Virus record (IMG/VR): IMGVR_UViG_3300021256_000064 | Coordinates: 128,001-144,402 of that record | Direction: 5' to 3' (one strand) | Origin: a virus | DNA: 16,402 nt | In this document: positions 1 to 16,402 of the stretch, one piece after another | How the letters are laid out: the number at the start of each line of letters is the position of its first letter | Numbering within the stretch: position 1 is the stretch's first letter | Program-made: the position numbers and the translations under genes | Notes under the pieces: generated by a model | What the model saw: the letters and a program-made list of their open reading frames with translations, nothing else | Told to the model about the DNA's origin: nothing | The model's database searches: none

Positions 1-57
1 TTTTACATTAATTTTTATATTACATGGTATCATATACATTCCATAGTCTTTCATATA

Positions 58-303
58 TTATTCTACCTCATAACCCACATTAACAATAGATTCAGGCTCT
101 TTAATATCATTAAACAATTTTGTTAAAGATAGTTTCCAATATTCATCAACAACTTCACCTTTTGATTTACGTTCCTTATGTTCGCTTGTATATTTACCAA
201 GCACATATGAATTATCATTTTTAGCTTCTTCTATTGCTTTTGCCGCCTCTGCTTCAGTATCCACTCTATATGTTTCAATTGTACTAACTAAATATTTTGA
301 CAT
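58..303 (-). CDS. hypothetical protein (81 aa)
   Basis: Intact ORF with ATG at 303..301. An AAGGAG RBS lies 8 nt upstream on the minus strand (complement of + 306..315). Stop is TAA. No family recognised. Confidence 0.5.
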   Translation of the reverse strand: MSKYLVSTIETYRVDTEAEAAKAIEEAKNDNSYVLGKYTSEHKERKSKGEVVDEYWKLSLTKLFNDIKEPESIVNVGYEVE

Positions 304-315
304 CCTTTTATCTCC

Positions 316-576
316 TTAAACATATTTTATAGTTAATTTATGCTCATTATATTTTAACATTTCTTGCTCTTGAATTTTTTTAACAATACCCTGATTATAA
401 TGTTTAGCTCCTGTCAAGTCAACTTGATAAGTATTGTAAATCTATGATAATTTAAATATGGTAGAAGGAATATCTTCTACTTTAACTTTTCTTGCTTCTA
501 TTTTATTACCATCTTCATAAACATAAAGAATTTGATATAAATCAAAAGGATGAATAATTCCTATAATTTTTCTCAT
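316..576 (-). CDS. hypothetical protein (~86 aa) with one in-frame TAG at 442..444
   Basis: ATG at 576..574 is preceded by AAAGGAG (complement of + 581..587) with a 4-nt spacer. The track ORF 442..648 ends at TAG 442..444. The same frame stays open for another 41 codons to TAA 316..318, which is unusual in DNA this AT-rich. The gene Y / gene X boundary assumes TAG is sense. Confidence 0.4.
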
Positions 577-586
577 ATTTCTCCTT

Positions 587-973
587 TCAACATTGAATAA
601 CCCAATCATCGCAATTAAATAAATAGTAAGCAAATGCTTCTCCACCAATCTAAATCCAGATTTCCCATTTATCTTCTTCTTGTTCTATTGAAAGAATTTT
701 TCCTCTATTTTTTAATATATCAATGAGTTCATTTGCGGCAACCGCAGGTGGGTTACGGTTCAATTTTTCGTATAAATGAAATACTGTAAAATCATATCTT
801 TCTCGACAAAGTAACATAGCATATCCATCAATCTGCCAATTAAACCAATCTTCTAATTCTTTTTTAATTGATTCAATCTTTTTACCAGTTAGCTTGCCTT
901 GTTGTAATATTAATTGTTTATTAAAATCATATAATGTCCCTAATGAAACATCATGTTTATTAGTTTTTTTCAT
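587..973 (-). CDS. hypothetical protein (107 aa if TAG terminates; ~128 aa if TAG 650..652 is read through to TGA 587..589)
   Basis: ATG at 973..971 with AAAGGAG RBS upstream (complement of + 978..984). The ORF ends at TAG 650..652. Read-through adds 20 codons and ends at TGA, which overlaps the RBS of the next gene. Confidence 0.4.
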
Positions 974-995
974 TAGAAAACTCCTTTTTATTTAA

Positions 996-1481
996 TTAAA
1001 AATCAAGACCTTGATATAAAACTCTTTGATTTCTACTGCCACGTAATTCAAGTGTAATATCTCTTTCTGCATCAATATAAGGGCCGTCTATTAGAACATC
1101 AATTTGAGACAATATGTGATTAATTTTATCATTATGTTTCTTTTTTAAATCTTCTAAAAGGTAGCCTGTCCAAACAAAAATTTTAATTTGCGGGAAAGCA
1201 GCTCTTACACTTGTAATAATTTTATCAACTTCTTCTAAATTTTCTTCACATAAGGGTTCTCCCCCTAAAACAGAAAAGTTTCTTGTAATATTATTTGCAC
1301 AGATTGCTTTAATAATTTGTCCTCGTATATCAGTGGGTACCTCTTTGCCGCCATTAAAACTCCATGTTTCAGGATTTTGACAACCTGGGCAATGATGTGG
1401 ACAACCTTGTGTCCAAAATGAGACGCAAGTGCCAGTCCCATTTGCGAAGTCATTTTTTATTAAACCTGCATATCTATCCAT
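996..1481 (-). CDS. nrdG: anaerobic ribonucleoside-triphosphate reductase activating protein (radical SAM)
   Basis: 161 aa. N-terminus is GLIKNDFANGTGTCVSFWTQGCPHHCPGCQNPETW, i.e. the NrdG-type CxxxCxxC radical-SAM cluster motif. GAGGAG RBS upstream. Stop is TAA. It sits immediately downstream of nrdD and the FNT gene. Confidence 0.9.
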   Translation of the reverse strand: MDRYAGLIKNDFANGTGTCVSFWTQGCPHHCPGCQNPETWSFNGGKEVPTDIRGQIIKAICANNITRNFSVLGGEPLCEENLEEVDKIITSVRAAFPQIKIFVWTGYLLEDLKKKHNDKINHILSQIDVLIDGPYIDAERDITLELRGSRNQRVLYQGLDF

Positions 1482-1483
1482 TT

Positions 1484-2044
1484 TTATTTACTTAACTCCT
1501 CAATTAATATTGCTCCTAATGAGTTACCAAGAACAATAAGTATAAATTTAAAAATATTTATTAAAGACAAATTGAATAACAGATAAGGAAAATCTGCTAT
1601 ACAATGCTCTGCTCCAATAAGAATAAAAATCATAATCGCAAAAATTGTTAATATAGTTACTTTATTTTTTACAGCAAAATGAATTAACATTCCACAGAAA
1701 GTAGCGTTTACAAATAAAGTTAATGCACTTTTGGTAAATTTAGTTGCACTAGACGCAGATATAATATTAACAAAATCTGGATTTCCTAAAGCATAAAGAC
1801 CTATTGTAGCTGCTATTGCAATACAATTAAATAATAATATTGTAATTAAGATTTTTTTCTATTCTAATGTTGGTTTAGAATAGAAACCAATTTTTCCAGT
1901 AAATAAATTTAATTGCATATTAATTATTGTTAAAAGTCCAAAACTAAATAATAAAGCTCCTAAAGCAGGGATTGAAGATTGAAGGTTAATAATAACCCCC
2001 AATCCAATTAAGATTCCCGCGAGAGCCGATTTTTTAACACACAT
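1484..2044 (-). CDS. formate/nitrite transporter (FNT)-family channel-like membrane protein, 186 aa with one in-frame TAG at 1859..1861
   Basis: Track ORFs 1859..2044 and 1484..1690 are in the same frame. I translated the gap and it contains a single TAG and no other stop. The joined protein is a hydrophobic multi-TM protein. It has the FNT hallmark motifs NLFTG (compare FocA GADLFTS) and GAEHCIADF (compare FocA GFEHSIANMF), plus a C-terminal LGNSLGA. It is shorter than FocA (~285 aa). The start overlaps the nrdD 3' end by 11 nt. Stop is TAA, 2 nt before the nrdG ATG. Confidence 0.55.
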
Positions 2045-4361
2045 AATCTTCCACTGCTCCCATATAACGACGTTGTCCTCTTAGTAAAGATGAATGCTTA
2101 AATCTCATTTCTGTTTCCTGTTGTTTTCCAAGATTAAAGGCTGTTTTATAATCTCCTGTTAAATAGCCTGTAACTCTACGCAATCTCTATATATTTGTTC
2201 CTCCGCACATTGGACATTCATTATTAATTTCTCCAGTGTATCCGCAATTTAAACATAAATCATTAGGAACATTTAATGCGAAATAAGGAATATCTTTATC
2301 CATAGCATAATTAACAATTTGTTCAAGTGCATCAATATTATGTAAGATTCCACTATCTAATTCTACATAAGTAATGCATCCTGCATTTGAATACCCAGTT
2401 AGTTGACTTTCAATATCAATCTTTGTAAATGGGTCAATTTCTTTCCAAACTGGAACGTGAATACTGTTAGTAAAGAACTCTTTATCACTTACATTAGGAA
2501 TTTCTCCATATTTTTCTTTAAATTTTTTCATGGCAGTATAGCATAAATTCTCAGCAGGAGTATAATAAACACCAAAGTTAAGTTTATATTTTTGTTTATA
2601 TTCCGCGCATCTGTCTTTAAATAATTGTTCAATACGTTTGGCAAGTTCCATACCTTCATCTGTTGTATGGTCTTTACCTATAAGTATTTGAAGAGTTTCT
2701 GCTAAGCCAAGTTGACCAAGAGCTAATGTGCCATGTTTAAGCGCGGATCTAATTCCTTCTTCAGGTTTATAACCTAACATGGTATTATTTTCCCACATAA
2801 ACTTTGCAGATTCAGGAGATTGAGAACAGATATATTCAAATCTTTCAATTAACATATCTTTAGCTTCATTAATTTTTTGATCAAGTAATAACATAAAATA
2901 TCCAATAATATTAGGATCATTTATTCCAATATTTTTTGTCCAACGATAATTAGCTTCCATAGCAAGAGTTGGAAGAATAATTGTTACAGGACAAATATTA
3001 CCGCGCCCGTCTTTACGCTGTGGATTTACACCTGGTTCTACATTTATATCTGCTCCATTAGCCGTACGGCATCCCATTGTAGAGAAATATGTAGTTGGGT
3101 CATTTTTGTCATAACCTGCATTTCCGCTCCAATCAACATTAGCGTAATTTGGATATAATCTTTTTGCTGTTGATTCAAGAGCTAATCTGTATAAATCATA
3201 ATTTGGAGTTCCTGGTTCTTTATTAACTCCTTTCATTACTTGGAAGATTCCACAAGGAAAAATTGATGTTTTATGGAATTTACCATTTCCTTTTATACTG
3301 CCTTCAAGTAATGCTTTAATAACCATTCTTCCTTCTGGAAGAGTACAGGTCCCATAGTTAATTGAAGTAAAGGGTAATTGATTGCCACTTCTACTTTGTA
3401 ATGTATTAAGATTATGATACATACCCTCAACCGCTTGTTGAAGCTATTTAACTGTCATATCCATAGCATATTGGTATGCTTTTTTATATTTTTGATATTC
3501 TAAATTATCAATACTAAAATTATCAGAATATTGGTTACGAATATTTATAAATTTTAAATGGCTTCCATTATTTTCTTTATTATAATATAAATCTGATGAT
3601 AATTCTATATATCTTAATCCATCAATATAATGTTTCCAAAAACTTTTTCTTACATAAGGAACCATTGTCCAATCTAAGTGAGTTGCTGATACGCCTCCAA
3701 ATTGTTGTAAACTTTGTAATTGAAATATTACTGCAACAAGTTGAAAAGCTGTATTAATTGAGTTTGCTGGTCTTACGTCTGTTTGACGAGTATTAAATCC
3801 TTTCGCTAATAAATCATCAAAAGGCACTGATAGACAATTATGCATACCAACTGCATATGTATCTAAATCATGAATATAAATTTCATTATTTAAATGATTT
3901 TCTCTAGCCATTTTTGACATACAATTATCAAGAGCGTATTGTTTGGAAATAATTGAATCAAATTCCCCGCGGCGACCACCAAAGGAATGTTCATCAACAT
4001 TAGCATTTTGATTATCAATTTTAGAACCTGCAAGTTTTTCTTGCGCTGCCCGCATCATTTTATTATTCCAATTTCTTTCTCTTGTTCTTTCTTCGCGATA
4101 TTTAATATACGCTTTTGCTACATCTTTTCTTTTTGTAGACATTAATCCATTTTCTACTAAGTCTTGAATTTCTTCAATAGATAATGGATGAGTTTCTTCT
4201 TCACAGTAGCCTTCAATATAATTTGCTATATTCTATGCTTTTGTTTCAGCATATTCAGAAATCTACCCATCTACTGCTTTAAAAGATTTTAAAATTGCAT
4301 TTTTAATTTTTTGTGTATCAAATGGCATTTGTCTACCATCTCTTTTGATTATATAAATCAT
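2034..4361 (-). CDS. nrdD: anaerobic (class III) ribonucleoside-triphosphate reductase, ~775 aa, with four in-frame TAG codons (4263..4265, 4233..4235, 3444..3446, 2187..2189)
   Basis: Track ORFs 3444..4142 and 2187..3422 are in one frame and joined by TAG. Upstream of 4142 the same frame continues through two more TAGs to ATG 4361..4359, with GGAGGA RBS. The N-terminus MIYIIKRDGRQMPFDTQKIKNAILKSFKAV...EEIQDLVENGLMSTKRKDVAKAYIKYREER is an ATP-cone that aligns with E. coli NrdD (VMKRDGCKVPFKSERIKEAILRAAKA...INEIQTAVENQLMS...ARAYIEYRHDR). Downstream of TAG 2187 lie the glycyl-radical motif LRRVTGYL and the NrdD C-terminal tail NLGKQQETEMRFKH. The C-terminal Zn cysteines are CLNCG...CPMCGG. Final stop is TAA 2034..2036. 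Confidence 0.85.
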
Positions 4362-4429
4362 AATATATCCTCCTAGTTAGATAAAATATTTTTAGGGTTA
4401 CTATATATTATAAAAAACTTTTAATAAAA

Positions 4430-4819
4430 TTAATCATTTTTGTCCAATGTATTATTCTCATCTTTAGGGTAATGGAAAGTCTTTTTTCCTTGACGCCATT
4501 CTAAATCACACATTTCTGGAAATTCTTCTTCCATTTGCAGCGCTCCTAATATATTAAATGCAGCAGCTGCTAAATGATCCTCATCATCCCACCCCGCAAT
4601 ATATTTAGCTAAATGTCTTAAAGCTGAATCAAGAAAAGACGACAATGGAATCCCTTTTAAATAATTAAAACGCCCATATTTTTTTGCGCCCTCTTCATAG
4701 AGCTTAGATAAACGTAATAATGCCATCATGGGGAGAGAGAGCATATCTCCCTTCCCTTCATGCATGTCTCTAACCGCTCCTGTGTTGAACTAAGTTCTTT
4801 CTCCAGAATCTTTTATCAT
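4430..4819 (-). CDS. putative phage dNTP pyrophosphohydrolase-like protein (dATP/dGTP diphosphohydrolase N-terminal-domain family), ~129 aa with in-frame TAG at 4790..4792
   Basis: The track ORF starts at an internal ATG (4765). The same frame extends through TAG 4790..4792 to ATG 4819..4817. That ATG is preceded by AAAGGAG (complement of + 4829..4835) with an 11-nt spacer. The resulting N-terminus MIKDSGERT*FNTGAVRDMHEGKG matches what I recall of the conserved N-terminus of this phage family (DSGxRxEFxTGAxRD...GKG). The family call is from memory and should be checked. Later in the protein are YEEGAKKYG and DDEDHLAAAAFNILGA. Stop is TAA. Confidence 0.55.
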
Positions 4820-4824
4820 AAATA

Positions 4825-7800
4825 TTAAATCTCCTTTTCTGTTGAAATTCTTTCATGTTCTAATGTAATATTTTTGTTTGTTACATTTGTAATTCTATAT
4901 AACTGATGTGTTGGTGTTGATTTATAAGTTTTTGCTACAAAAGTATCTTCTCGCCTAAATCCTGTAATTAAAACTTTTGTACCACGAGAGAACCAGCCTT
5001 TTTCTAATACTTTTTTAGTACCATCTGGTTGTTTTTCAGAAATTTGACGATTAAACATAGCATAATATTCTTTTGTAAATTTTACATTTACAACTCCATC
5101 TGTCGTTAAAATAGCGATAGATGCTTTAGTATTATTTTTACTAATAATTGTTCCTGCAATCCTATATAATTTAAAGATTGGAATTTTTCTATCTCCTCTT
5201 TTAAAGAAATAATCAACTACTGGTTCTTCTGATAAAGATGAAAAATCTACAATACCATATTTATATTTATCAATATTAGCTAATTCATGTTCGTGATAAT
5301 AAAAACACAAACTTTCCATTTCCCACGCAGAAATATTTCCAGTTGCATATTTATTCCATGTTTCATTAAATAATAAATTATTATATTGATTTAATACTTC
5401 ATCTTGATTCTCTTTTAACCAGTTTCTTGCTTCATCCATTTCTTTTTGATAGATTTTATCCCATTTAGTTTGAAGAATACAAGTAATTCCATTAATAACA
5501 TCAAGTTCATTTAAATCATAATATTGTGAATAAAAATTTAACGAACCTTCATCAAATATATAATATTTACCAACTTTTTTATTATCTTTAAGAAATTTAT
5601 TAAATACAAATACTTGTTTTTGTTTATTTAATTCTTCTGGTACTAAACCACTTTTTAATAATCCATTAAAATTTTGTAAAGTTAATCGCTTTTTTGGATC
5701 ACAAACTAATGATACATAATATGCCATAATTGCATATCTTGGATTTTCTTTACAAATTTCTGATGCCCAATCATTATCAACCTTATCAAAAGCTCCTGAT
5801 TTAATTAACGAAATCATTTGAGTTTTATTTAGCGGGCATCTATTCATAAAATCAATAATTCCAGTGTATGGGCGGCCGCCAATAATCTTATCAATAACTG
5901 GTCCACCAATTTTATTAACACCTTTTAATCCAAAAAGAATTTCATTATTTTCTTCATCTGGTTCAAAACTGTATCCAGATTTATTAATATCAATTAATGA
6001 TACTTTAATTCCTTTTGAAGTTATATCTCCAATAGCTTTTGCTAATTTAGAATAATCAGTAGATTTATCTTTAGTATTGTCCTCATCATCATCTTCATCA
6101 TCATCTTCAAGAGAAGCACTATTAATGATTAGACATGCAGTATTCCAATAAATTGGATTCCAATTAGTCGCTAAATAAATTGTCTGAACTCCAATAAAAG
6201 AATATGCAAGAGCATGAATGATAGAGAATGAATATCCCATCTGAGGACCAACACCGCATTTCCAAACATACTTACCAAGAGATGGACTAGAAGCTGTATC
6301 TAATATCTTTTGATGTAATTCTGGAATTTTTGCCATTTGTTTTTTACCAACAATTTTACGTGCGGCATTAGCTTCTTTTAATGAAAAATTGCAAATGTTT
6401 TCATCCATCAACATTCTCATTAACTGCTCTTGTGATGGTGGAACTCCATAAGATTGTTTGAAATATGGTTCAATAAATGTTTGTTCTTCTTTTGTTAAAC
6501 CTGCTCGATTCATTTCTTGATACCATAATGAAATATTATTTTTATAACGAATATATTTTTCCATAGGTGTCTCTTCACCCTTTTCAGATGTCATAAGACG
6601 CATTAAGCCATTGGCATCCGCCATTTCAAGAATATTAGTTGGTTTAATTTTCTTTGCGGCTTGTGATCCCACATCTGAATCAAACTGGAAAACATTTAAG
6701 ACACTATTATTTTGAAGAGCTTCCCATATTTTTTTATTCTCTAAAGGCAAAACTTCTGGATGAAGATATTTATTATATACCTCTCTTAAAGAGAGGTCTT
6801 TATCAATTTTATTATTTTCCTGAAGAAGTTTAATTGTTTGAACAATCTTATCCTGAACTTCTGTTACCAAGAAGTCATATTTTGTCATACCGCATGCTTC
6901 ACATTTATGAAGATCCCATTGAGTTATAATTTCACCTTTTGGAGTTTTCATAAAACATCCAAATTCGTATGGATCTTCATCAAAAAGAATAACACCAGAA
7001 GCATGACTAGACCTTTTATTTATCAACCCTTCAATTGCCATCGCAATATCTAATAAACCAGGATATAAATTAATTTCTGAAATAAAAGGCGCGATAGGTT
7101 TTCTATCTTTATCTTTATTCCCATATACAACATCTTTAAGAGGCCATAAAAAACCTCTCTCACTTGGAATTAAAGAAGATAAAAACTGAGCTGTATCAAC
7201 ATCAATCCCGTCTGGAAAATCTTCTGAGCGATAACCGCGGCAAGCTGTTAATACTGCTGATTTAGTTCCTTCTGTACCAAAAGTCGCAATAAGTGTGCAA
7301 CCAAGGTTTTTTCTACTTAAATCATCAATATCTTTATTGAAATTTTGACCTCGTTCTTCTTTTATCTTTTGAAGAATCAATGGACGTTTTGATGGACAAA
7401 GATCTAAGTCTATGTCGCCTAACTCAACACGTTCTTTATTAAGATAACGCCAGAACGGAAGATCCCATTTAATTGGGTCAAGCTGAGTGATGCCTAAAAG
7501 ATAATGATTTAATCCTGAGCAAGATGAACCACGCCCCGCACCAACTGTACTTCCGCACTCCCAAAAAAGATCAACATAATGCTGAAGAGTTATTGGATAA
7601 CTAAACATATTAGTTCCAAGTTTTTCACTAATAGTTTTTTTAATATCTGCTTCTTCTTCTAATCGAGAAAGATATTCTTTTTTATATATATTTTTATTTA
7701 ATAAATTTTGTAAACATTCATTTACCCAATATCTTTCATATTTATCATCAGAAGATAACATATTTCTTAAAGTTGGATAAAATTCTTCAATATTCATATC

Positions 7801-8784
7801 CCTAGATATTTTTGCGTAAGGATAAAAATTTTTACTTTTAGGATAATCTTTTACCTTTACTTTTGGAATTGTCTGTTGATGTCTAATATCATAGTTCTCA
7901 ATCTTATTATAAATTTCATATGAATTATCTACTAATTCATCATAATTTAATTCCGATGGTATAATATTTTCTTTTATGTCATTTTCATCTTGAAGATACG
8001 CATATTCATAAAATGCATCAACTTCACGTTCTCCGCCTTTTGAGTTAAGATATGCTTTATGTACATATCTATCTTCTTTTTTAAGATAATGTGCATCTGA
8101 TCCAAGAACCATTTTACAATCAAAGGCGGCAGCTACAGCTTTAAGACGTCTATTAACAATAACCTGTTCGCTTGATTGACCTGGCGCACACTCGATATAA
8201 AAGTCATCACCAAAAAGACGCTTACACCATAAGATAAAATCTACAATATCATTATGGGCTTCAGCGGCTCCTATTTTGTCATCATGCTTTTCTGCTTTTA
8301 TAAGATTTAAAAGTTGAGAAGAAACTTCTCCACCAAGACAAGCTGTTGTTGCAATTAAACTATTTGGATATTTATTAACAATCTCTTCAAGTTCATCATA
8401 TGTTGTAGGAACTCTTTCAAGACCTCTATCCCAATAACTATTCATCCAAGCTCTTGAAGAAAGCTCTCTTAATGCTCTGAATCCAATTTTATTTTTTGCA
8501 ATCAAAATAAAATGATAATATTTTTGTCCCATCTCTCTATCAGGAGTTAAATATATTTCATTTCCTAATGCAACTTTAAAATCTGGATGCGTCTTTAAAA
8601 TTTCTTGAGCATAGAAGTTTGCTTGCGGAGCACCGCTCAAACATTCATGATCGGTGAGAGCTATCCCACTTAAACCAATTTCTATTGCTCTATCAATAAG
8701 TGCTGGAATTTTATTAATGCAATCTAATAATCTTATGTTTGAAAATTCTGAGTGAGAATGCACCTCAAACCTTTTGACCATCAC
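4825..8784 (-). CDS. dnaE: DNA polymerase III alpha subunit (DnaE-type, PHP domain N-terminus), 1319 aa
   Basis: One uninterrupted ORF. The N-terminal PHP motifs are EVHSHSEFS...IALTDHECLSG. Size is typical for Pol III alpha. An acidic insertion DDDEDDDEDN lies in the C-terminal region. There are no in-frame TAG codons. Stop is TAA. RBS is AAGAGG. Confidence 0.9.
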   Translation of the reverse strand: MMVKRFEVHSHSEFSNIRLLDCINKIPALIDRAIEIGLSGIALTDHECLSGAPQANFYAQEILKTHPDFKVALGNEIYLTPDREMGQKYYHFILIAKNKIGFRALRELSSRAWMNSYWDRGLERVPTTYDELEEIVNKYPNSLIATTACLGGEVSSQLLNLIKAEKHDDKIGAAEAHNDIVDFILWCKRLFGDDFYIECAPGQSSEQVIVNRRLKAVAAAFDCKMVLGSDAHYLKKEDRYVHKAYLNSKGGEREVDAFYEYAYLQDENDIKENIIPSELNYDELVDNSYEIYNKIENYDIRHQQTIPKVKVKDYPKSKNFYPYAKISRDMNIEEFYPTLRNMLSSDDKYERYWVNECLQNLLNKNIYKKEYLSRLEEEADIKKTISEKLGTNMFSYPITLQHYVDLFWECGSTVGAGRGSSCSGLNHYLLGITQLDPIKWDLPFWRYLNKERVELGDIDLDLCPSKRPLILQKIKEERGQNFNKDIDDLSRKNLGCTLIATFGTEGTKSAVLTACRGYRSEDFPDGIDVDTAQFLSSLIPSERGFLWPLKDVVYGNKDKDRKPIAPFISEINLYPGLLDIAMAIEGLINKRSSHASGVILFDEDPYEFGCFMKTPKGEIITQWDLHKCEACGMTKYDFLVTEVQDKIVQTIKLLQENNKIDKDLSLREVYNKYLHPEVLPLENKKIWEALQNNSVLNVFQFDSDVGSQAAKKIKPTNILEMADANGLMRLMTSEKGEETPMEKYIRYKNNISLWYQEMNRAGLTKEEQTFIEPYFKQSYGVPPSQEQLMRMLMDENICNFSLKEANAARKIVGKKQMAKIPELHQKILDTASSPSLGKYVWKCGVGPQMGYSFSIIHALAYSFIGVQTIYLATNWNPIYWNTACLIINSASLEDDDEDDDEDNTKDKSTDYSKLAKAIGDITSKGIKVSLIDINKSGYSFEPDEENNEILFGLKGVNKIGGPVIDKIIGGRPYTGIIDFMNRCPLNKTQMISLIKSGAFDKVDNDWASEICKENPRYAIMAYYVSLVCDPKKRLTLQNFNGLLKSGLVPEELNKQKQVFVFNKFLKDNKKVGKYYIFDEGSLNFYSQYYDLNELDVINGITCILQTKWDKIYQKEMDEARNWLKENQDEVLNQYNNLLFNETWNKYATGNISAWEMESLCFYYHEHELANIDKYKYGIVDFSSLSEEPVVDYFFKRGDRKIPIFKLYRIAGTIISKNNTKASIAILTTDGVVNVKFTKEYYAMFNRQISEKQPDGTKKVLEKGWFSRGTKVLITGFRREDTFVAKTYKSTPTHQLYRITNVTNKNITLEHERISTEKEI
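6082..6110 (-). repeat. short tandem codon repeat (catcatcatctt-like) encoding the acidic DDDEDDDED tract inside dnaE
   Basis: Direct reading of + 6082..6110 (tcatcatcatcttcatcatcatcttc). It is low-complexity and in frame. Confidence 0.5.
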
Positions 8785-8814
8785 TTTACCTCTTTCACAT
8801 TATAATATAATTAT

Positions 8815-8863
8815 ATTATAAAATAAATAAATAAAAAAGTCAAGCGAGTTGCCCCGCTTGACT
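8815..8863 (-). terminator. rho-independent terminator after the homing-endonuclease gene
   Basis: The 9-bp stem AGTCAAGCG / CGCTTGACT spans 8838..8846 and 8855..8863 with an 8-nt loop. On the minus strand it is followed by a T-rich run (+ 8819..8837 is aaaataaataaataaaaaa). Confidence 0.5.
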
Positions 8864-9029
8864 AGTCATATAAAATAAATATTTAAGCTATCCTGTCCAT
8901 TGGAGTACCCTCCATATTATATTGGTTCAATATGTCAACGAGTTACAATTATTCAAACCATTGGACCGTACCTCTCTTTCATAATATTTATTTCTTACAA
9001 TTATATTATACAAAAAATTTTTTTATTTG

Positions 9030-9605
9030 TCAAATTTTATTTAAATCTTTTTGAGTTGGTATTTCTAATGCTTTTTTATGAATTTCATATCTTTGAGTAT
9101 AAGAATTTAATCTAATATATTTATACCATTTCTTTTTAGAATGAATACATTTATATACAGCTTGTTTTGAGATACCTTTTATATTACAAAAATCAGGGAT
9201 AGAAATAAAATCATTATCATTTTCTTGATTTATTTCTATATTATATGGAATAAAATTTTCTTTTGACATTCTTGGAACAAAATCATTTTTTGATATTGTA
9301 TTATTAATATTAAAATCATTTTCTTTATAAAGAATCCATTCTGGTTCTTTTAATAAAATAGTTGATTTAATGTTTTTAAAAGTTTGATTTAATTTAGGAT
9401 GATATTTTGTAATTAAAAAATATTCAAAACTATTCATTTCTAGCTCATTATTACAATTAAAATAATAAATTTCAAAATTTTTTAAATTTTGAAATTTATT
9501 ATCTTTGCTATGTTCATATAGCCGTCTTTTTAAATTATTTGTTTTTCCAATATATATAATTTTATTCTTTTGAACATATTTATAAATATAATATTTATTA
9601 ATCAT
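9030..9605 (-). mobile_element. free-standing GIY-YIG homing endonuclease gene (191 aa)
   Basis: N-terminus YIYKYVQKNKIIYIGKTNNLKRRLYEH is the GIY-YIG motif. The basic C-terminal tail resembles a NUMOD/HTH DNA-binding tail. The gene is intercalated between the Dda-like helicase and dnaE. Stop is TGA. Confidence 0.8.
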
Positions 9606-9635
9606 TTTTCTCTTTAAATTGGATAATTTTAATTA

Positions 9636-10817
9636 TTACCTCACTAATACTAATTTTTCACTAGCTCTCGTACAAGCTGTATATAGCCATCGAGCATGTT
9701 CATTTTTATCAAATGGAAACTTTTCTTCAAGAACAACTACCTTATCCCATTCACTACCTTGGCTTTTATGGGTTGTAATAGCATAGGCATATGTAAATTC
9801 TTTAGGAACAATTTCCCCATATTTAGAACGTAATTTGCCTAATTTATAAGACAATCGCCAATCACAACATTTTTCTCCAGTAATAATCATTTGGCGATCC
9901 ATCTCTGTCATTTGATAAACATCATTAGTTTCTGGCACAACTAAATCACCAACTAAAACATCAAATTTTCTTATATCACTTTGTACAAACCTGGGAATTT
10001 CTCTCCAAGTGCGAAAACTATTTTGAAGAATACCAATAGTCCCATTAATTAAAGCATCTCCATTTAAGCTTGAATCATCCCAGTAATTGCGGAGACATAT
10101 AATCTTATCTCCATCAACAGGTTCTCCAGTTCTTCCCTGTAGTGCGCGCATTTGATTATTAATGGCTCGTCGCTTTGCATTTGTTGCAGTTAGAATTTGG
10201 TCTCCCCATTGTAATACTCCAGTATTCAAATCTGAGTAAGGAATAATTTTTACTTCATTACCATTAAAATAATCAATTGACTCTTGATTTCTGATTTTCA
10301 TAGTAAGCTGAATAATTTCAGAATCTTCTTCCTGTCTCATAATTTCATCAAGAAAAATATGAGGATTATCTAATAGATGATTATCTTCATCTTTATCAAT
10401 AGGCGGCAACTGGAAAGGGTCTCCTAAACAAATAACATATACTCTATGCTTAAATAATAACTCTATTAAAGATTTGGGAGCCATAGAAACTTCATCAACT
10501 ACAACTACATCATAATCAATAAGTGGTTTTGGCTTTCTAAAGAAACCACCCGCTGGCCGCGGTATATGTTCATATAGTAACCGATGAAGAGTTGCTACAT
10601 TTTTATTTCCTTTTTTCTTTAATACCTCTGCAGCCTTACCAGTAAAAGCACAATAACATACCCTATCTTCTTCAACATTAAGAGCGTCGATGATATAACG
10701 CACTAGGGTCGACTTTCCTGTTCCTGCATATCCCGCTATTGTGGTAAATTTATATCCAGCTCGATGTCGCGCCACAGCTGTTTTTAATCCTTCCTCTTGT
10801 TTTTTTGTTAATATCAT
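9636..10817 (-). CDS. Dda/RecD-like superfamily 1 ATP-dependent DNA helicase (393 aa)
   Basis: Walker A is GYAGTGKST and Walker B is VVVVDEVSM. C-terminal motifs ITTHKSQGSEWDKVVV and YTACTRA match the AAA_30/UvrD_C_2 (RecD/Dda) architecture. The start overlaps the upstream stop in TAATG. Stop is TAA. Confidence 0.8.
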   Translation of the reverse strand: MILTKKQEEGLKTAVARHRAGYKFTTIAGYAGTGKSTLVRYIIDALNVEEDRVCYCAFTGKAAEVLKKKGNKNVATLHRLLYEHIPRPAGGFFRKPKPLIDYDVVVVDEVSMAPKSLIELLFKHRVYVICLGDPFQLPPIDKDEDNHLLDNPHIFLDEIMRQEEDSEIIQLTMKIRNQESIDYFNGNEVKIIPYSDLNTGVLQWGDQILTATNAKRRAINNQMRALQGRTGEPVDGDKIICLRNYWDDSSLNGDALINGTIGILQNSFRTWREIPRFVQSDIRKFDVLVGDLVVPETNDVYQMTEMDRQMIITGEKCCDWRLSYKLGKLRSKYGEIVPKEFTYAYAITTHKSQGSEWDKVVVLEEKFPFDKNEHARWLYTACTRASEKLVLVR

Positions 10818-11068
10818 TATTCATGCTCTCCAATTACTTCATCTAAAATTTGAACAAAACGCATTATGTCTCTATTCGCTCTTTGCCGATACACAGTCCA
10901 TTCAGTATGATTAGAGACATTGCTCTGTCTATCTCTTAGATATTCATATTCTGCCATTTGTTCTCTGGCTCGAATATATCTATATATTAAAGAATCATAT
11001 TGATAGCCTTTTAATTTCTTTTCATCTATTGTATTAATTTTTAAACTTTCATCTGACATATCTAACAC
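10817..11068 (-). CDS. hypothetical protein (83 aa)
   Basis: Intact ORF. It is coupled to the helicase gene through a TAATG overlap. No family recognised. Confidence 0.5.
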   Translation of the reverse strand: MLDMSDESLKINTIDEKKLKGYQYDSLIYRYIRAREQMAEYEYLRDRQSNVSNHTEWTVYRQRANRDIMRFVQILDEVIGEHE

Positions 11069-11083
11069 CTCTATTATTTTTCT

Positions 11084-11539
11084 TTAATTTTCTTCTAATT
11101 TTTTTCCCATTCTTAATTTCATTAAACGACCTACAAATTCCGCTTGAGTTAGAACTGTTTTTGAAGGATCATTCTTTCCTATTGAGTGTGATAATATTGC
11201 TGGGCGGCTAGCCTCTAAAGCTTTTCTAAATCCTTCATTTTGATATAGTGCGTTATAGGCTTTATTTAAAAGAATTTGATATTCCTGACTATCACGTTTA
11301 TATTCTTTACCTTGCCAATATAAAGTTTGTGTTTTCCACCATTTTTTATCTTTTCCTTTATACTTTGCTTTTTTCCCAACTAAAGAACATACATATTTTT
11401 GCATATCAGTATTTTTAAACTTTAAAGATTGCAAAAAGCCTTCCATTGAGTTACAAGGTATCTCATCTATAATAAAAGGATGCGGTGCAAAATTACTTAA
11501 TGAGGCTGCAGGATAACCTGAACCACTTCCAATATCCAT
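11084..11539 (-). CDS. NADAR (YbiA/DUF1768)-like domain protein (151 aa)
   Basis: SLSNFAPHPFIIDEIPCNSMEGFLQSLKF aligns with E. coli YbiA FSNFAAWPIKVDGKTWPTSEHYFQAQKF. The motif ILSHSIGKND aligns with YbiA LVEHTEND. AGGAG RBS and a strong upstream promoter are present. Stop is TAA. Confidence 0.55.
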   Translation of the reverse strand: MDIGSGSGYPAASLSNFAPHPFIIDEIPCNSMEGFLQSLKFKNTDMQKYVCSLVGKKAKYKGKDKKWWKTQTLYWQGKEYKRDSQEYQILLNKAYNALYQNEGFRKALEASRPAILSHSIGKNDPSKTVLTQAEFVGRLMKLRMGKKLEEN

Positions 11540-11569
11540 ATTTATTCTCCTAACATTTTATTTATATAT

Positions 11570-11598
11570 ATTATATCAAATTTTTATAAAAAAATCAA
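11570..11598 (-). promoter_or_regulatory. sigma70-like promoter for the NADAR gene (TTGATT-N17-TATAAT with TGn extended -10)
   Basis: On the minus strand, -35 TTGATT is the complement of + 11593..11598. Then a 17-nt spacer. -10 TATAAT is the complement of + 11570..11575, and a TG lies one nt upstream of it. Confidence 0.45.
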
Positions 11599-11604
11599 AA
11601 AGAA

Positions 11605-11637
11605 AAAATGCGATTGAAAAAATTCCAAACGCATTTT
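11605..11637 (-). terminator. possible weak rho-independent terminator downstream of recJ-like gene
   Basis: Stem AAAATGCG (11605..11612) pairs with CGCATTTT (11630..11637). The loop is 17 nt and may pair internally. On the minus strand a T-run follows. The large loop makes this weak. Confidence 0.3.
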
Positions 11638-11673
11638 TCGTTTCCTGTGGACGACTGCCTGCGCGCCGAGCCG

Positions 11674-13455
11674 TTAAAAGAAGTATTTAGCAGAATCTAC
11701 AATTTCAAAATCCTACATAATAAGCTGTGGGTAGACGCAACCATTCCACTAATTTTTATTACATTTACAAATAGCGTTTACCTCTAAATATCCTGTTGTT
11801 GTAAATTTGGTAATTTCTTCTTCAGTTCCATTAAATTTAATAATAGATAATCCGTTAGGTAAATTAAATTTTAAAGTATTACTTTTCATAACTTTAAAAT
11901 TAGAATCAGTAACTTTAAAATTAATATTTACATAAGCTCTGTCTATATCTTGACCCCAATAATCATTCATATCTGCAATATCTAAAATGCGCTGATTGTT
12001 GTTTTCTTTTTCATTAAAATTATAATCAATTCTATAAATAGGTTCAACAGAGACATCTTCAAGAAGCTAATCAATCTTATAAAGAAAATCACTTATATGA
12101 TCTGCTTCTATACCAAGTCCCGCCGCATTGTCATGTCCCTATACATATAAAACTCCTGGACATTGTTCAAGTACTTCTTTAAAACTATTAATTCCAGTTT
12201 TTGTATATCCACGCATAGAGCCTTCATAAGTTGCTTTATCATTTCTATTAGTTTTAGTTAATAAACAACAAGGTCTTTGATATTTTGCCATAAATTTATT
12301 TGCAATTAAACCACGAATTTCAGAATCAATTTTATTAGGTTCTAATAAGAATAAAAGAATTTTATGGTCAAGCATATGATTAGTTTCAATCATTTTTTCT
12401 AACATAGCTAATCCTGCATCTTCTGCTCTTGTTTGTCTATTTTTAACATTCGTAACTGTTCTAATTGCCTGTAGAATTAATTTTTCTTTCTAACCTAATT
12501 TATGTCCACGCTTGTTTGAAATAACTTCTGTAAAAGCCTTATGTTTTAACATAGAATTAAAAAGTAAATTTTTCTATTCTATTGTTCCACTTCGAGTTAC
12601 AGCATTAATAAAAGGTACAATAAAAAATGCGGCGCCCATAGATGTACATCTCATATTAGGATCCGATGAAACATAATCTGCTTTTGATAAAGGAAATGAG
12701 TTTTTATCAATCATGTAGTCGATAAAAGGATTTTTAATATTCTATTTTTTGAACCCTTTAGTAATTAAATATCTAGTTTCAAATGAACGTAAAGACATCA
12801 TATCCCCACAGTTCCCTAGTGCAACCAAATCTAAAAAACCATCTGCTAATTTTATATCTAATTGATTATCAATATAACGACAAAATTGCCAAACAACCCC
12901 AACACCAGATAATTCCTTATTAGGATAATCTGATAATTGATTATTAATAATAATAGCATTTTCACTAATATGATCTGCTAAGTGATGATCTAAAACTAAT
13001 ACTTGAATATTTTTGTCTGTTAATATCTTATGATAACTATAATCATTACTACTTGAATCTGGGCAAATCACAAGCATTGGATTACGAGCTAATACAAAAT
13101 CAATACAATCACTTAATCCATGTTGTTTACTATCGTGCATATACCAATCTAAATGATTAACGACCCAAGTGGGAAATATCTTATATAAATAATTAATAAG
13201 AAGAGCTGCAGATGTATAACCATCACAATCACAGTCTACAATTACTAAAGCATCAGCATTTTCTCTTACAGTATTAATAATAGCCATTAAACCATTTTTG
13301 AGATTTGTTTCTCCTAAAGACAACGGGGAATTAATATCCTAATCAGATAGATTTACATAATGTAAAATTTCATCTTCCGCAATTCCTCTATTGTATAATA
13401 TTTGCTGTATTGTTGAAAAATTCTAATTTGGTTTATTTATTAACTAATATCTCAT
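11674..13455 (-). CDS. recJ: RecJ-like single-stranded-DNA exonuclease (DHH + DHHA1), ~593 aa, with ten in-frame TAG codons
   Basis: Track ORFs 12742..13323, 12139..12405 and 11749..11970 are all in one frame. The gaps between them, translated by hand, contain only TAG stops. These are at 13444, 13423, 13339, 12742, 12574, 12490, 12139, 12067, 11749 and 11713. The joined protein shows the RecJ N-terminus ILYNRGI, DHH motif I VIVDCDCDGYTSAALL, DHH motif III VLVLDHHLADH, FINAVTR (E. coli RecJ LNAAGR), and the DHHA1 motif *GHDNAAGLG (E. coli FGGHAMAAGL). ATG 13455..13453 is preceded by AGAGGAG. The final stop is TAA 11674..11676. The last ~25 codons after TAG 11749 are less certain. Confidence 0.75.
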
Positions 13456-13487
13456 TTTAATCTCCTCTAATATAATATTCCATTAAA

Positions 13488-13496
13488 ATTATAACA
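13488..13496 (-). promoter_or_regulatory. extended -10 (TGnTATAAT) promoter element upstream of the recJ-like gene
   Basis: Minus-strand TGTTATAAT is the complement of + 13488..13496. It lies just 3' of the terminator hairpin and ~33 nt upstream of the recJ ATG. No clear -35. Confidence 0.35.
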
Positions 13497-13531
13497 AAAA
13501 AAAGAAGAATTGTCAAATCAATTCTTCCTTT
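13491..13531 (-). terminator. rho-independent terminator after the membrane-protein gene
   Basis: The 9-bp stem GAAGAATTG (13504..13512) pairs with CAATTCTTC (13519..13527), with a 6-nt loop. On the minus strand a run of at least 8 T follows (+ 13491..13503 is A-rich). Confidence 0.45.
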
Positions 13532-13538
13532 TTATAAT

Positions 13539-13922
13539 TTAATATAATAAAATTATCCAAGTTATAATAATTTGAATAAAATGAATTATCTGATCTTGAA
13601 TCAAATTAATTTTTAATTGATTAGCTTTTAAATCATCTACATACATATGAATTATTAAGTTTATTATAAATAGTGGAATAGACCATAAAAAGGTTTTTAT
13701 ATAATAAAAGCTATAAATAAAAATTGGCAACTGAATCATAAAAGACCAACTAAAGCTATGACAAAATAACGCCATTAAATAATCATTTTTATATAATTGA
13801 TTAGGTGCATTTTTATTCCACCAAGATTTTTGTTTACCTGAAGCTAACCAGCCTTGTAAATAATAATCATCAATAATATGACAAAAAATCATTGTTATTA
13901 AAATAAAAATTTTTATATTCAT
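13539..13922 (-). CDS. hypothetical integral membrane protein (127 aa)
   Basis: Strongly hydrophobic with multiple predicted TM segments. The start overlaps the primase stop. Stop is TAA. Confidence 0.5.
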   Translation of the reverse strand: MNIKIFILITMIFCHIIDDYYLQGWLASGKQKSWWNKNAPNQLYKNDYLMALFCHSFSWSFMIQLPIFIYSFYYIKTFLWSIPLFIINLIIHMYVDDLKANQLKINLIQDQIIHFIQIIITWIILLY

Positions 13923-15016
13923 TATTCTATTCTTATCCTTTCATTAAACAATTTTATAAAAATATCTTTACCACAATCAATAGGGGAATCTTTATAACCT
14001 AATAAATTATCTTTATCAAACATATAACTAATATTTACATAGCTTCCATATTTATTATATAATGTTTGTAATTTAATAACCCATTTTTCCCATTCTTTAT
14101 CTCTAGTTTTTTGAAACTGCTTATCAAAAGCGATTATAATTTCTTTTACTCCTAAAGACATCAATAATTTAACTTGATAATTAATTAAATTACTGCCGCA
14201 ACATGCTACACTAATATCTGAGTCTTTTCCAAAATATGACGCATATTTAAGACAACTTTTTTCACCTTCAAAAACAATTGCTTTTTGAAATATAGAAATA
14301 GTCTTTTTACTATTGTTCAAATTATATAAATTAAAACCAAGAGGATGATTATAAAGTTTTCCTTTTATATAGGCAGGACGATATTTTCCATATATCTCAT
14401 TTTCTTTTATAAGAGTTCTTTCTCGAATTCCAATTAATCTGTTATCTATGTCATAATGTGGAATAACAATTCCTTCGCTTATTGGATTATAACATATACC
14501 TCTTGATTCCATTATATCAGATGTTATATCTTCTTTTTCCCAAGGTAAGATACGGGGATGAGGTAAATATTTTAATATTTTATCATCATAAGTTTTTAAT
14601 TCTATAATTTGCGGTTGAGATTTTTCTTTATTTCTTTTAAAATTATTAATAATTTTCCAATCTTCATTAGCGTCTTGATTATCTTCAAAATCAAATATTT
14701 CAGCTGTACATCCAAAATATCTAGCCACAAAAGATATTGCCTTAGAAAGAGAAAAGCCTTCAATTCCTGCGGTTTTATTTACTCTTAAAACTAGATCATA
14801 TATATCAAATGACGCATCTCCACATCCTGTATAACAATGAAATAAATGAGTATTTTCATAATAATAAAGCTTATGGCTATCGCCGCCATGACAGATAGTG
14901 CGGGCGGTGAATAATCCATTACCCATAATTGGTTCACCGCCTAATTCGCTAACTAAATCAAATACTTCTTCTATTGATAAATTTTCTTTTAAAGTGTCTT
15001 TGTCATATTTGTACAT
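13922..15016 (-). CDS. dnaG: DnaG-type DNA primase (CHC2 zinc finger + Toprim), 364 aa
   Basis: Zinc-binding motif CHGGDSHKLYYYENTHLFHCYTGCG. Toprim motif VFEGEKSCLKY with a downstream acidic cluster. It follows the DnaB-like helicase. Stop is TAA. Confidence 0.85.
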   Translation of the reverse strand: MYKYDKDTLKENLSIEEVFDLVSELGGEPIMGNGLFTARTICHGGDSHKLYYYENTHLFHCYTGCGDASFDIYDLVLRVNKTAGIEGFSLSKAISFVARYFGCTAEIFDFEDNQDANEDWKIINNFKRNKEKSQPQIIELKTYDDKILKYLPHPRILPWEKEDITSDIMESRGICYNPISEGIVIPHYDIDNRLIGIRERTLIKENEIYGKYRPAYIKGKLYNHPLGFNLYNLNNSKKTISIFQKAIVFEGEKSCLKYASYFGKDSDISVACCGSNLINYQVKLLMSLGVKEIIIAFDKQFQKTRDKEWEKWVIKLQTLYNKYGSYVNISYMFDKDNLLGYKDSPIDCGKDIFIKLFNERIRIE

Positions 15017-15165
15017 TTTTTATCTCGATATTGTTTTCTAAATATTTTTAATCTTTTACAACTATTACATTTAGTATGATTATATTTACAATCCCAACAG
15101 TTATCATTATCCCACCAAAACCATCTTGGCGGTTGAGGTCTTGGTTTTCTAAATTTTTCTTTCAT
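14989..15165 (-). CDS. possible small Cys-rich (CxxC...CxxC zinc-ribbon) protein, 58 aa, not in the ORF track
   Basis: ATG 15165..15163 overlaps the dnaB-like stop in TAATG, the same coupling seen elsewhere in the window. It encodes MKEKFRKPRPQPPRWFWWDNDNCWDCKYNHTKCNSCKRLK... and ends at TAA 14989..14991. It overlaps the primase start by ~28 nt in another frame. Confidence 0.35.
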   Translation of the reverse strand: MKEKFRKPRPQPPRWFWWDNDNCWDCKYNHTKCNSCKRLKIFRKQYRDKKCTNMTKTL

Positions 15166-16388
15166 TAAAATGCGCTCGCTTCTATTTTTGGTGTTACTGT
15201 GATTTTTAAATCTTCTATATCTATTAATTCATAGTTATAATTAGTTACAAATAATGGATTAATACGACAAGTTCCTCGTTCTGATTTACACCAGAGTAAT
15301 ATATCTTTATATCTAGCGCGTCTATTTTTATAAACAGACATTTTTATATCAGGCATTTCGATACCCATTGAATTAACAATATTTTTTAAAGATTCTCTAT
15401 CATCTTGGCTCGTTTGTAACATAATCATACCACAATCTATTTTATCAGCAATAGCTTTAGCGCCACGAAGAAGATTTTGATCGTACTGCTGAGCTGTTAC
15501 ATAGTCAGAATTTAACTGCGTTGCAGACATTACAAATACGCCATATTGATTACATAAATCTTTAATTCTTACACTTATCATAAAAAGAATGTTATCTTCT
15601 CTTAATCCTTTAACTCCTGCTTTTGAACTAATTTCACTAAGAATTTTCATACTTGAATGAATATAATCCATAAATACATATCTTACTCCATGATTACGGA
15701 TATTACTTTTAATTGTATTTTCAATATCTTGTAATGAAAAGTCTGGTAATTTTTTAATATATAATGGGCTTTTTGCAAGAATCTCCGCGGCTTCACTTAC
15801 TCGCTCCCATTCATCTTCAACATACGTATTTTCAAGAATATGAGATTCGTTTACATTAGCCAAAAATGCCATCATCATAGTTTGGATCTCATCTTCTTCT
15901 TGTTCTGTTGTGATAAATACAGTTGGTTCACGAGTTCCATTATCTTCCCATTGTTTAGTCTCAAGGTTATAAAGTTTATTGCAAGCAATAAAACAAGCAT
16001 CTGCAATCATGGAACGAGTCTTTCCGACGCCAGTAGCGGCAGACCGCAAATAGAATTTTTTTAATCTAGCCCCGCGATGAATTGTATTAACTAATCTTCC
16101 ATATAAAGGATAACCAACTTCAGGATTTTTTCTTAGTCTTTCAAGTAAAGCTAATGCACCATCACCAGCTTGAATAATTTCATCTTCTGAGTTATCAACA
16201 TATTTAGATTTTATCTCTTCTATCTTATCATTAATAAGATTAGCAATTTCATTAATTGGAGTATTATCAAACCAAGTTTCTTGGGCTTCTTTCTTTTTTA
16301 CATCTAAAATATTATCCGGATCATATAACCAAGATAAATTCATTCCAACATTTTTATTATACATCCGTAAAAGGGTCATTTTCTTCAT
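15165..16388 (-). CDS. dnaB: DnaB-family replicative DNA helicase (RecA-like C-terminal domain), at least 407 aa
   Basis: Walker A is SAATGVGKTRS. Other DnaB-like motifs are DYIHSS and VMSATQLNSD. The frame upstream of ATG 16388 stays open to the window edge, so the N-terminus may lie outside the window. Stop is TAA. Confidence 0.8.
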   Translation of the reverse strand: MKKMTLLRMYNKNVGMNLSWLYDPDNILDVKKKEAQETWFDNTPINEIANLINDKIEEIKSKYVDNSEDEIIQAGDGALALLERLRKNPEVGYPLYGRLVNTIHRGARLKKFYLRSAATGVGKTRSMIADACFIACNKLYNLETKQWEDNGTREPTVFITTEQEEDEIQTMMMAFLANVNESHILENTYVEDEWERVSEAAEILAKSPLYIKKLPDFSLQDIENTIKSNIRNHGVRYVFMDYIHSSMKILSEISSKAGVKGLREDNILFMISVRIKDLCNQYGVFVMSATQLNSDYVTAQQYDQNLLRGAKAIADKIDCGMIMLQTSQDDRESLKNIVNSMGIEMPDIKMSVYKNRRARYKDILLWCKSERGTCRINPLFVTNYNYELIDIEDLKITVTPKIEASAF

Positions 16389-16402
16389 ACGATTATAATA
16401 AT

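Follow-up and report, generated by a model that had tools for sequence, protein, structure and literature searches.

The use of TAG as an amino-acid codon is an already known habit of phages. In phages whose code differs from that of their host, only TAG-to-Gln and TGA-to-Trp had been observed (Borges et al.). The TAG-to-Gln phages (genetic code 15) include crAss-like phages, Lak phages, phAss-1 and other gut phages; they have in-frame TAG codons in conserved genes and no TAG terminators, their recoded codons cluster in genes for structure and lysis, with few or none in core replication genes, and their close relatives use other codes. The same authors described the "Agate" clade of about 127 kb phages from the guts of cattle, pig and tortoise, with Firmicutes as predicted hosts. 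It contains standard, TGA-recoded and a few TAG-recoded members, and the latter were treated as Gln. SPbeta, a Bacillus phage, and the SPbeta-like Enterococcus phages EF1/VRE9 use the standard code.

The stretch of DNA analyzed here (the window) comprises 16,402 nucleotides of the virus record IMGVR_UViG_3300021256_000064. Its source is an SPbeta-like siphophage of about 107-135 kb from the rumen of sheep and cattle. With SPbeta and EF1/VRE9 it shares the gene families Yom, Yon and Yor, a DNA polymerase III alpha at about 40% identity and a genome size of 125-140 kb, but not the standard code. Compared by description, it resembles the "Agate" clade in habitat and genome size, in that close relatives differ in their codes, in the spread of structural and lysis genes over several modules, and in the homing endonucleases among the early genes. 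Relatives of this phage carry a Trp-like tRNA(UCA). All features of the TAG-to-Gln phages listed above, from the in-frame codons to the codes of the relatives, were also found for this phage; a difference lies in the TAG columns, which are Glu and not Gln in relatives.

Open reading frames were called with only TAA and TGA as stops, and the TAG-bearing frames were all on the minus strand:

316..576, minus: hypothetical 86-aa protein, TAG 442, stop TAA
587..973, minus: hypothetical 128-aa protein, TAG 650, stop TGA
996..1481, minus: nrdG activase, 161 codons, no TAG
1484..2044, minus: short FNT-like (formate/nitrite-transporter-like) channel, 186 codons, TAG 1859, stop TAA (PF01226, E=7e-13)
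2034..4361, minus: nrdD, anaerobic ribonucleotide reductase with ATP-cone, 775 codons, TAG 4263, 4233, 3444 and 2187, stop TAA
4430..4819, minus: dATP/dGTP diphosphohydrolase-like protein, 129 codons, TAG 4790, stop TAA (PF18909)
4825..8784, minus: DNA polymerase III alpha, 1319 codons, no TAG, stop TAA
9030..9605, minus: GIY-YIG homing-endonuclease-like frame, no TAG, stop TGA
9636..10817, minus: RecD/PIF1-like helicase, 393 codons, no TAG
11674..13455, minus: recJ-like DHH/DHHA1 exonuclease (domains DHH, DHHA1, RecJ_OB), 593 codons, TAG 13444, 13423, 13339, 12742, 12574, 12490, 12139, 12067, 11749 and 11713, stop TAA
13922..15016, minus: primase-like protein, 364 codons, no TAG
15165..16402, minus: DnaB-type helicase, truncated by the window end, no TAG over 407 codons

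The re-calling reproduced the count of the initial annotation, i.e., 18 in-frame TAG codons in six genes (ten in recJ-like, four in nrdD and one in each of four others). Internal TAA or TGA codons were found in none of the window genes. It had also been proposed that no gene ends in TAG, and the tally of gene ends agreed, with 15 TAA, 2 TGA and 0 TAG (n=17) in the window and TAG at 0 of 30 gene stops in a near-identical ENA strain, whose tail genes contain up to 13 TAG per 259 codons. The restriction of TGA to the homing endonuclease did not hold, because the hypothetical 128-aa protein (stop 587) uses it in addition to the GIY-YIG frame (stop 9030).

The conserved motifs were verified to run on past the TAG codons, as had been noticed at first sight. 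The Pfam NRDD profile was matched without a break (positions 2-562 of 562), two nrdD TAGs fell inside the ATP-cone domain match, and the recJ-like protein retained all three domains. For the 128-aa hypothetical protein, relatives with a sense codon in place of TAG 650 conserve the 20 residues that follow (..AFAYYLFNCDDWVIQC). With an off-frame density of TAA plus TGA of 0.091 per codon, the probability of a frame without TAA or TGA by chance would be P ~1e-25 for 593 codons and ~1e-32 for 775 codons, which rules chance out. It is thus strongly supported that TAG is a sense codon in this phage and never a terminator.

For the assignment of the amino acid, more than 100 related contigs supplied orthologues for alignment at the DNA level, and the TAG columns were compared with the codons of the relatives. 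The residues found in relatives at the 18 window sites were:

recJ codon 4 (13444..13446, minus): variable, Lys 9, Gln 8, Glu 4
recJ codon 11 (13423..13425, minus): variable, Lys 8, Asn 4, Glu 4, Pro 3
recJ codon 39 (13339..13341, minus): variable, Asn 4, Glu 4, Ala 4, Ser 3; TAG also in seven relatives
recJ codon 238 (12742..12744, minus): Glu 14, Lys 10
recJ codon 294 (12574..12576, minus): Glu 34, Asp 1
recJ codon 322 (12490..12492, minus): Glu 31, Gln 2, Lys 1, Asp 1, Leu 1
recJ codon 439 (12139..12141, minus), directly 5' of GH..AAG: Gln 16, Glu 12; Gly in solved RecJ 8y30
recJ codon 463 (12067..12069, minus): Glu 9, Gln 5, Ala 5, Lys 4
recJ codon 569 (11749..11751, minus): Glu 24, Gln 3; the Glu of the N-E-W-N-G motif of 8y30
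recJ codon 581 (11713..11715, minus): Glu 15, Gln 3, Lys 2, Val 2; Gln in 8y30
nrdD codon 33, ATP-cone (4263..4265, minus): Glu 11, Tyr 4, Asp 3
nrdD codon 43, ATP-cone (4233..4235, minus): Glu 11, Ile 5; Glu in solved NrdDs 8p23 and 9d3x
nrdD codon 306 (3444..3446, minus): Glu 25/25; Arg, Asp, Asp in solved NrdDs
nrdD codon 725 (2187..2189, minus), directly 5' of RLRRVTGYL: Gln 14, Ser 4, Thr 1; Asp, Asp, Asn in solved NrdDs
diphosphohydrolase codon 10 (4790..4792, minus): Glu 4/4, codon GAA
FNT-like codon 62 (1859..1861, minus): five relatives only, all different
hypothetical-128 codon 108 (650..652, minus): Lys 12, Ser 5, Arg 4
hypothetical-86 codon 45 (442..444, minus): Gln 8, Lys 5, Asn 4

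The initial suggestion that TAG 4790 occupies a Glu position of the pyrophosphohydrolase family was thereby confirmed. The equation of TAG 12139 with the first Gly of a GGH motif was borne out by the alignment to the solved RecJ, but within the phage family the column is Gln or Glu. TAG 2187 was the clearest Gln-leaning site of the window. At TAG 4233 and TAG 11749 glutamate extends to solved proteins outside the phage family.

TAG columns were often invariant GAA/GAG in relatives, and TAG and GAA/GAG interchanged freely among close relatives, also where Glu was invariant apart from this. The log-likelihood per site of the window columns was -1.69 for Glu, -2.92 for Lys and -3.11 for Gln, in a test that assigned 11 of 11 control codons correctly. 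Summed by lineage, Glu exceeded Gln by 39.7 in the window-like strain and by 41.6, 41.3, 34.7, 31.5 and 27.5 in five relatives, while one distant relative gave -11.5. At least 60% Glu in relatives was found for 4 of 17 TAG sites of the window, compared with 41% of real Glu, 0.7% of Gln and 0.3% of Lys codons. The late genes offered 1283 TAG codons, 34.0% of which were in columns with a Glu share of 80% or more; for Gln, with the same threshold, the figure was 2.9% (436 versus 37 sites). Real Glu, Gln and Lys codons were classified correctly by this test; the values for conserved-Glu and conserved-Gln columns were 51.9% and 0.4% for Glu codons, and 1.3% and 52.9% for Gln codons. In the late genes of the window-like strain, 6 TAG sites were conserved-Glu, 18 were variable and 0 were conserved-Gln, and in the terminase 26 of 31 TAG columns were Glu, mostly 100%. 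Across relatives, RecJ proteins with more TAG had fewer Glu (slope -1.37, r -0.65), and Gln was nearly constant. Taken together, the comparisons indicate that the amino acid encoded by TAG is most likely glutamate. Of the initial proposal of code-15-type decoding with Gln as the precedent, the amino-acid reading of TAG was retained, but Gln as a fallback was unsupported, since the TAG columns were Glu columns in relatives, in the window genes as well as in the rest of the genome, and calibration sites with real Gln codons behaved quite differently.

Pseudogenes, or errors of sequencing or assembly at the TAGs, can practically be dismissed as an explanation. The nominal stop codons are present, but nothing more speaks for this view. 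TAA, TGA and frameshifts never occurred in frame (with random nonsense hits, P that all 18 are TAG ~1e-13), the segments 3' of the TAGs were conserved, and species about 80% identical had TAGs at the same positions. All 18 TAGs were identical across five independent assemblies from different samples (ENA, JGI, Logan), which excludes assembly errors and pseudogene lesions; the rejection of pseudogenization in the initial annotation was therefore upheld. It is also very improbable that the TAGs represent context-dependent read-through, pyrrolysine insertion or codon bypass in the absence of a reassigned codon. In favor of this reading, ARAGORN labels any CUA tRNA "Pyl", and Lys was the second-best residue. 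However, the margin of Glu over Lys was 20.9 log units for the window and larger still for relatives. Furthermore, TAG reached up to 5% of codons, the base 3' of it was not constant (A 10, T 3, G 3, C 2), it aligned with a residue and not with a gap, and pyl genes were absent from all called gene lists.

Ordinary code 15, in which an amber suppressor of the Gln type would read TAG as it does in the crAss-like, Lak and phAss-1 phages, has the advantage that TAG-to-Gln is the sole amber reassignment described in phages. A Gln-like tRNA(CUA) exists in a relative outside the clade (L171, 9274-9349), a few distant relatives have TAG at invariant Gln columns, and TAG 2187 and TAG 442 of the window lean toward Gln. 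Nevertheless, this explanation is unlikely. It requires that Gln has replaced Glu at dozens of positions which are invariant apart from this, and that several species share these changes (e.g., recJ 294 and 322, nrdD 306 and 26 terminase columns). Conserved-Glu columns held 0.9-1.3% of real Gln codons versus 19-34% of TAG, and the summed log-likelihood difference of the window TAG sites (+24) lay beyond all 20000 resampled Gln-codon sets (mean -42±9). The same value was 59±8 for random sets of real Glu codons; TAG sites were less conserved than typical Glu sites and lay between real Glu and real Gln. A mixture that is 79% Glu-like beat pure Glu by 4.9 log units, and this would suit an ambiguous decoding of TAG as Glu and Gln, which seems rather doubtful. 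It could arise, for example, from a Gln-type suppressor that is Glu-charged by a non-discriminating GluRS and partly amidated by GatCAB in a Firmicute host without GlnRS. An excess of TAG in conserved-Gln columns was present in every Glu-type genome (e.g., 52 Glu versus 4 Gln in contig A), with about 3% of TAG codons in such columns, about eightfold the rate of real Glu codons, and the most expressed and most essential genes avoid TAG, as expected of a noisy codon. However, many invariant Glu positions tolerate TAG, and much Gln at such positions would be expected to do harm; moreover, the Gln-column excess is expected anyway because CAG-to-TAG is a single transition.

The use of TAG differed between the window genes (P=0.0007). 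In recJ-like, TAG was enriched (10 of 38 Glu-or-TAG codons, P=1e-5), and in DNA polymerase III alpha it made up 0 of 101 (P=0.017). TAG is a sense codon genome-wide, with 73 TAGs in the tape-measure gene and 12 in the terminase of relatives. It was absent from the core replication genes (polymerase III alpha, DnaB, primase, helicase, gyrase, ligase) and from the genes of the major capsid, scaffold and tail tube proteins, which are the most abundant of the virion. It was moderately frequent in recJ, nrdD and accessory genes, and dense in the genes for terminase, portal, tape measure, tail and lysis. This gene-specific pattern fits a phage-driven code switch during infection.

In such a switch, the ribosomes of infected cells would read TAG as sense and terminate at TAA, mostly, and TGA, and the full-length products of TAG-bearing genes would have to await the presence of an amber-reading tRNA. 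The decoder would be a tRNA with the anticodon CUA carrying Glu. It might be a derivative of tRNA-Glu, e.g., of a phage tRNA-Glu(CUC) such as a relative carries, or a Gln-type suppressor charged by a non-discriminating GluRS of the host and left unamidated. Bacterial GluRS normally reads the anticodon, so that it is not a simple matter to charge a CUA tRNA with Glu. Unlike in the TAG-to-Gln phages, no tRNA(CUA) was found with ARAGORN and Rfam in about 113 of about 133 kb (~85%) of a composite genome of the clade, so that the decoding mechanism is one that we infer; the window contained none either, as had been noted before. The tRNA gene may reside in the remaining ~15% of the genome, or the tRNA may be supplied in some other way. 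A release-factor gene was not seen in the sampled genome parts, while RF2 was reported in two TAG-recoded "Agate" members (Borges et al.).

Taken together, the data are probably best explained by a TAG sense codon that is read as Glu, used gene-specifically and tied to a phage-driven code switch. An analogy, and only that, is offered by two nuclear codes of eukaryotes, NCBI table 30 (peritrich ciliates) and table 31 (Blastocrithidia), in which both TAA and TAG specify glutamate. These are cellular codes with TAA reassigned as well, whereas in this virus of bacteria TAA is the main terminator. A report of TAG-to-Glu in phages was not found in the literature, and glutamate for TAG would depart from the glutamine that has been reported for every other TAG-recoded phage.

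Open reading frames of the window, which has a G+C content of 29% and carries every gene on the minus strand, were called with TAA and TGA as the sole stop codons. Fragmented frames then merged into whole genes, and 18 in-frame TAG codons were found in six of them, in exactly the number and at the places given in the initial annotation:

2034..4361, minus strand, nrdD, 4 TAG codons
11674..13455, minus strand, recJ-like exonuclease gene, 10 TAG codons
1484..2044, minus strand, short formate/nitrite-transporter-like channel, 1 TAG codon
4430..4819, minus strand, dATP/dGTP diphosphohydrolase-like protein, 1 TAG codon
587..973, minus strand, hypothetical protein (128 aa), 1 TAG codon
316..576, minus strand, hypothetical protein (hypothetical-86), 1 TAG codon

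The 11 other genes, including those for pol III alpha, a RecD-like helicase, primase, DnaB, NrdG and a GIY-YIG protein, were devoid of TAG. It was verified that conserved domains continue beyond the TAGs, as had been claimed from the sequence alone. The Pfam NRDD profile was matched as a single stretch across the nrdD TAGs (positions 2-562 of 562), the ATP-cone match in nrdD covered two TAGs, and the DHH, DHHA1 and RecJ_OB profiles were all matched in the recJ-like gene read through its TAGs. Alignments of the conserved window genes to relatives and to solved structures also revealed that homology persists 3′ of in-frame TAGs. Tabulation of the stop codons yielded TAA for 15 and TGA for two of the 17 window genes, and TAA for 26 and TGA for four of the 30 genes called in a near-identical ENA strain. 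TAG was thus never used as a terminator, in agreement with the initial annotation, while TGA was not limited to the homing endonuclease (GIY-YIG) gene, as had been stated, but also ends the gene for the 128-aa hypothetical protein.

The off-frame density of TAA and TGA on the coding strand was 0.091 per codon, and therefore frames of 593 and 775 codons without either of them are highly improbable (P about 1e-25 and 1e-32, respectively). The probability that random hits would have produced only TAG among 18 nonsense codons was about 1e-13. Pseudogenes, already dismissed in the initial annotation, were rejected, because mixed nonsense codons and frameshifts were absent and conservation continues past the TAGs. 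Assembly errors were rejected as well, because identical TAGs were present in independent ENA and JGI assemblies: the stretch was recovered with 99.4-100% identity in ERZ28612970 scaffold_240, JGI 3300002641, ERZ28612978 and ERZ12302814, and the TAGs were unaltered wherever these assemblies cover them. An exact 40-mer of the window had one match in JGI metagenomes (the contig of the window, Ga0326513_10000028, 107 kb) and was absent from the GTDB species genomes. Context-dependent read-through and codon skipping were considered and both rejected. Pyrrolysine decoding, which is recognized by pylT, pylS and pylBCD, was rejected because no pyl families occurred among the called genes and the likelihood of Glu was far above that of Lys. 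Taken together, frames, profiles, assemblies and stop codon usage support the core of the initial annotation, and it is nearly certain that amber has been reassigned to an amino acid in this phage.

The distribution of TAG over genes of the window, of the near-identical strain and of IMG/VR 3300021400_000126, a relative with about 80% identity, indicated that it is a genome-wide sense codon with gene-dependent use. Within the window its use was uneven (Monte-Carlo P=0.0007), and its share of Glu-or-TAG codons was 10/38 in recJ and 0/101 in pol III alpha. Three tail genes of the near-identical strain contained 13 TAGs in 259 codons, 14 in 959 and 8 in 357. In 3300021400_000126, 73 TAGs were found in the 3010 codons of the tape-measure gene, 23 in the gene for a 1684-codon protein, 12 in the terminase gene, eight in the portal gene and eight in the 162 codons of a RuvC-like gene. 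The genes for GyrA, GyrB and ligase, upstream of the window, contained no TAG. TAG was thus concentrated in late (structural, lysis) genes and scarce in those of core replication, with the exception of the major capsid, scaffold and tail tube genes, which had none in 3300021400_000126. In the related loci L272 (6321-7971 and 11925-12881) and L245 (4355-13387), the late operons with these TAG-free genes also carry the TAG-rich tape-measure (73) and terminase (12) genes, and therefore TAG avoidance follows expression level as well as timing. The missing TAGs in the capsid, scaffold and tube genes suggest that TAG decoding is less efficient or less accurate than that of GAA. A further exception from the early/late pattern is a predicted membrane protein of ~320 aa with 7-11 TAGs, the gene of which is surrounded by TAG-free early genes for ligase, a 290-aa ORF and gyrase (L106 7438-8412, L089 7417-8334, L087 7473-8426). 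Known amber-reassigned phages likewise have many in-frame TAGs, do not use TAG as a terminator and are enriched for TAG in late genes, and the window's phage resembles them in all three respects.

To determine the residues at the TAG columns, orthologous genes on the DNA of over 100 related loci were translated directly, with TAG kept as its own symbol, and aligned. The initial annotation had cited Gln as the precedent, in line with genetic code 15, without deciding on a residue, and had proposed an alignment of NrdD and RecJ homologues; most TAG columns favored Glu instead, as did every lineage of the clade. Glu was present in 34 of 35 relatives at recJ codon 294, in 31 of 36 at codon 322, in 24 at codon 569 and in 15 at codon 581. 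It was found in 25 of 25 relatives at nrdD codon 306, in 11 each at codons 33 and 43, and in all four relatives at codon 10 of the diphosphohydrolase gene, for which a Glu had been noted in the initial annotation. Only two TAG sites of the window leaned towards Gln, namely codon 725 of nrdD, with Gln in 14 relatives and Ser in 4, and codon 45 of hypothetical-86, with Gln in 8 and Lys in 5. Beyond the family, Glu occupies the column of TAG 4233 in solved NrdDs, and TAG 11749 aligns with the Glu of an N-E-W-N-G motif in a solved RecJ. For most TAG columns the solved RecJ, as a distant homologue, was not informative, and for the diphosphohydrolase no sequence match was found among solved structures. 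RecJ genes with more TAG had fewer Glu codons (slope -1.37, r -0.65), while Gln remained nearly constant. In the terminase, 26 of 31 TAG-holding columns were Glu columns, mostly to 100%. Among the terminase homologues P0001-P0120, 111 catalogue proteins had almost only Glu or Gln at the 12 TAG positions of the reference. The relatives at the DNA level had GAA/GAG or TAG at these positions, and therefore the Gln of the catalogue proteins is a table-15 translation of TAG. The searched catalogue translates the clade's genes with TAG as Gln, and many of the 111 close homologues have Gln at such sites.

A Codetta-like column likelihood was applied, which correctly assigned the control codons CAA, CAG, GAA, GAG, AAA, AAG, GAT, AAT, TAT and TCA. 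At the TAGs of the window it yielded -1.69 per site for Glu, -2.92 for Lys and -3.11 for Gln, and in six lineages with at least nine TAG sites each, Glu was favored over Gln by 27-42 log units. Glu was preferred in all clade lineages and Gln only in a few distant relatives: L036 was of the Gln type by likelihood, and L056 and L060 have TAG at invariant Gln columns, showing that the method returns Gln where Gln applies. A share of at least 60% Glu in relatives was reached by 4 of 17 window TAG sites, compared to 41% of real Glu, 0.7% of Gln and 0.3% of Lys codons. A two-component fit classified 79% of the window TAG sites as Glu-like. The late genes of the clade, with 1283 TAG codons, were used for a further calibration.

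Codons of the clade's late genes in conserved columns (at least 80% one residue)
TAG codons: Glu columns 34.0%, Gln columns 2.9%
Real Glu codons: Glu columns 51.9%, Gln columns 0.4%
Real Gln codons: Glu columns 1.3%, Gln columns 52.9%
Real Lys codons: Glu columns 0.4%, Gln columns 0.5%

All TAG-rich genomes were alike in this respect, with conserved Glu versus Gln sites of, e.g., 52 versus 4, 53 versus 3, 23 versus 2 and 20 versus 0. The late genes of the window-like strain had six conserved-Glu, no conserved-Gln and 18 variable TAG sites.

These comparisons make Glu the most likely meaning of TAG in the window's phage, and it is probably the correct one. Decoding as Gln according to genetic code 15 would agree with the two Gln-leaning sites, nrdD 725 and hypothetical-86 codon 45. 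However, likelihoods, terminase and late genes favored Glu in every clade lineage, and the summed Glu-minus-Gln score of the window TAGs (+24) was beyond all 20000 resampled Gln sets (-42±9), so that this code is very unlikely. The same score was also lower than that of typical Glu sets (59±8). Mixed decoding as Glu and Gln is hardly more probable; some insertion of Gln would fit the small excess of TAG in conserved-Gln columns, and the same excess is expected from mutation, because CAG is converted to TAG by a single transition. Either CAG-to-TAG mutation or partial Gln insertion may be the source, and the two are inseparable with these data.

The initial annotation had postulated a suppressor tRNA(CUA), which is not visible in the window. 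A composite genome of the clade was searched with ARAGORN and Rfam over about 113 of about 133 kb (~85%), and no tRNA(CUA) was found; ARAGORN was used at default settings and, for the first ~1.6 Mb of loci, also with its relaxed and intron options. Such a phage-encoded tRNA has been reported for just 35-40% of amber-reassigned phages. The clade has genes for tRNA-Arg(ACG), Ile(UAU), Asn, Leu(UAG), Asp, His and Arg(UCU). These genes neighbor that of a phage sigma-70 factor and sit exactly where the scanned part meets the remaining ~20 kb. The sigma-70 gene is embedded in the small tRNA cluster (L317 1-2900, L324 960-2820, L327 360-1790). A tRNA-like remnant on the minus strand of L317 (~760-830) has a well-formed T-arm and acceptor stem but lacks a D-arm; it was below the Rfam thresholds and was not counted. 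Outside the clade, relatives encode the sole tRNA(CUA) with Gln features that was seen (L171 9274-9349), Trp-like opal suppressors tRNA(UCA) with a long extra arm (L165 and L166, 176-271; L168 499-594) and a tRNA-Glu(CUC) (L133 139-213), which a single change in the anticodon would turn into an amber-reading tRNA-Glu. Therefore, several genetic codes exist within one phage family. A Glu-carrying tRNA with the anticodon CUA would be produced or acquired in the course of infection, and TAG-containing genes could be completed only after its appearance. This delay would explain that the first-needed replication genes are free of TAG, and it agrees with the model of a code switch put forward for other phages with reassigned codons (Borges et al.).

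Neighboring genes belong to the SPbeta families YorF, YorH, YonG, YomO, YomU, YomV, YomW, YonB and YonD, and related contigs of 125-148 kb were from sheep and cattle rumen samples. Among cultured phages, SPbeta-like phages of Enterococcus and Bacillus are the closest, with ~40% pol III alpha identity, and no GenBank phage was closer than 41%. The gene for the truncated channel (186 aa, 1484-2044) shares 11 nt with the 3′-end of nrdD (2034-4361) and lies directly upstream of nrdG (996-1481, minus strand). Formate is the reductant of class III ribonucleotide reductases, and the phage channel may therefore feed formate to NrdD. In an otherwise 99.85% identical ENA strain, 465 bp are inserted between the dnaB and primase genes (L001 5337-5800); this insertion is missing in the window (~15016) and encodes a 149-aa YonG_N-like protein with four TAGs. 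Right of 15017 the identity of this strain to the window falls to 90%, indicating a recombination boundary. The GIY-YIG homing-endonuclease-like ORF (9030-9605, minus strand) lies within an island of 22-24% G+C between helicase and pol III alpha. In the relatives L024, L032, L034, L039-L041, L043, L044, L047, L048, L053, L054 and L060 the match to pol III alpha extends over ~5.1 kb rather than 3.9 kb, implying that the polymerase gene carries an insertion of ~1.2 kb, perhaps an intein, an intron or a homing endonuclease. The Agate clade of Borges et al., with genomes of ~127 kb from cattle, pig and tortoise guts, standard, TGA and few TAG codes, and structural genes spread over several modules, fits this family by description only.

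In phages with a code unlike that of their host, only TAG-to-Gln and TGA-to-Trp have been observed, a rule ascribed to the ease with which GlnRS and TrpRS charge suppressor tRNAs (Borges et al.). Recoding of amber as Gln has been validated by proteomics for crAss-like phages and described for the phAss-1 group of EF1/SPbeta-like gut phages. Known amber-recoded phages have thus always been described with Gln, while the TAG columns of the window's clade are Glu columns. A literature search found no report of TAG being read as Glu in any phage or bacterium. To our knowledge, UAG encodes Glu only in the eukaryotic nuclear codes 30 and 31, in which TAA is reassigned together with TAG, whereas TAA ends 15 of the 17 genes in the window. 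That phages recode amber is well documented; Glu as its meaning would be new. It is likely that amber was reassigned to Glu in a clade of SPbeta-like phages from the rumen, beside sister lineages with TAG as Gln, TGA as Trp or the standard code. This code is not known from any virus or prokaryote, would presumably be served by a tRNA(CUA) of Glu identity, and would mean that table-15 catalogues mis-assign Gln. The Gln at the clade's TAG sites would then be a systematic error, and annotations, alignments and structure predictions would carry Glu-to-Gln errors throughout. A lineage with TAG as Glu would break the rule of TAG-to-Gln and TGA-to-Trp and call for another charging route. A family of phages with genomes of ~125-140 kb and four codes (standard, TGA=Trp, TAG=Gln, TAG=Glu) would be a natural experiment and a tractable system for unraveling how codons change their meaning.

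Follow-up and report, generated by a model that had tools for sequence, protein, structure and literature searches.

Why would a virus keep a gene for a membrane channel of the formate/nitrite-type (FNT) family between the two genes of its anaerobic ribonucleotide reductase (RNR)? The question is raised by a stretch of 16,402 nt (the window) from the IMG/VR virus record IMGVR_UViG_3300021256_000064. In it, nrdD (2034..4361; 775 aa), for an ATP-cone-bearing catalytic subunit of class III anaerobic RNR, is followed by a minimal FNT-family channel gene (1484..2044; 186 aa, six predicted TM helices) and by nrdG (996..1481; 161 aa), for the radical-SAM activase of NrdD. The minus strand carries all three genes and every feature given below. 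The answer favored here, with a probability of roughly 0.6, is that the 186-aa protein serves as a minimal channel through which formate/formic acid reaches the class III RNR of the phage. From context we infer its substrate (formate) and the uptake direction; the protein would assemble as a pentamer and benefit phage replication.

The gene order and its tight coupling, as described in the first-pass annotation, were confirmed from the sequence. Read directly, the nrdD stop codon (2036..2034) falls 11 nt within the ORF of the membrane protein, which starts with an ATG at 2044, so that nrdD stop and FNT start overlap by 11 nt (2034..2044); the FNT TAA (1486..1484) is followed by a 2-nt gap and then by the nrdG ATG at 1481. 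The 11-nt overlap is best read as translational coupling. Of the three genes, only nrdD has a strong and well-spaced Shine-Dalgarno sequence (canonical AGGAGG, 4369..4374, 7 nt before the ATG). The ribosome-binding site of nrdG said to lie inside the channel gene was found there as GAGGAG (1501..1496), 14 nt upstream of the nrdG ATG; this spacing is long and suggests that the start of nrdG is coupled to the FNT gene by termination-reinitiation. A scan for promoters and terminators gave counts no higher than those of shuffled sequences, and no convincing terminator was found between the three genes.

Keeping these genes intact requires TAG to be read as a sense codon. Four in-frame TAGs occur in nrdD: codons 33 (4263-4265) and 43 (4233-4235) fall in the ATP-cone match, codon 306 (3444-3446) in an invariant Glu column and codon 725 (2187..2189) in a conserved Gln column. 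The single in-frame TAG of the FNT gene, codon 62 (1859..1861), lies in a variable cytoplasmic loop before TM3, a column occupied by GAA, GAT, TAG or a gap in relatives. Read-through is justified because neither ORF is interrupted by TAA or TGA, the Pfam NRDD match runs unbroken across codons 306 and 725, and relatives have sense codons where nrdD and the FNT gene have TAG. A reading of the TAG-interrupted ORFs as pseudogenes was rejected on the same grounds, i.e., the lack of TAA/TGA stops and homology that continues across the TAGs. The 186-aa reading depends on this recoding, on which the first-pass annotation was silent. Within the phage clade TAG stands in for Glu codons about as often as for Gln codons; an initial small-sample assignment of TAG to Glu was not upheld in the pooled data and has given way to a picture that differs between lineages. 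Neither the window nor the flanks of close relatives yielded a suppressor tRNA.

Membership of the 186-aa protein in the FNT family, proposed earlier from two motifs, is borne out by a significant match to Pfam PF01226 (Form_Nir_trans; E = 2.3e-13, 50.5 bits, cutoff 34.6) that spans profile positions 24-233 of 240 and is far beyond chance. A single-sequence phmmer search against PDB sequences gave no match, and only the family profile reached NirC (4FC4). No FNT match was obtained in PHROGs or in NCBIfam, where the FocA/NirC equivalogs gave none either. The structure was modeled on P0001, a homologue 94% identical to the window FNT protein. The AlphaFold (AF2) model (pLDDT 88, pTM 0.82) has helices at residues 2-22, 26-42, 60-87, 107-127, 130-143/152-157 and 161-185, and in Foldseek it matched the solved FNT channels HSC, FocA and NirC with TM-scores (TMq) of 0.76-0.79. 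Modeled in this way, the protein would be an aquaporin-like six-TM FNT protomer with a broken TM2 (Omega loop) and a broken TM5 (S loop).

The protein is truncated relative to E. coli FocA (285 aa), as had been noted. In hhalign it aligns to FocA residues 34-275; about 33 residues at the N terminus are missing, as are several loops and the YLR tail at the C terminus, the two proteins ending in ...ILIEELSK and ...VIYLRENDHH, respectively. Two marks of the FocA subfamily are therefore absent, namely the PflB-binding N-terminal cytoplasmic helix and the C-terminal Y-L-R motif; the latter is reported as required for FocA function (PMC5572259). The missing helix bears on the proposal that the protein is not primarily a conduit and serves as a membrane anchor or partner recruiting NrdD/NrdG, in a reversed form of the FocA-PflB interaction. 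FocA does physically bind the glycyl-radical enzymes PflB and TdcE (PMC5600444). However, the contact with PflB uses the very helix that the window FNT does not have, and conservation within the protein is highest at the pore residues, which makes such a role very improbable.

The pore residues of FocA are kept. Both hallmark motifs are present, NLFTG in the Omega loop (residues 46-50; 1895..1909), where T49 corresponds to FocA T91 and L47 to L89, and GAEHCIADF in the S loop (residues 144-152; 1589..1615), where E146-H147 correspond to E208-H209 and D151 to N213. Neither T49 nor H147 varies among 55 homologues. K102 (codon at 1739..1741), the equivalent of the FocA vestibule lysine K156, was invariant in a first alignment of 36 homologues and also aligns to the NirC lysine. 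Further equivalents are F33 (F75), L37 (L79), F140 (F202) and N174 (N262, like N213 a structural Asn). The Thr/His center, the hydrophobic constrictions (F33, L37, L47 and F140), K102 and N174 are thus kept as in E. coli FocA, and these equivalents are invariant or nearly so in the 55 homologues, among which 48 columns are invariant, pore residues included. D151 stands in place of N213, and the FocA N213D variant is functional (PMC9380403, from which the roles of the FocA pore residues are taken). The equivalent of FocA N172, an Asn close to the Thr, is G118 by HMMER alignment to NirC and H122 by hhalign to FocA, Gly being a natural variant at this position (PMC9380403). At the acidic D88 position the residue is Asn or varies.

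The substrate of an FNT channel is not readable from its sequence, and the protein could instead carry another small anion or weak acid (nitrite, hydrosulfide, bicarbonate, lactate or acetate) for general manipulation of the host, i.e., of pH, proton-motive force or fermentation-product efflux, with the location at nrdDG reflecting early-gene timing only. The same Thr/His center is found in FNTs for nitrite, HS-, lactate and bicarbonate, and the structural matches include HSC, NirC and LciA. The best of them, by a small margin, is not FocA but HSC (FNT3) of Clostridioides difficile (PDB 3TDO; TMq 0.79, about 19-20% identity), a compact FNT as well, though about 70 residues longer than the window FNT. 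HSC is described as tied to sulfite reduction, a context that does not occur at the phage operon. This fold match, the absent FocA marks, the lack of a FocA equivalog match, the altered D88 position and the ambiguous N172 equivalent all speak against a formate channel.

NrdD matches Pfam NRDD (E = 1.2e-145), ATP-cone and Gly_radical, and scores above the cutoff of TIGR02487. Among solved structures it comes closest to P. copri NrdD 8P23 (E = 6e-113) and T4 NrdD 1H78. An open point of the first-pass annotation was whether its active site is of the formate or the thioredoxin type, and by pattern it is the former. The finger loop M429-G-C431 (3069..3077), with the thiyl-radical Cys and a Met two residues upstream, aligns to 'PMGCRS' of T4 and 'TMGCRT' of P. 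copri; the bottom-face cysteine is present in N175-C176 (3834..3839; N78-C79 in T4, PMC4493059); and the glycyl-radical motif is RRVTGYL (G732; 2160..2180). In GRGNICPV (2985..3008), N455, aligned to P. copri N435 and T4 N311, sits where thiol-dependent enzymes carry a third Cys, and there is no third active-site Cys in NrdD; in some relatives Ala replaces C457 close by. A Zn ribbon (CLNC...CPMC) is also present. By published criteria for the two types (PMC11226230, PMC4493059), the enzyme would be a formate-dependent class III RNR (NrdD1 / NrdDc). NrdG matches TIGR02491 (E = 7e-44, 149.5 bits, cutoff 126.1) and the Pfam domains Fer4_12 and Radical_SAM, and carries the CX3CX2C cluster motif (C27, C31, C34; VSFWTQGCPHHCPGC; 1380..1403).

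A survey of phage nrdDG loci for a co-located FNT gene, which had been suggested, showed that the arrangement recurs in uncultured phages: nrdD/nrdG directly adjoin the FNT gene in 61 of the 80 IMG/VR loci with a relative of the window FNT. The gene orders at the linked loci are D-F-G (44), D-G-F (11) and F-D-G (1), stop/start overlaps between adjoining genes are often seen, and among the partner NrdDs identity falls from 89% to as little as 25%. M-G-C-R is kept in all FNT-linked NrdDs for which the alignment reached the finger loop. The remaining 19 of the 80 loci are not beside nrdDG; replication genes, a transporter-like membrane protein or tRNA arrays lie near those without nrdD, and no formate-related genes were found around them. 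These unlinked loci, like the bacterial homologues without formate-related neighbors, fit a channel for another anion. On the other hand, direct adjacency in three gene orders and with very different NrdD lineages is difficult to account for unless a metabolite is shared, and NrdD uses no FNT substrate other than formate. A channel for an anion other than formate is accordingly regarded as unlikely. No paper describing an FNT-nrdDG linkage in phages was found, in agreement with the initial view that the arrangement is not a described one.

The gene is not universal among related phages. It is present in 30 of 74 close NrdD relatives (about 40%) and absent from the other 44, which have room for it, and from TR-TP1, the closest cultured phage; on this distribution it is accessory and dispensable. 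Its dispensability, and the 19 of 80 viral loci away from nrdDG, also count against the formate channel. The gene is essentially missing among deposited phage genomes, of which 2,804 records encode a NrdD homologue: neither tblastn nor megablast, with the window FNT and with the whole window as queries, gave a match. More distant phage FNT queries found two short fragments and one gene only, an unannotated FNT gene of Phass-1 far from the Phass-1 nrdD. Presence/absence polymorphism among close relatives could indicate a passenger (moron) that does nothing for the phage cycle and is merely inherited within one phage lineage. This is scarcely probable and was already disfavored: the FNT gene is under purifying selection (dN/dS = 0.12-0.32), the 48 invariant columns take in the pore residues, and the linkage recurs in different gene orders with NrdDs of 25-30% identity.

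Bacterial homologues occur at no fewer than 548 loci, at least, mostly in Clostridia, and are stand-alone. The uncharacterized short FNTs of Lachnospiraceae, Oscillospiraceae and other Clostridia resemble the phage protein in length (~180-195 aa; 32-50% identity), whereas they are not linked to nrdDG and their neighborhood is not conserved. Short FNTs in bacterial genomes adjoin nrdD/nrdG in only 6 of 80 loci. Two annotated linked loci lie in phage-type nucleotide-metabolism modules, and those few of the linked bacterial loci that were examined look phage-derived. Clustering of neighbors gave no conserved functional partner for the bacterial short FNTs (the best being CoaBC-like, in 11 of 80 loci), nor were pfl or fdh genes consistently linked to them. 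In the NJ tree, linked phage FNTs were scattered among unlinked bacterial ones, which suggests repeated capture of FNT genes into nrdDG operons, the clostridial short stand-alone FNTs being the probable source.

A precedent is E. coli focA-pflB-pflA, in which an FNT gene shares its transcript with the genes for pyruvate formate-lyase, a glycyl-radical enzyme that handles formate, and for the activase of that enzyme (PMC5600444). Both systems combine an FNT, a glycyl-radical enzyme and a radical-SAM activase, with formate as the shared metabolite. The phage enzyme consumes formate, whereas that of E. coli produces it, and the phage-borne FNT gene lies between the enzyme genes or behind them, where focA precedes them. 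The nrdD-nrdG pair of T4 is likewise phage-encoded, of the same enzyme type and with the same active-site pattern of a formate-dependent class III RNR. However, no FNT match was found for T4, which is included in the deposited-phage collection searched by tblastn. Phages are known to carry their own RNR reductant supply, such as the T4 thioredoxin NrdC and NrdH-type redoxins. Those are soluble proteins serving class I/II RNRs, while here a membrane channel would supply a small-molecule reductant to a class III enzyme.

For the formate channel, the following sequence of events is proposed. The three genes would form one translationally coupled operon of a large, SPbeta-like, amber-recoded rumen phage. 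NrdD/NrdG would oxidize one formate to CO2 per ribonucleotide reduced. The channel, which keeps the Thr/His center, hydrophobic constrictions and vestibule Lys and dispenses with the regulatory N-terminal helix of FocA, would let formate/formic acid cross the host membrane, and the cytoplasmic formate pool could thereby keep pace with dNTP synthesis during anoxic infection. Formate turnover in the rumen is rapid, and FNTs at acidic external pH are formate/H+ importers. By simple arithmetic, a genome of ~125-140 kb and a burst of 50-100 would call for about 1-3 x 10^7 dNTPs and an equal number of formates, i.e., tens of mM-equivalents in a 1-fL cell. The need for import is not evident, as many candidate hosts probably make formate via PFL.

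A formate channel may also act outward or as a valve, letting formate out or equilibrating it, against acidification of the cytoplasm or to tune NrdD activity. Clostridia, the likely hosts, commonly make formate. FocA itself conducts in both directions and, when cells ferment, serves to export formate (PMC9380403; PMC8914244). Export of the reductant of a co-translated enzyme would nevertheless bring no obvious advantage, and with the N-terminal helix absent, the known control of efflux through PflB falls away (PMC5600444); an outward role is thus considered quite improbable. Formate import, the reading preferred here, is directly testable with existing FocA reporter assays.

If supported, the channel would be the first member of the FNT family described from a virus, and its gene the first auxiliary gene of a phage to provide a class III RNR with its small-molecule reductant. 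At 186 aa, the 'minimal' FNT could separate the parts of FocA needed for conduction from those needed for regulation. The finding would suggest that phages replicating in anoxic gut ecosystems are limited by formate and would tie rumen viruses to formate turnover, which feeds methanogenesis. A broader and still rather doubtful idea is that formate limits DNA synthesis of anoxic phages, that gut and rumen phages have repeatedly captured host mini-FNTs into nrdDG operons and so gained access to external formate, and that infected cells are formate sinks. If this were true, infected cells would turn formate to CO2, one per dNTP, and viral infection would enter into competition with methanogens and acetogens over a key electron carrier between species.

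Every long open reading frame of the window lies on the minus strand, with the gene for the 186-aa formate/nitrite transporter-type (FNT) membrane protein (2044..1484) placed between nrdD (4361..2034, 775 aa) and nrdG (1481..996, 161 aa). The nrdD stop is 11 nt within the FNT gene and 2 nt separate the FNT stop from the nrdG start, the same values as in the first-pass annotation, which had claimed a tightly spaced operon. A strong, well-spaced Shine-Dalgarno sequence (AGGAGG, 7 nt) was found at nrdD only; the FNT and nrdG starts are preceded by GGAG-type sites at distances of 12 and 14 nt, a pattern that fits translational coupling of the three genes. No convincing terminator was detected between them by a consensus scan, which itself performed no better than on shuffled sequences. 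Directly upstream of nrdD, a 129-aa protein (4430-4819, minus strand) matches the N-terminal domain of dATP/dGTP diphosphohydrolases (PF18909, E = 5e-17), and relatives have a guanylate kinase in its place. A free-standing GIY-YIG endonuclease gene (9030-9605) is located between the RecD-like helicase and polymerase genes, in a region that is extremely AT-rich (GC 0.17 at 9001-9500), and a strong homologue of T4 gp30.3 (PF08010, E = 5e-55; 11084-11539) is present within the SPbeta-like replication module.

In the standard code nrdD would fall into four pieces and FNT into two, and all of the breaks are TAG, with no TAA or TGA. The in-frame TAG sites are 1859-1861, 2187-2189, 3444-3446, 4233-4235 and 4263-4265, with ten more within 11674-13455. 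Since the breaks are TAG only, the Pfam NRDD match continues unbroken across the TAGs at codons 306 and 725 (the other two being inside the ATP-cone match) and relatives have sense codons at the TAG positions of the window, TAG is evidently a sense codon in this genome. Its use in the replication genes is very uneven: the DNA polymerase III alpha-like gene (4825-8784) has none over 1,319 codons, the RecJ-like exonuclease gene (11674-13455) has ten over 593 codons, and nrdD has four.

When TAG-bearing columns were tabulated over 166 related loci, TAG was present in 15 of the 37 columns with conserved Gln, 4 of the 52 with conserved Glu and 2 of the 59 with conserved Tyr, a pooled pattern that is, from the alignments, code-15-like. 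In the sister clade (NrdD 67-72% identical to that of the window) TAG was at Gln columns only. In the window's own clade it was mostly at Glu columns, including invariant Glu positions in NrdD TPAE (three loci), in NrdG GGEP (one locus) and at codon 306 of the window nrdD. At the ten TAGs of the window RecJ-like gene, a TAG-poor relative of 85% identity has GAA/GAG seven times, CAA/CAG twice and TAG once. Among 4,106 aligned codons, TAG replaced Glu at 10 of 300 and Gln at 3 of 148 sites, and Lys, Asp and Tyr at none, and per site the replacement of Glu codons in this clade is about as frequent as that of Gln codons. The amino acid decoded by TAG in the window's clade could possibly be Gln, Glu or a mixture of the two. 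Gln-tRNA in many Bacillota is made by transamidation of Glu-tRNA(Gln), and one possibility is that a suppressor poorly handled by the amidotransferase delivers Glu at TAG. The public pipeline translated these TAGs as Gln. The conclusion on FNT is unaffected by the identity of TAG because its codon 62 falls in a variable loop. In another phage (locus L221, IMGVR_UViG_3300028591_000104, a related 150-kb contig), the three TAGs in well-conserved nrdD columns (169, 417 and 425) are all at Tyr columns, suggesting an amber-to-Tyr reading there. Suppressor-type tRNAs also occur near FNT in phage contigs that carry it: those of L044-L046, around 10.8 kb, have anticodon TCA (opal), and those of L059, L062 and L064, which are part of large tRNA arrays, have anticodon CTA (amber).

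The membrane protein matched Pfam Form_Nir_trans with 50.5 bits (cutoff 34.6; E = 2.3e-13) over profile positions 24-233 of 240 in 177 residues, and homologues of 174-200 aa form >1,100 clusters in metagenomes. A structure model of a homologue 94% identical to the window protein, built from an alignment of 55 homologues, was confident (pLDDT 88, pTM 0.82) and had the expected helices. In a Foldseek search of the PDB its top matches were FNT channels only (C. difficile HSC, TMq 0.79, then FocA and NirC), with aquaporins lower in the list, as expected for the FNT fold. Both lines uphold the family membership that was originally claimed. In a profile-profile alignment (hhalign) spanning residues 34-275 of E. 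coli FocA, family-invariant residues align with pore residues to which mutagenesis has assigned roles in FocA (PMC9380403): F33, L37, L47, T49, K102, F140, E146-H147, D151 and N174 correspond to FocA F75, L79, L89, T91, K156, F202, E208-H209, N213 and N262, and the N213D variant of FocA is functional (PMC9380403). The equivalent of FocA N172 is G118, a natural variant, by HMMER alignment to NirC, and H122 by hhalign. The protein is truncated relative to FocA, as had been noted, and lacks the N-terminal helix of ~33 residues, which in FocA binds PflB (PMC5600444), about 60 loop residues and the C-terminal YLR tail; the NCBIfam FocA/NirC equivalogs gave no match. Judged from the aligned pore, the missing parts and the absent equivalog match, it is an FNT-family member with a predicted intact conduction pathway and not a FocA orthologue. 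Lys/Arg clusters read directly from the sequence (N-terminus, loops 50-64 and 126-128) fit the N-in/C-in topology of FNTs.

The nearest solved relatives of the window NrdD are P. copri NrdD (E = 6e-113), the NrdD structure PDB 9D3X and T4 NrdD. The P. copri enzyme needs formate, and its type was recognised by Asn435 and no third Cys on the sixth strand (PMC11226230). The window NrdD has N455 in that place, N175-C176 corresponding to T4 N78-C79, a finger loop M429-G-C431 with the Met-Cys pair that the thiosulfuranyl mechanism uses (PMC4493059), a Zn ribbon and the glycyl motif RVTGYL; the SCCR motif is absent from its sequence. C457, two residues past N455, is evidently no conserved catalytic residue because some relatives have Ala. 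On the distinction between formate and thioredoxin types, which the first-pass annotation had marked for checking, these residues identify a formate-type class III RNR. NrdG scored above the TIGR02491 cutoff and has CX3CX2C. In many relatives (among them L001, L003, L004 and L169, the last being Thomasclavelia phage TR-TP1) nrdD is split by a GIY-YIG/HNH homing-endonuclease ORF, apparently near the finger-loop region, as inferred from missing alignment segments, and probably reflecting introns; the window nrdD, unlike these, is uninterrupted.

One coupled unit encodes a class III RNR of the formate type together with an FNT whose pore is intact. For each nucleotide that such RNRs reduce, one formate is oxidised (Mulliez et al. 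1995, cited in PMC11226230). FNTs conduct formate in both directions and, when the external pH is low, take it up along with a proton (PMC9380403; PMC8914244). We consider it probable (about 0.6) that the channel would equilibrate or import formate for NrdD, which would then not be limited by its reductant. With a burst of 50-100 and a genome size of about 125-140 kb, 1-3 x 10^7 formates would be needed, and we infer that this amounts to tens of mM-equivalents per 1-fL cell, well above a typical pool. The closest analogue of the arrangement is the focA-pflB-pflA operon, where the FNT gene shares a transcript with the genes of a glycyl-radical enzyme and its activase; that enzyme makes formate, whereas NrdD consumes it. 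PflB gates FocA through the N-terminal helix missing from the window protein, and its loss would suit an ungated conduit. The main rival, that the FNT conducts a substrate other than formate and owes its place in the operon only to timing, seems rather unlikely, and an efflux channel or valve, a membrane anchor or a mere passenger are less likely readings of the same gene.

The coupling of FNT with nrdDG proved recurrent among phages. Metagenome contigs with close FNT homologues (105-140 kb, with the SPbeta-like genes YomU/V/W, YorF, YorH and YonG) have the order nrdD-FNT-nrdG or nrdD-nrdG-FNT. Scanning IMG/VR with the FNT family alignment gave 96 loci, and in 61 of the 80 examined nrdD and/or nrdG directly adjoin FNT: 44 as nrdD-FNT-nrdG, 11 as nrdD-nrdG-FNT, one as FNT-nrdD-nrdG, and five at contig ends or with nrdG otherwise not recovered. 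Identity of the partner NrdDs to that of the window runs from 89% down to 25%, and M-G-C-R was present wherever the alignment recovered the finger-loop segment. From the NrdD side, the 80 closest IMG/VR matches (identity 77-92% across the last 411 residues) added 79 new loci, with FNT in the operon in 30, absent despite room in 44, and cut in five; in a 141-kb relative nrdG directly follows nrdD. Such presence and absence among close NrdDs indicate that FNT is an accessory gene, gained and lost. Its dN/dS against ten relatives (0.12-0.32) demonstrates purifying selection at the sequence level. One contig, L254 (ENA ERZ28612970, SHIW14-1 scaffold_240, 124,598 bp), has the gene order of the window and an identical RecJ-like protein and is probably its source or a nearly identical genome, and the close contigs appear rumen-derived from their sample and contig labels.

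The deposited-phage collection holds 2,804 records with an NrdD homologue, and the window FNT matched none of its phages. More distant phage FNT queries found only two short unannotated fragments and one gene in Phass-1. The latter (L170; OQ749652.1, 89049-89729), in a published code-15 phage, is annotated as a hypothetical protein, 27 kb from the phage's own nrdD, and is 25% identical to a phage FNT (E = 3e-5). The closest cultured-phage NrdD, that of TR-TP1 (67% identity), is without FNT. PHROGs has no FNT family, and in BFVD a single model of a viral FNT is present, that of an uncultured-siphovirus protein whose name was assigned automatically.

A scan with one genome per bacterial species gave at least 548 short-FNT loci of 32-50% identity, mostly in Lachnospiraceae, Dorea, Oscillospiraceae, Faecalimonas and other Clostridia. 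Gut and rumen Clostridia hold a large, apparently undescribed subfamily of stand-alone FNTs of ~180-195 aa (L088-L167 examined). Only six of the 80 bacterial loci examined (of at least 548) are near nrdDG, and the stand-alone genes among those examined showed no conserved neighbourhood. Two annotated loci of the six look phage-derived by gene content: L098 (RecD-like helicase, NAD-ligase, NrdD, NrdG, FNT, dUTPase) and L092 (dNMP kinase, NrdD, NrdG, FNT, dUTPase), which abuts chromosomal stp-prkC-rsgA-rpe. Another of the six, L121, is a contig of 130 kb whose NrdD has 72% identity. In an NJ tree, whose topology is indicative only, with short internal branches and no support values, the linked phage FNTs fell in at least eight places amid unlinked bacterial FNTs, the prophage-type ones inside the Lachnospiraceae clade. 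The window FNT is up to 50% identical to bacterial stand-alone proteins versus 30-40% to many linked phage FNTs. This scattered placement and the closer bacterial identity suggest that FNT was captured repeatedly into the nrdDG operon, and across the loci surveyed the linkage is phage-specific and recurrent.

The component families are known, and full-text literature searches for FNT, formate transporter or FocA with phage, virus or RNR found no description of this combination, a viral minimal 186-aa FNT in a class III RNR operon. The case is neat and testable for the specialist and comes as no shock; its wider interest is that it would imply that formate is limiting for phages that replicate in anoxic habitats.

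What the first reader, a model, noticed from the sequence alone, without database searches (positions are those of the whole stretch)
2034..4361. nrdD is split into three listed or unlisted pieces and its ATP-cone N-terminus is missed by standard-code ORF calling
The ORF track shows only two fragments, of 232 and 411 aa. The true gene begins 219 nt further upstream at ATG 4361 and includes a full ATP-cone. It extends 150 nt past the second fragment to include the glycyl-radical loop. Standard-code annotation would call this a broken nrdD without its catalytic Gly. The reconstructed ~775-aa protein is a complete allosterically regulated class III RNR.
Basis: seen in the sequence. Interest (0 to 1): 0.5.

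Follow-up and report, generated by a model that had tools for sequence, protein, structure and literature searches.

The report
Intact phage nrdD; TAG encodes glutamate
The apparently broken anaerobic ribonucleotide reductase gene is intact, because this ~140-kb herbivore-gut phage uses the stop codon TAG as a sense codon, and comparisons indicate its clade reads TAG as glutamate rather than the glutamine reported for recoded phages so far.

Summary
Minus-strand frame 4361..2034 is one 775-codon gene ending in TAA. It is interrupted only by four in-frame TAGs (codons 33, 43, 306, 725), so there are five pieces, not three. It has a full ATP-cone, a full NrdD domain, a Cys4 zinc ribbon and the RVTGY glycyl-radical motif, and nrdG lies downstream. 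The window is the replication block of a distant SPbeta-like phage. It holds 18 in-frame TAGs in 7 of 16 genes, and no gene ends in TAG.

The new point is what TAG means. Public gene calls translate it as Gln (code 15). In the window's own clade, TAG sits in 26 of 164 conserved-Glu columns but only 3 of 80 conserved-Gln columns. All 11 TAGs of the terminase fall on Glu columns, including the inferred Walker B catalytic Glu. Distant NrdDs have Glu at codon 306.

A sister lineage of the same family shows the opposite pattern (Gln 23/53, Glu 0/103). One genome has 5 of 5 TAGs at Tyr.

No suppressor tRNA was found in about 93 kb of the closest 140-kb contig, so the decoding mechanism is inferred.

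The parts
2034..4361 (-). nrdD coding sequence: 775 codons plus a TAA stop at 2034-2036, read through four TAG codons
   Evidence: Translation; Pfam NRDD, ATP-cone and Gly_radical; 8p23 NrdD E=9.6e-113 over residues 4-756; 120 homologues up to 91% identical and full length
4369..4374 (-). Shine-Dalgarno AGGAGG, 7 nt upstream of ATG 4361
   Evidence: Read directly from the sequence
4083..4358 (-). ATP-cone domain (residues 2-93); contains TAG codons 33 and 43
   Evidence: PF03477 E=1.6e-20, profile 1-87 of 88
4263..4265 (-). In-frame TAG, codon 33
   Evidence: Close relatives alternate TAG with GAA. Glu is the commonest residue in distant NrdDs
4233..4235 (-). In-frame TAG, codon 43
   Evidence: Close relatives alternate TAG with GAA/GAG. 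Glu in both PDB NrdDs 8p23 and 9d3x
3444..3446 (-). In-frame TAG, codon 306
   Evidence: GAA/GAG in 81 of 81 related loci. Glu in 81 of the roughly 116 distant NrdD representatives (HSP identity <60%) listed at this position, Gln in 3
2094..4007 (-). NrdD catalytic domain (residues 119-756)
   Evidence: PF13597 E=6.7e-145, full profile
3069..3071 (-). Cys431 in TMGCRT, the candidate thiyl-radical cysteine
   Evidence: The motif is identical in the 8p23 alignment. The catalytic role is inferred from what is known of NrdD, not tested here
2205..2255 (-). Zinc-ribbon cysteines C703, C706, C716, C719 (CLNC...CPMC)
   Evidence: Aligns with CLDC...CPKC of 8p23
2187..2189 (-). In-frame TAG, codon 725, seven codons before the radical glycine
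   Evidence: CAA/CAG in most family members, but Asp in both PDB NrdDs and Glu as the commonest residue in distant NrdDs (18 Glu, 9 Gln)
2163..2177 (-). Glycyl-radical motif R729-V-T-G732-Y733
   Evidence: Aligned to RITGY of 8p23; PF01228; Gly in 83 of 88 representatives
1484..2044 (-). Formate/nitrite-transporter-family membrane protein (186 aa, one TAG at 1859-1861). Its ATG 2044 overlaps the end of nrdD
   Evidence: PF01226 E=6.8e-13; same gene order in L001
996..1481 (-). nrdG activase (161 aa, no TAG)
   Evidence: PF13353 E=3.9e-40 and Radical_SAM
11674..13455 (-). DHH/DHHA1 (RecJ-like) gene with 10 in-frame TAGs. Shows that recoding extends beyond nrdD
   Evidence: 10 TAG against 28 GAR codons, compared with 0 against 101 in DnaE, p=8.9e-7

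Best explanation
nrdD at 4361..2034 is an intact, expressed gene for an ATP-cone-regulated class III (glycyl-radical) ribonucleotide reductase. It sits in an nrdD / formate-channel-like / nrdG cassette in the replication block of a ~140-kb tailed phage from herbivore gut. The phage is a distant relative of SPbeta-like and Enterococcus phages with a DnaE-type polymerase.

The phage uses TAG as a sense codon and terminates only at TAA and TGA. In the window's own clade TAG most likely encodes glutamate, so NrdD residues 33, 43, 306 and 725 are Glu.

Shown here: TAG is a sense codon, recoding extends to other genes in the window, and TAG is statistically equivalent to Glu codons in this clade.

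Inferred, not shown: decoding by a dedicated tRNA with anticodon CUA that carries Glu. A plausible origin is tRNA-Glu(CUC) by one anticodon change, charged by the host GluRS. TAG is absent from DnaE, DnaB, primase, RecD, gyrase and ligase, and abundant in tail, terminase and lysin genes. This fits the published idea that recoded codons delay translation of later genes until a suppressor is available.
For: Gene integrity: 775 codons with no TAA or TGA, a strong RBS, and full-length Pfam and PDB matches across all four TAGs.

Recoding across the window: 18 in-frame TAGs in 7 of 16 genes. All 16 genes end in TAA (14) or TGA (2). On the closest contig, 193 TAGs lie in 47 of 117 ORFs. Treating TAG as sense also merges the DHH and FNT gene fragments.

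TAG = Glu:
- In the clade defined by protein identity to the window, TAG occupies 26 of 164 columns that are at least 80% Glu, against 3 of 80 Gln columns and 3 of 182 Lys columns. Real CAA/CAG occurs in only 4 of those Glu columns.
- Other genomes of the family give 0 of 103 Glu columns and 23 of 53 Gln columns. Fisher p=1.5e-11 for clade against residue.
- In the larger data set, TAG occupies 29 of 233 columns that are at least 95% Glu, against 3 of 125 Gln columns. CAA/CAG occurs in 1 such Glu column.
- Glu is the top sense residue at all 11 TAG columns of the terminase large subunit of the closest contig. It is invariant at three of them, including the second E of GGLMEE (PHROG terminase hit).
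- The DxE catalytic Glu of the GH25 lysin is TAG in one locus.
- At 13 of the window's 16 aligned TAGs, sense codons in the 14 most similar loci include GAA or GAG, the commonest sense codon at most of them.
- Distant NrdDs have Glu as the commonest, or co-commonest, residue at all four nrdD TAG sites.
Against: No tRNA with anticodon CUA was found. The search covered the window, about 93 kb of the closest 139.8-kb contig, and more than 430 family loci. About 46 kb of that contig was not read directly. Loci from relatives (L431, L436, L437) appear to cover roughly half of the equivalent region and also lack such a tRNA.

Codon 725 of nrdD and a few other TAGs sit in Gln-conserved columns (3 of 80; 11 of 206). 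So some Gln-like or mixed decoding is not excluded.

The columns come from related genomes and are not fully independent events. Locus typing used the same data as the test. The Walker B assignment rests on motif spacing, not on a structural alignment. There is no proteomic evidence.
Confidence: 0.8

Rival explanations
1. Ordinary genetic code 15: TAG is read as glutamine, as in crAss-like, Lak and other recoded phages. The Glu-aligned TAGs would then be tolerated Glu-to-Gln substitutions.
For: This is the only amber reassignment reported for phages with standard-code hosts and it has been validated by proteomics in crAss-like phages (title and abstract listed). Public gene callers already translate these genes with Gln. 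nrdD codon 725 is Gln in 63 of 81 relatives. A sister lineage of the same family clearly fits Gln.
Against: It would need dozens of Glu-to-Gln changes at conserved or invariant Glu columns made almost only through TAG. CAA/CAG, about 4.5 times as frequent as TAG on the closest contig (874 vs 193), appear in only 4 of 164 or 1 of 233 such columns. It would place Gln at all 11 TAG columns of the terminase, including the inferred Walker B catalytic Glu, and at the GH25 DxE Glu.
Confidence: 0.1
2. Mixed decoding: a suppressor tRNA is charged with Glu by a non-discriminating GluRS and only partly amidated by GatCAB, so TAG yields both Glu and Gln.
For: TAG occurs in some conserved-Gln columns slightly more often than GAA/GAG do (11 against 8 columns; 3 against 2). 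The family contains both Glu-type and Gln-type lineages. The likely hosts are low-GC Bacillota, suggested by the closest cultured NrdD in Thomasclavelia phages and by MAG bin labels. Such hosts commonly make Gln-tRNA by transamidation; this is general knowledge and was not tested here.
Against: The excess in Gln columns is small and has a simpler explanation: CAG-to-TAG transitions at sites that tolerate Gln-to-Glu. TAG at catalytic Glu positions argues that Glu is delivered efficiently. No tRNA or host genome was examined.
Confidence: 0.07
3. The TAGs are real stops, so nrdD is a pseudogene or is expressed as separate fragments.
For: Standard-code ORF calling yields fragments. No suppressor tRNA was found.
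Against: Zero TAA or TGA in 775 codons where about 49 are expected. Sequence conservation runs straight through every TAG. There are no start codons or ribosome-binding sites for the fragments. The same pattern occurs in 6 other window genes and 47 ORFs of the closest contig. No gene uses TAG as its terminator. TAG positions are shared by relatives.
Confidence: 0.02

Closest known systems
TAG-recoded ('code 15') gut phages: crAss-like, Lak, Garnet, Topaz and others (Borges et al., bioRxiv 10.1101/2021.08.26.457843; Peters et al., PMC9523058)
   Same: In-frame TAG in essential phage genes. TAA and TGA kept as stops. Uneven use of TAG, with replication genes largely free of it and structural and lysis genes rich in it. 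Suppressor tRNAs detectable in only about 40% of such genomes.
   Different: Those phages read TAG as Gln. The authors state they only observe TAG-to-Gln and TGA-to-Trp in phages whose code differs from the host's. Here TAG tracks Glu codons. This phage lineage (DnaE polymerase, SPbeta-like tail genes) is not among the eight clades named in the passages of that preprint read here.
phAss-1 / proposed 'Phassvirus' (OQ749652, 136 kb; Babkin et al. 2023, PMC10607447)
   Same: A gut phage of about 136 kb with nrdD and nrdG, in which many characteristic ORFs are broken by TAG.
   Different: GC is 44.5% against about 31%. NrdD is only 45% identical. It carries 36 tRNAs including three tRNA-Sup(CTA), and its TAGs fall on conserved Gln positions of TerL. 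The window's clade has one tRNA (Lys) in the 93 kb read, and its TerL TAGs fall on Glu positions.
Ciliate nuclear codes with UAG/UAA read as Glu, Gln or Tyr (tables 30, 6, 29 from general knowledge; multiple independent UAG reassignments in phyllopharyngean ciliates, bioRxiv 10.1101/2024.07.18.603678)
   Same: The same three amino acids (Gln, Glu, Tyr) are involved. Their tRNAs are one anticodon change from CUA. The reassignments appear in related lineages.
   Different: Those are eukaryotic nuclear codes, usually with TAA reassigned too. Here TAA is the main stop codon (14 of 16 genes), the system is a virus, and its host presumably uses the standard code.
Class III ribonucleotide reductase NrdD with ATP-cone (Prevotella copri, PDB 8p23) and phage T4 NrdD (PDB 1h78)
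   Same: Full-length alignment to 8p23 (residues 4-756, E=9.6e-113). It covers the ATP-cone, the TMGCRT loop, the Cys4 zinc ribbon and the R-x-x-G-Y glycyl-radical motif. nrdG is encoded nearby.
   Different: T4 NrdD (605-residue chain) matches only from query residue 289 onward (best stretch), i.e. not the ATP-cone region. The window's gene has a lineage-variable segment at about residues 240-300. A formate/nitrite-transporter-family gene is inserted between nrdD and nrdG.
SPbeta-like Bacillus phages and ~140-kb Enterococcus phages (YorL-type DnaE polymerase)
   Same: Genome size of about 130-140 kb. DnaE-type replicase about 40-41% identical over its full length. YomU/V/W-like tail proteins.
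   Different: Only distant similarity and no nucleotide match. Those phages use the standard code.

Membership tests
Class III (anaerobic, glycyl-radical) ribonucleotide reductase NrdD | NrdD catalytic domain over its full length | tested here: met
   PF13597 profile 2-562 of 562, E=6.7e-145. 8p23 aligned over residues 4-756.
Class III (anaerobic, glycyl-radical) ribonucleotide reductase NrdD | C-terminal glycyl-radical motif R-x-x-G-Y | tested here: met
   RRVTGYL aligns to the LQRITGYL segment of 8p23. PF01228 E=1.4e-9. Gly in 83 of 88 representatives at G732.
Class III (anaerobic, glycyl-radical) ribonucleotide reductase NrdD | Cys4 zinc ribbon preceding the radical loop | tested here: met
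   C703/C706/C716/C719 align with CLDC...CPKC of 8p23.
Class III (anaerobic, glycyl-radical) ribonucleotide reductase NrdD | Radical-SAM activase NrdG encoded with it | tested here: met
   Window 996-1481: PF13353 E=3.9e-40 and PF04055. It lies two genes downstream of nrdD.
Class III (anaerobic, glycyl-radical) ribonucleotide reductase NrdD | Enzymatic activity and allosteric regulation through the ATP-cone | not testable with these tools
   The ATP-cone is present (PF03477 E=1.6e-20). Regulation is inferred from the domain only.
Stop-codon-recoded phage (TAG as sense) | In-frame TAG inside conserved genes, with conservation continuing across it | tested here: met
   18 TAGs in 7 of 16 window genes. 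193 TAGs in 47 of 117 ORFs of the closest contig. Alignments continue across the TAGs.
Stop-codon-recoded phage (TAG as sense) | TAG not used as a terminator | tested here: met
   The 16 window genes end in TAA (14) or TGA (2).
Stop-codon-recoded phage (TAG as sense) | Phage-encoded suppressor tRNA with anticodon CUA | tested here: inconclusive
   None found in the window, in 93 kb of the closest 140-kb contig, or in more than 430 family loci. About 46 kb of that contig was not read directly; relatives' loci seem to cover roughly half of the equivalent region. Published surveys also find such a tRNA in only about 40% of recoded genomes.
Genetic code 15 (TAG = Gln) | TAG aligns with conserved Gln in homologues | tested here: not met
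   In the window's clade, 3 of 80 Gln columns against 26 of 164 Glu columns. TerL shows Glu at 11 of 11 TAG columns. The feature is met in a sister lineage (23 of 53 Gln columns, 0 of 103 Glu columns).
TAG = Glu reassignment (known only from ciliate nuclear codes) | TAG aligns with conserved Glu in homologues and interchanges with GAA/GAG among close relatives | tested here: met
TAG = Glu reassignment (known only from ciliate nuclear codes) | TAA reassigned together with TAG (as in table 30) | tested here: not met
   TAA terminates 14 of 16 window genes and never occurs in frame.
TAG = Glu reassignment (known only from ciliate nuclear codes) | Glu demonstrated at TAG positions in the protein | not testable with these tools
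   This needs metaproteomics or expression experiments.

The most novel reading that the evidence does not exclude
A monophyletic clade of ~140-kb herbivore-gut phages, which includes this window, reads the amber codon as glutamate. Sister lineages of the same family read it as glutamine, one genome reads it as tyrosine, and about half the family is not recoded. That would mean one phage family has reassigned the same stop codon to three amino acids. These would be the first non-Gln amber reassignments in phages, and would imply a natural Glu-inserting amber suppressor system.
Probability: 0.6. Interest if true: 0.85.

Novelty: new variant of a known kind. Interest (0 to 1): 0.62.

Why it matters
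Taken as originally stated, the finding is a textbook sign of a stop-codon-recoded phage, which is a known phenomenon.

What would be new is the meaning of the codon. Phage amber recoding has been treated as synonymous with TAG-to-Gln. Gene callers hard-wire this as code 15, and the published rationale is that GlnRS and TrpRS are unusually easy to hijack.

A clade reading TAG as Glu, next to Gln-type and apparently Tyr-type relatives, would have four consequences:
- The choice of amino acid in phages is labile, in a way that parallels ciliates.
- Public translations of these genomes would carry the wrong residue at every TAG, including catalytic glutamates.
- It would raise a concrete mechanistic question: which tRNA and which synthetase deliver Glu to UAG.
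- It would point to a natural Glu amber-suppressor pair, something genetic-code engineers have found hard to build because GluRS reads the anticodon.

Tried and rejected
Suppressor tRNA hunt. I used all 8 viral-contig scans, both metagenome scans, both genome scans and all 3 protein searches to walk outward from the window along the closest contig (IMGVR_UViG_3300021400_001206). This assembled contig positions 115441..139781 plus 1..68962, with zero overlap mismatches. Relatives' loci L431, L436 and L437 extended the coverage. ARAGORN, with and without introns, and Rfam found only a tRNA-Lys(UUU).

A tRNA(CUA) call in L074 was rejected as doubtful. It has C33 and weak stems, the locus has 43.5% GC, and it has no in-frame TAG.

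Taking 'Q' at the TAG positions of the 120 closest database homologues as evidence for Gln was rejected. Their DNA shows those Q residues are themselves TAG translated with code 15.

A union-find column method lost the key columns to alignment inconsistencies. It was replaced by MAFFT codon columns.

PDB and Pfam gave no match for the terminase, so the Walker B assignment rests on motif spacing and a PHROG terminase hit.

Megablast of the window against GenBank phages found nothing. The window's DnaB is not on record as an exact protein. The first genome and metagenome scans were wasted on low-complexity peptide patterns.

Pyrrolysine was considered and dropped. TAG tracks Glu columns, and no pyl genes were seen in the loci whose gene calls carried Pfam annotation or that I scanned.
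Full report
**1. The observation**

On the minus strand, the frame starting at ATG 4361 runs for 775 sense positions to TAA at 2034-2036. It is interrupted only by TAG, four times: 4263-4265 (codon 33), 4233-4235 (codon 43), 3444-3446 (codon 306) and 2187-2189 (codon 725). Minus-strand frames of this window carry about 0.06 TAA+TGA per codon (counts). A non-coding frame of this length would therefore hold about 49 of them, and this frame holds none.

The ATG is preceded by AGGAGG with a 7-nt spacer.

The one error is the count. There are four TAGs and five pieces, and two of the TAGs lie inside the ATP-cone.

**2. What the gene is**

Pfam gives a full ATP-cone (residues 2-93, E=1.6e-20), the complete NRDD profile (119-756, E=6.7e-145) and Gly_radical (639-734).

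The best solved relative is the ATP-cone-bearing NrdD of Prevotella copri (8p23, E=9.6e-113, aligned over 4-756). The following features line up:
- the TMGCRT loop,
- the Cys4 zinc ribbon (C703, C706, C716, C719),
- RVTGY, with G732 as the radical glycine.

G732 is Gly in 83 of 88 diverse representatives.

Downstream, overlapping the end of nrdD, is a 186-aa formate/nitrite-transporter-family protein. After it comes the radical-SAM activase nrdG. This is a complete class III ribonucleotide reductase.

**3. Context**

All genes in the window are on the minus strand. In order they are: DnaB-like helicase, a primase-like gene, DHH/RecJ-like phosphoesterase, T4 gp30.3-family protein, RecD-like helicase, GIY-YIG endonuclease, a 1319-aa DnaE-type polymerase, a MazZ-like domain protein, nrdD, the transporter-family gene, nrdG and several small ORFs.

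The DnaE is about 40-41% identical to YorL of SPbeta-like phages and to the polymerases of ~140-kb Enterococcus phages. Neighbouring loci encode YomU/V/W-like tail proteins. There is no nucleotide-level match in GenBank phages.

More than 590 related loci exist in IMG/VR, on contigs of roughly 130-240 kb. Near-identical phage contigs are binned into MAGs of many phyla from rumen, sheep, deer, goat and rabbit gut. The closest cultured NrdD (75.5%) is in Thomasclavelia ramosa phages.

**4. TAG is a sense codon throughout**

The window holds 18 in-frame TAGs in 7 of 16 genes: DHH 10, nrdD 4, and one each in four others. All 16 genes end in TAA (14) or TGA (2).

I assembled 93.3 kb of the closest contig (93.5% protein identity to the window) from eight overlapping loci, with no mismatches. 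It has 193 TAGs in 47 of 117 ORFs.

TAG use is strongly uneven:
- None in DnaE, DnaB, primase, RecD, gyrase or ligase.
- Many in the tape-measure protein (24), a 761-aa early-block ORF in the lysin position (17; not annotated), terminase (11) and tail genes.
- Within the window, DHH has 10 TAG against 28 GAA/GAG codons, and DnaE has 0 against 101 (p=8.9e-7).

This matches the published picture of recoded phages.

**5. Which amino acid?**

The 120 closest database homologues show Gln at three of the four nrdD sites. This evidence is circular. In the DNA of the best one (L001) those Gln residues are TAG codons that the gene caller translated with code 15. I therefore used only sense codons.

*First test.* I aligned 25 gene families from 82 genomes codon by codon. 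In the clade defined by identity to the window, TAG occupies:
- 26 of 164 columns that are at least 80% Glu (16 of 98 at 95% or more),
- 3 of 80 Gln columns,
- 3 of 182 Lys columns.

TAG is by far the commonest minority state in Glu columns. The next are Asp (8 columns) and true Gln codons (4 columns). In the other genomes of the family the pattern reverses: 23 of 53 Gln columns and 0 of 103 Glu columns. Fisher's exact test for clade against residue gives p=1.5e-11.

*Second test.* With 269 loci and 62 families, TAG occupies 29 of 233 columns that are at least 95% Glu, against 3 of 125 Gln columns. CAA/CAG appears in only one such Glu column. A caveat applies: locus typing in that run used the same data as the test.

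*Third test.* The terminase large subunit of the closest contig has 11 TAGs (identified by PHROG 2). Glu is the top sense residue at all 11 columns and is invariant at three. One of these is the second E of the invariant GGLMEE. From its spacing relative to the Walker A motif (FPRAYSKS) and the C-motif (ITTAG), this should be the Walker B catalytic glutamate. That assignment is by motif, not by structure.

*Fourth test.* The DxE catalytic Glu of the GH25 lysin is TAG in one locus.

*Fifth test.* In NrdD representatives from a 50%-identity-clustered library (HSP identity below 60%), Glu dominates at codon 306 (81 Glu, 3 Gln). It is the commonest or joint commonest residue at codons 33, 43 and 725. 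Both PDB NrdDs have Glu at 43 and Asp at 725.

For the window itself, sense codons in the 14 most similar loci include GAA or GAG at 13 of its 16 aligned TAG sites, and these are the commonest sense codons at most of them.

If TAG were Gln, dozens of Glu-to-Gln changes at constrained sites would have to have occurred almost only through the rarest Gln codon. I consider that untenable.

**6. Family picture**

A neighbour-joining tree of NrdD places the Glu-type genomes in one clade with the window. The Gln-type genomes form another cluster: L062, L070, L037, L042, L048, L049, L027, L018, L019, L072 and L073. About half of the family has no in-frame TAG in these genes.

L052 stands alone. All five of its TAGs fall on Tyr or Tyr/Phe columns. 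Three of these are at least 92% Tyr, and one is invariant (76 of 76).

**7. Mechanism**

The decoder was not found. The window has no tRNA. ARAGORN and Rfam searches of 93 kb of the closest contig and of more than 430 family loci found no anticodon CUA. The only exception is a doubtful call in a 43.5%-GC relative. The only tRNA on the closest contig is tRNA-Lys(UUU). About 46 kb of that contig (69-115 kb) was not read directly.

The mechanism is therefore inferred. The most likely decoder is a dedicated tRNA(CUA) carrying Glu, most simply derived from tRNA-Glu(CUC) by one anticodon change. Partial amidation to Gln is a minor alternative. A small excess of TAG in Gln columns keeps that rival alive (11 columns against 8 for GAA/GAG).

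**8. Comparison with what is known**

Phage stop-codon recoding is well described. Borges et al. state that they only observe TAG-to-Gln and TGA-to-Trp in phages whose code differs from the host's.

The 136-kb phAss-1 group also has a recoded nrdD/nrdG region. It is a different lineage, with 45% NrdD identity and 44.5% GC. It carries three tRNA-Sup(CTA) genes, and its TAGs fall on Gln positions of TerL.

Phrase searches for TAG or UAG reassigned to glutamate returned ciliate genetic-code papers and two unrelated ones, and nothing on phages or bacteria. That library is incomplete, so the novelty claim is provisional.

**9. Verdict**

As originally stated, the finding is an ordinary hallmark of a recoded phage. 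Its interest is raised by the evidence that this clade's amber codon means Glu, with Gln-type and Tyr-type relatives in the same family. I rate it a new variant of a known kind. My confidence is about 0.8 for Glu in this clade, about 0.6 for the three-way family picture, and near certainty that nrdD is intact.

Noticed in passing
window 1484-2044 (-): A 186-aa formate/nitrite-transporter-family membrane protein (PF01226, E=6.8e-13) sits between nrdD and nrdG, and its start overlaps the end of nrdD. The order is conserved in relatives (L001, L010). Some class III RNRs use formate as reductant, so a phage-borne formate channel in this cassette may supply it.
   Followed up: partly
L052 (IMGVR_UViG_3300028591_000104), nrdD and DHH genes: All 5 in-frame TAGs fall on Tyr or Tyr/Phe columns. 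Three are at least 92% Tyr, one of them invariant (76 of 76). This suggests a TAG-to-Tyr reassignment in this single genome.
   Followed up: partly
L042, L037, L027, L048, L049, L062, L070, L072, L073, L018, L019: A separate cluster of the same phage family uses TAG at conserved or invariant Gln columns (23 of 53 Gln columns, 0 of 103 Glu columns). This is the classical code 15 pattern.
   Followed up: yes
Proteins P0001-P0010 and similar; L001 10001-12307: Public protein predictions for this clade translate TAG as Gln through code 15 gene calling. If TAG is Glu, every such residue is wrong, including catalytic Glu positions.
   Followed up: yes
window 4430-4819 (-): A 129-aa protein with the N-terminal domain of dATP/dGTP diphosphohydrolases (PF18909, E=4.7e-17; MazZ-like) and one TAG, just upstream of nrdD. 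In L001 a guanylate-kinase-domain gene occupies this position instead.
   Followed up: no
L430 9440-9700 (closest contig, about 58.1-58.4 kb): A lone tRNA-Lys(UUU) at 9517-9592. Just before it is a 73-nt tRNA-like element with a perfect 7-bp acceptor stem and a canonical T-arm but no proper anticodon arm. After it come two GC-rich hairpins (z=-4.5) in an otherwise AT-rich genome.
   Followed up: partly
L170 601-3485; L436 1390-6307: RNA ligase, polynucleotide kinase, metallophosphatase and, in one relative, a Thg1-like gene lie next to the lysis genes. Together with the phage tRNA-Lys(UUU), this looks like a tRNA repair or replacement kit against anticodon nucleases.
   Followed up: no
window 4825-8784 compared with 11674-13455: TAG use is sharply gene-specific within one replication block. 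The 1319-aa DnaE has 0 TAG against 101 Glu codons, and the 593-aa DHH protein has 10 against 28 (p=8.9e-7).
   Followed up: partly
window about 3460-3640 (nrdD residues about 240-300): This NrdD segment is replaced by unrelated sequence of different length in the 91%-identical relative L001. It appears to be a hypervariable insert in an otherwise conserved enzyme.
   Followed up: no
L269-L348 (genome-contig hits): Whole phage contigs of this family (for example 139,570 bp) are deposited inside MAGs labelled Endomicrobiaceae, Ruminococcus, Mollicutes, Treponema, Bacteroidales and even E. coli. This looks like binning contamination and should not be read as host evidence.
   Followed up: no
PQ571309.1 62869-64981 (Thomasclavelia phage TR-TP1): The closest cultured-phage nrdD (75.5% identity) is annotated in two pieces with an HNH endonuclease between them, which suggests an intron or intein-type insertion.
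   Followed up: no
L074 13468-13540: This is the only ARAGORN tRNA(CUA) call in the family loci. It has C33 and weak D and anticodon stems, lies in a 43.5%-GC relative with no in-frame TAG in the aligned genes, and is probably spurious.
   Followed up: partly

Follow-up and report, generated by a model that had tools for sequence, protein, structure and literature searches.

The 16,402-nt stretch of viral DNA analysed here (the window; positions 128,001 to 144,402 of IMG/VR record IMGVR_UViG_3300021256_000064) is best explained overall, with somewhat better than even confidence, as a module for replication and nucleotide metabolism from an SPbeta-like Bacillota phage of ~125 kb that reads TAG as glutamate, has its replisome genes purged of TAG and carries a RecJ-like exonuclease gene gated in the manner of a late gene. 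The RecJ-like gene is the outlier proper of the window, a gene of late character set within the replication module; the exonuclease and the late proteins could probably be made only once the suppressor tRNA of the phage is working.

Every long open reading frame of the window lies on the minus strand, and a search of INPHARED found no close DNA relative of this stretch. An assembly index gave no match to the DnaB fragment or the primase, whereas hyp81 and Dda led to the source contig. A DnaB-like (YorI-like) replicative helicase gene (15165..16402; 0 TAG versus 32 Glu codons; Pfam DnaB_C 7.5e-16) is cut off at the window end, leaving its C-terminal ~410 codons (407+), and encodes 514 aa in a near-identical contig. 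It is followed by a YorJ-like Toprim primase gene of 364 codons (13922..15016; 0 TAG), with a weak Pfam Toprim match and the position of SPbeta yorJ, and by a gene for a hydrophobic 127-aa protein, TM127, with neither TAG nor Glu codons (13539..13922). The RecJ-like ssDNA exonuclease gene (593 codons, 11674..13455) contains 10 in-frame TAG codons, with first bases at 13446, 13425, 13341, 12744, 12576, 12492, 12141, 12069, 11751 and 11715, so that two fall in its first 11 codons. Its translation shows the motifs DCDCDG, LDHH and GHDNAAG, matches Pfam DHH (1.2e-12), DHHA1 (3.9e-7) and, below the gathering score, RecJ_OB (2.4e-4), and aligns over its full length, at 34% identity, with the product of SPbeta yorK, annotated as an ssDNA-specific exonuclease. 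As in SPbeta, the gene sits between those for primase and DnaE, and it is present in all relatives.

Beyond it lie genes encoding a T4 gp30.3-family (NADAR-like) protein (11084..11539; Pfam Phage_30_3 5e-55), a hypothetical 83-aa protein, hyp83 (10817..11068), a Dda/RecD-like SF1 helicase (9636..10817; Pfam AAA_30, AAA_19 and UvrD_C_2) and a GIY-YIG homing-endonuclease-like protein (9030..9605; Pfam GIY-YIG; TGA stop), all free of TAG. The YorL-like gene for a DnaE-type DNA polymerase III alpha subunit (1319 codons, 4825..8784) has 0 TAG versus 101 Glu codons; its product carries the Pfam domains PHP, DNA_pol3_alpha, finger and HHH_6 and is 41% identical to Enterococcus and SPbeta phage polymerases. 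A MazZ-like dATP/dGTP diphosphohydrolase gene (4430..4819; Pfam dGTP_diPhyd_N) has one TAG (4792), and the 775-codon gene for the anaerobic ribonucleotide reductase NrdD (2034..4361) has four (4265, 4235, 3446 and 2189); the NrdD product (Pfam NRDD 1e-145, ATP-cone and Gly_radical) was aligned to solved NrdD structures. Then come an FNT-like (formate/nitrite-transporter-like) membrane protein gene with one TAG at 1861 (1484..2044; Pfam Form_Nir_trans), the gene for the radical SAM activase NrdG with none (996..1481; Pfam Fer4_12 and Radical_SAM), and three hypothetical genes with orthologues in relatives, hyp128 (587-973; one TAG, 652), hyp86 (316-576; one TAG, 444) and hyp81 (58-303; 0 TAG). 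The GIY-YIG (GC 17%) and MazZ-like (GC 37%) genes are compositional outliers in the window.

Reading TAG as a sense codon fuses open reading frame fragments into full-length RecJ-like and NrdD frames with no in-frame TAA or TGA, and none of the 16 genes of the window has TAG as its terminator, 14 closing with TAA and 2 with TGA. The heterogeneity of TAG across these genes, assessed by G-test with multinomial simulation, is significant per codon (p=2e-5) and when normalised to Gln codons (p=4e-5) or to Glu codons (p=1e-5). The core replisome holds 50% of the Glu-type codons of the window yet none of its 18 TAGs (P=3.5e-6), and the RecJ-like gene holds 10% of them yet 10 of the 18 (P=2.6e-6). 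TAG accounts for 26% of the Glu-type codons of the RecJ-like gene in the window and 13% across relatives; the corresponding values for NrdD are 7% and 2%.

The skew among genes reported in a preliminary description of this DNA is therefore far beyond chance (p~1e-5) and conserved in relatives, and its counts hold for the RecJ-like gene (10 TAGs in 593 codons) and nrdD (4 in 775), as does the absence of TAG from the DnaE, DnaB-like, primase, Dda-like, nrdG, NADAR/gp30.3 and GIY-YIG genes. Small amendments concern nrdD, which lies outside the range assigned to the pattern (4825-16388), the DnaB gene, which is truncated by the window end, and the gene flanked by nrdD and nrdG, which has one TAG as well. 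The proposed separation of a TAG-free replisome from TAG-bearing accessory genes stands for the replisome, but the two groups do not divide cleanly: TAG is also absent from NrdG, gp30.3 and GIY-YIG, none of them a replisome part, and NrdD is only weakly recoded.

The tail genes adjoining the window are as rich in TAG (22-25% of Glu-type codons) as the RecJ-like gene (26%), with 0-14 TAGs in each adjoining late gene. The TAG share of Glu-type codons in S240 and the relative G431 is 0.22-0.25 for the late strand and 0.05-0.07 for the early one; genes were classed as early or late solely by their function, strand and type of promoter. Late genes of G431 include terminase (15 TAGs), a putative portal protein (8), the tail tube (0) and a putative capsid protein of 364 aa (1). 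Because the tail genes are as TAG-rich as RecJ, the genome follows the scheme described for other recoded phages, with replication in the standard code and late genes recoded, contrary to the earlier suggestion that the pattern replaces late-gene enrichment. With TAG as sense, open reading frames of 100 codons or more cover ~0.95 of 36 related late-region loci, up from 0.4-0.7; scanning with the GDSL tail protein (959 aa) returned no relatives. The presence of a YonG_N gene with four TAGs differs between near-identical strains.

The RecJ exception recurs in relatives with TAG->Glu, TAG->Gln and TGA->Trp recoding, and in phAss-1. RecJ genes of the Glu lineage contain 69 TAGs distributed over 32 distinct alignment columns, mostly lineage-specific, and no TAG is found in DnaE versus 1982 Glu codons (22 relatives), in Dda versus 418 (17 relatives), in primase versus 246 or in DnaB versus 226. 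Relatives of the Gln lineage have 9 TAGs versus 53 Gln codons in RecJ (9/62) and 0/119 in DnaE. Among TGA-recoded relatives, TGA makes up 33 of 76 Trp-type codons in RecJ (43%) and 11 of 248 in DnaE (4%); some TGA also occurs there in DnaB, primase and Dda, and a few DnaE genes have up to 6. The RecJ homologue of phAss-1 has six in-frame stops next to an intact NrdD.

TAG in this lineage most likely stands for glutamate, and not for the usual glutamine, as judged from protein alignments. E is favoured over Q by 8.9 ln units for a proxy of the genome of the window, by 17.4 over all columns, and by up to 54.6 in the late genes of close relatives. That maximum belongs to L089, where 22 TAG sites fall in columns in which Glu reaches 80% or more and no TAG site falls in a Gln column. 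The same test favours Q by 42-72 ln units in sister lineages and by 47-72 in the control lineages L108, L132 and L136. The TAG of the dUTPase gene sits within the DYRGE motif, the NrdD TAG sites align with acidic residues of solved structures, and the alignment of TAG with conserved Gln, the mark of genetic code 15, is not the pattern of this lineage. Our literature searches found no report of amber->Glu recoding in phages.

Close relatives of the phage (L476, L478 and L481) encode a tRNA(CUA), which adjoins tRNA-Glu(UUC) and tRNA-Glu(CUC) genes. Its acceptor stem and D arm match Clostridia tRNA-Glu(CUC), its anticodon loop differs by C36->A, and a 17-mer of its D arm occurs, among the seven bacterial tRNAs checked, only in tRNA-Glu. 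The three suppressors align to tRNA-Glu (D stem GUC/GAC, long D loop, 4-nt variable loop, G1-C72), and none is the tRNA-Gln-type CUA suppressor expected under code 15. By its sequence, the suppressor of a close relative is a Bacillota tRNA-Glu(CUC) with C36->A. The decisive comparison is that of the L478 and L481 orthologues with bacterial tRNA-Glu; the overall identity of the L476 suppressor among phage tRNAs is 64% to Glu(CUC), barely above the 62% to Lys, and we take its Glu descent from these orthologues and from tRNA identity elements. The tie of L476 itself to the Glu lineage is solely one of DNA identity: 94.7% with L423, which in turn shares 90% with G431.

No tRNA was detected in the window or in the ~31 kb covered of its ~125 kb source contig, nor by ARAGORN in 228 loci spanning YorF-10 kb to YomW+10 kb, and Rfam at the gathering threshold gave no match in the window and its neighbours. 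No CUA suppressor was found in the ~88 kb walked of the 130 kb genome of G431 or in the adjacent ~10 kb of the near relative L423 scanned in its metagenome. The G431 walk encountered only a tRNA-Leu(CAA) and two aberrant tRNA-like genes that cannot read UAG, one having an 8-nt anticodon loop within a 42-nt insert and the other U1-A72 and a 3-nt anticodon loop. CUA suppressors of other relatives include a tRNA-Gln-type one in L376 and a 97-nt long-arm type in L383, two genomes with at most 7 informative code sites each.

A terminator-like hairpin on the minus strand (13488..13533; 15 pairs and a T-run), 33 nt upstream of the RecJ start codon, holds in its 3' arm a perfect sigma-70 promoter (TTGACA-17-TGnTATAAT; 12/12 match). 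This promoter-terminator element is kept upstream of RecJ in L003, L047, L053, L039, L032 and L042. DnaE is preceded on the same strand by a perfect sigma-70 consensus promoter (9033..9005) and by a second one, TTGACT-17-TATAAT (8843..8815), inside a terminator hairpin (8863..8838). The promoter type is common to RecJ, DnaE, YorF and YorH, with six sites, all on the coding strand, versus 0.09 expected. Since RecJ and DnaE share terminator and consensus sigma-70 promoter type, the difference between them looks translational.

These features suggest a model in which TAG is decoded as glutamate, most likely by a phage tRNA(CUA) derived from tRNA-Glu(CUC). Two kinds of gene stand apart in TAG use. 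In the tail, portal, terminase and RecJ/YorK-like genes, which would be translated once the code has switched, TAG makes up about a quarter of the Glu-type codons. It is purged from DnaE, DnaB, primase and Dda and, in relatives, also from the genes for GyrA, GyrB, ligase and a sigma factor, all of which would have to be translated by the host apparatus in its unmodified state. It is likewise purged from the genes for tail tube and putative capsid protein, taken to be the late proteins made in greatest amount. Because RecJ shares its host sigma-70 promoter type with the replisome genes, its mRNA should appear together with theirs. The 10 TAGs, two of them so close to the start, would then terminate translation until the suppressor accumulates, and the exonuclease would thereby be delayed or throttled. 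NrdD, MazZ and others (2-8% TAG) are weakly recoded intermediates. Conditional translation had been proposed for the ribonucleotide reductase, RecJ and the dNTPase alike; the skew fits this for RecJ and more weakly for NrdD and the dNTPase. The data show how TAG is distributed, that this is conserved and convergent, how the promoters are arranged, what TAG stands for by alignment and that a suppressor of a close relative descends from tRNA-Glu; the timing, the gating itself and the reason why RecJ in particular should be gated are what we infer.

The principal competing account is one of passive relaxation, in which reassigned TAG drifts into any gene not needed before the suppressor appears, purifying selection guards only the early-essential genes, and the TAGs of RecJ, a gene merely dispensable early, have no regulatory role. 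We regard it as possible but distinctly less likely. The TAG share of RecJ (26% here, 13% in relatives) is the same as or below that of late genes (22-25%), a level that passive drift would give as readily as active selection for gating, and the turnover of RecJ TAG positions between sublineages, over 32 columns, resembles mutation-selection balance rather than conserved regulatory sites. Relaxation and gating predict an identical sequence pattern. Against relaxation, a strong sigma-70 promoter of the DnaE type, conserved in relatives, belongs to RecJ alone, so that an apparently early transcript is made that cannot be translated early, and RecJ is enriched in recoded stops in four independent recodings. 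We consider it quite likely that this is an SPbeta-like Bacillota lineage with an amber->Glu code, acquired through tRNA-Glu(CUC) with the single change C36->A, set in a clade with Gln, Trp and standard-code sister lineages, in which RecJ/YorK has repeatedly been loaded with stops while the replisome stayed clean, implying a selected delay or throttling of the exonuclease.

Codon bias set by expression level, with TAG decoded inefficiently in competition with release factor 1 and avoided in proportion to protein amount and not to timing, would account for the near absence of TAG from the tail tube (0 in 325-335 codons) and putative capsid protein (1) and its presence in terminase (15), the putative portal protein (8) and accessory genes of the tail (as many as 13 TAGs in 259 codons). 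It is improbable, however, because low-copy enzymes such as DnaE, primase and Dda have 0 TAG versus ~2900 Glu codons across relatives, and abundance alone cannot explain their avoidance. A different evolutionary origin, raised earlier as an alternative, would make the TAG-bearing genes old residents and the TAG-free ones recent acquisitions from standard-code sources, or the reverse; the deviating composition of the GIY-YIG and MazZ-like genes and the variable YonG_N gene agree with it, but the order DnaB, primase, RecJ, DnaE is that of SPbeta yorI-J-K-L, and orthologues of RecJ, DnaE, DnaB, primase and Dda occur in dozens of relatives with matching divergence. The comparison of GC3 between TAG-bearing and TAG-free genes that had been proposed as a check gave uniform values, RecJ (GC 0.28, GC3 0.16) equalling DnaE (0.30, 0.15). 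A foreign origin of RecJ, a syntenic YorK orthologue present in all relatives, is hence not supported, and we judge this account very unlikely. The least probable reading is that the TAG-bearing genes are non-functional pseudogenes, as their fragmentation under the standard code might suggest: 593 and 775 codons are free of TAA, TGA and frameshifts, the domains are intact with strong Pfam scores, TAG lies at conserved Glu columns and never serves as the stop of a gene, and coverage rises to ~0.95 in relatives. We have rejected both the horizontal-transfer and the pseudogene readings on these grounds.

Annotation pipelines that apply table 15 to all TAG-recoded phages would place Gln at hundreds of conserved Glu sites here, including catalytic motifs such as DYRGE of dUTPase. 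TAG->Glu, TAG->Gln and TGA->Trp appear to have been reached separately by closely related phages, and one anticodon change in tRNA-Glu(CUC) suffices for the Glu route. If the glutamate reading is true, stop capture would be limited by the tRNAs that host synthetases can charge and not restricted to the proposed Gln and Trp, and the tolerance of GluRS at anticodon position 36 becomes a directly testable question. With a strong host-type promoter and 10 amber codons, RecJ offers a natural test of recoding as a translational timer in an early module.

Glutamate is known as the meaning of TAA and TAG in the eukaryotic nuclear codes 30 (peritrich ciliates) and 31 (Blastocrithidia), in which a tRNA-Glu whose anticodon has changed is the cognate reader of UAG. 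Those codes are cellular and genome-wide and involve both codons, whereas in this phage TAG alone is reassigned, in a subset of genes, and TAA is the main stop. Phages using code 15 (crAss-like, Lak and phAss-1) resemble it in reading amber as sense in a standard-code host, with a phage tRNA(CUA) and recoded late genes, and the RecJ homologue of phAss-1 is multiply recoded too. They differ in using Gln and a tRNA-Gln-like suppressor, where this lineage has Glu columns and a suppressor with the acceptor stem, D arm and 4-nt variable loop of tRNA-Glu.

The stop-recoded gut and rumen phages described by Borges et al. (bioRxiv 10.1101/2021.08.26.457843) include a ~127 kb, Firmicutes-infecting "Agate" clade; recoded stops were found to concentrate in structural and lysis genes, with the replication machinery largely in the standard code, phage-encoded suppressor tRNAs were reported, post-transcriptional or translational timing was proposed, and no reassignments besides TAG->Gln and TGA->Trp were seen. 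Our phage resembles Agate in genome size class and in having standard, TGA- and TAG-recoded close relatives side by side, a likeness resting solely on genome size class, Firmicutes-type genes and mixed code states. The sublineage that includes the window differs in behaving as TAG->Glu, with a tRNA-Glu-derived suppressor in relatives, and the recurrent recoding of RecJ inside the replication module is not described in that work. SPbeta is matched in the gene order YorF, YorG (AAA_24), YorH, YorI (DnaB), YorJ (primase), YorK (RecJ-like) and YorL (DnaE), with the tail genes YomO, YomU, YomV and YomW nearby. It differs in its standard code and in an identity of only 34-41%, and the phage of the window has, beyond the SPbeta set, the Dda, gp30.3, GIY-YIG, MazZ-like, class III ribonucleotide reductase and FNT-like genes.

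All long open reading frames of the window (~29 %GC) lie on the minus strand and, with TAG taken as sense and only TAA and TGA as stops, gene fragments fuse into full genes without a single in-frame TAA or TGA arising. In transcription order, with identities assigned via Pfam, these genes encode a DnaB-like helicase (cut by the window end), a Toprim primase, a 127 aa membrane protein, a RecJ-like DHH/DHHA1 exonuclease (593 codons, 10 TAG), a T4 gp30.3-family protein, an 83 aa protein, a Dda-like helicase, a free-standing GIY-YIG endonuclease directly upstream of DnaE, DnaE (1,319 codons), a MazZ-like dNTP diphosphohydrolase (1 TAG), NrdD (775 codons, 4 TAG), a formate/nitrite-transporter-like membrane protein (1484-2044; 1 TAG), NrdG and three small proteins (1, 1 and 0 TAG). 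No window gene uses TAG as its terminator, and no tRNA genes were detected in the window. The transporter-like gene sits between nrdD and nrdG, overlapping nrdD by 11 nt, and its product is an unusual partner for a phage class III ribonucleotide reductase, an enzyme class that requires formate as reductant.

The neighbouring genes follow the SPbeta order (YorF, YorG, YorH, YorI, YorJ, YorK, YorL), the RecJ-like protein being the YorK orthologue (34% identity over the full length), and past the dUTPase gene lie opposite-strand tail genes encoding YomO, the YomU tube, YomV, YomW and GDSL-lipase proteins. For most of its span the window matches ENA scaffold_240 (ERZ28612970, SHIW14-1_SAMN02144230-S004; 124.6 kb) at 99.85-100% identity; at the DnaB end the value is only about 90%, which suggests a recombination mosaic. 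Between DnaB and primase, scaffold_240 carries an additional 149 aa YonG_N-domain gene with 4 TAG that is absent from the window (~15017-15164, versus 5336-5798 in the related locus L069).

The skew of TAG between window genes noted in the preliminary description exceeds chance (G-test with multinomial simulation, 16 genes; p=2e-5 per codon and p=1e-5 when normalized to Glu codons). Half of the Glu-type codons fall in DnaE, DnaB, primase and Dda combined, a set that lacks any of the 18 TAG (P=3.5e-6), and RecJ, with 10% of the Glu-type codons, holds 10 of the 18 (P=2.6e-6). The accompanying proposal that this pattern stands instead of the recoding of late genes could not be sustained: the adjoining tail genes have 2-14 TAG each, the tube gene excepted with none, and the genome therefore obeys the described late-gene recoding rule.

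Several lines of evidence point to Glu as the most likely amino acid encoded by TAG. In an alignment of 36 RecJ sequences, TGA columns corresponded to Trp and TAG fell mostly at strongly conserved Glu columns. A likelihood test based on the aligned residues of standard-code relatives and empirical substitution profiles favored Glu, the margin over Gln being 8.9 ln units for a proxy of the window's genome and 17.4 for all columns. Applied to late-region loci against 28 standard-code references, the test gave a much stronger preference, and Glu led by 54.6, 53.8 and 28 for the contigs of the close relatives L002, L050 and L040, respectively. In L089, for instance, 22 TAG sites occupied columns with at least 80% Glu and none occupied Gln columns. 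Another set of relatives yielded Gln by 42-72 ln units, with 13-20 Gln columns; these opposite outcomes indicate that the test discriminates and that the clade contains two amber codes. Independent checks agree: the TAG of the dUTPase gene lies within the DYRGx motif, and in alignments to solved NrdD structures the TAG sites correspond to E, E, D and D.

A DnaE-anchored scan recovered 64 related viral contigs (46-89% identity), the codes of which were typed from in-frame stops in orthologues. When ordered by DnaE identity, relatives with the standard code are interleaved with TAG-recoded and TGA-recoded ones, implying several independent reassignments, and every recoded group repeats the gene-level pattern of a RecJ rich and a DnaE poor in the recoded stop. 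In the TAG→Glu lineage, TAG accounts for 69 of 536 Glu-type codons in RecJ (32 distinct columns) and for 0/1982 in DnaE, 0/226 in DnaB, 0/246 in primase, 0/418 in Dda and 2% in NrdD. The corresponding counts are 9/62 for RecJ and 0/119 for DnaE in the TAG→Gln lineage, and 33/76 (43% of Trp-type codons) and 11/248 (4%) in the TGA→Trp lineage, where NrdG is also high. The positions of TAG in RecJ vary by sublineage, indicating that the enrichment arose repeatedly.

Across the sampled loci (L001-L064, L070-L148), this single phage clade comprises four code states: standard, TGA→Trp, TAG→Gln and TAG→Glu. In two related loci, L376 and L383 (around 10001-11900), the GyrB frame is not open when TAG alone is read through, and reading either TAG or TGA through raises the coding coverage; both stops may be recoded in these two genomes. 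Inserts of ~1 kb, apparent as split, frame-shifted HSPs, interrupt DnaE (L038, L046, L047, L050, L053) and NrdD (L002, L013, L053) in many relatives, and the DnaE of L023 is a continuous 1,723 aa protein; group I introns carrying homing endonucleases, together with an intein, probably account for the inserts. The window copies of DnaE and NrdD lack inserts. A ~9 kb stretch of the 130 kb Glu-lineage relative G431 (L309 10400-19300) has few ORFs of at least 70 codons, contains several islands of elevated GC (as high as 51% on a ~30% background) and has no Rfam match.

The replication and late regions of the relatives contained no tRNA genes. TGA-coded relatives carry a tRNA(UCA) within a cluster upstream of GyrB, and L376 carries a CUA suppressor of the tRNA-Gln type. 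A CUA suppressor of the Glu type occurs in relatives (L476, L478, L481), and none was found in the 31 kb covered of the window's source contig. Walking outward from G431 led to L476 (which shares 94.7% identity with L423, a locus that in turn shares 90% with G431), in which a tRNA cluster holding tRNA(CUA) adjoins a TAG-free sigma-70-family gene (1813-2688). Homologues of this gene occur on 99-139 kb contigs, followed by an 18-tRNA cluster that includes the order Glu(UUC), Glu(CUC), tRNA(CUA), Met, Thr. The acceptor stem and D arm of the suppressor match Clostridia tRNA-Glu(CUC) exactly, its variable loop has 4 nt, as in tRNA-Glu, and its anticodon loop differs from that of tRNA-Glu(CUC) by C36→A (CTCTCAA to CTCTAAA). 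The 17-nt D arm was found in tRNA-Glu in 7/7 bacterial tRNAs checked, and similarity of the tRNA-Glu acceptor hints at Oscillospiraceae or Saccharofermentans-like bacteria as hosts. By published identity rules, U11-A24 and a missing base 47 are GluRS identity elements, and G1-C72 and a longer D loop are GatCAB anti-determinants; we infer from these features that the suppressor should be charged and kept as a Glu-tRNA.

In L476 (1813-2688), L478 and L481 (both 10001-10915), a full four-region sigma-70-family factor lies immediately upstream of the suppressor tRNA cluster, making it a candidate link between a transcriptional and a translational switch. The G431 sublineage (L309 5313-5914; also L229, L230 and L279) harbors two aberrant tRNA-like genes beside tRNA-Leu(CAA): one of 98 nt, in which the place of the anticodon arm is taken by a segment of 42 nt and a loop of 8 nt, and one of 68 nt whose acceptor has U1-A72, as in tRNA-Gln, and whose anticodon loop has only 3 nt. 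Suppressor tRNAs of unusual length (96-97 nt), with an extended variable arm and a UCA or CUA anticodon, occur in some relatives (L359 176-271, L368 499-594, L383 8371-8467, L382 ~4784), labeled SeC and Pyl by ARAGORN; the CUA version has its anticodon arm (CTGACTCTAAATCAG) in common with the Glu-type suppressor. ARAGORN also predicted a tmRNA-like gene (L366 1504-1912; tag peptide ANKVKSLFSFNRVSFA) in the tRNA cluster of a 135 kb phage contig.

RecJ is preceded, at a distance of 33 nt, by a T-run hairpin that overlaps with a perfect TTGACA-17-TGnTATAAT promoter, an arrangement kept in relatives with RecJ only 48% identical, and the region upstream of DnaE has the same architecture. The extended locus contains six consensus promoters, all on the coding strand and at operon starts, against a chance expectation of 0.09. 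RecJ and the replisome genes hence appear to share one promoter class, which would place the difference between them in the coding sequence and speaks for control of RecJ at translation rather than through late transcription.

A different evolutionary origin of the TAG-bearing genes, suggested in the preliminary description, was rejected: RecJ is a syntenic YorK orthologue, and neither GC nor GC3 separates TAG-bearing from TAG-free genes. Pseudogenization was likewise discarded, as the genes are full-length and free of in-frame TAA and TGA once TAG is sense. We propose that TAG serves as a Glu codon with ~25% use in genes whose translation follows the code switch, the point in infection when the suppressor tRNA works, and that it would be kept out of genes that the naive host ribosome must read, as well as out of the most abundant virion proteins (the putative capsid protein gene has 1 TAG, the tube gene none and the terminase gene 15). 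RecJ/YorK would belong to the post-switch class despite its replication-module position and early-type promoter, the most likely mechanism being that translation of the exonuclease is delayed or attenuated; its mRNA would then arise together with that of DnaE, and ribosomes would stall or terminate at RecJ codons 4 and 11. A serious rival is passive drift of TAG into RecJ as a gene unneeded early, which sequence alone cannot separate from delayed translation.

In a survey of stop-recoded phages, TAG→Gln and TGA→Trp were the only recodings observed (Borges et al., bioRxiv 10.1101/2021.08.26.457843), and full-text literature searches returned no description of a phage amber→Glu code. The RecJ pattern itself has a parallel in phAss-1, a TAG-recoded phage of the human gut, the RecJ homologue of which likewise contains six in-frame stops and adjoins an intact NrdD.

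Follow-up and report, generated by a model that had tools for sequence, protein, structure and literature searches.

What is a short gene that looks like a NADAR counter-defence factor doing inside the replication module of a virus, and what would its product act upon? The window analysed here is a 16,402-nucleotide stretch of the IMG/VR virus record IMGVR_UViG_3300021256_000064 (positions 128,001 to 144,402 of that record), in which a sequence-only reading had picked out positions 11084-11598 as a YbiA/NADAR gene with its own strong promoter and a candidate anti-DarT role. That range extends exactly from the NADAR stop codon as far as the upstream −35 hexamer. The open reading frame proposed there is real: it occupies 11084..11539 (−), encodes 151 aa from an ATG start to a TAA stop, and has the Shine-Dalgarno sequence AGGAGA, as read from the letters, at 11546..11551 (−), 6 nt 5′ of the ATG. 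An identical protein is encoded on a 124.6-kb metagenomic contig that includes the window (ENA ERZ28612970, scaffold_240).

To place the protein in a family, we compared it with profiles and structures. A Pfam search returned a single match, PF08010 (Phage_30_3, T4 gp30.3), at E=5e-55 and 185.5 bits against a cutoff of 36, with protein residues 8-143 aligned to profile positions 1-137 of 138, and PHROG 652 (phrog_652) also matched (E=2e-44). The profile named earlier as a check, PF08719 (NADAR/DUF1768), gave no match to the protein even at E<=1, and the YbiA-family NCBIfam model TIGR02464 reached 15.5 bits where its cutoff is 73.7 (E=0.016), so neither model supports strict YbiA/PF08719 membership above threshold. 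Searches of PDB sequences with the protein and with the family profile likewise did not find a NADAR. The bridge from a gp30.3-type protein to NADAR consists of fold comparison and hhalign only: a profile of 39 diverse family members aligned with E. coli YbiA at 92.5% probability, pairing SMEGFLQSLKF of the family with TSEHYFQAQKF of YbiA, and the AF2 model of the 151-aa protein (pLDDT 94, pTM 0.89) has the YbiA/NADAR fold, its top three Foldseek matches being the three structures published as neighbours of T4 AdfN. The earlier assignment therefore stands at the level of the superfamily, while PF08010 takes the place of the PF08719/YbiA family proper. The 151-aa protein is a clear NADAR of the gp30.3/AdfN branch, and its kinship with YbiA is one of superfamily. 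Since gp30.3 is the phage NADAR branch in the literature and the hhalign and fold links are independent of that, treating the missing NADAR profile hit as a refutation would mislead.

The predicted catalytic residues of the protein are E33, K40 and H118, which align with E36, K43 and H123 of T4 gp30.3, H118 lying in the motif ILSHS and T4 H123 in VLKHS. All three are invariant across 35 relatives in an alignment of proteins at least about 70% identical, and each reaches at least 90% conservation among the 39 diverse sequences when these are aligned. The C-terminal helix, residues 132-143, is present in the AF2 model and aligned to the T4 C-terminus. The sequence-only reading had named the catalytic residues conserved in YbiA as a check; the Glu that YbiA conserves in its last beta-strand is not present, that position being occupied by H118. 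Published comparisons give phage gp30.3 NADARs a last-strand His, in contrast to the Glu of YbiA and the Asp of DarT-linked NADARs (PMC11125620; PMC11543638; PMC12945103). Judged from sequence and modelled structure, every feature that defines gp30.3/AdfN is found in the 151-aa protein, and hydrolase activity is predicted for it.

T4 gp30.3 (PF08010) is AdfN, the anti-DarT factor NADAR, and gene 30.3 now goes by the name adfN (Johannesman et al., bioRxiv 10.1101/2024.07.11.602962; Nat Commun 2025). In that work AdfN is necessary and sufficient for T-even escape from DarTG1 and takes ADP-ribose off DNA without binding DarT1; the E36A and K43A variants are inactive and lose counter-defence, an RB69 allele without the last 15 residues, in which the C-terminal helix is missing, is non-functional, and the efficacy of AdfN in vivo is attributed to the hydroxymethylated DNA of T-even phages (bioRxiv 10.1101/2024.07.11.602962). 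An independent demonstration showed that T4 gp30.3 de-ADP-ribosylates guanine in vitro, and in one study it did not rescue uninfected E. coli from DarT1 toxicity (PMC11125620). The proposal of a candidate anti-DarT factor thus has stronger support than the letters alone could give: the 151-aa protein and AdfN share one family, and every residue tested or highlighted in the published work is conserved here.

The likeness to T4 AdfN extends beyond the shared Pfam family and active site. Both proteins consist of a single NADAR core domain of 151 (here) or 152 aa (T4), both have the active-site Glu, Lys and His and the C-terminal helix, and both are phage-encoded orphans with no toxin gene adjoining. 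On the other hand, the two are only 39% identical over their full length (E=7e-31), and the 151-aa protein is nearer to other gp30.3 proteins, with 60-65% identity to those of Klebsiella, Enterobacter and Citrobacter T4-like phages and of the 83-kb Vibrio phage 51E28.4. The phages themselves also differ, as the present one has a Pol III-alpha replicase, SPbeta-type YorF/YorH/YonG families, 29% GC and a recoded TAG. While T4 30.3 lies among small genes beside DNA ligase, the gene here most likely heads an operon with an SF1 helicase between the RecJ-like and polymerase genes, and while hydroxymethylated DNA has been proposed to underlie the specificity of T4 AdfN, there is no evidence of such DNA here. 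The gene for the 151-aa protein is therefore one more case of a counter-defence gene already known, and its carrier is a non-T4 phage in which TAG is a sense codon.

Other NADAR systems are more distant. DarG1, the DarTG1 antitoxin (for example the Geobacter lovleyi NADAR, PDB 8bat), is only 14% identical over the structural alignment; it has a DarT1 partner and an N-terminal extension, both absent here, and a last-strand Asp where the 151-aa protein has His. E. coli YbiA (PF08719, PDB 2b3w), with its last-strand Glu that is absent from the 151-aa protein, is a cellular enzyme annotated in E. coli K-12 as N-glycosidase YbiA and given a role on riboflavin intermediates in the literature. NADAR(Bas32) and NADAR(Bas60), from T5-like and Vequintavirinae phages, are likewise orphan phage NADARs that counter DarTG1; they belong to other NADAR branches that were independently co-opted according to the literature, whereas the 151-aa protein clusters with AdfN.

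We then considered what surrounds the gene. Upstream of it, in the order of transcription, lie YorF-like, AAA_24, YorH-like, DnaB-like helicase, YonG_N, primase-like (364 aa), membrane protein and RecJ-like genes; gp30.3 itself is followed by orf80, an SF1 RecD/Dda-like helicase, a GIY-YIG gene and Pol III alpha (1319 aa), and then by dGTP-diphosphohydrolase-like, NrdD, formate/nitrite-transporter-like membrane protein and NrdG genes. The claimed position within a replication module is thus upheld by the DnaB, primase, RecJ-like, SF1 helicase, Pol III alpha and NrdD/G genes around it, and since this is an SPbeta-type replication module, the phage is not T4-like. When the whole window was compared by megablast with 50,697 phage records, there was no match, and a scan of GTDB genomes gave no relative above 71% identity.

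The immediate neighbours are closely packed. The RecJ-like DHH exonuclease gene (11674..13455 (−)) ends 134 nt before the NADAR start. On the other side, orf80, encoding a small protein (10817..11059 (−)), starts 24 nt past the NADAR stop; it gave no Pfam or PADLOC match and is missing from the relatives L010 and L095-L097. Its stop is overlapped by the start of the SF1 RecD/Dda-like helicase gene (9636..10817 (−); 393 aa; Pfam AAA_30, AAA_19 and UvrD_C_2). Then comes a GIY-YIG homing-endonuclease-like gene recognised by Pfam (9030..9605 (−)), with 17% GC and a GC3 of 7% where its neighbours are at about 30%. The same slot lacks it in L010 and L095-L097, and the gene is probably a mobile insertion.

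The NADAR gene keeps its place, with the RecJ-like gene on one side and the SF1 helicase on the other, in L095-L097 (NADAR 96% identical) and in L010 and L011 (75%). Relatives have the helicase directly after or overlapping the NADAR gene; in L095-L097 the NADAR gene overlaps the helicase start by 14 nt. We rejected NADAR-helicase linkage as a feature of the whole family, as a helicase is nearby in 5 of the 93 loci, all from this clade. In L009 (79% identical) the NADAR gene is found among small ORFs, upstream of a phage sigma-factor gene. Recent horizontal acquisition of the NADAR gene was also rejected on composition: its GC (31%) and GC3 (17%) are like those of its neighbours, which marks it as a long-term resident.

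Within 10 kb on either side of the NADAR gene, neither the window nor L003 has an ART/DarT-like gene by Pfam domains, so the gene is an orphan, and the sole PADLOC match was a weak one to PDC-M42C (E=0.007). The neighbouring genes in that range encode DHH, SF1 helicase, GIY-YIG, Pol III alpha, NrdD and similar domains or gave no Pfam match. As for nucleotide metabolism, a dGTP/dATP diphosphohydrolase-like gene (PF18909; 4430..4819 (−)) adjoins the polymerase gene, and the same module in relatives carries family-2 glycosyltransferase, guanylate kinase and nucleoside deoxyribosyltransferase-like genes (L010, 10157..11227 and 15235..15834; L011, 9706..10104). Such genes are a hint that phages of this group have a non-canonical nucleotide pool or modify their DNA, and either would matter for which substrate the NADAR favours.

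The promoter described earlier, TTGATT-N17-TATAAT with an extended −10, is present. This sigma-70/sigma-A-type site (11570..11598 (−)) scores 10/12 with the TG and comprises a −35 TTGATT at 11598..11593, a 17-nt spacer, the TG (−15/−14) at 11578..11577 and a −10 TATAAT at 11575..11570, which ends 30 nt before the ATG. The motif by itself is no evidence of a promoter, because sites of this kind number 114 across the 29% GC window against 109.4 +/- 10.8 in shuffles, which is chance level; what supports it is position and conservation in relatives. A terminator-like hairpin, seen by folding (GAAAAAUGCG...CGCAUUUUUU; 11603..11639 (−)), lies 35 nt past the RecJ-like stop and its T-run reaches into the −35; transcription of the RecJ-like gene probably ends at this hairpin. 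The same layout, in which a hairpin leads at once into TTGAyT, 17 nt, TGn and a TAwAAT whose end is 30-34 nt from the ATG, recurs in four diverged lineages with proteins 75-100% identical (the window with L095-L099; L009; L100/L116; L010/L104), and the hairpins at that site differ in sequence between relatives. In L101-L103 (77% identical) the layout is absent.

In the matter of being unlike its neighbours, the promoter does not live up to the earlier description. The RecJ-like gene has the site TTGACA-17-TGnTATAAT (13516..13488 (−)), which scores 12/12 with TG and is embedded in a hairpin (13533..13488), and the polymerase gene has TTGACT-17-TATAAT (8843..8815 (−)) at 11/12, where the 3′ arm of a terminator doubles as the −35 (8863..8815), as well as a second upstream site at 12/12 (9033..9005 (−)). 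All of these are nearer to consensus than the NADAR site and share its layout, each at a terminator-like hairpin; a hairpin joined to a promoter is how this phage ordinarily separates its transcription units. Nor does the promoter belong to the NADAR gene alone. No terminator follows it in the 24-nt gap to orf80, before the overlapping helicase, or in the 30-nt gap ahead of the GIY-YIG gene, and the first clear one downstream of the NADAR promoter is a strong intrinsic-terminator hairpin of 11 pairs, 6 of them G-C, at 8838..8863 (−). For that reason the promoter, one of several similar ones, most likely heads an operon of the NADAR gene, orf80 and the SF1 helicase, with the GIY-YIG gene possibly the last of the unit.

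Other features of the intergenic regions were observed as well. Within the NADAR promoter, spacer positions 11579..11592 (−) form a perfect AT palindrome, TTTTTATAAAAA, which is found with the same sequence in L095-L099, while L009 has a similar palindrome (TTTTTTATAAAAAA) and L100 a near-palindrome (TTTTTAATAAAAA). The element could be an operator, or simply AT-rich spacer. Just 5′ of the polymerase gene (8838..9033 (−)), the perfect TTGACA-17-TATAAT promoter at 9033..9005 and the strong terminator at 8863..8838 flank about 165 nt without an ORF longer than 9 codons. This stretch folds much better than shuffles (z=-3.8, 0/200) and includes a GGTAC..TCCAATGG motif that is repeated. Its conservation in L096/L098 is about 97%, it has no Rfam match, and we regard it as a candidate small RNA. 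Directly past the RecJ-like stop, a GC-rich stretch (CGGCTCGGCGCGCAGGCAGTCGTCC; 11640..11673 (−)) stands out in this 29%-GC genome; its core, GGCGCGCA(G/A)AGG, is at the same place in the diverged L010 and L011, with GGCGCGCA at 11660..11667 in the window. The GC-rich stretch has no exact repeat elsewhere in the window and no tRNA or Rfam match.

This phage clearly uses TAG as a sense codon, since the RecJ-like gene and NrdD would be split into in-frame fragments if it were a stop. Read through, the RecJ-like gene has 593 codons with 10 in-frame TAGs and NrdD (2034..4361 (−)) has 775 codons with 4, and these genes agree with the gene calls on the source contig. No suppressor tRNA is found in the window. 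In an alignment of the RecJ-like proteins of two phages, the TAG columns hold E (4 times), Q, A, H, T, S, D, N, K and others. The NADAR gene is TAG-free, as had been pointed out, though this does not distinguish it: TAG is absent from 10 of the 16 genes (3277 codons), including Pol III alpha, DnaB, primase, SF1 helicase, NrdG and gp30.3, and even if TAG were as frequent as in the genes that contain it, the probability of finding none in 151 codons would be about 0.24. The absence of TAG is compatible with translation before recoding sets in without singling out the NADAR gene. In L010, whose proteins are 48-63% identical, there are again TAGs in the RecJ-like gene (6044..7846), 12 in all, but none in the same replisome genes, and this unevenness looks like a conserved, gene-specific use of recoding within one replication module.

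How, then, would such a protein serve the phage? We think it probable that it is an active guanine-specific DNA ADP-ribosylglycohydrolase, made with the replisome from a promoter that the host can read, which erases DarT1-type marks. Like T4 AdfN, this orphan single-domain hydrolase would cut the N-glycosidic bond that joins ADP-ribose to N2 of guanine in DNA, and cleavage would undo the replication-blocking marks that a host DarT1-type ADP-ribosyltransferase sets on phage DNA. The NADAR gene would be the first in a unit readable through its host-type sigma-70/sigma-A promoter, a unit that also carries the SF1 helicase. Because this unit is part of the replication module, production of the enzyme would coincide with that of the replisome, when single-stranded phage DNA is exposed. 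We infer in this way the activity of the protein, a DarT1-type toxin as its natural target and the timing of its expression, including any early expression.

It is rather unlikely, in our estimate, that the same chemistry is directed at another target, such as guanine or another base modified by a non-DarT toxin (pierisin/ScARP-like or YarT-like ARTs), or RNA. All NADAR families tested, phage ones included, clear G-ADPr from both DNA and RNA in vitro (PMC12945103), and YbiA-type NADARs pair with YarT, a toxin unrelated to DarT (PMC11125620), which would allow for such a target; yet the sole in vivo role shown for the gp30.3 family is against DarTG1, and the fixed place of the gene among DNA-replication genes points to DNA. 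There is very little likelihood that the protein is instead a metabolic N-glycosidase, YbiA-like and acting on riboflavin intermediates, or a nucleotide or modified-base enzyme recruited with NrdD/NrdG and the dGTP diphosphohydrolase-like gene. The nucleotide-metabolism genes of the window and the weak match to TIGR02464, the riboflavin-intermediate N-glycosidase model, speak for it, but that match falls far under the cutoff, the last-strand Glu that defines YbiA is replaced by His, and the T4 member of the gp30.3 family acts on DNA. T4-like phages with gp30.3 also encode ARTs, which would suit a housekeeping eraser of the phage's own ADP-ribosyltransferase marks, a means of self-regulation rather than counter-defence, but with no ART-like gene within 10 kb of the NADAR gene this is highly improbable.

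The gp30.3 family is large. In metagenomes, a word-indexed search at E<=1e-3 recovered 4042 clusters (90% identity) and an exhaustive search 1098 representatives of 50%-identity clusters. Contigs that carry the family are binned with many phyla of bacteria and also with CPR (candidate phyla radiation) bacteria, and one such contig is 327 kb long, while the published view places this NADAR cluster mainly in T4-superfamily phages. Many representatives (P0129, P0160, P0213, P0218, P0270 and others) are 250-560 aa long and have the NADAR domain at one end or the other. Fusion to further domains is thus common in the gp30.3 family, although phage NADARs have been described as the core domain only.

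The gene does not reveal a new mechanism; what is new is a TAG-recoded phage that is not T4-like and a conserved slot in its replication module. The experimentally characterised AdfN counter-defence family thereby gains a member in a phage lineage that is very different, as is its genetic code, and for annotation this means that PF08010 genes are to be read as anti-DarT1 candidates. The finding is relevant, too, to the suggestion that AdfN is adapted to hydroxymethylated DNA. As a tentative extension, AdfN-type NADARs would not be bound to T-even phages or hydroxymethylated DNA, and in this SPbeta-like phage of a low-GC host the gene would be a stable, promoter-headed part of the replication module, with a translational link to the SF1 helicase in close relatives, and within the TAG-free set of genes that can be translated before recoding is established. 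If this is true, and the enzyme works on the DNA of this phage, DarT1-like guanine ADP-ribosylation would be a major selective force far outside enterobacteria, and the family may represent a fork-associated step of 'de-ADP-ribosylation repair' rather than a stand-alone early anti-defence gene.

Follow-up and report, generated by a model that had tools for sequence, protein, structure and literature searches.

A viral gene interrupted by ten in-frame TAG codons proves to be an intact RecJ/YorK-like gene, located on the minus strand at positions 11674–13455 of the window, a 16,402-nucleotide stretch of DNA (positions 128,001–144,402 of IMG/VR record IMGVR_UViG_3300021256_000064). As judged from comparative sequence analysis, the gene is best explained as part of an SPbeta-like phage, about 125–140 kb in size and with rumen Bacillota as hosts, in which TAG serves as a genome-wide sense codon, probably for glutamate.

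An intact RecJ-type nuclease gene

Translation and a census of stop codons define a single frame of 593 sense codons, which starts at ATG (13453–13455) and ends at TAA (11674–11676). The frame contains exactly ten TAG codons, the unusually high number that the first-pass annotation had pointed out, and neither TAA nor TGA. At a G+C content of about 28%, TAA and TGA are expected to account for about 7% of random codons, and the chance of a 593-codon run free of both is about 1e-19; both values are estimates from base composition. Related contigs yielded 38 orthologues, in which the frame is kept and 0–12 TAG codons occur at shifting positions.

The same annotation had doubted the position of the C-terminus on account of a GC-rich tail. 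The terminal sequence ...DSAKYFF is kept, up to the stop, in about 30 orthologues and forms the last β-strands of the modelled OB fold; TAA 11674 is therefore the true stop codon. The GC-rich stretch (11644–11673) follows this codon as 3′ untranslated region and sits between it and a terminator-like inverted repeat at 11603–11639 on the minus strand (AAAAATGCG...CGCATTTTT, followed by a T run). The repeat was read directly from the sequence, having escaped the scan tool due to its 17-nt loop. On the 5′ side, a σ70 promoter is predicted at 13488–13516 (minus strand), 33 nt upstream of the start codon, from a perfect consensus match (TTGACA-17-TATAAT with TG), and a hairpin at 13498–13533 overlaps it.

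All three RecJ domains were recognized in the product, extending the DHH and DHHA1 motifs on which its first description as RecJ-like had been based. The DHH catalytic domain with the DCDCDG, PDSSS and DHH motifs spans residues 70–214 (12814–13248, minus strand; Pfam PF01368, E 1.2e-12, above cut-off), and the DHHA1 domain with the GH..AAG motif spans residues 374–466 (12058–12336, minus strand; PF02272, E 3.9e-7, 30.9 bits versus a cut-off of 25.9). The RecJ OB-fold domain at residues 492–582 (11710–11982, minus strand; PF17768, E 2.4e-4) scored 21.6 bits, below the curated cut-off of 27; the fold is confirmed by the AlphaFold2 model (pLDDT 91.4), which superposes on RecJ structures along its whole length, in keeping with the ring-shaped architecture of RecJ. 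Asp-74, Asp-76, Asp-78, Gly-79, Asp-133, Asp-156, His-157, His-158 and Asp-218, which make up DHH motifs I–IV, are invariant in two alignments, and Gly-440, His-441, Ala-444 and Gly-446 of DHHA1 are also invariant alignment columns. Foldseek matched the model to the solved structure of S. aureus RecJ (8y30_A; E 3.5e-30, TM 0.72, 591 aligned columns), and the model also aligns with D. radiodurans RecJ (5f55) and T. thermophilus RecJ (2zxo). The segments between the TAG codons had been proposed to be collinear with RecJ, and the product indeed aligns collinearly with 8y30_A over residues 16–585. By sequence and model, the product is a full-length RecJ/YorK-type DHH enzyme with all catalytic motifs present and a predicted 5′–3′ ssDNA exonuclease activity.

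The phage protein shares with bacterial RecJ and SPbeta YorK the DHH/DHHA1 core, all metal-binding motifs and the RecJ OB fold; the ten TAG sense codons set its gene apart from both. Cellular RecJ has about 700–760 residues, whereas the phage protein has 593 and is without the C-terminal extension. Its best cultured-phage matches are YorK proteins of the SPbeta group, and identity to YorK-type proteins of SPbeta-like, Enterococcus and Geobacillus phages is 31–34%. In the phage genome the gene is part of the replication module, a place equivalent to that of YorK among the replication genes of the SPbeta prophage. Pfam identified YorF, YorH, YonG_N, YomO, YomU, YomV and YomW in the flanks of a near-identical contig, and the families YorK, YorF, YorH, YonG and YomO/U/V/W are shared with SPbeta-like phages in synteny. 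No near-identical DNA was found among cultured phages, and no integrated copy in species-representative genomes, where only MAG-binned, phage-sized contigs were recovered. The MAG bins and one source name make a Bacillota host likely.

TAG as a sense codon and its distribution among genes

On the near-identical contig, 34 genes were called; all of them stop at TAA or TGA, none at TAG, and many genes contain in-frame TAG. TAA is the main stop codon and ends most genes, RecJ included. The anaerobic ribonucleotide reductase NrdD (2034–4361, minus strand; 775 codons) contains four in-frame TAG codons, which shows that the sense use of TAG is not confined to RecJ; orthologues have GAA/GAG at its TAG columns. 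A search around the TAG codons found no sequence context indicative of programmed read-through. In the source phage lineage TAG is a sense codon genome-wide and termination is left to TAA and TGA; in-frame TAG in conserved genes together with these two codons as sole stops is also a feature of code-15 phages.

The TAG load is specific to individual genes within the operon, a feature that the first-pass annotation did not mention, and the replisome genes have none. DnaE, the DNA polymerase III alpha subunit (4825–8784, minus strand; 1319 codons), is free of TAG, with a single TAG across 24 orthologues. Eight TAG-free genes neighbouring RecJ together contain 0 TAG in about 3,035 codons, and we calculate a chance of about 1e-8 that all ten TAGs would land in RecJ. 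Among orthologues, 164 TAGs were counted in 38 RecJ sequences, compared with about zero in DnaE, DnaB, primase, helicase, gyrase and ligase. Expressed per 100 codons, the frequency is 0.01–0.08 in the replisome, gyrase and ligase orthogroups, 0.89 in RecJ and up to 2.9 in late genes. TAG is dense in RecJ, a 314-aa GIY-YIG protein and a 219-aa protein of the early operon as well as in late structural and packaging genes. Heavily recoded late products include a YomV-like protein (13 TAG in 259 codons), the portal and two proteins encoded upstream of TerL. This pattern agrees with the late-gene-switch model of Borges et al., in which the recoded codon is absent from early and replication genes and enriched in late or lytic ones; NrdD and dUTPase, which have few TAGs in the same operon, blur the early/late split.

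With TAGs at codons 4, 11 and 39, full-length RecJ would have to await the reading of UAG by the infected cell. RecJ production would then depend on the switch by which late genes are licensed, a timing role suggested by the codon distribution and the consensus promoter.

The residue specified by TAG

Candidate residues were compared by a leave-one-codon-out column likelihood, using the minor codons GAG, CAG, AAG, GAC, TAC and TTG as controls, for which the true residue was recovered every time. For 226 TAG columns of the replication region, Glu scored +71.6, Gln -200 and Lys -260; for 452 TAG columns of late genes, Glu scored +496, Gln -582 and Asp -601. The source lineage alone (38 columns) gave +48 for Glu and -36 for Gln, and ten out of ten sub-lineages returned Glu. 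Columns with at least 80% agreement among the other sequences were Glu in 107 cases, Asp in 6 and Gln in 3. The nearest non-TAG partner codons were GAA (90), CAA (38), AAA (30) and GAG (22), and about 8% of TAG columns have a Gln majority and about 8% a Lys majority. Composition regression within orthogroups yielded -0.70±0.05 Glu and -0.02±0.03 Gln per TAG, and -1.08±0.23 Glu per TAG for RecJ alone. As a reciprocal control, distant lineages in the same alignments gave Gln (L198, Gln +73; regression, Gln -0.81±0.07 per TAG), and phAss-1 RecJ and the lineages with tRNA arrays lean towards Gln. As related lineages return Gln in the same alignments, the method separates Glu from Gln. What such a comparison shows is the residue mimicked by TAG in evolution, which is compatible with partial Gln insertion or with a modified acidic residue.

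The first-pass annotation had suggested that alignment columns could constrain the encoded residue, and inspection of all ten RecJ columns indicated Glu. We counted codons in close relatives and residues in 118 diverse representatives, among which Glu is the top residue at eight of the ten columns. No Gln codon occurs in the four TAG-richest columns (39, 238, 294 and 581; all coordinates here refer to the minus strand). Codon 39 (13339–13341) has the most widely shared TAG, present in 22 of 29 orthologues together with GAA in 3 and AAA in 2; distant representatives have Asp in 23 and Glu in 23. Codon 238 (12742–12744) is TAG in 14 relatives and GAA in 13. Codon 294 (12574–12576) marks a subfamily-conserved glutamate, with TAG 15, GAA 13 and GAG 2 in relatives and Glu in 107 of the 118 representatives (Asp 6, Gln 5). 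Codon 581 (11713–11715), in the last strand of the OB domain, is TAG in 13 relatives and GAA in 7, and Glu in 54, Asp in 15 and Lys in 14 representatives. At codon 322 (12490–12492), relatives have GAA 19, GAG 6 and TAG 6, and representatives Glu 47, Asp 19, Lys 16 and Gln 13; at codon 569 (11749–11751) in the OB domain, the counts are TAG 6, CAA 5 and GAA 4, with Glu in 66 of 118 representatives. The N-terminal codon 4 (13444–13446) pairs with GAA 13, CAA 9 and AAA/AAG 4, and codon 11 (13423–13425), a variable position, mostly with AAA (22). Codon 463 (12067–12069) is Gln-rich in close relatives (CAG 8, CAA 6, TAG 5) and has Glu 35 and Lys 30 in representatives. Codon 439 (12139–12141), directly before GH..AAG of DHHA1, had been noted as aligning with the first glycine of the GGH element in canonical RecJ, with a possible bearing on its meaning. 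The alignment was reproduced with 8y30_A (fgGH), but the YorK-like subfamily replaces this glycine with Glu, Gln or Ala, and a glycine meaning is rejected; relatives have GAA/GAG in 20 and CAA/CAG in 7, and the 118 representatives Glu 32, Gln 30, Ala 24 and Ser 9.

An ambiguous decoding, in which a partly amidated suppressor of the Glu-tRNA(Gln) type inserts both Glu and Gln and TAG is selected where either is tolerated, appears improbable. In the replication region the TAG profile is less sharply peaked than that of the GAG control (Glu.34 versus.54), with Gln and Lys shares above that control, and the use of Gln by sister lineages suggests a common ancestor of the Gln type; given the indirect route to Gln-tRNA in Bacillota, a mixture is chemically possible (PMC2811023). 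However, the late-gene TAG profile (Glu.45, Asp.10, Lys.08, Gln.08) is nearly the same as that of GAG (Glu.48, Asp.11, Lys.08, Gln.05), TAG occurs at many strictly conserved Glu positions, and the extra Gln share is more simply explained by CAG-to-TAG mutation, a single transition.

Somewhat less probable still is ordinary code 15, with TAG read as Gln and the Glu signal generated by frequent Glu-to-Gln substitution through GAG-to-TAG mutation. The public catalogue protein P0001 is 100% identical to the Gln-substituted RecJ frame, related lineages do use Gln, some TAG columns such as codon 463 and column 17 are Gln-rich, and TAG-to-Gln is the only reassignment reported for phages whose code differs from that of the host (10.1101/2021.08.26.457843). 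A Gln reading predicts CAA/CAG partners at the frequency of the CAG control (Gln.48–.59), whereas the observed shares are.08–.13 for Gln and.34–.55 for Glu. It also disagrees with the conserved columns (Glu 107 versus Gln 3), with the four RecJ columns lacking Gln codons and with the regression, in which the Glu count falls as TAG rises while the Gln count stays steady. Homologues do not present Gln at the TAG positions in the manner of code 15; the log-likelihoods favour Glu by hundreds of units.

It is very unlikely that TAG specifies another residue such as glycine, lysine, pyrrolysine, serine or leucine. The canonical Gly at codon 439, a few TAG columns with a Lys, Ser or Leu majority, a tRNA-Lys(UUU) in the closest relative and long-variable-arm CUA tRNAs in other relatives could be taken in its favour, but the likelihoods of Gly, Lys, Ser and Leu are hundreds of log units below that of Glu, column 439 is not Gly in the subfamily, and the tRNA-Lys has its normal UUU anticodon. 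A decaying pseudogene, or TAGs acting as true stops that leave only fragments, is effectively refuted: the standard code does split the gene into three ORFs plus gaps, but nothing except TAG interrupts the 593 codons (no TAA, TGA or frameshift), the catalytic motifs are all intact in a confident full-length RecJ-like model, and the frame is kept across the 38 orthologues.

Decoding of UAG and relation to known codes

ARAGORN and Rfam searches covered the window together with more than 250 related loci. They detected no CUA tRNA in the window itself, in about 55 kb of the family's replication region or in 83 of the 140 kb of the closest relative (IMGVR_UViG_3300021400_001206; positions 1–70,812 and 127,246–139,781 covered). 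The only tRNA in the covered part of that relative is the tRNA-Lys(UUU), which was rejected as a UAG decoder given its anticodon and the very low Lys likelihood. A permissive ARAGORN run allowing introns returned junk only, nhmmer with a profile of the relatives' suppressor tRNAs returned nothing, and inspection of the GC island revealed only a small GC-rich ORF. The early TAG-free proteins (gyrase B/A, RNase H, phosphoesterases, an RNA ligase and a PNK-like kinase) comprise no aminoacyl-tRNA synthetase or release factor. Genome walking with a 713-aa tail protein as the query found nothing, with a 959-aa query only contigs of about 1.5 kb, and with a 66-aa early protein only short contigs in the protein catalogue. 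Some relatives have CUA suppressor tRNAs or tRNA arrays, including the CUA tRNAs with long variable arms; about half of code-15 phages lack a Sup-CTA tRNA (PMC11210395).

The decoder would be a glutamylated CUA suppressor tRNA supplied by the phage or the host. In Bacillota, Gln-tRNA(Gln) arises by an indirect route, in which a non-discriminating GluRS acts first and GatCAB second. Glu would be inserted by a CUA tRNA that this GluRS charges but GatCAB refuses. GatCAB recognises U1-A72 and the D-loop (PMC2811023). Whether the glutamylated CUA suppressor is amidated by GatCAB or not would offer a plausible route for switching between Glu and Gln among lineages.

Code 15, in which TAG encodes Gln, is used by crAss-like, Lak and phAss-type phages. 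The phage described here resembles them in using a stop as a sense codon in a host that presumably has the standard code, and in recoded codons that are enriched late and absent from early/replication genes. phAss-1 (OQ749652) is of similar size and has replication genes in common, including a TAG-containing RecJ homologue. The differences are that we infer Glu here and Gln there, that the CUA suppressor tRNA or tRNA array of relatives was not found in the regions searched, and that a replication-module nuclease is here among the most heavily recoded genes. The peritrich ciliate nuclear code (NCBI table 30) assigns both UAA and UAG to Glu. UAG = Glu is common to the two codes, but the peritrich code is eukaryotic nuclear and also reassigns UAA, whereas the phage reassigns only UAG and ends most genes with TAA; their origins are unrelated. 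To our knowledge, TAG = Gln and TGA = Trp are the only stop-codon reassignments reported in phages, and a literature search turned up no previous description of a phage that reads UAG as Glu.

The alignments argue that UAG probably means Glu in this SPbeta-like rumen phage family, with UAA and UGA as stops, and Gln in sister lineages, so that its meaning would have switched within the group. Taken jointly with this switch, UAG = Glu with UAA/UGA stops is, with the same good probability, a code previously unreported for any virus or bacterium. If true, this would add a new natural genetic code to the prokaryotic virosphere, and the meaning of a reassigned stop could change from one phage to a close relative. 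TAG = Gln is hard-wired in gene callers. Public proteins of these phages translated with table 15 would then all carry Gln where the virus has Glu, and thousands of catalogued proteins, P0001 as the catalogue copy of RecJ being one example, would be mistranslated at functionally conserved glutamates. The finding would also connect phage recoding with the indirect Gln-tRNA pathway of the host in a concrete, testable way, bearing on how a suppressor tRNA is charged without a phage synthetase. For the phage itself, the distribution of TAG suggests that a nuclease encoded inside the replication operon may be held back at translation until the code is switched.

The RecJ reading frame and its product

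Translation and a stop census place the RecJ gene in a single frame of 593 sense codons at window positions 11674-13455 (minus strand), ending in a TAA stop (11674-11676). TAG occurs at codons 4, 11, 39, 238, 294, 322, 439, 463, 569 and 581 (n = 10), and no in-frame TAA or TGA is present across the 593 codons. Base composition gives an estimated probability of about 1e-19 for such a TAA/TGA-free run in local DNA of ~28% G+C. Chance therefore cannot explain the run and the frame is real, as the first-pass annotation had proposed. The same annotation had doubted the C-terminus because of a GC-rich tail. The terminal ...DSAKYFF is kept in about 30 orthologues and forms the last OB strands in the structural model, so that TAA at 11674 is the true stop and the doubt falls away. 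The GC-rich stretch CGGCTCGGCGCGCAGGCAGTCGTCCACAGG (11644-11673, minus strand; 30 nt) is non-coding and lies directly 3' of this stop in a genome otherwise of 28% G+C; beyond it come a terminator-like inverted repeat and the next gene's promoter. Directly upstream of RecJ is a perfect-consensus sigma-70 promoter, TTGACA-17-TATAAT with a TG extension (13516-13488, minus strand), overlapped by a 15-pair hairpin in the sequence (13488-13533, minus strand) that might terminate transcription of the preceding gene or occlude the RecJ promoter.

The RecJ-like identity suggested earlier is confirmed by several lines of evidence. Pfam identified a DHH domain (residues 70-214), a DHHA1 domain (residues 374-466) and, weakly, a RecJ_OB domain (residues 492-582), and residues 16-585 are collinear with the solved S. 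aureus RecJ. An AlphaFold2 model computed with 20 homologues as input (mean pLDDT 91.4) superposed on S. aureus RecJ over 591 columns (E 3.5e-30, TM 0.72) and also on the D. radiodurans and T. thermophilus enzymes. The metal-binding residues are invariant in alignments (DCDCDG, D133, DHH at 156-158, D218 and GH..AAG at 440-446). Sequence and model thus show the gene product to be an intact RecJ-fold enzyme. The top cultured-phage matches are YorK-type "RecJ-like ssDNA exonucleases" of SPbeta-group Bacillus phages and of Enterococcus and Geobacillus phages (31-34% identity). The enzyme joins the RecJ/YorK family as a new member.

Reassignment of TAG and the residue it encodes

Among the called genes of the near-identical 124.6-kb ENA contig, none ends in TAG and every stop is TAA or TGA. 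In-frame TAG is frequent in genes for GIY-YIG-314 (9), a 219-aa protein (10), RecJ (10), NrdD (4), YomV (13) and a 959-aa GDSL protein (14), among others, and essentially absent from those for DnaE, DnaB, primase, SF1 helicase, gyrase and ligase, a family-wide pattern. RecJ orthologues carry 164 TAGs in 38 sequences, or 0.89 per 100 codons; replisome orthogroups have 0.01-0.08 and late genes up to 2.9. Each RecJ orthologue has 0-12 TAGs and single positions come and go, the widely shared ones being codons 39 (22/29 orthologues), 294 (15/30) and 581 (13/24). The TAGs are not marked by any nucleotide context, and TAG is a reassigned codon rather than a site of specific read-through.

The first-pass annotation had looked to alignment columns as a guide to the meaning of TAG, and this approach worked, with an unexpected result. 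At the DNA level RecJ TAG columns pair mostly with GAA/GAG, and no CAA/CAG occurs at the columns richest in TAG (39, 238, 294 and 581). We scored amino acids by leave-one-codon-out likelihood, using for each column with the codon their frequency in the other sequences. Glutamate was favoured across 226 columns of replication-region orthogroups (E +71.6, Q -200, K -260), also with RecJ left out (E +34.9, Q -173), and across 452 columns of late-gene orthogroups (E +496, Q -582, D -601). In late genes the average profile of a TAG column (E.45, D.10, K.08, Q.08) nearly equals the one for GAG, the minor Glu codon (E.48, D.11, K.08, Q.05), and TAG columns with at least 80% agreement among the other sequences comprise 107 E, 6 D and 3 Q. 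Control codons all returned their true residues (GAG, CAG, AAG, GAC, AAC, TAC, CAC, TTG, TCG, CGT and GGG). The source lineage alone gave E +48 versus Q -36, and all 10 of 10 sub-lineages gave E. In a set of 118 diverse representatives of distant homologues, with 32-64% identity, 8/10 RecJ TAG columns have E as their commonest residue, and residue 294 is E in 107 of the set.

Codon usage gave the same picture. In a composition regression within orthogroups, which depends little on alignment, each extra TAG was accompanied by a change of -0.70±0.05 in Glu codons and of -0.02±0.03 in Gln codons; RecJ taken by itself gave -1.08±0.23 and +0.14±0.23. The sum of E and TAG per RecJ is constant (~37-41), and Q plus TAG would be inflated. 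The commonest nearest partner codon other than TAG is GAA (90), ahead of CAA (38), AAA (30) and GAG (22). Gln is the majority residue in ~8% of TAG columns and Lys in ~8%; one-step mutation from CAG or AAG to TAG at tolerant sites can account for these. The TAG at 12139-12141 (codon 439) aligns with the first Gly of fgGH in canonical RecJ, from which a glycine had been considered; the YorK-like subfamily has E, Q, A or S in this column, which fits Glu and does not support Gly, and the glycine reading is rejected.

The method is able to return Gln, because more distant lineages and the phAss-1 RecJ come out so. In the same alignments the distant lineage L198 gave Q +73 over 56 columns, L244 and L250 likewise gave Gln, and regression in these lineages yielded Gln -0.81±0.07 per TAG. 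TAG is Gln in published phAss-1 (PMC10607447), whose RecJ gives Gln weakly. A lean towards Gln is also seen where a lineage has a tRNA array with Gln-like CUA tRNAs in it; Glu is returned by other lineages in which no tRNAs were detected (L119, L120, L123, L127, L128, L133, L155 and L230). Since some lineages return Gln and others Glu, both meanings occur in this phage group, with the window in a Glu-type lineage. On comparative evidence, glutamate is the most likely meaning of TAG in this lineage; Glu is the residue whose evolutionary behaviour TAG mimics, a pattern compatible with partial Gln insertion.

Phage context and host

The window corresponds to a large phage's replication module, with minus-strand genes in the order DnaB, primase, membrane protein, RecJ, gp30.3-like protein, SF1 helicase, GIY-YIG endonuclease, DnaE, dGTPase-N-like protein, NrdD, FNT-like protein and NrdG. 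The ENA contig (99.8% identity across most of the window) and many IMG/VR rumen contigs (117-142 kb) provided a wider map. Upstream lie genes for a PNK-like kinase, phosphoesterases, RNA ligase, RNase H, gyrase B/A, NAD ligase, YorF and YorH. The opposite strand encodes, downstream, YomO, YomU (tube), YomV, YomW, tail fibres, portal and TerL. This layout is an SPbeta-like architecture. The MAG bins in which relatives occur belong mostly to Bacilli, Erysipelotrichaceae and Clostridia, and one catalogue entry bears the name Candidatus Onthovivens, from which the host is probably a rumen member of Bacillota.

Between DnaB and primase the ENA contig carries a YonG_N-like gene (L032 7974-8436; 149 aa, 4 TAG) that is absent from the window. 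Upstream of this site (window ~15016-15165) identity falls from 99.8% to 90.5%, marking a recombination boundary between two strains. The 191-aa GIY-YIG/T5orf172 endonuclease gene (9030-9605, minus strand; TGA stop), between SF1 helicase and DnaE, sits where the window is richest in A+T (22-24% G+C across 8501-10000). It has no orthologue among the other family loci (an orthogroup of one member) and has the look of an inserted free-standing homing endonuclease.

At the start of the family's early operon are genes for a PNK-like kinase (AAA_33), for several metallophosphoesterases and for an RNA ligase (PF09414 with a PHA02142 OB domain), as seen in relatives at L110 8129-9370, L113 8353-9612, L082 7329-8180 and L054 1272-1784. 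This set resembles a tRNA-repair system, and all of these genes are TAG-free. Divergent to the operon, on its left and among tail-fibre-like genes, is a giant gene that reaches 2,831 codons and contains ~45 TAGs (L115 492-8984, minus strand; also in L094, L099 and L081), whose N-terminal ~330 residues are conserved across the family and whose remainder is variable.

Decoding of UAG and relation to known codes

No CUA tRNA was found in the window, in ~55 kb of replication region across dozens of relatives or in 83 of the 140 kb of the closest relative, IMGVR_UViG_3300021400_001206. The only tRNA in those 83 kb is a canonical tRNA-Lys(UUU) (Rfam 74 bits; L332 17197-17272, ~58.2 kb of that record) among small early ORFs. 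One family lineage has a cluster of odd tRNA-like genes (L284 3636-4237, minus strand), namely a tRNA-Leu(CAA), a CAU-anticodon tRNA with a ~30-nt insert past the anticodon arm and a gene with a 3-nt anticodon loop; in another, the anticodon loop of a tRNA-like gene measures 9 nt (L281 3018-3091, minus strand). None of these bears a CUA anticodon. The CUA suppressor tRNAs of Gln-type relatives and phAss-1 (L126 13227-13323, L137 3242-3330, L140 2264-2353 and, for phAss-1, L034 12442-12532) share an A1·C72 mismatch, G73 and a variable-region hairpin (..CCCTCTGAAGGG..), which extends them to 89-97 nt; phAss-1 has a second suppressor of 75 nt with U1·C72.

Most Bacillota lack GlnRS and produce Gln-tRNA(Gln) through glutamylation by a non-discriminating GluRS followed by GatCAB amidation. 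GatCAB recognises U1-A72 and the D-loop (PMC2811023). From this tRNA biology, a CUA suppressor accepted by GluRS but not by GatCAB would insert Glu, and one accepted by GatCAB would insert Gln; both codes in related phages of Bacillota hosts would then follow from GatCAB accepting or refusing the suppressor. Three TAGs lie within the first 39 RecJ codons, and RecJ synthesis needs UAG decoding. Ribosomes in an uninfected or early-infected cell would halt at codon 4; once the decoder is active, RecJ would be made alongside the late genes and two further early-operon genes with heavy recoding. We infer both this type of decoder and this timing of RecJ, the latter fitting the proposal that recoding times late functions (10.1101/2021.08.26.457843), here for a nuclease embedded among TAG-free replisome genes.

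Otherwise, UAG as Glu is known from ciliate nuclear codes. In those codes UAA is reassigned too, whereas this phage keeps TAA as its main stop. Full-text literature searches turned up no phage or bacterium for which UAG-to-Glu had been reported; Borges et al. saw only TAG-to-Gln and TGA-to-Trp (10.1101/2021.08.26.457843), and annotation tools offer table 15 only (PMC11210395). The public catalogue copy of the RecJ protein (P0001) has Q at all ten TAG sites, and some catalogue orthologues are N-terminally truncated (537-555 aa), starting past TAG 39; both features result from automatic table-15 or table-11 gene calling. Recoding here is like that of code 15 phages in every respect but the amino acid, and the defining feature of that code, TAG as Gln, fails in the window's lineage. 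A lineage that most likely reads TAG as Glu would thus be a new variant of phage stop-codon recoding.
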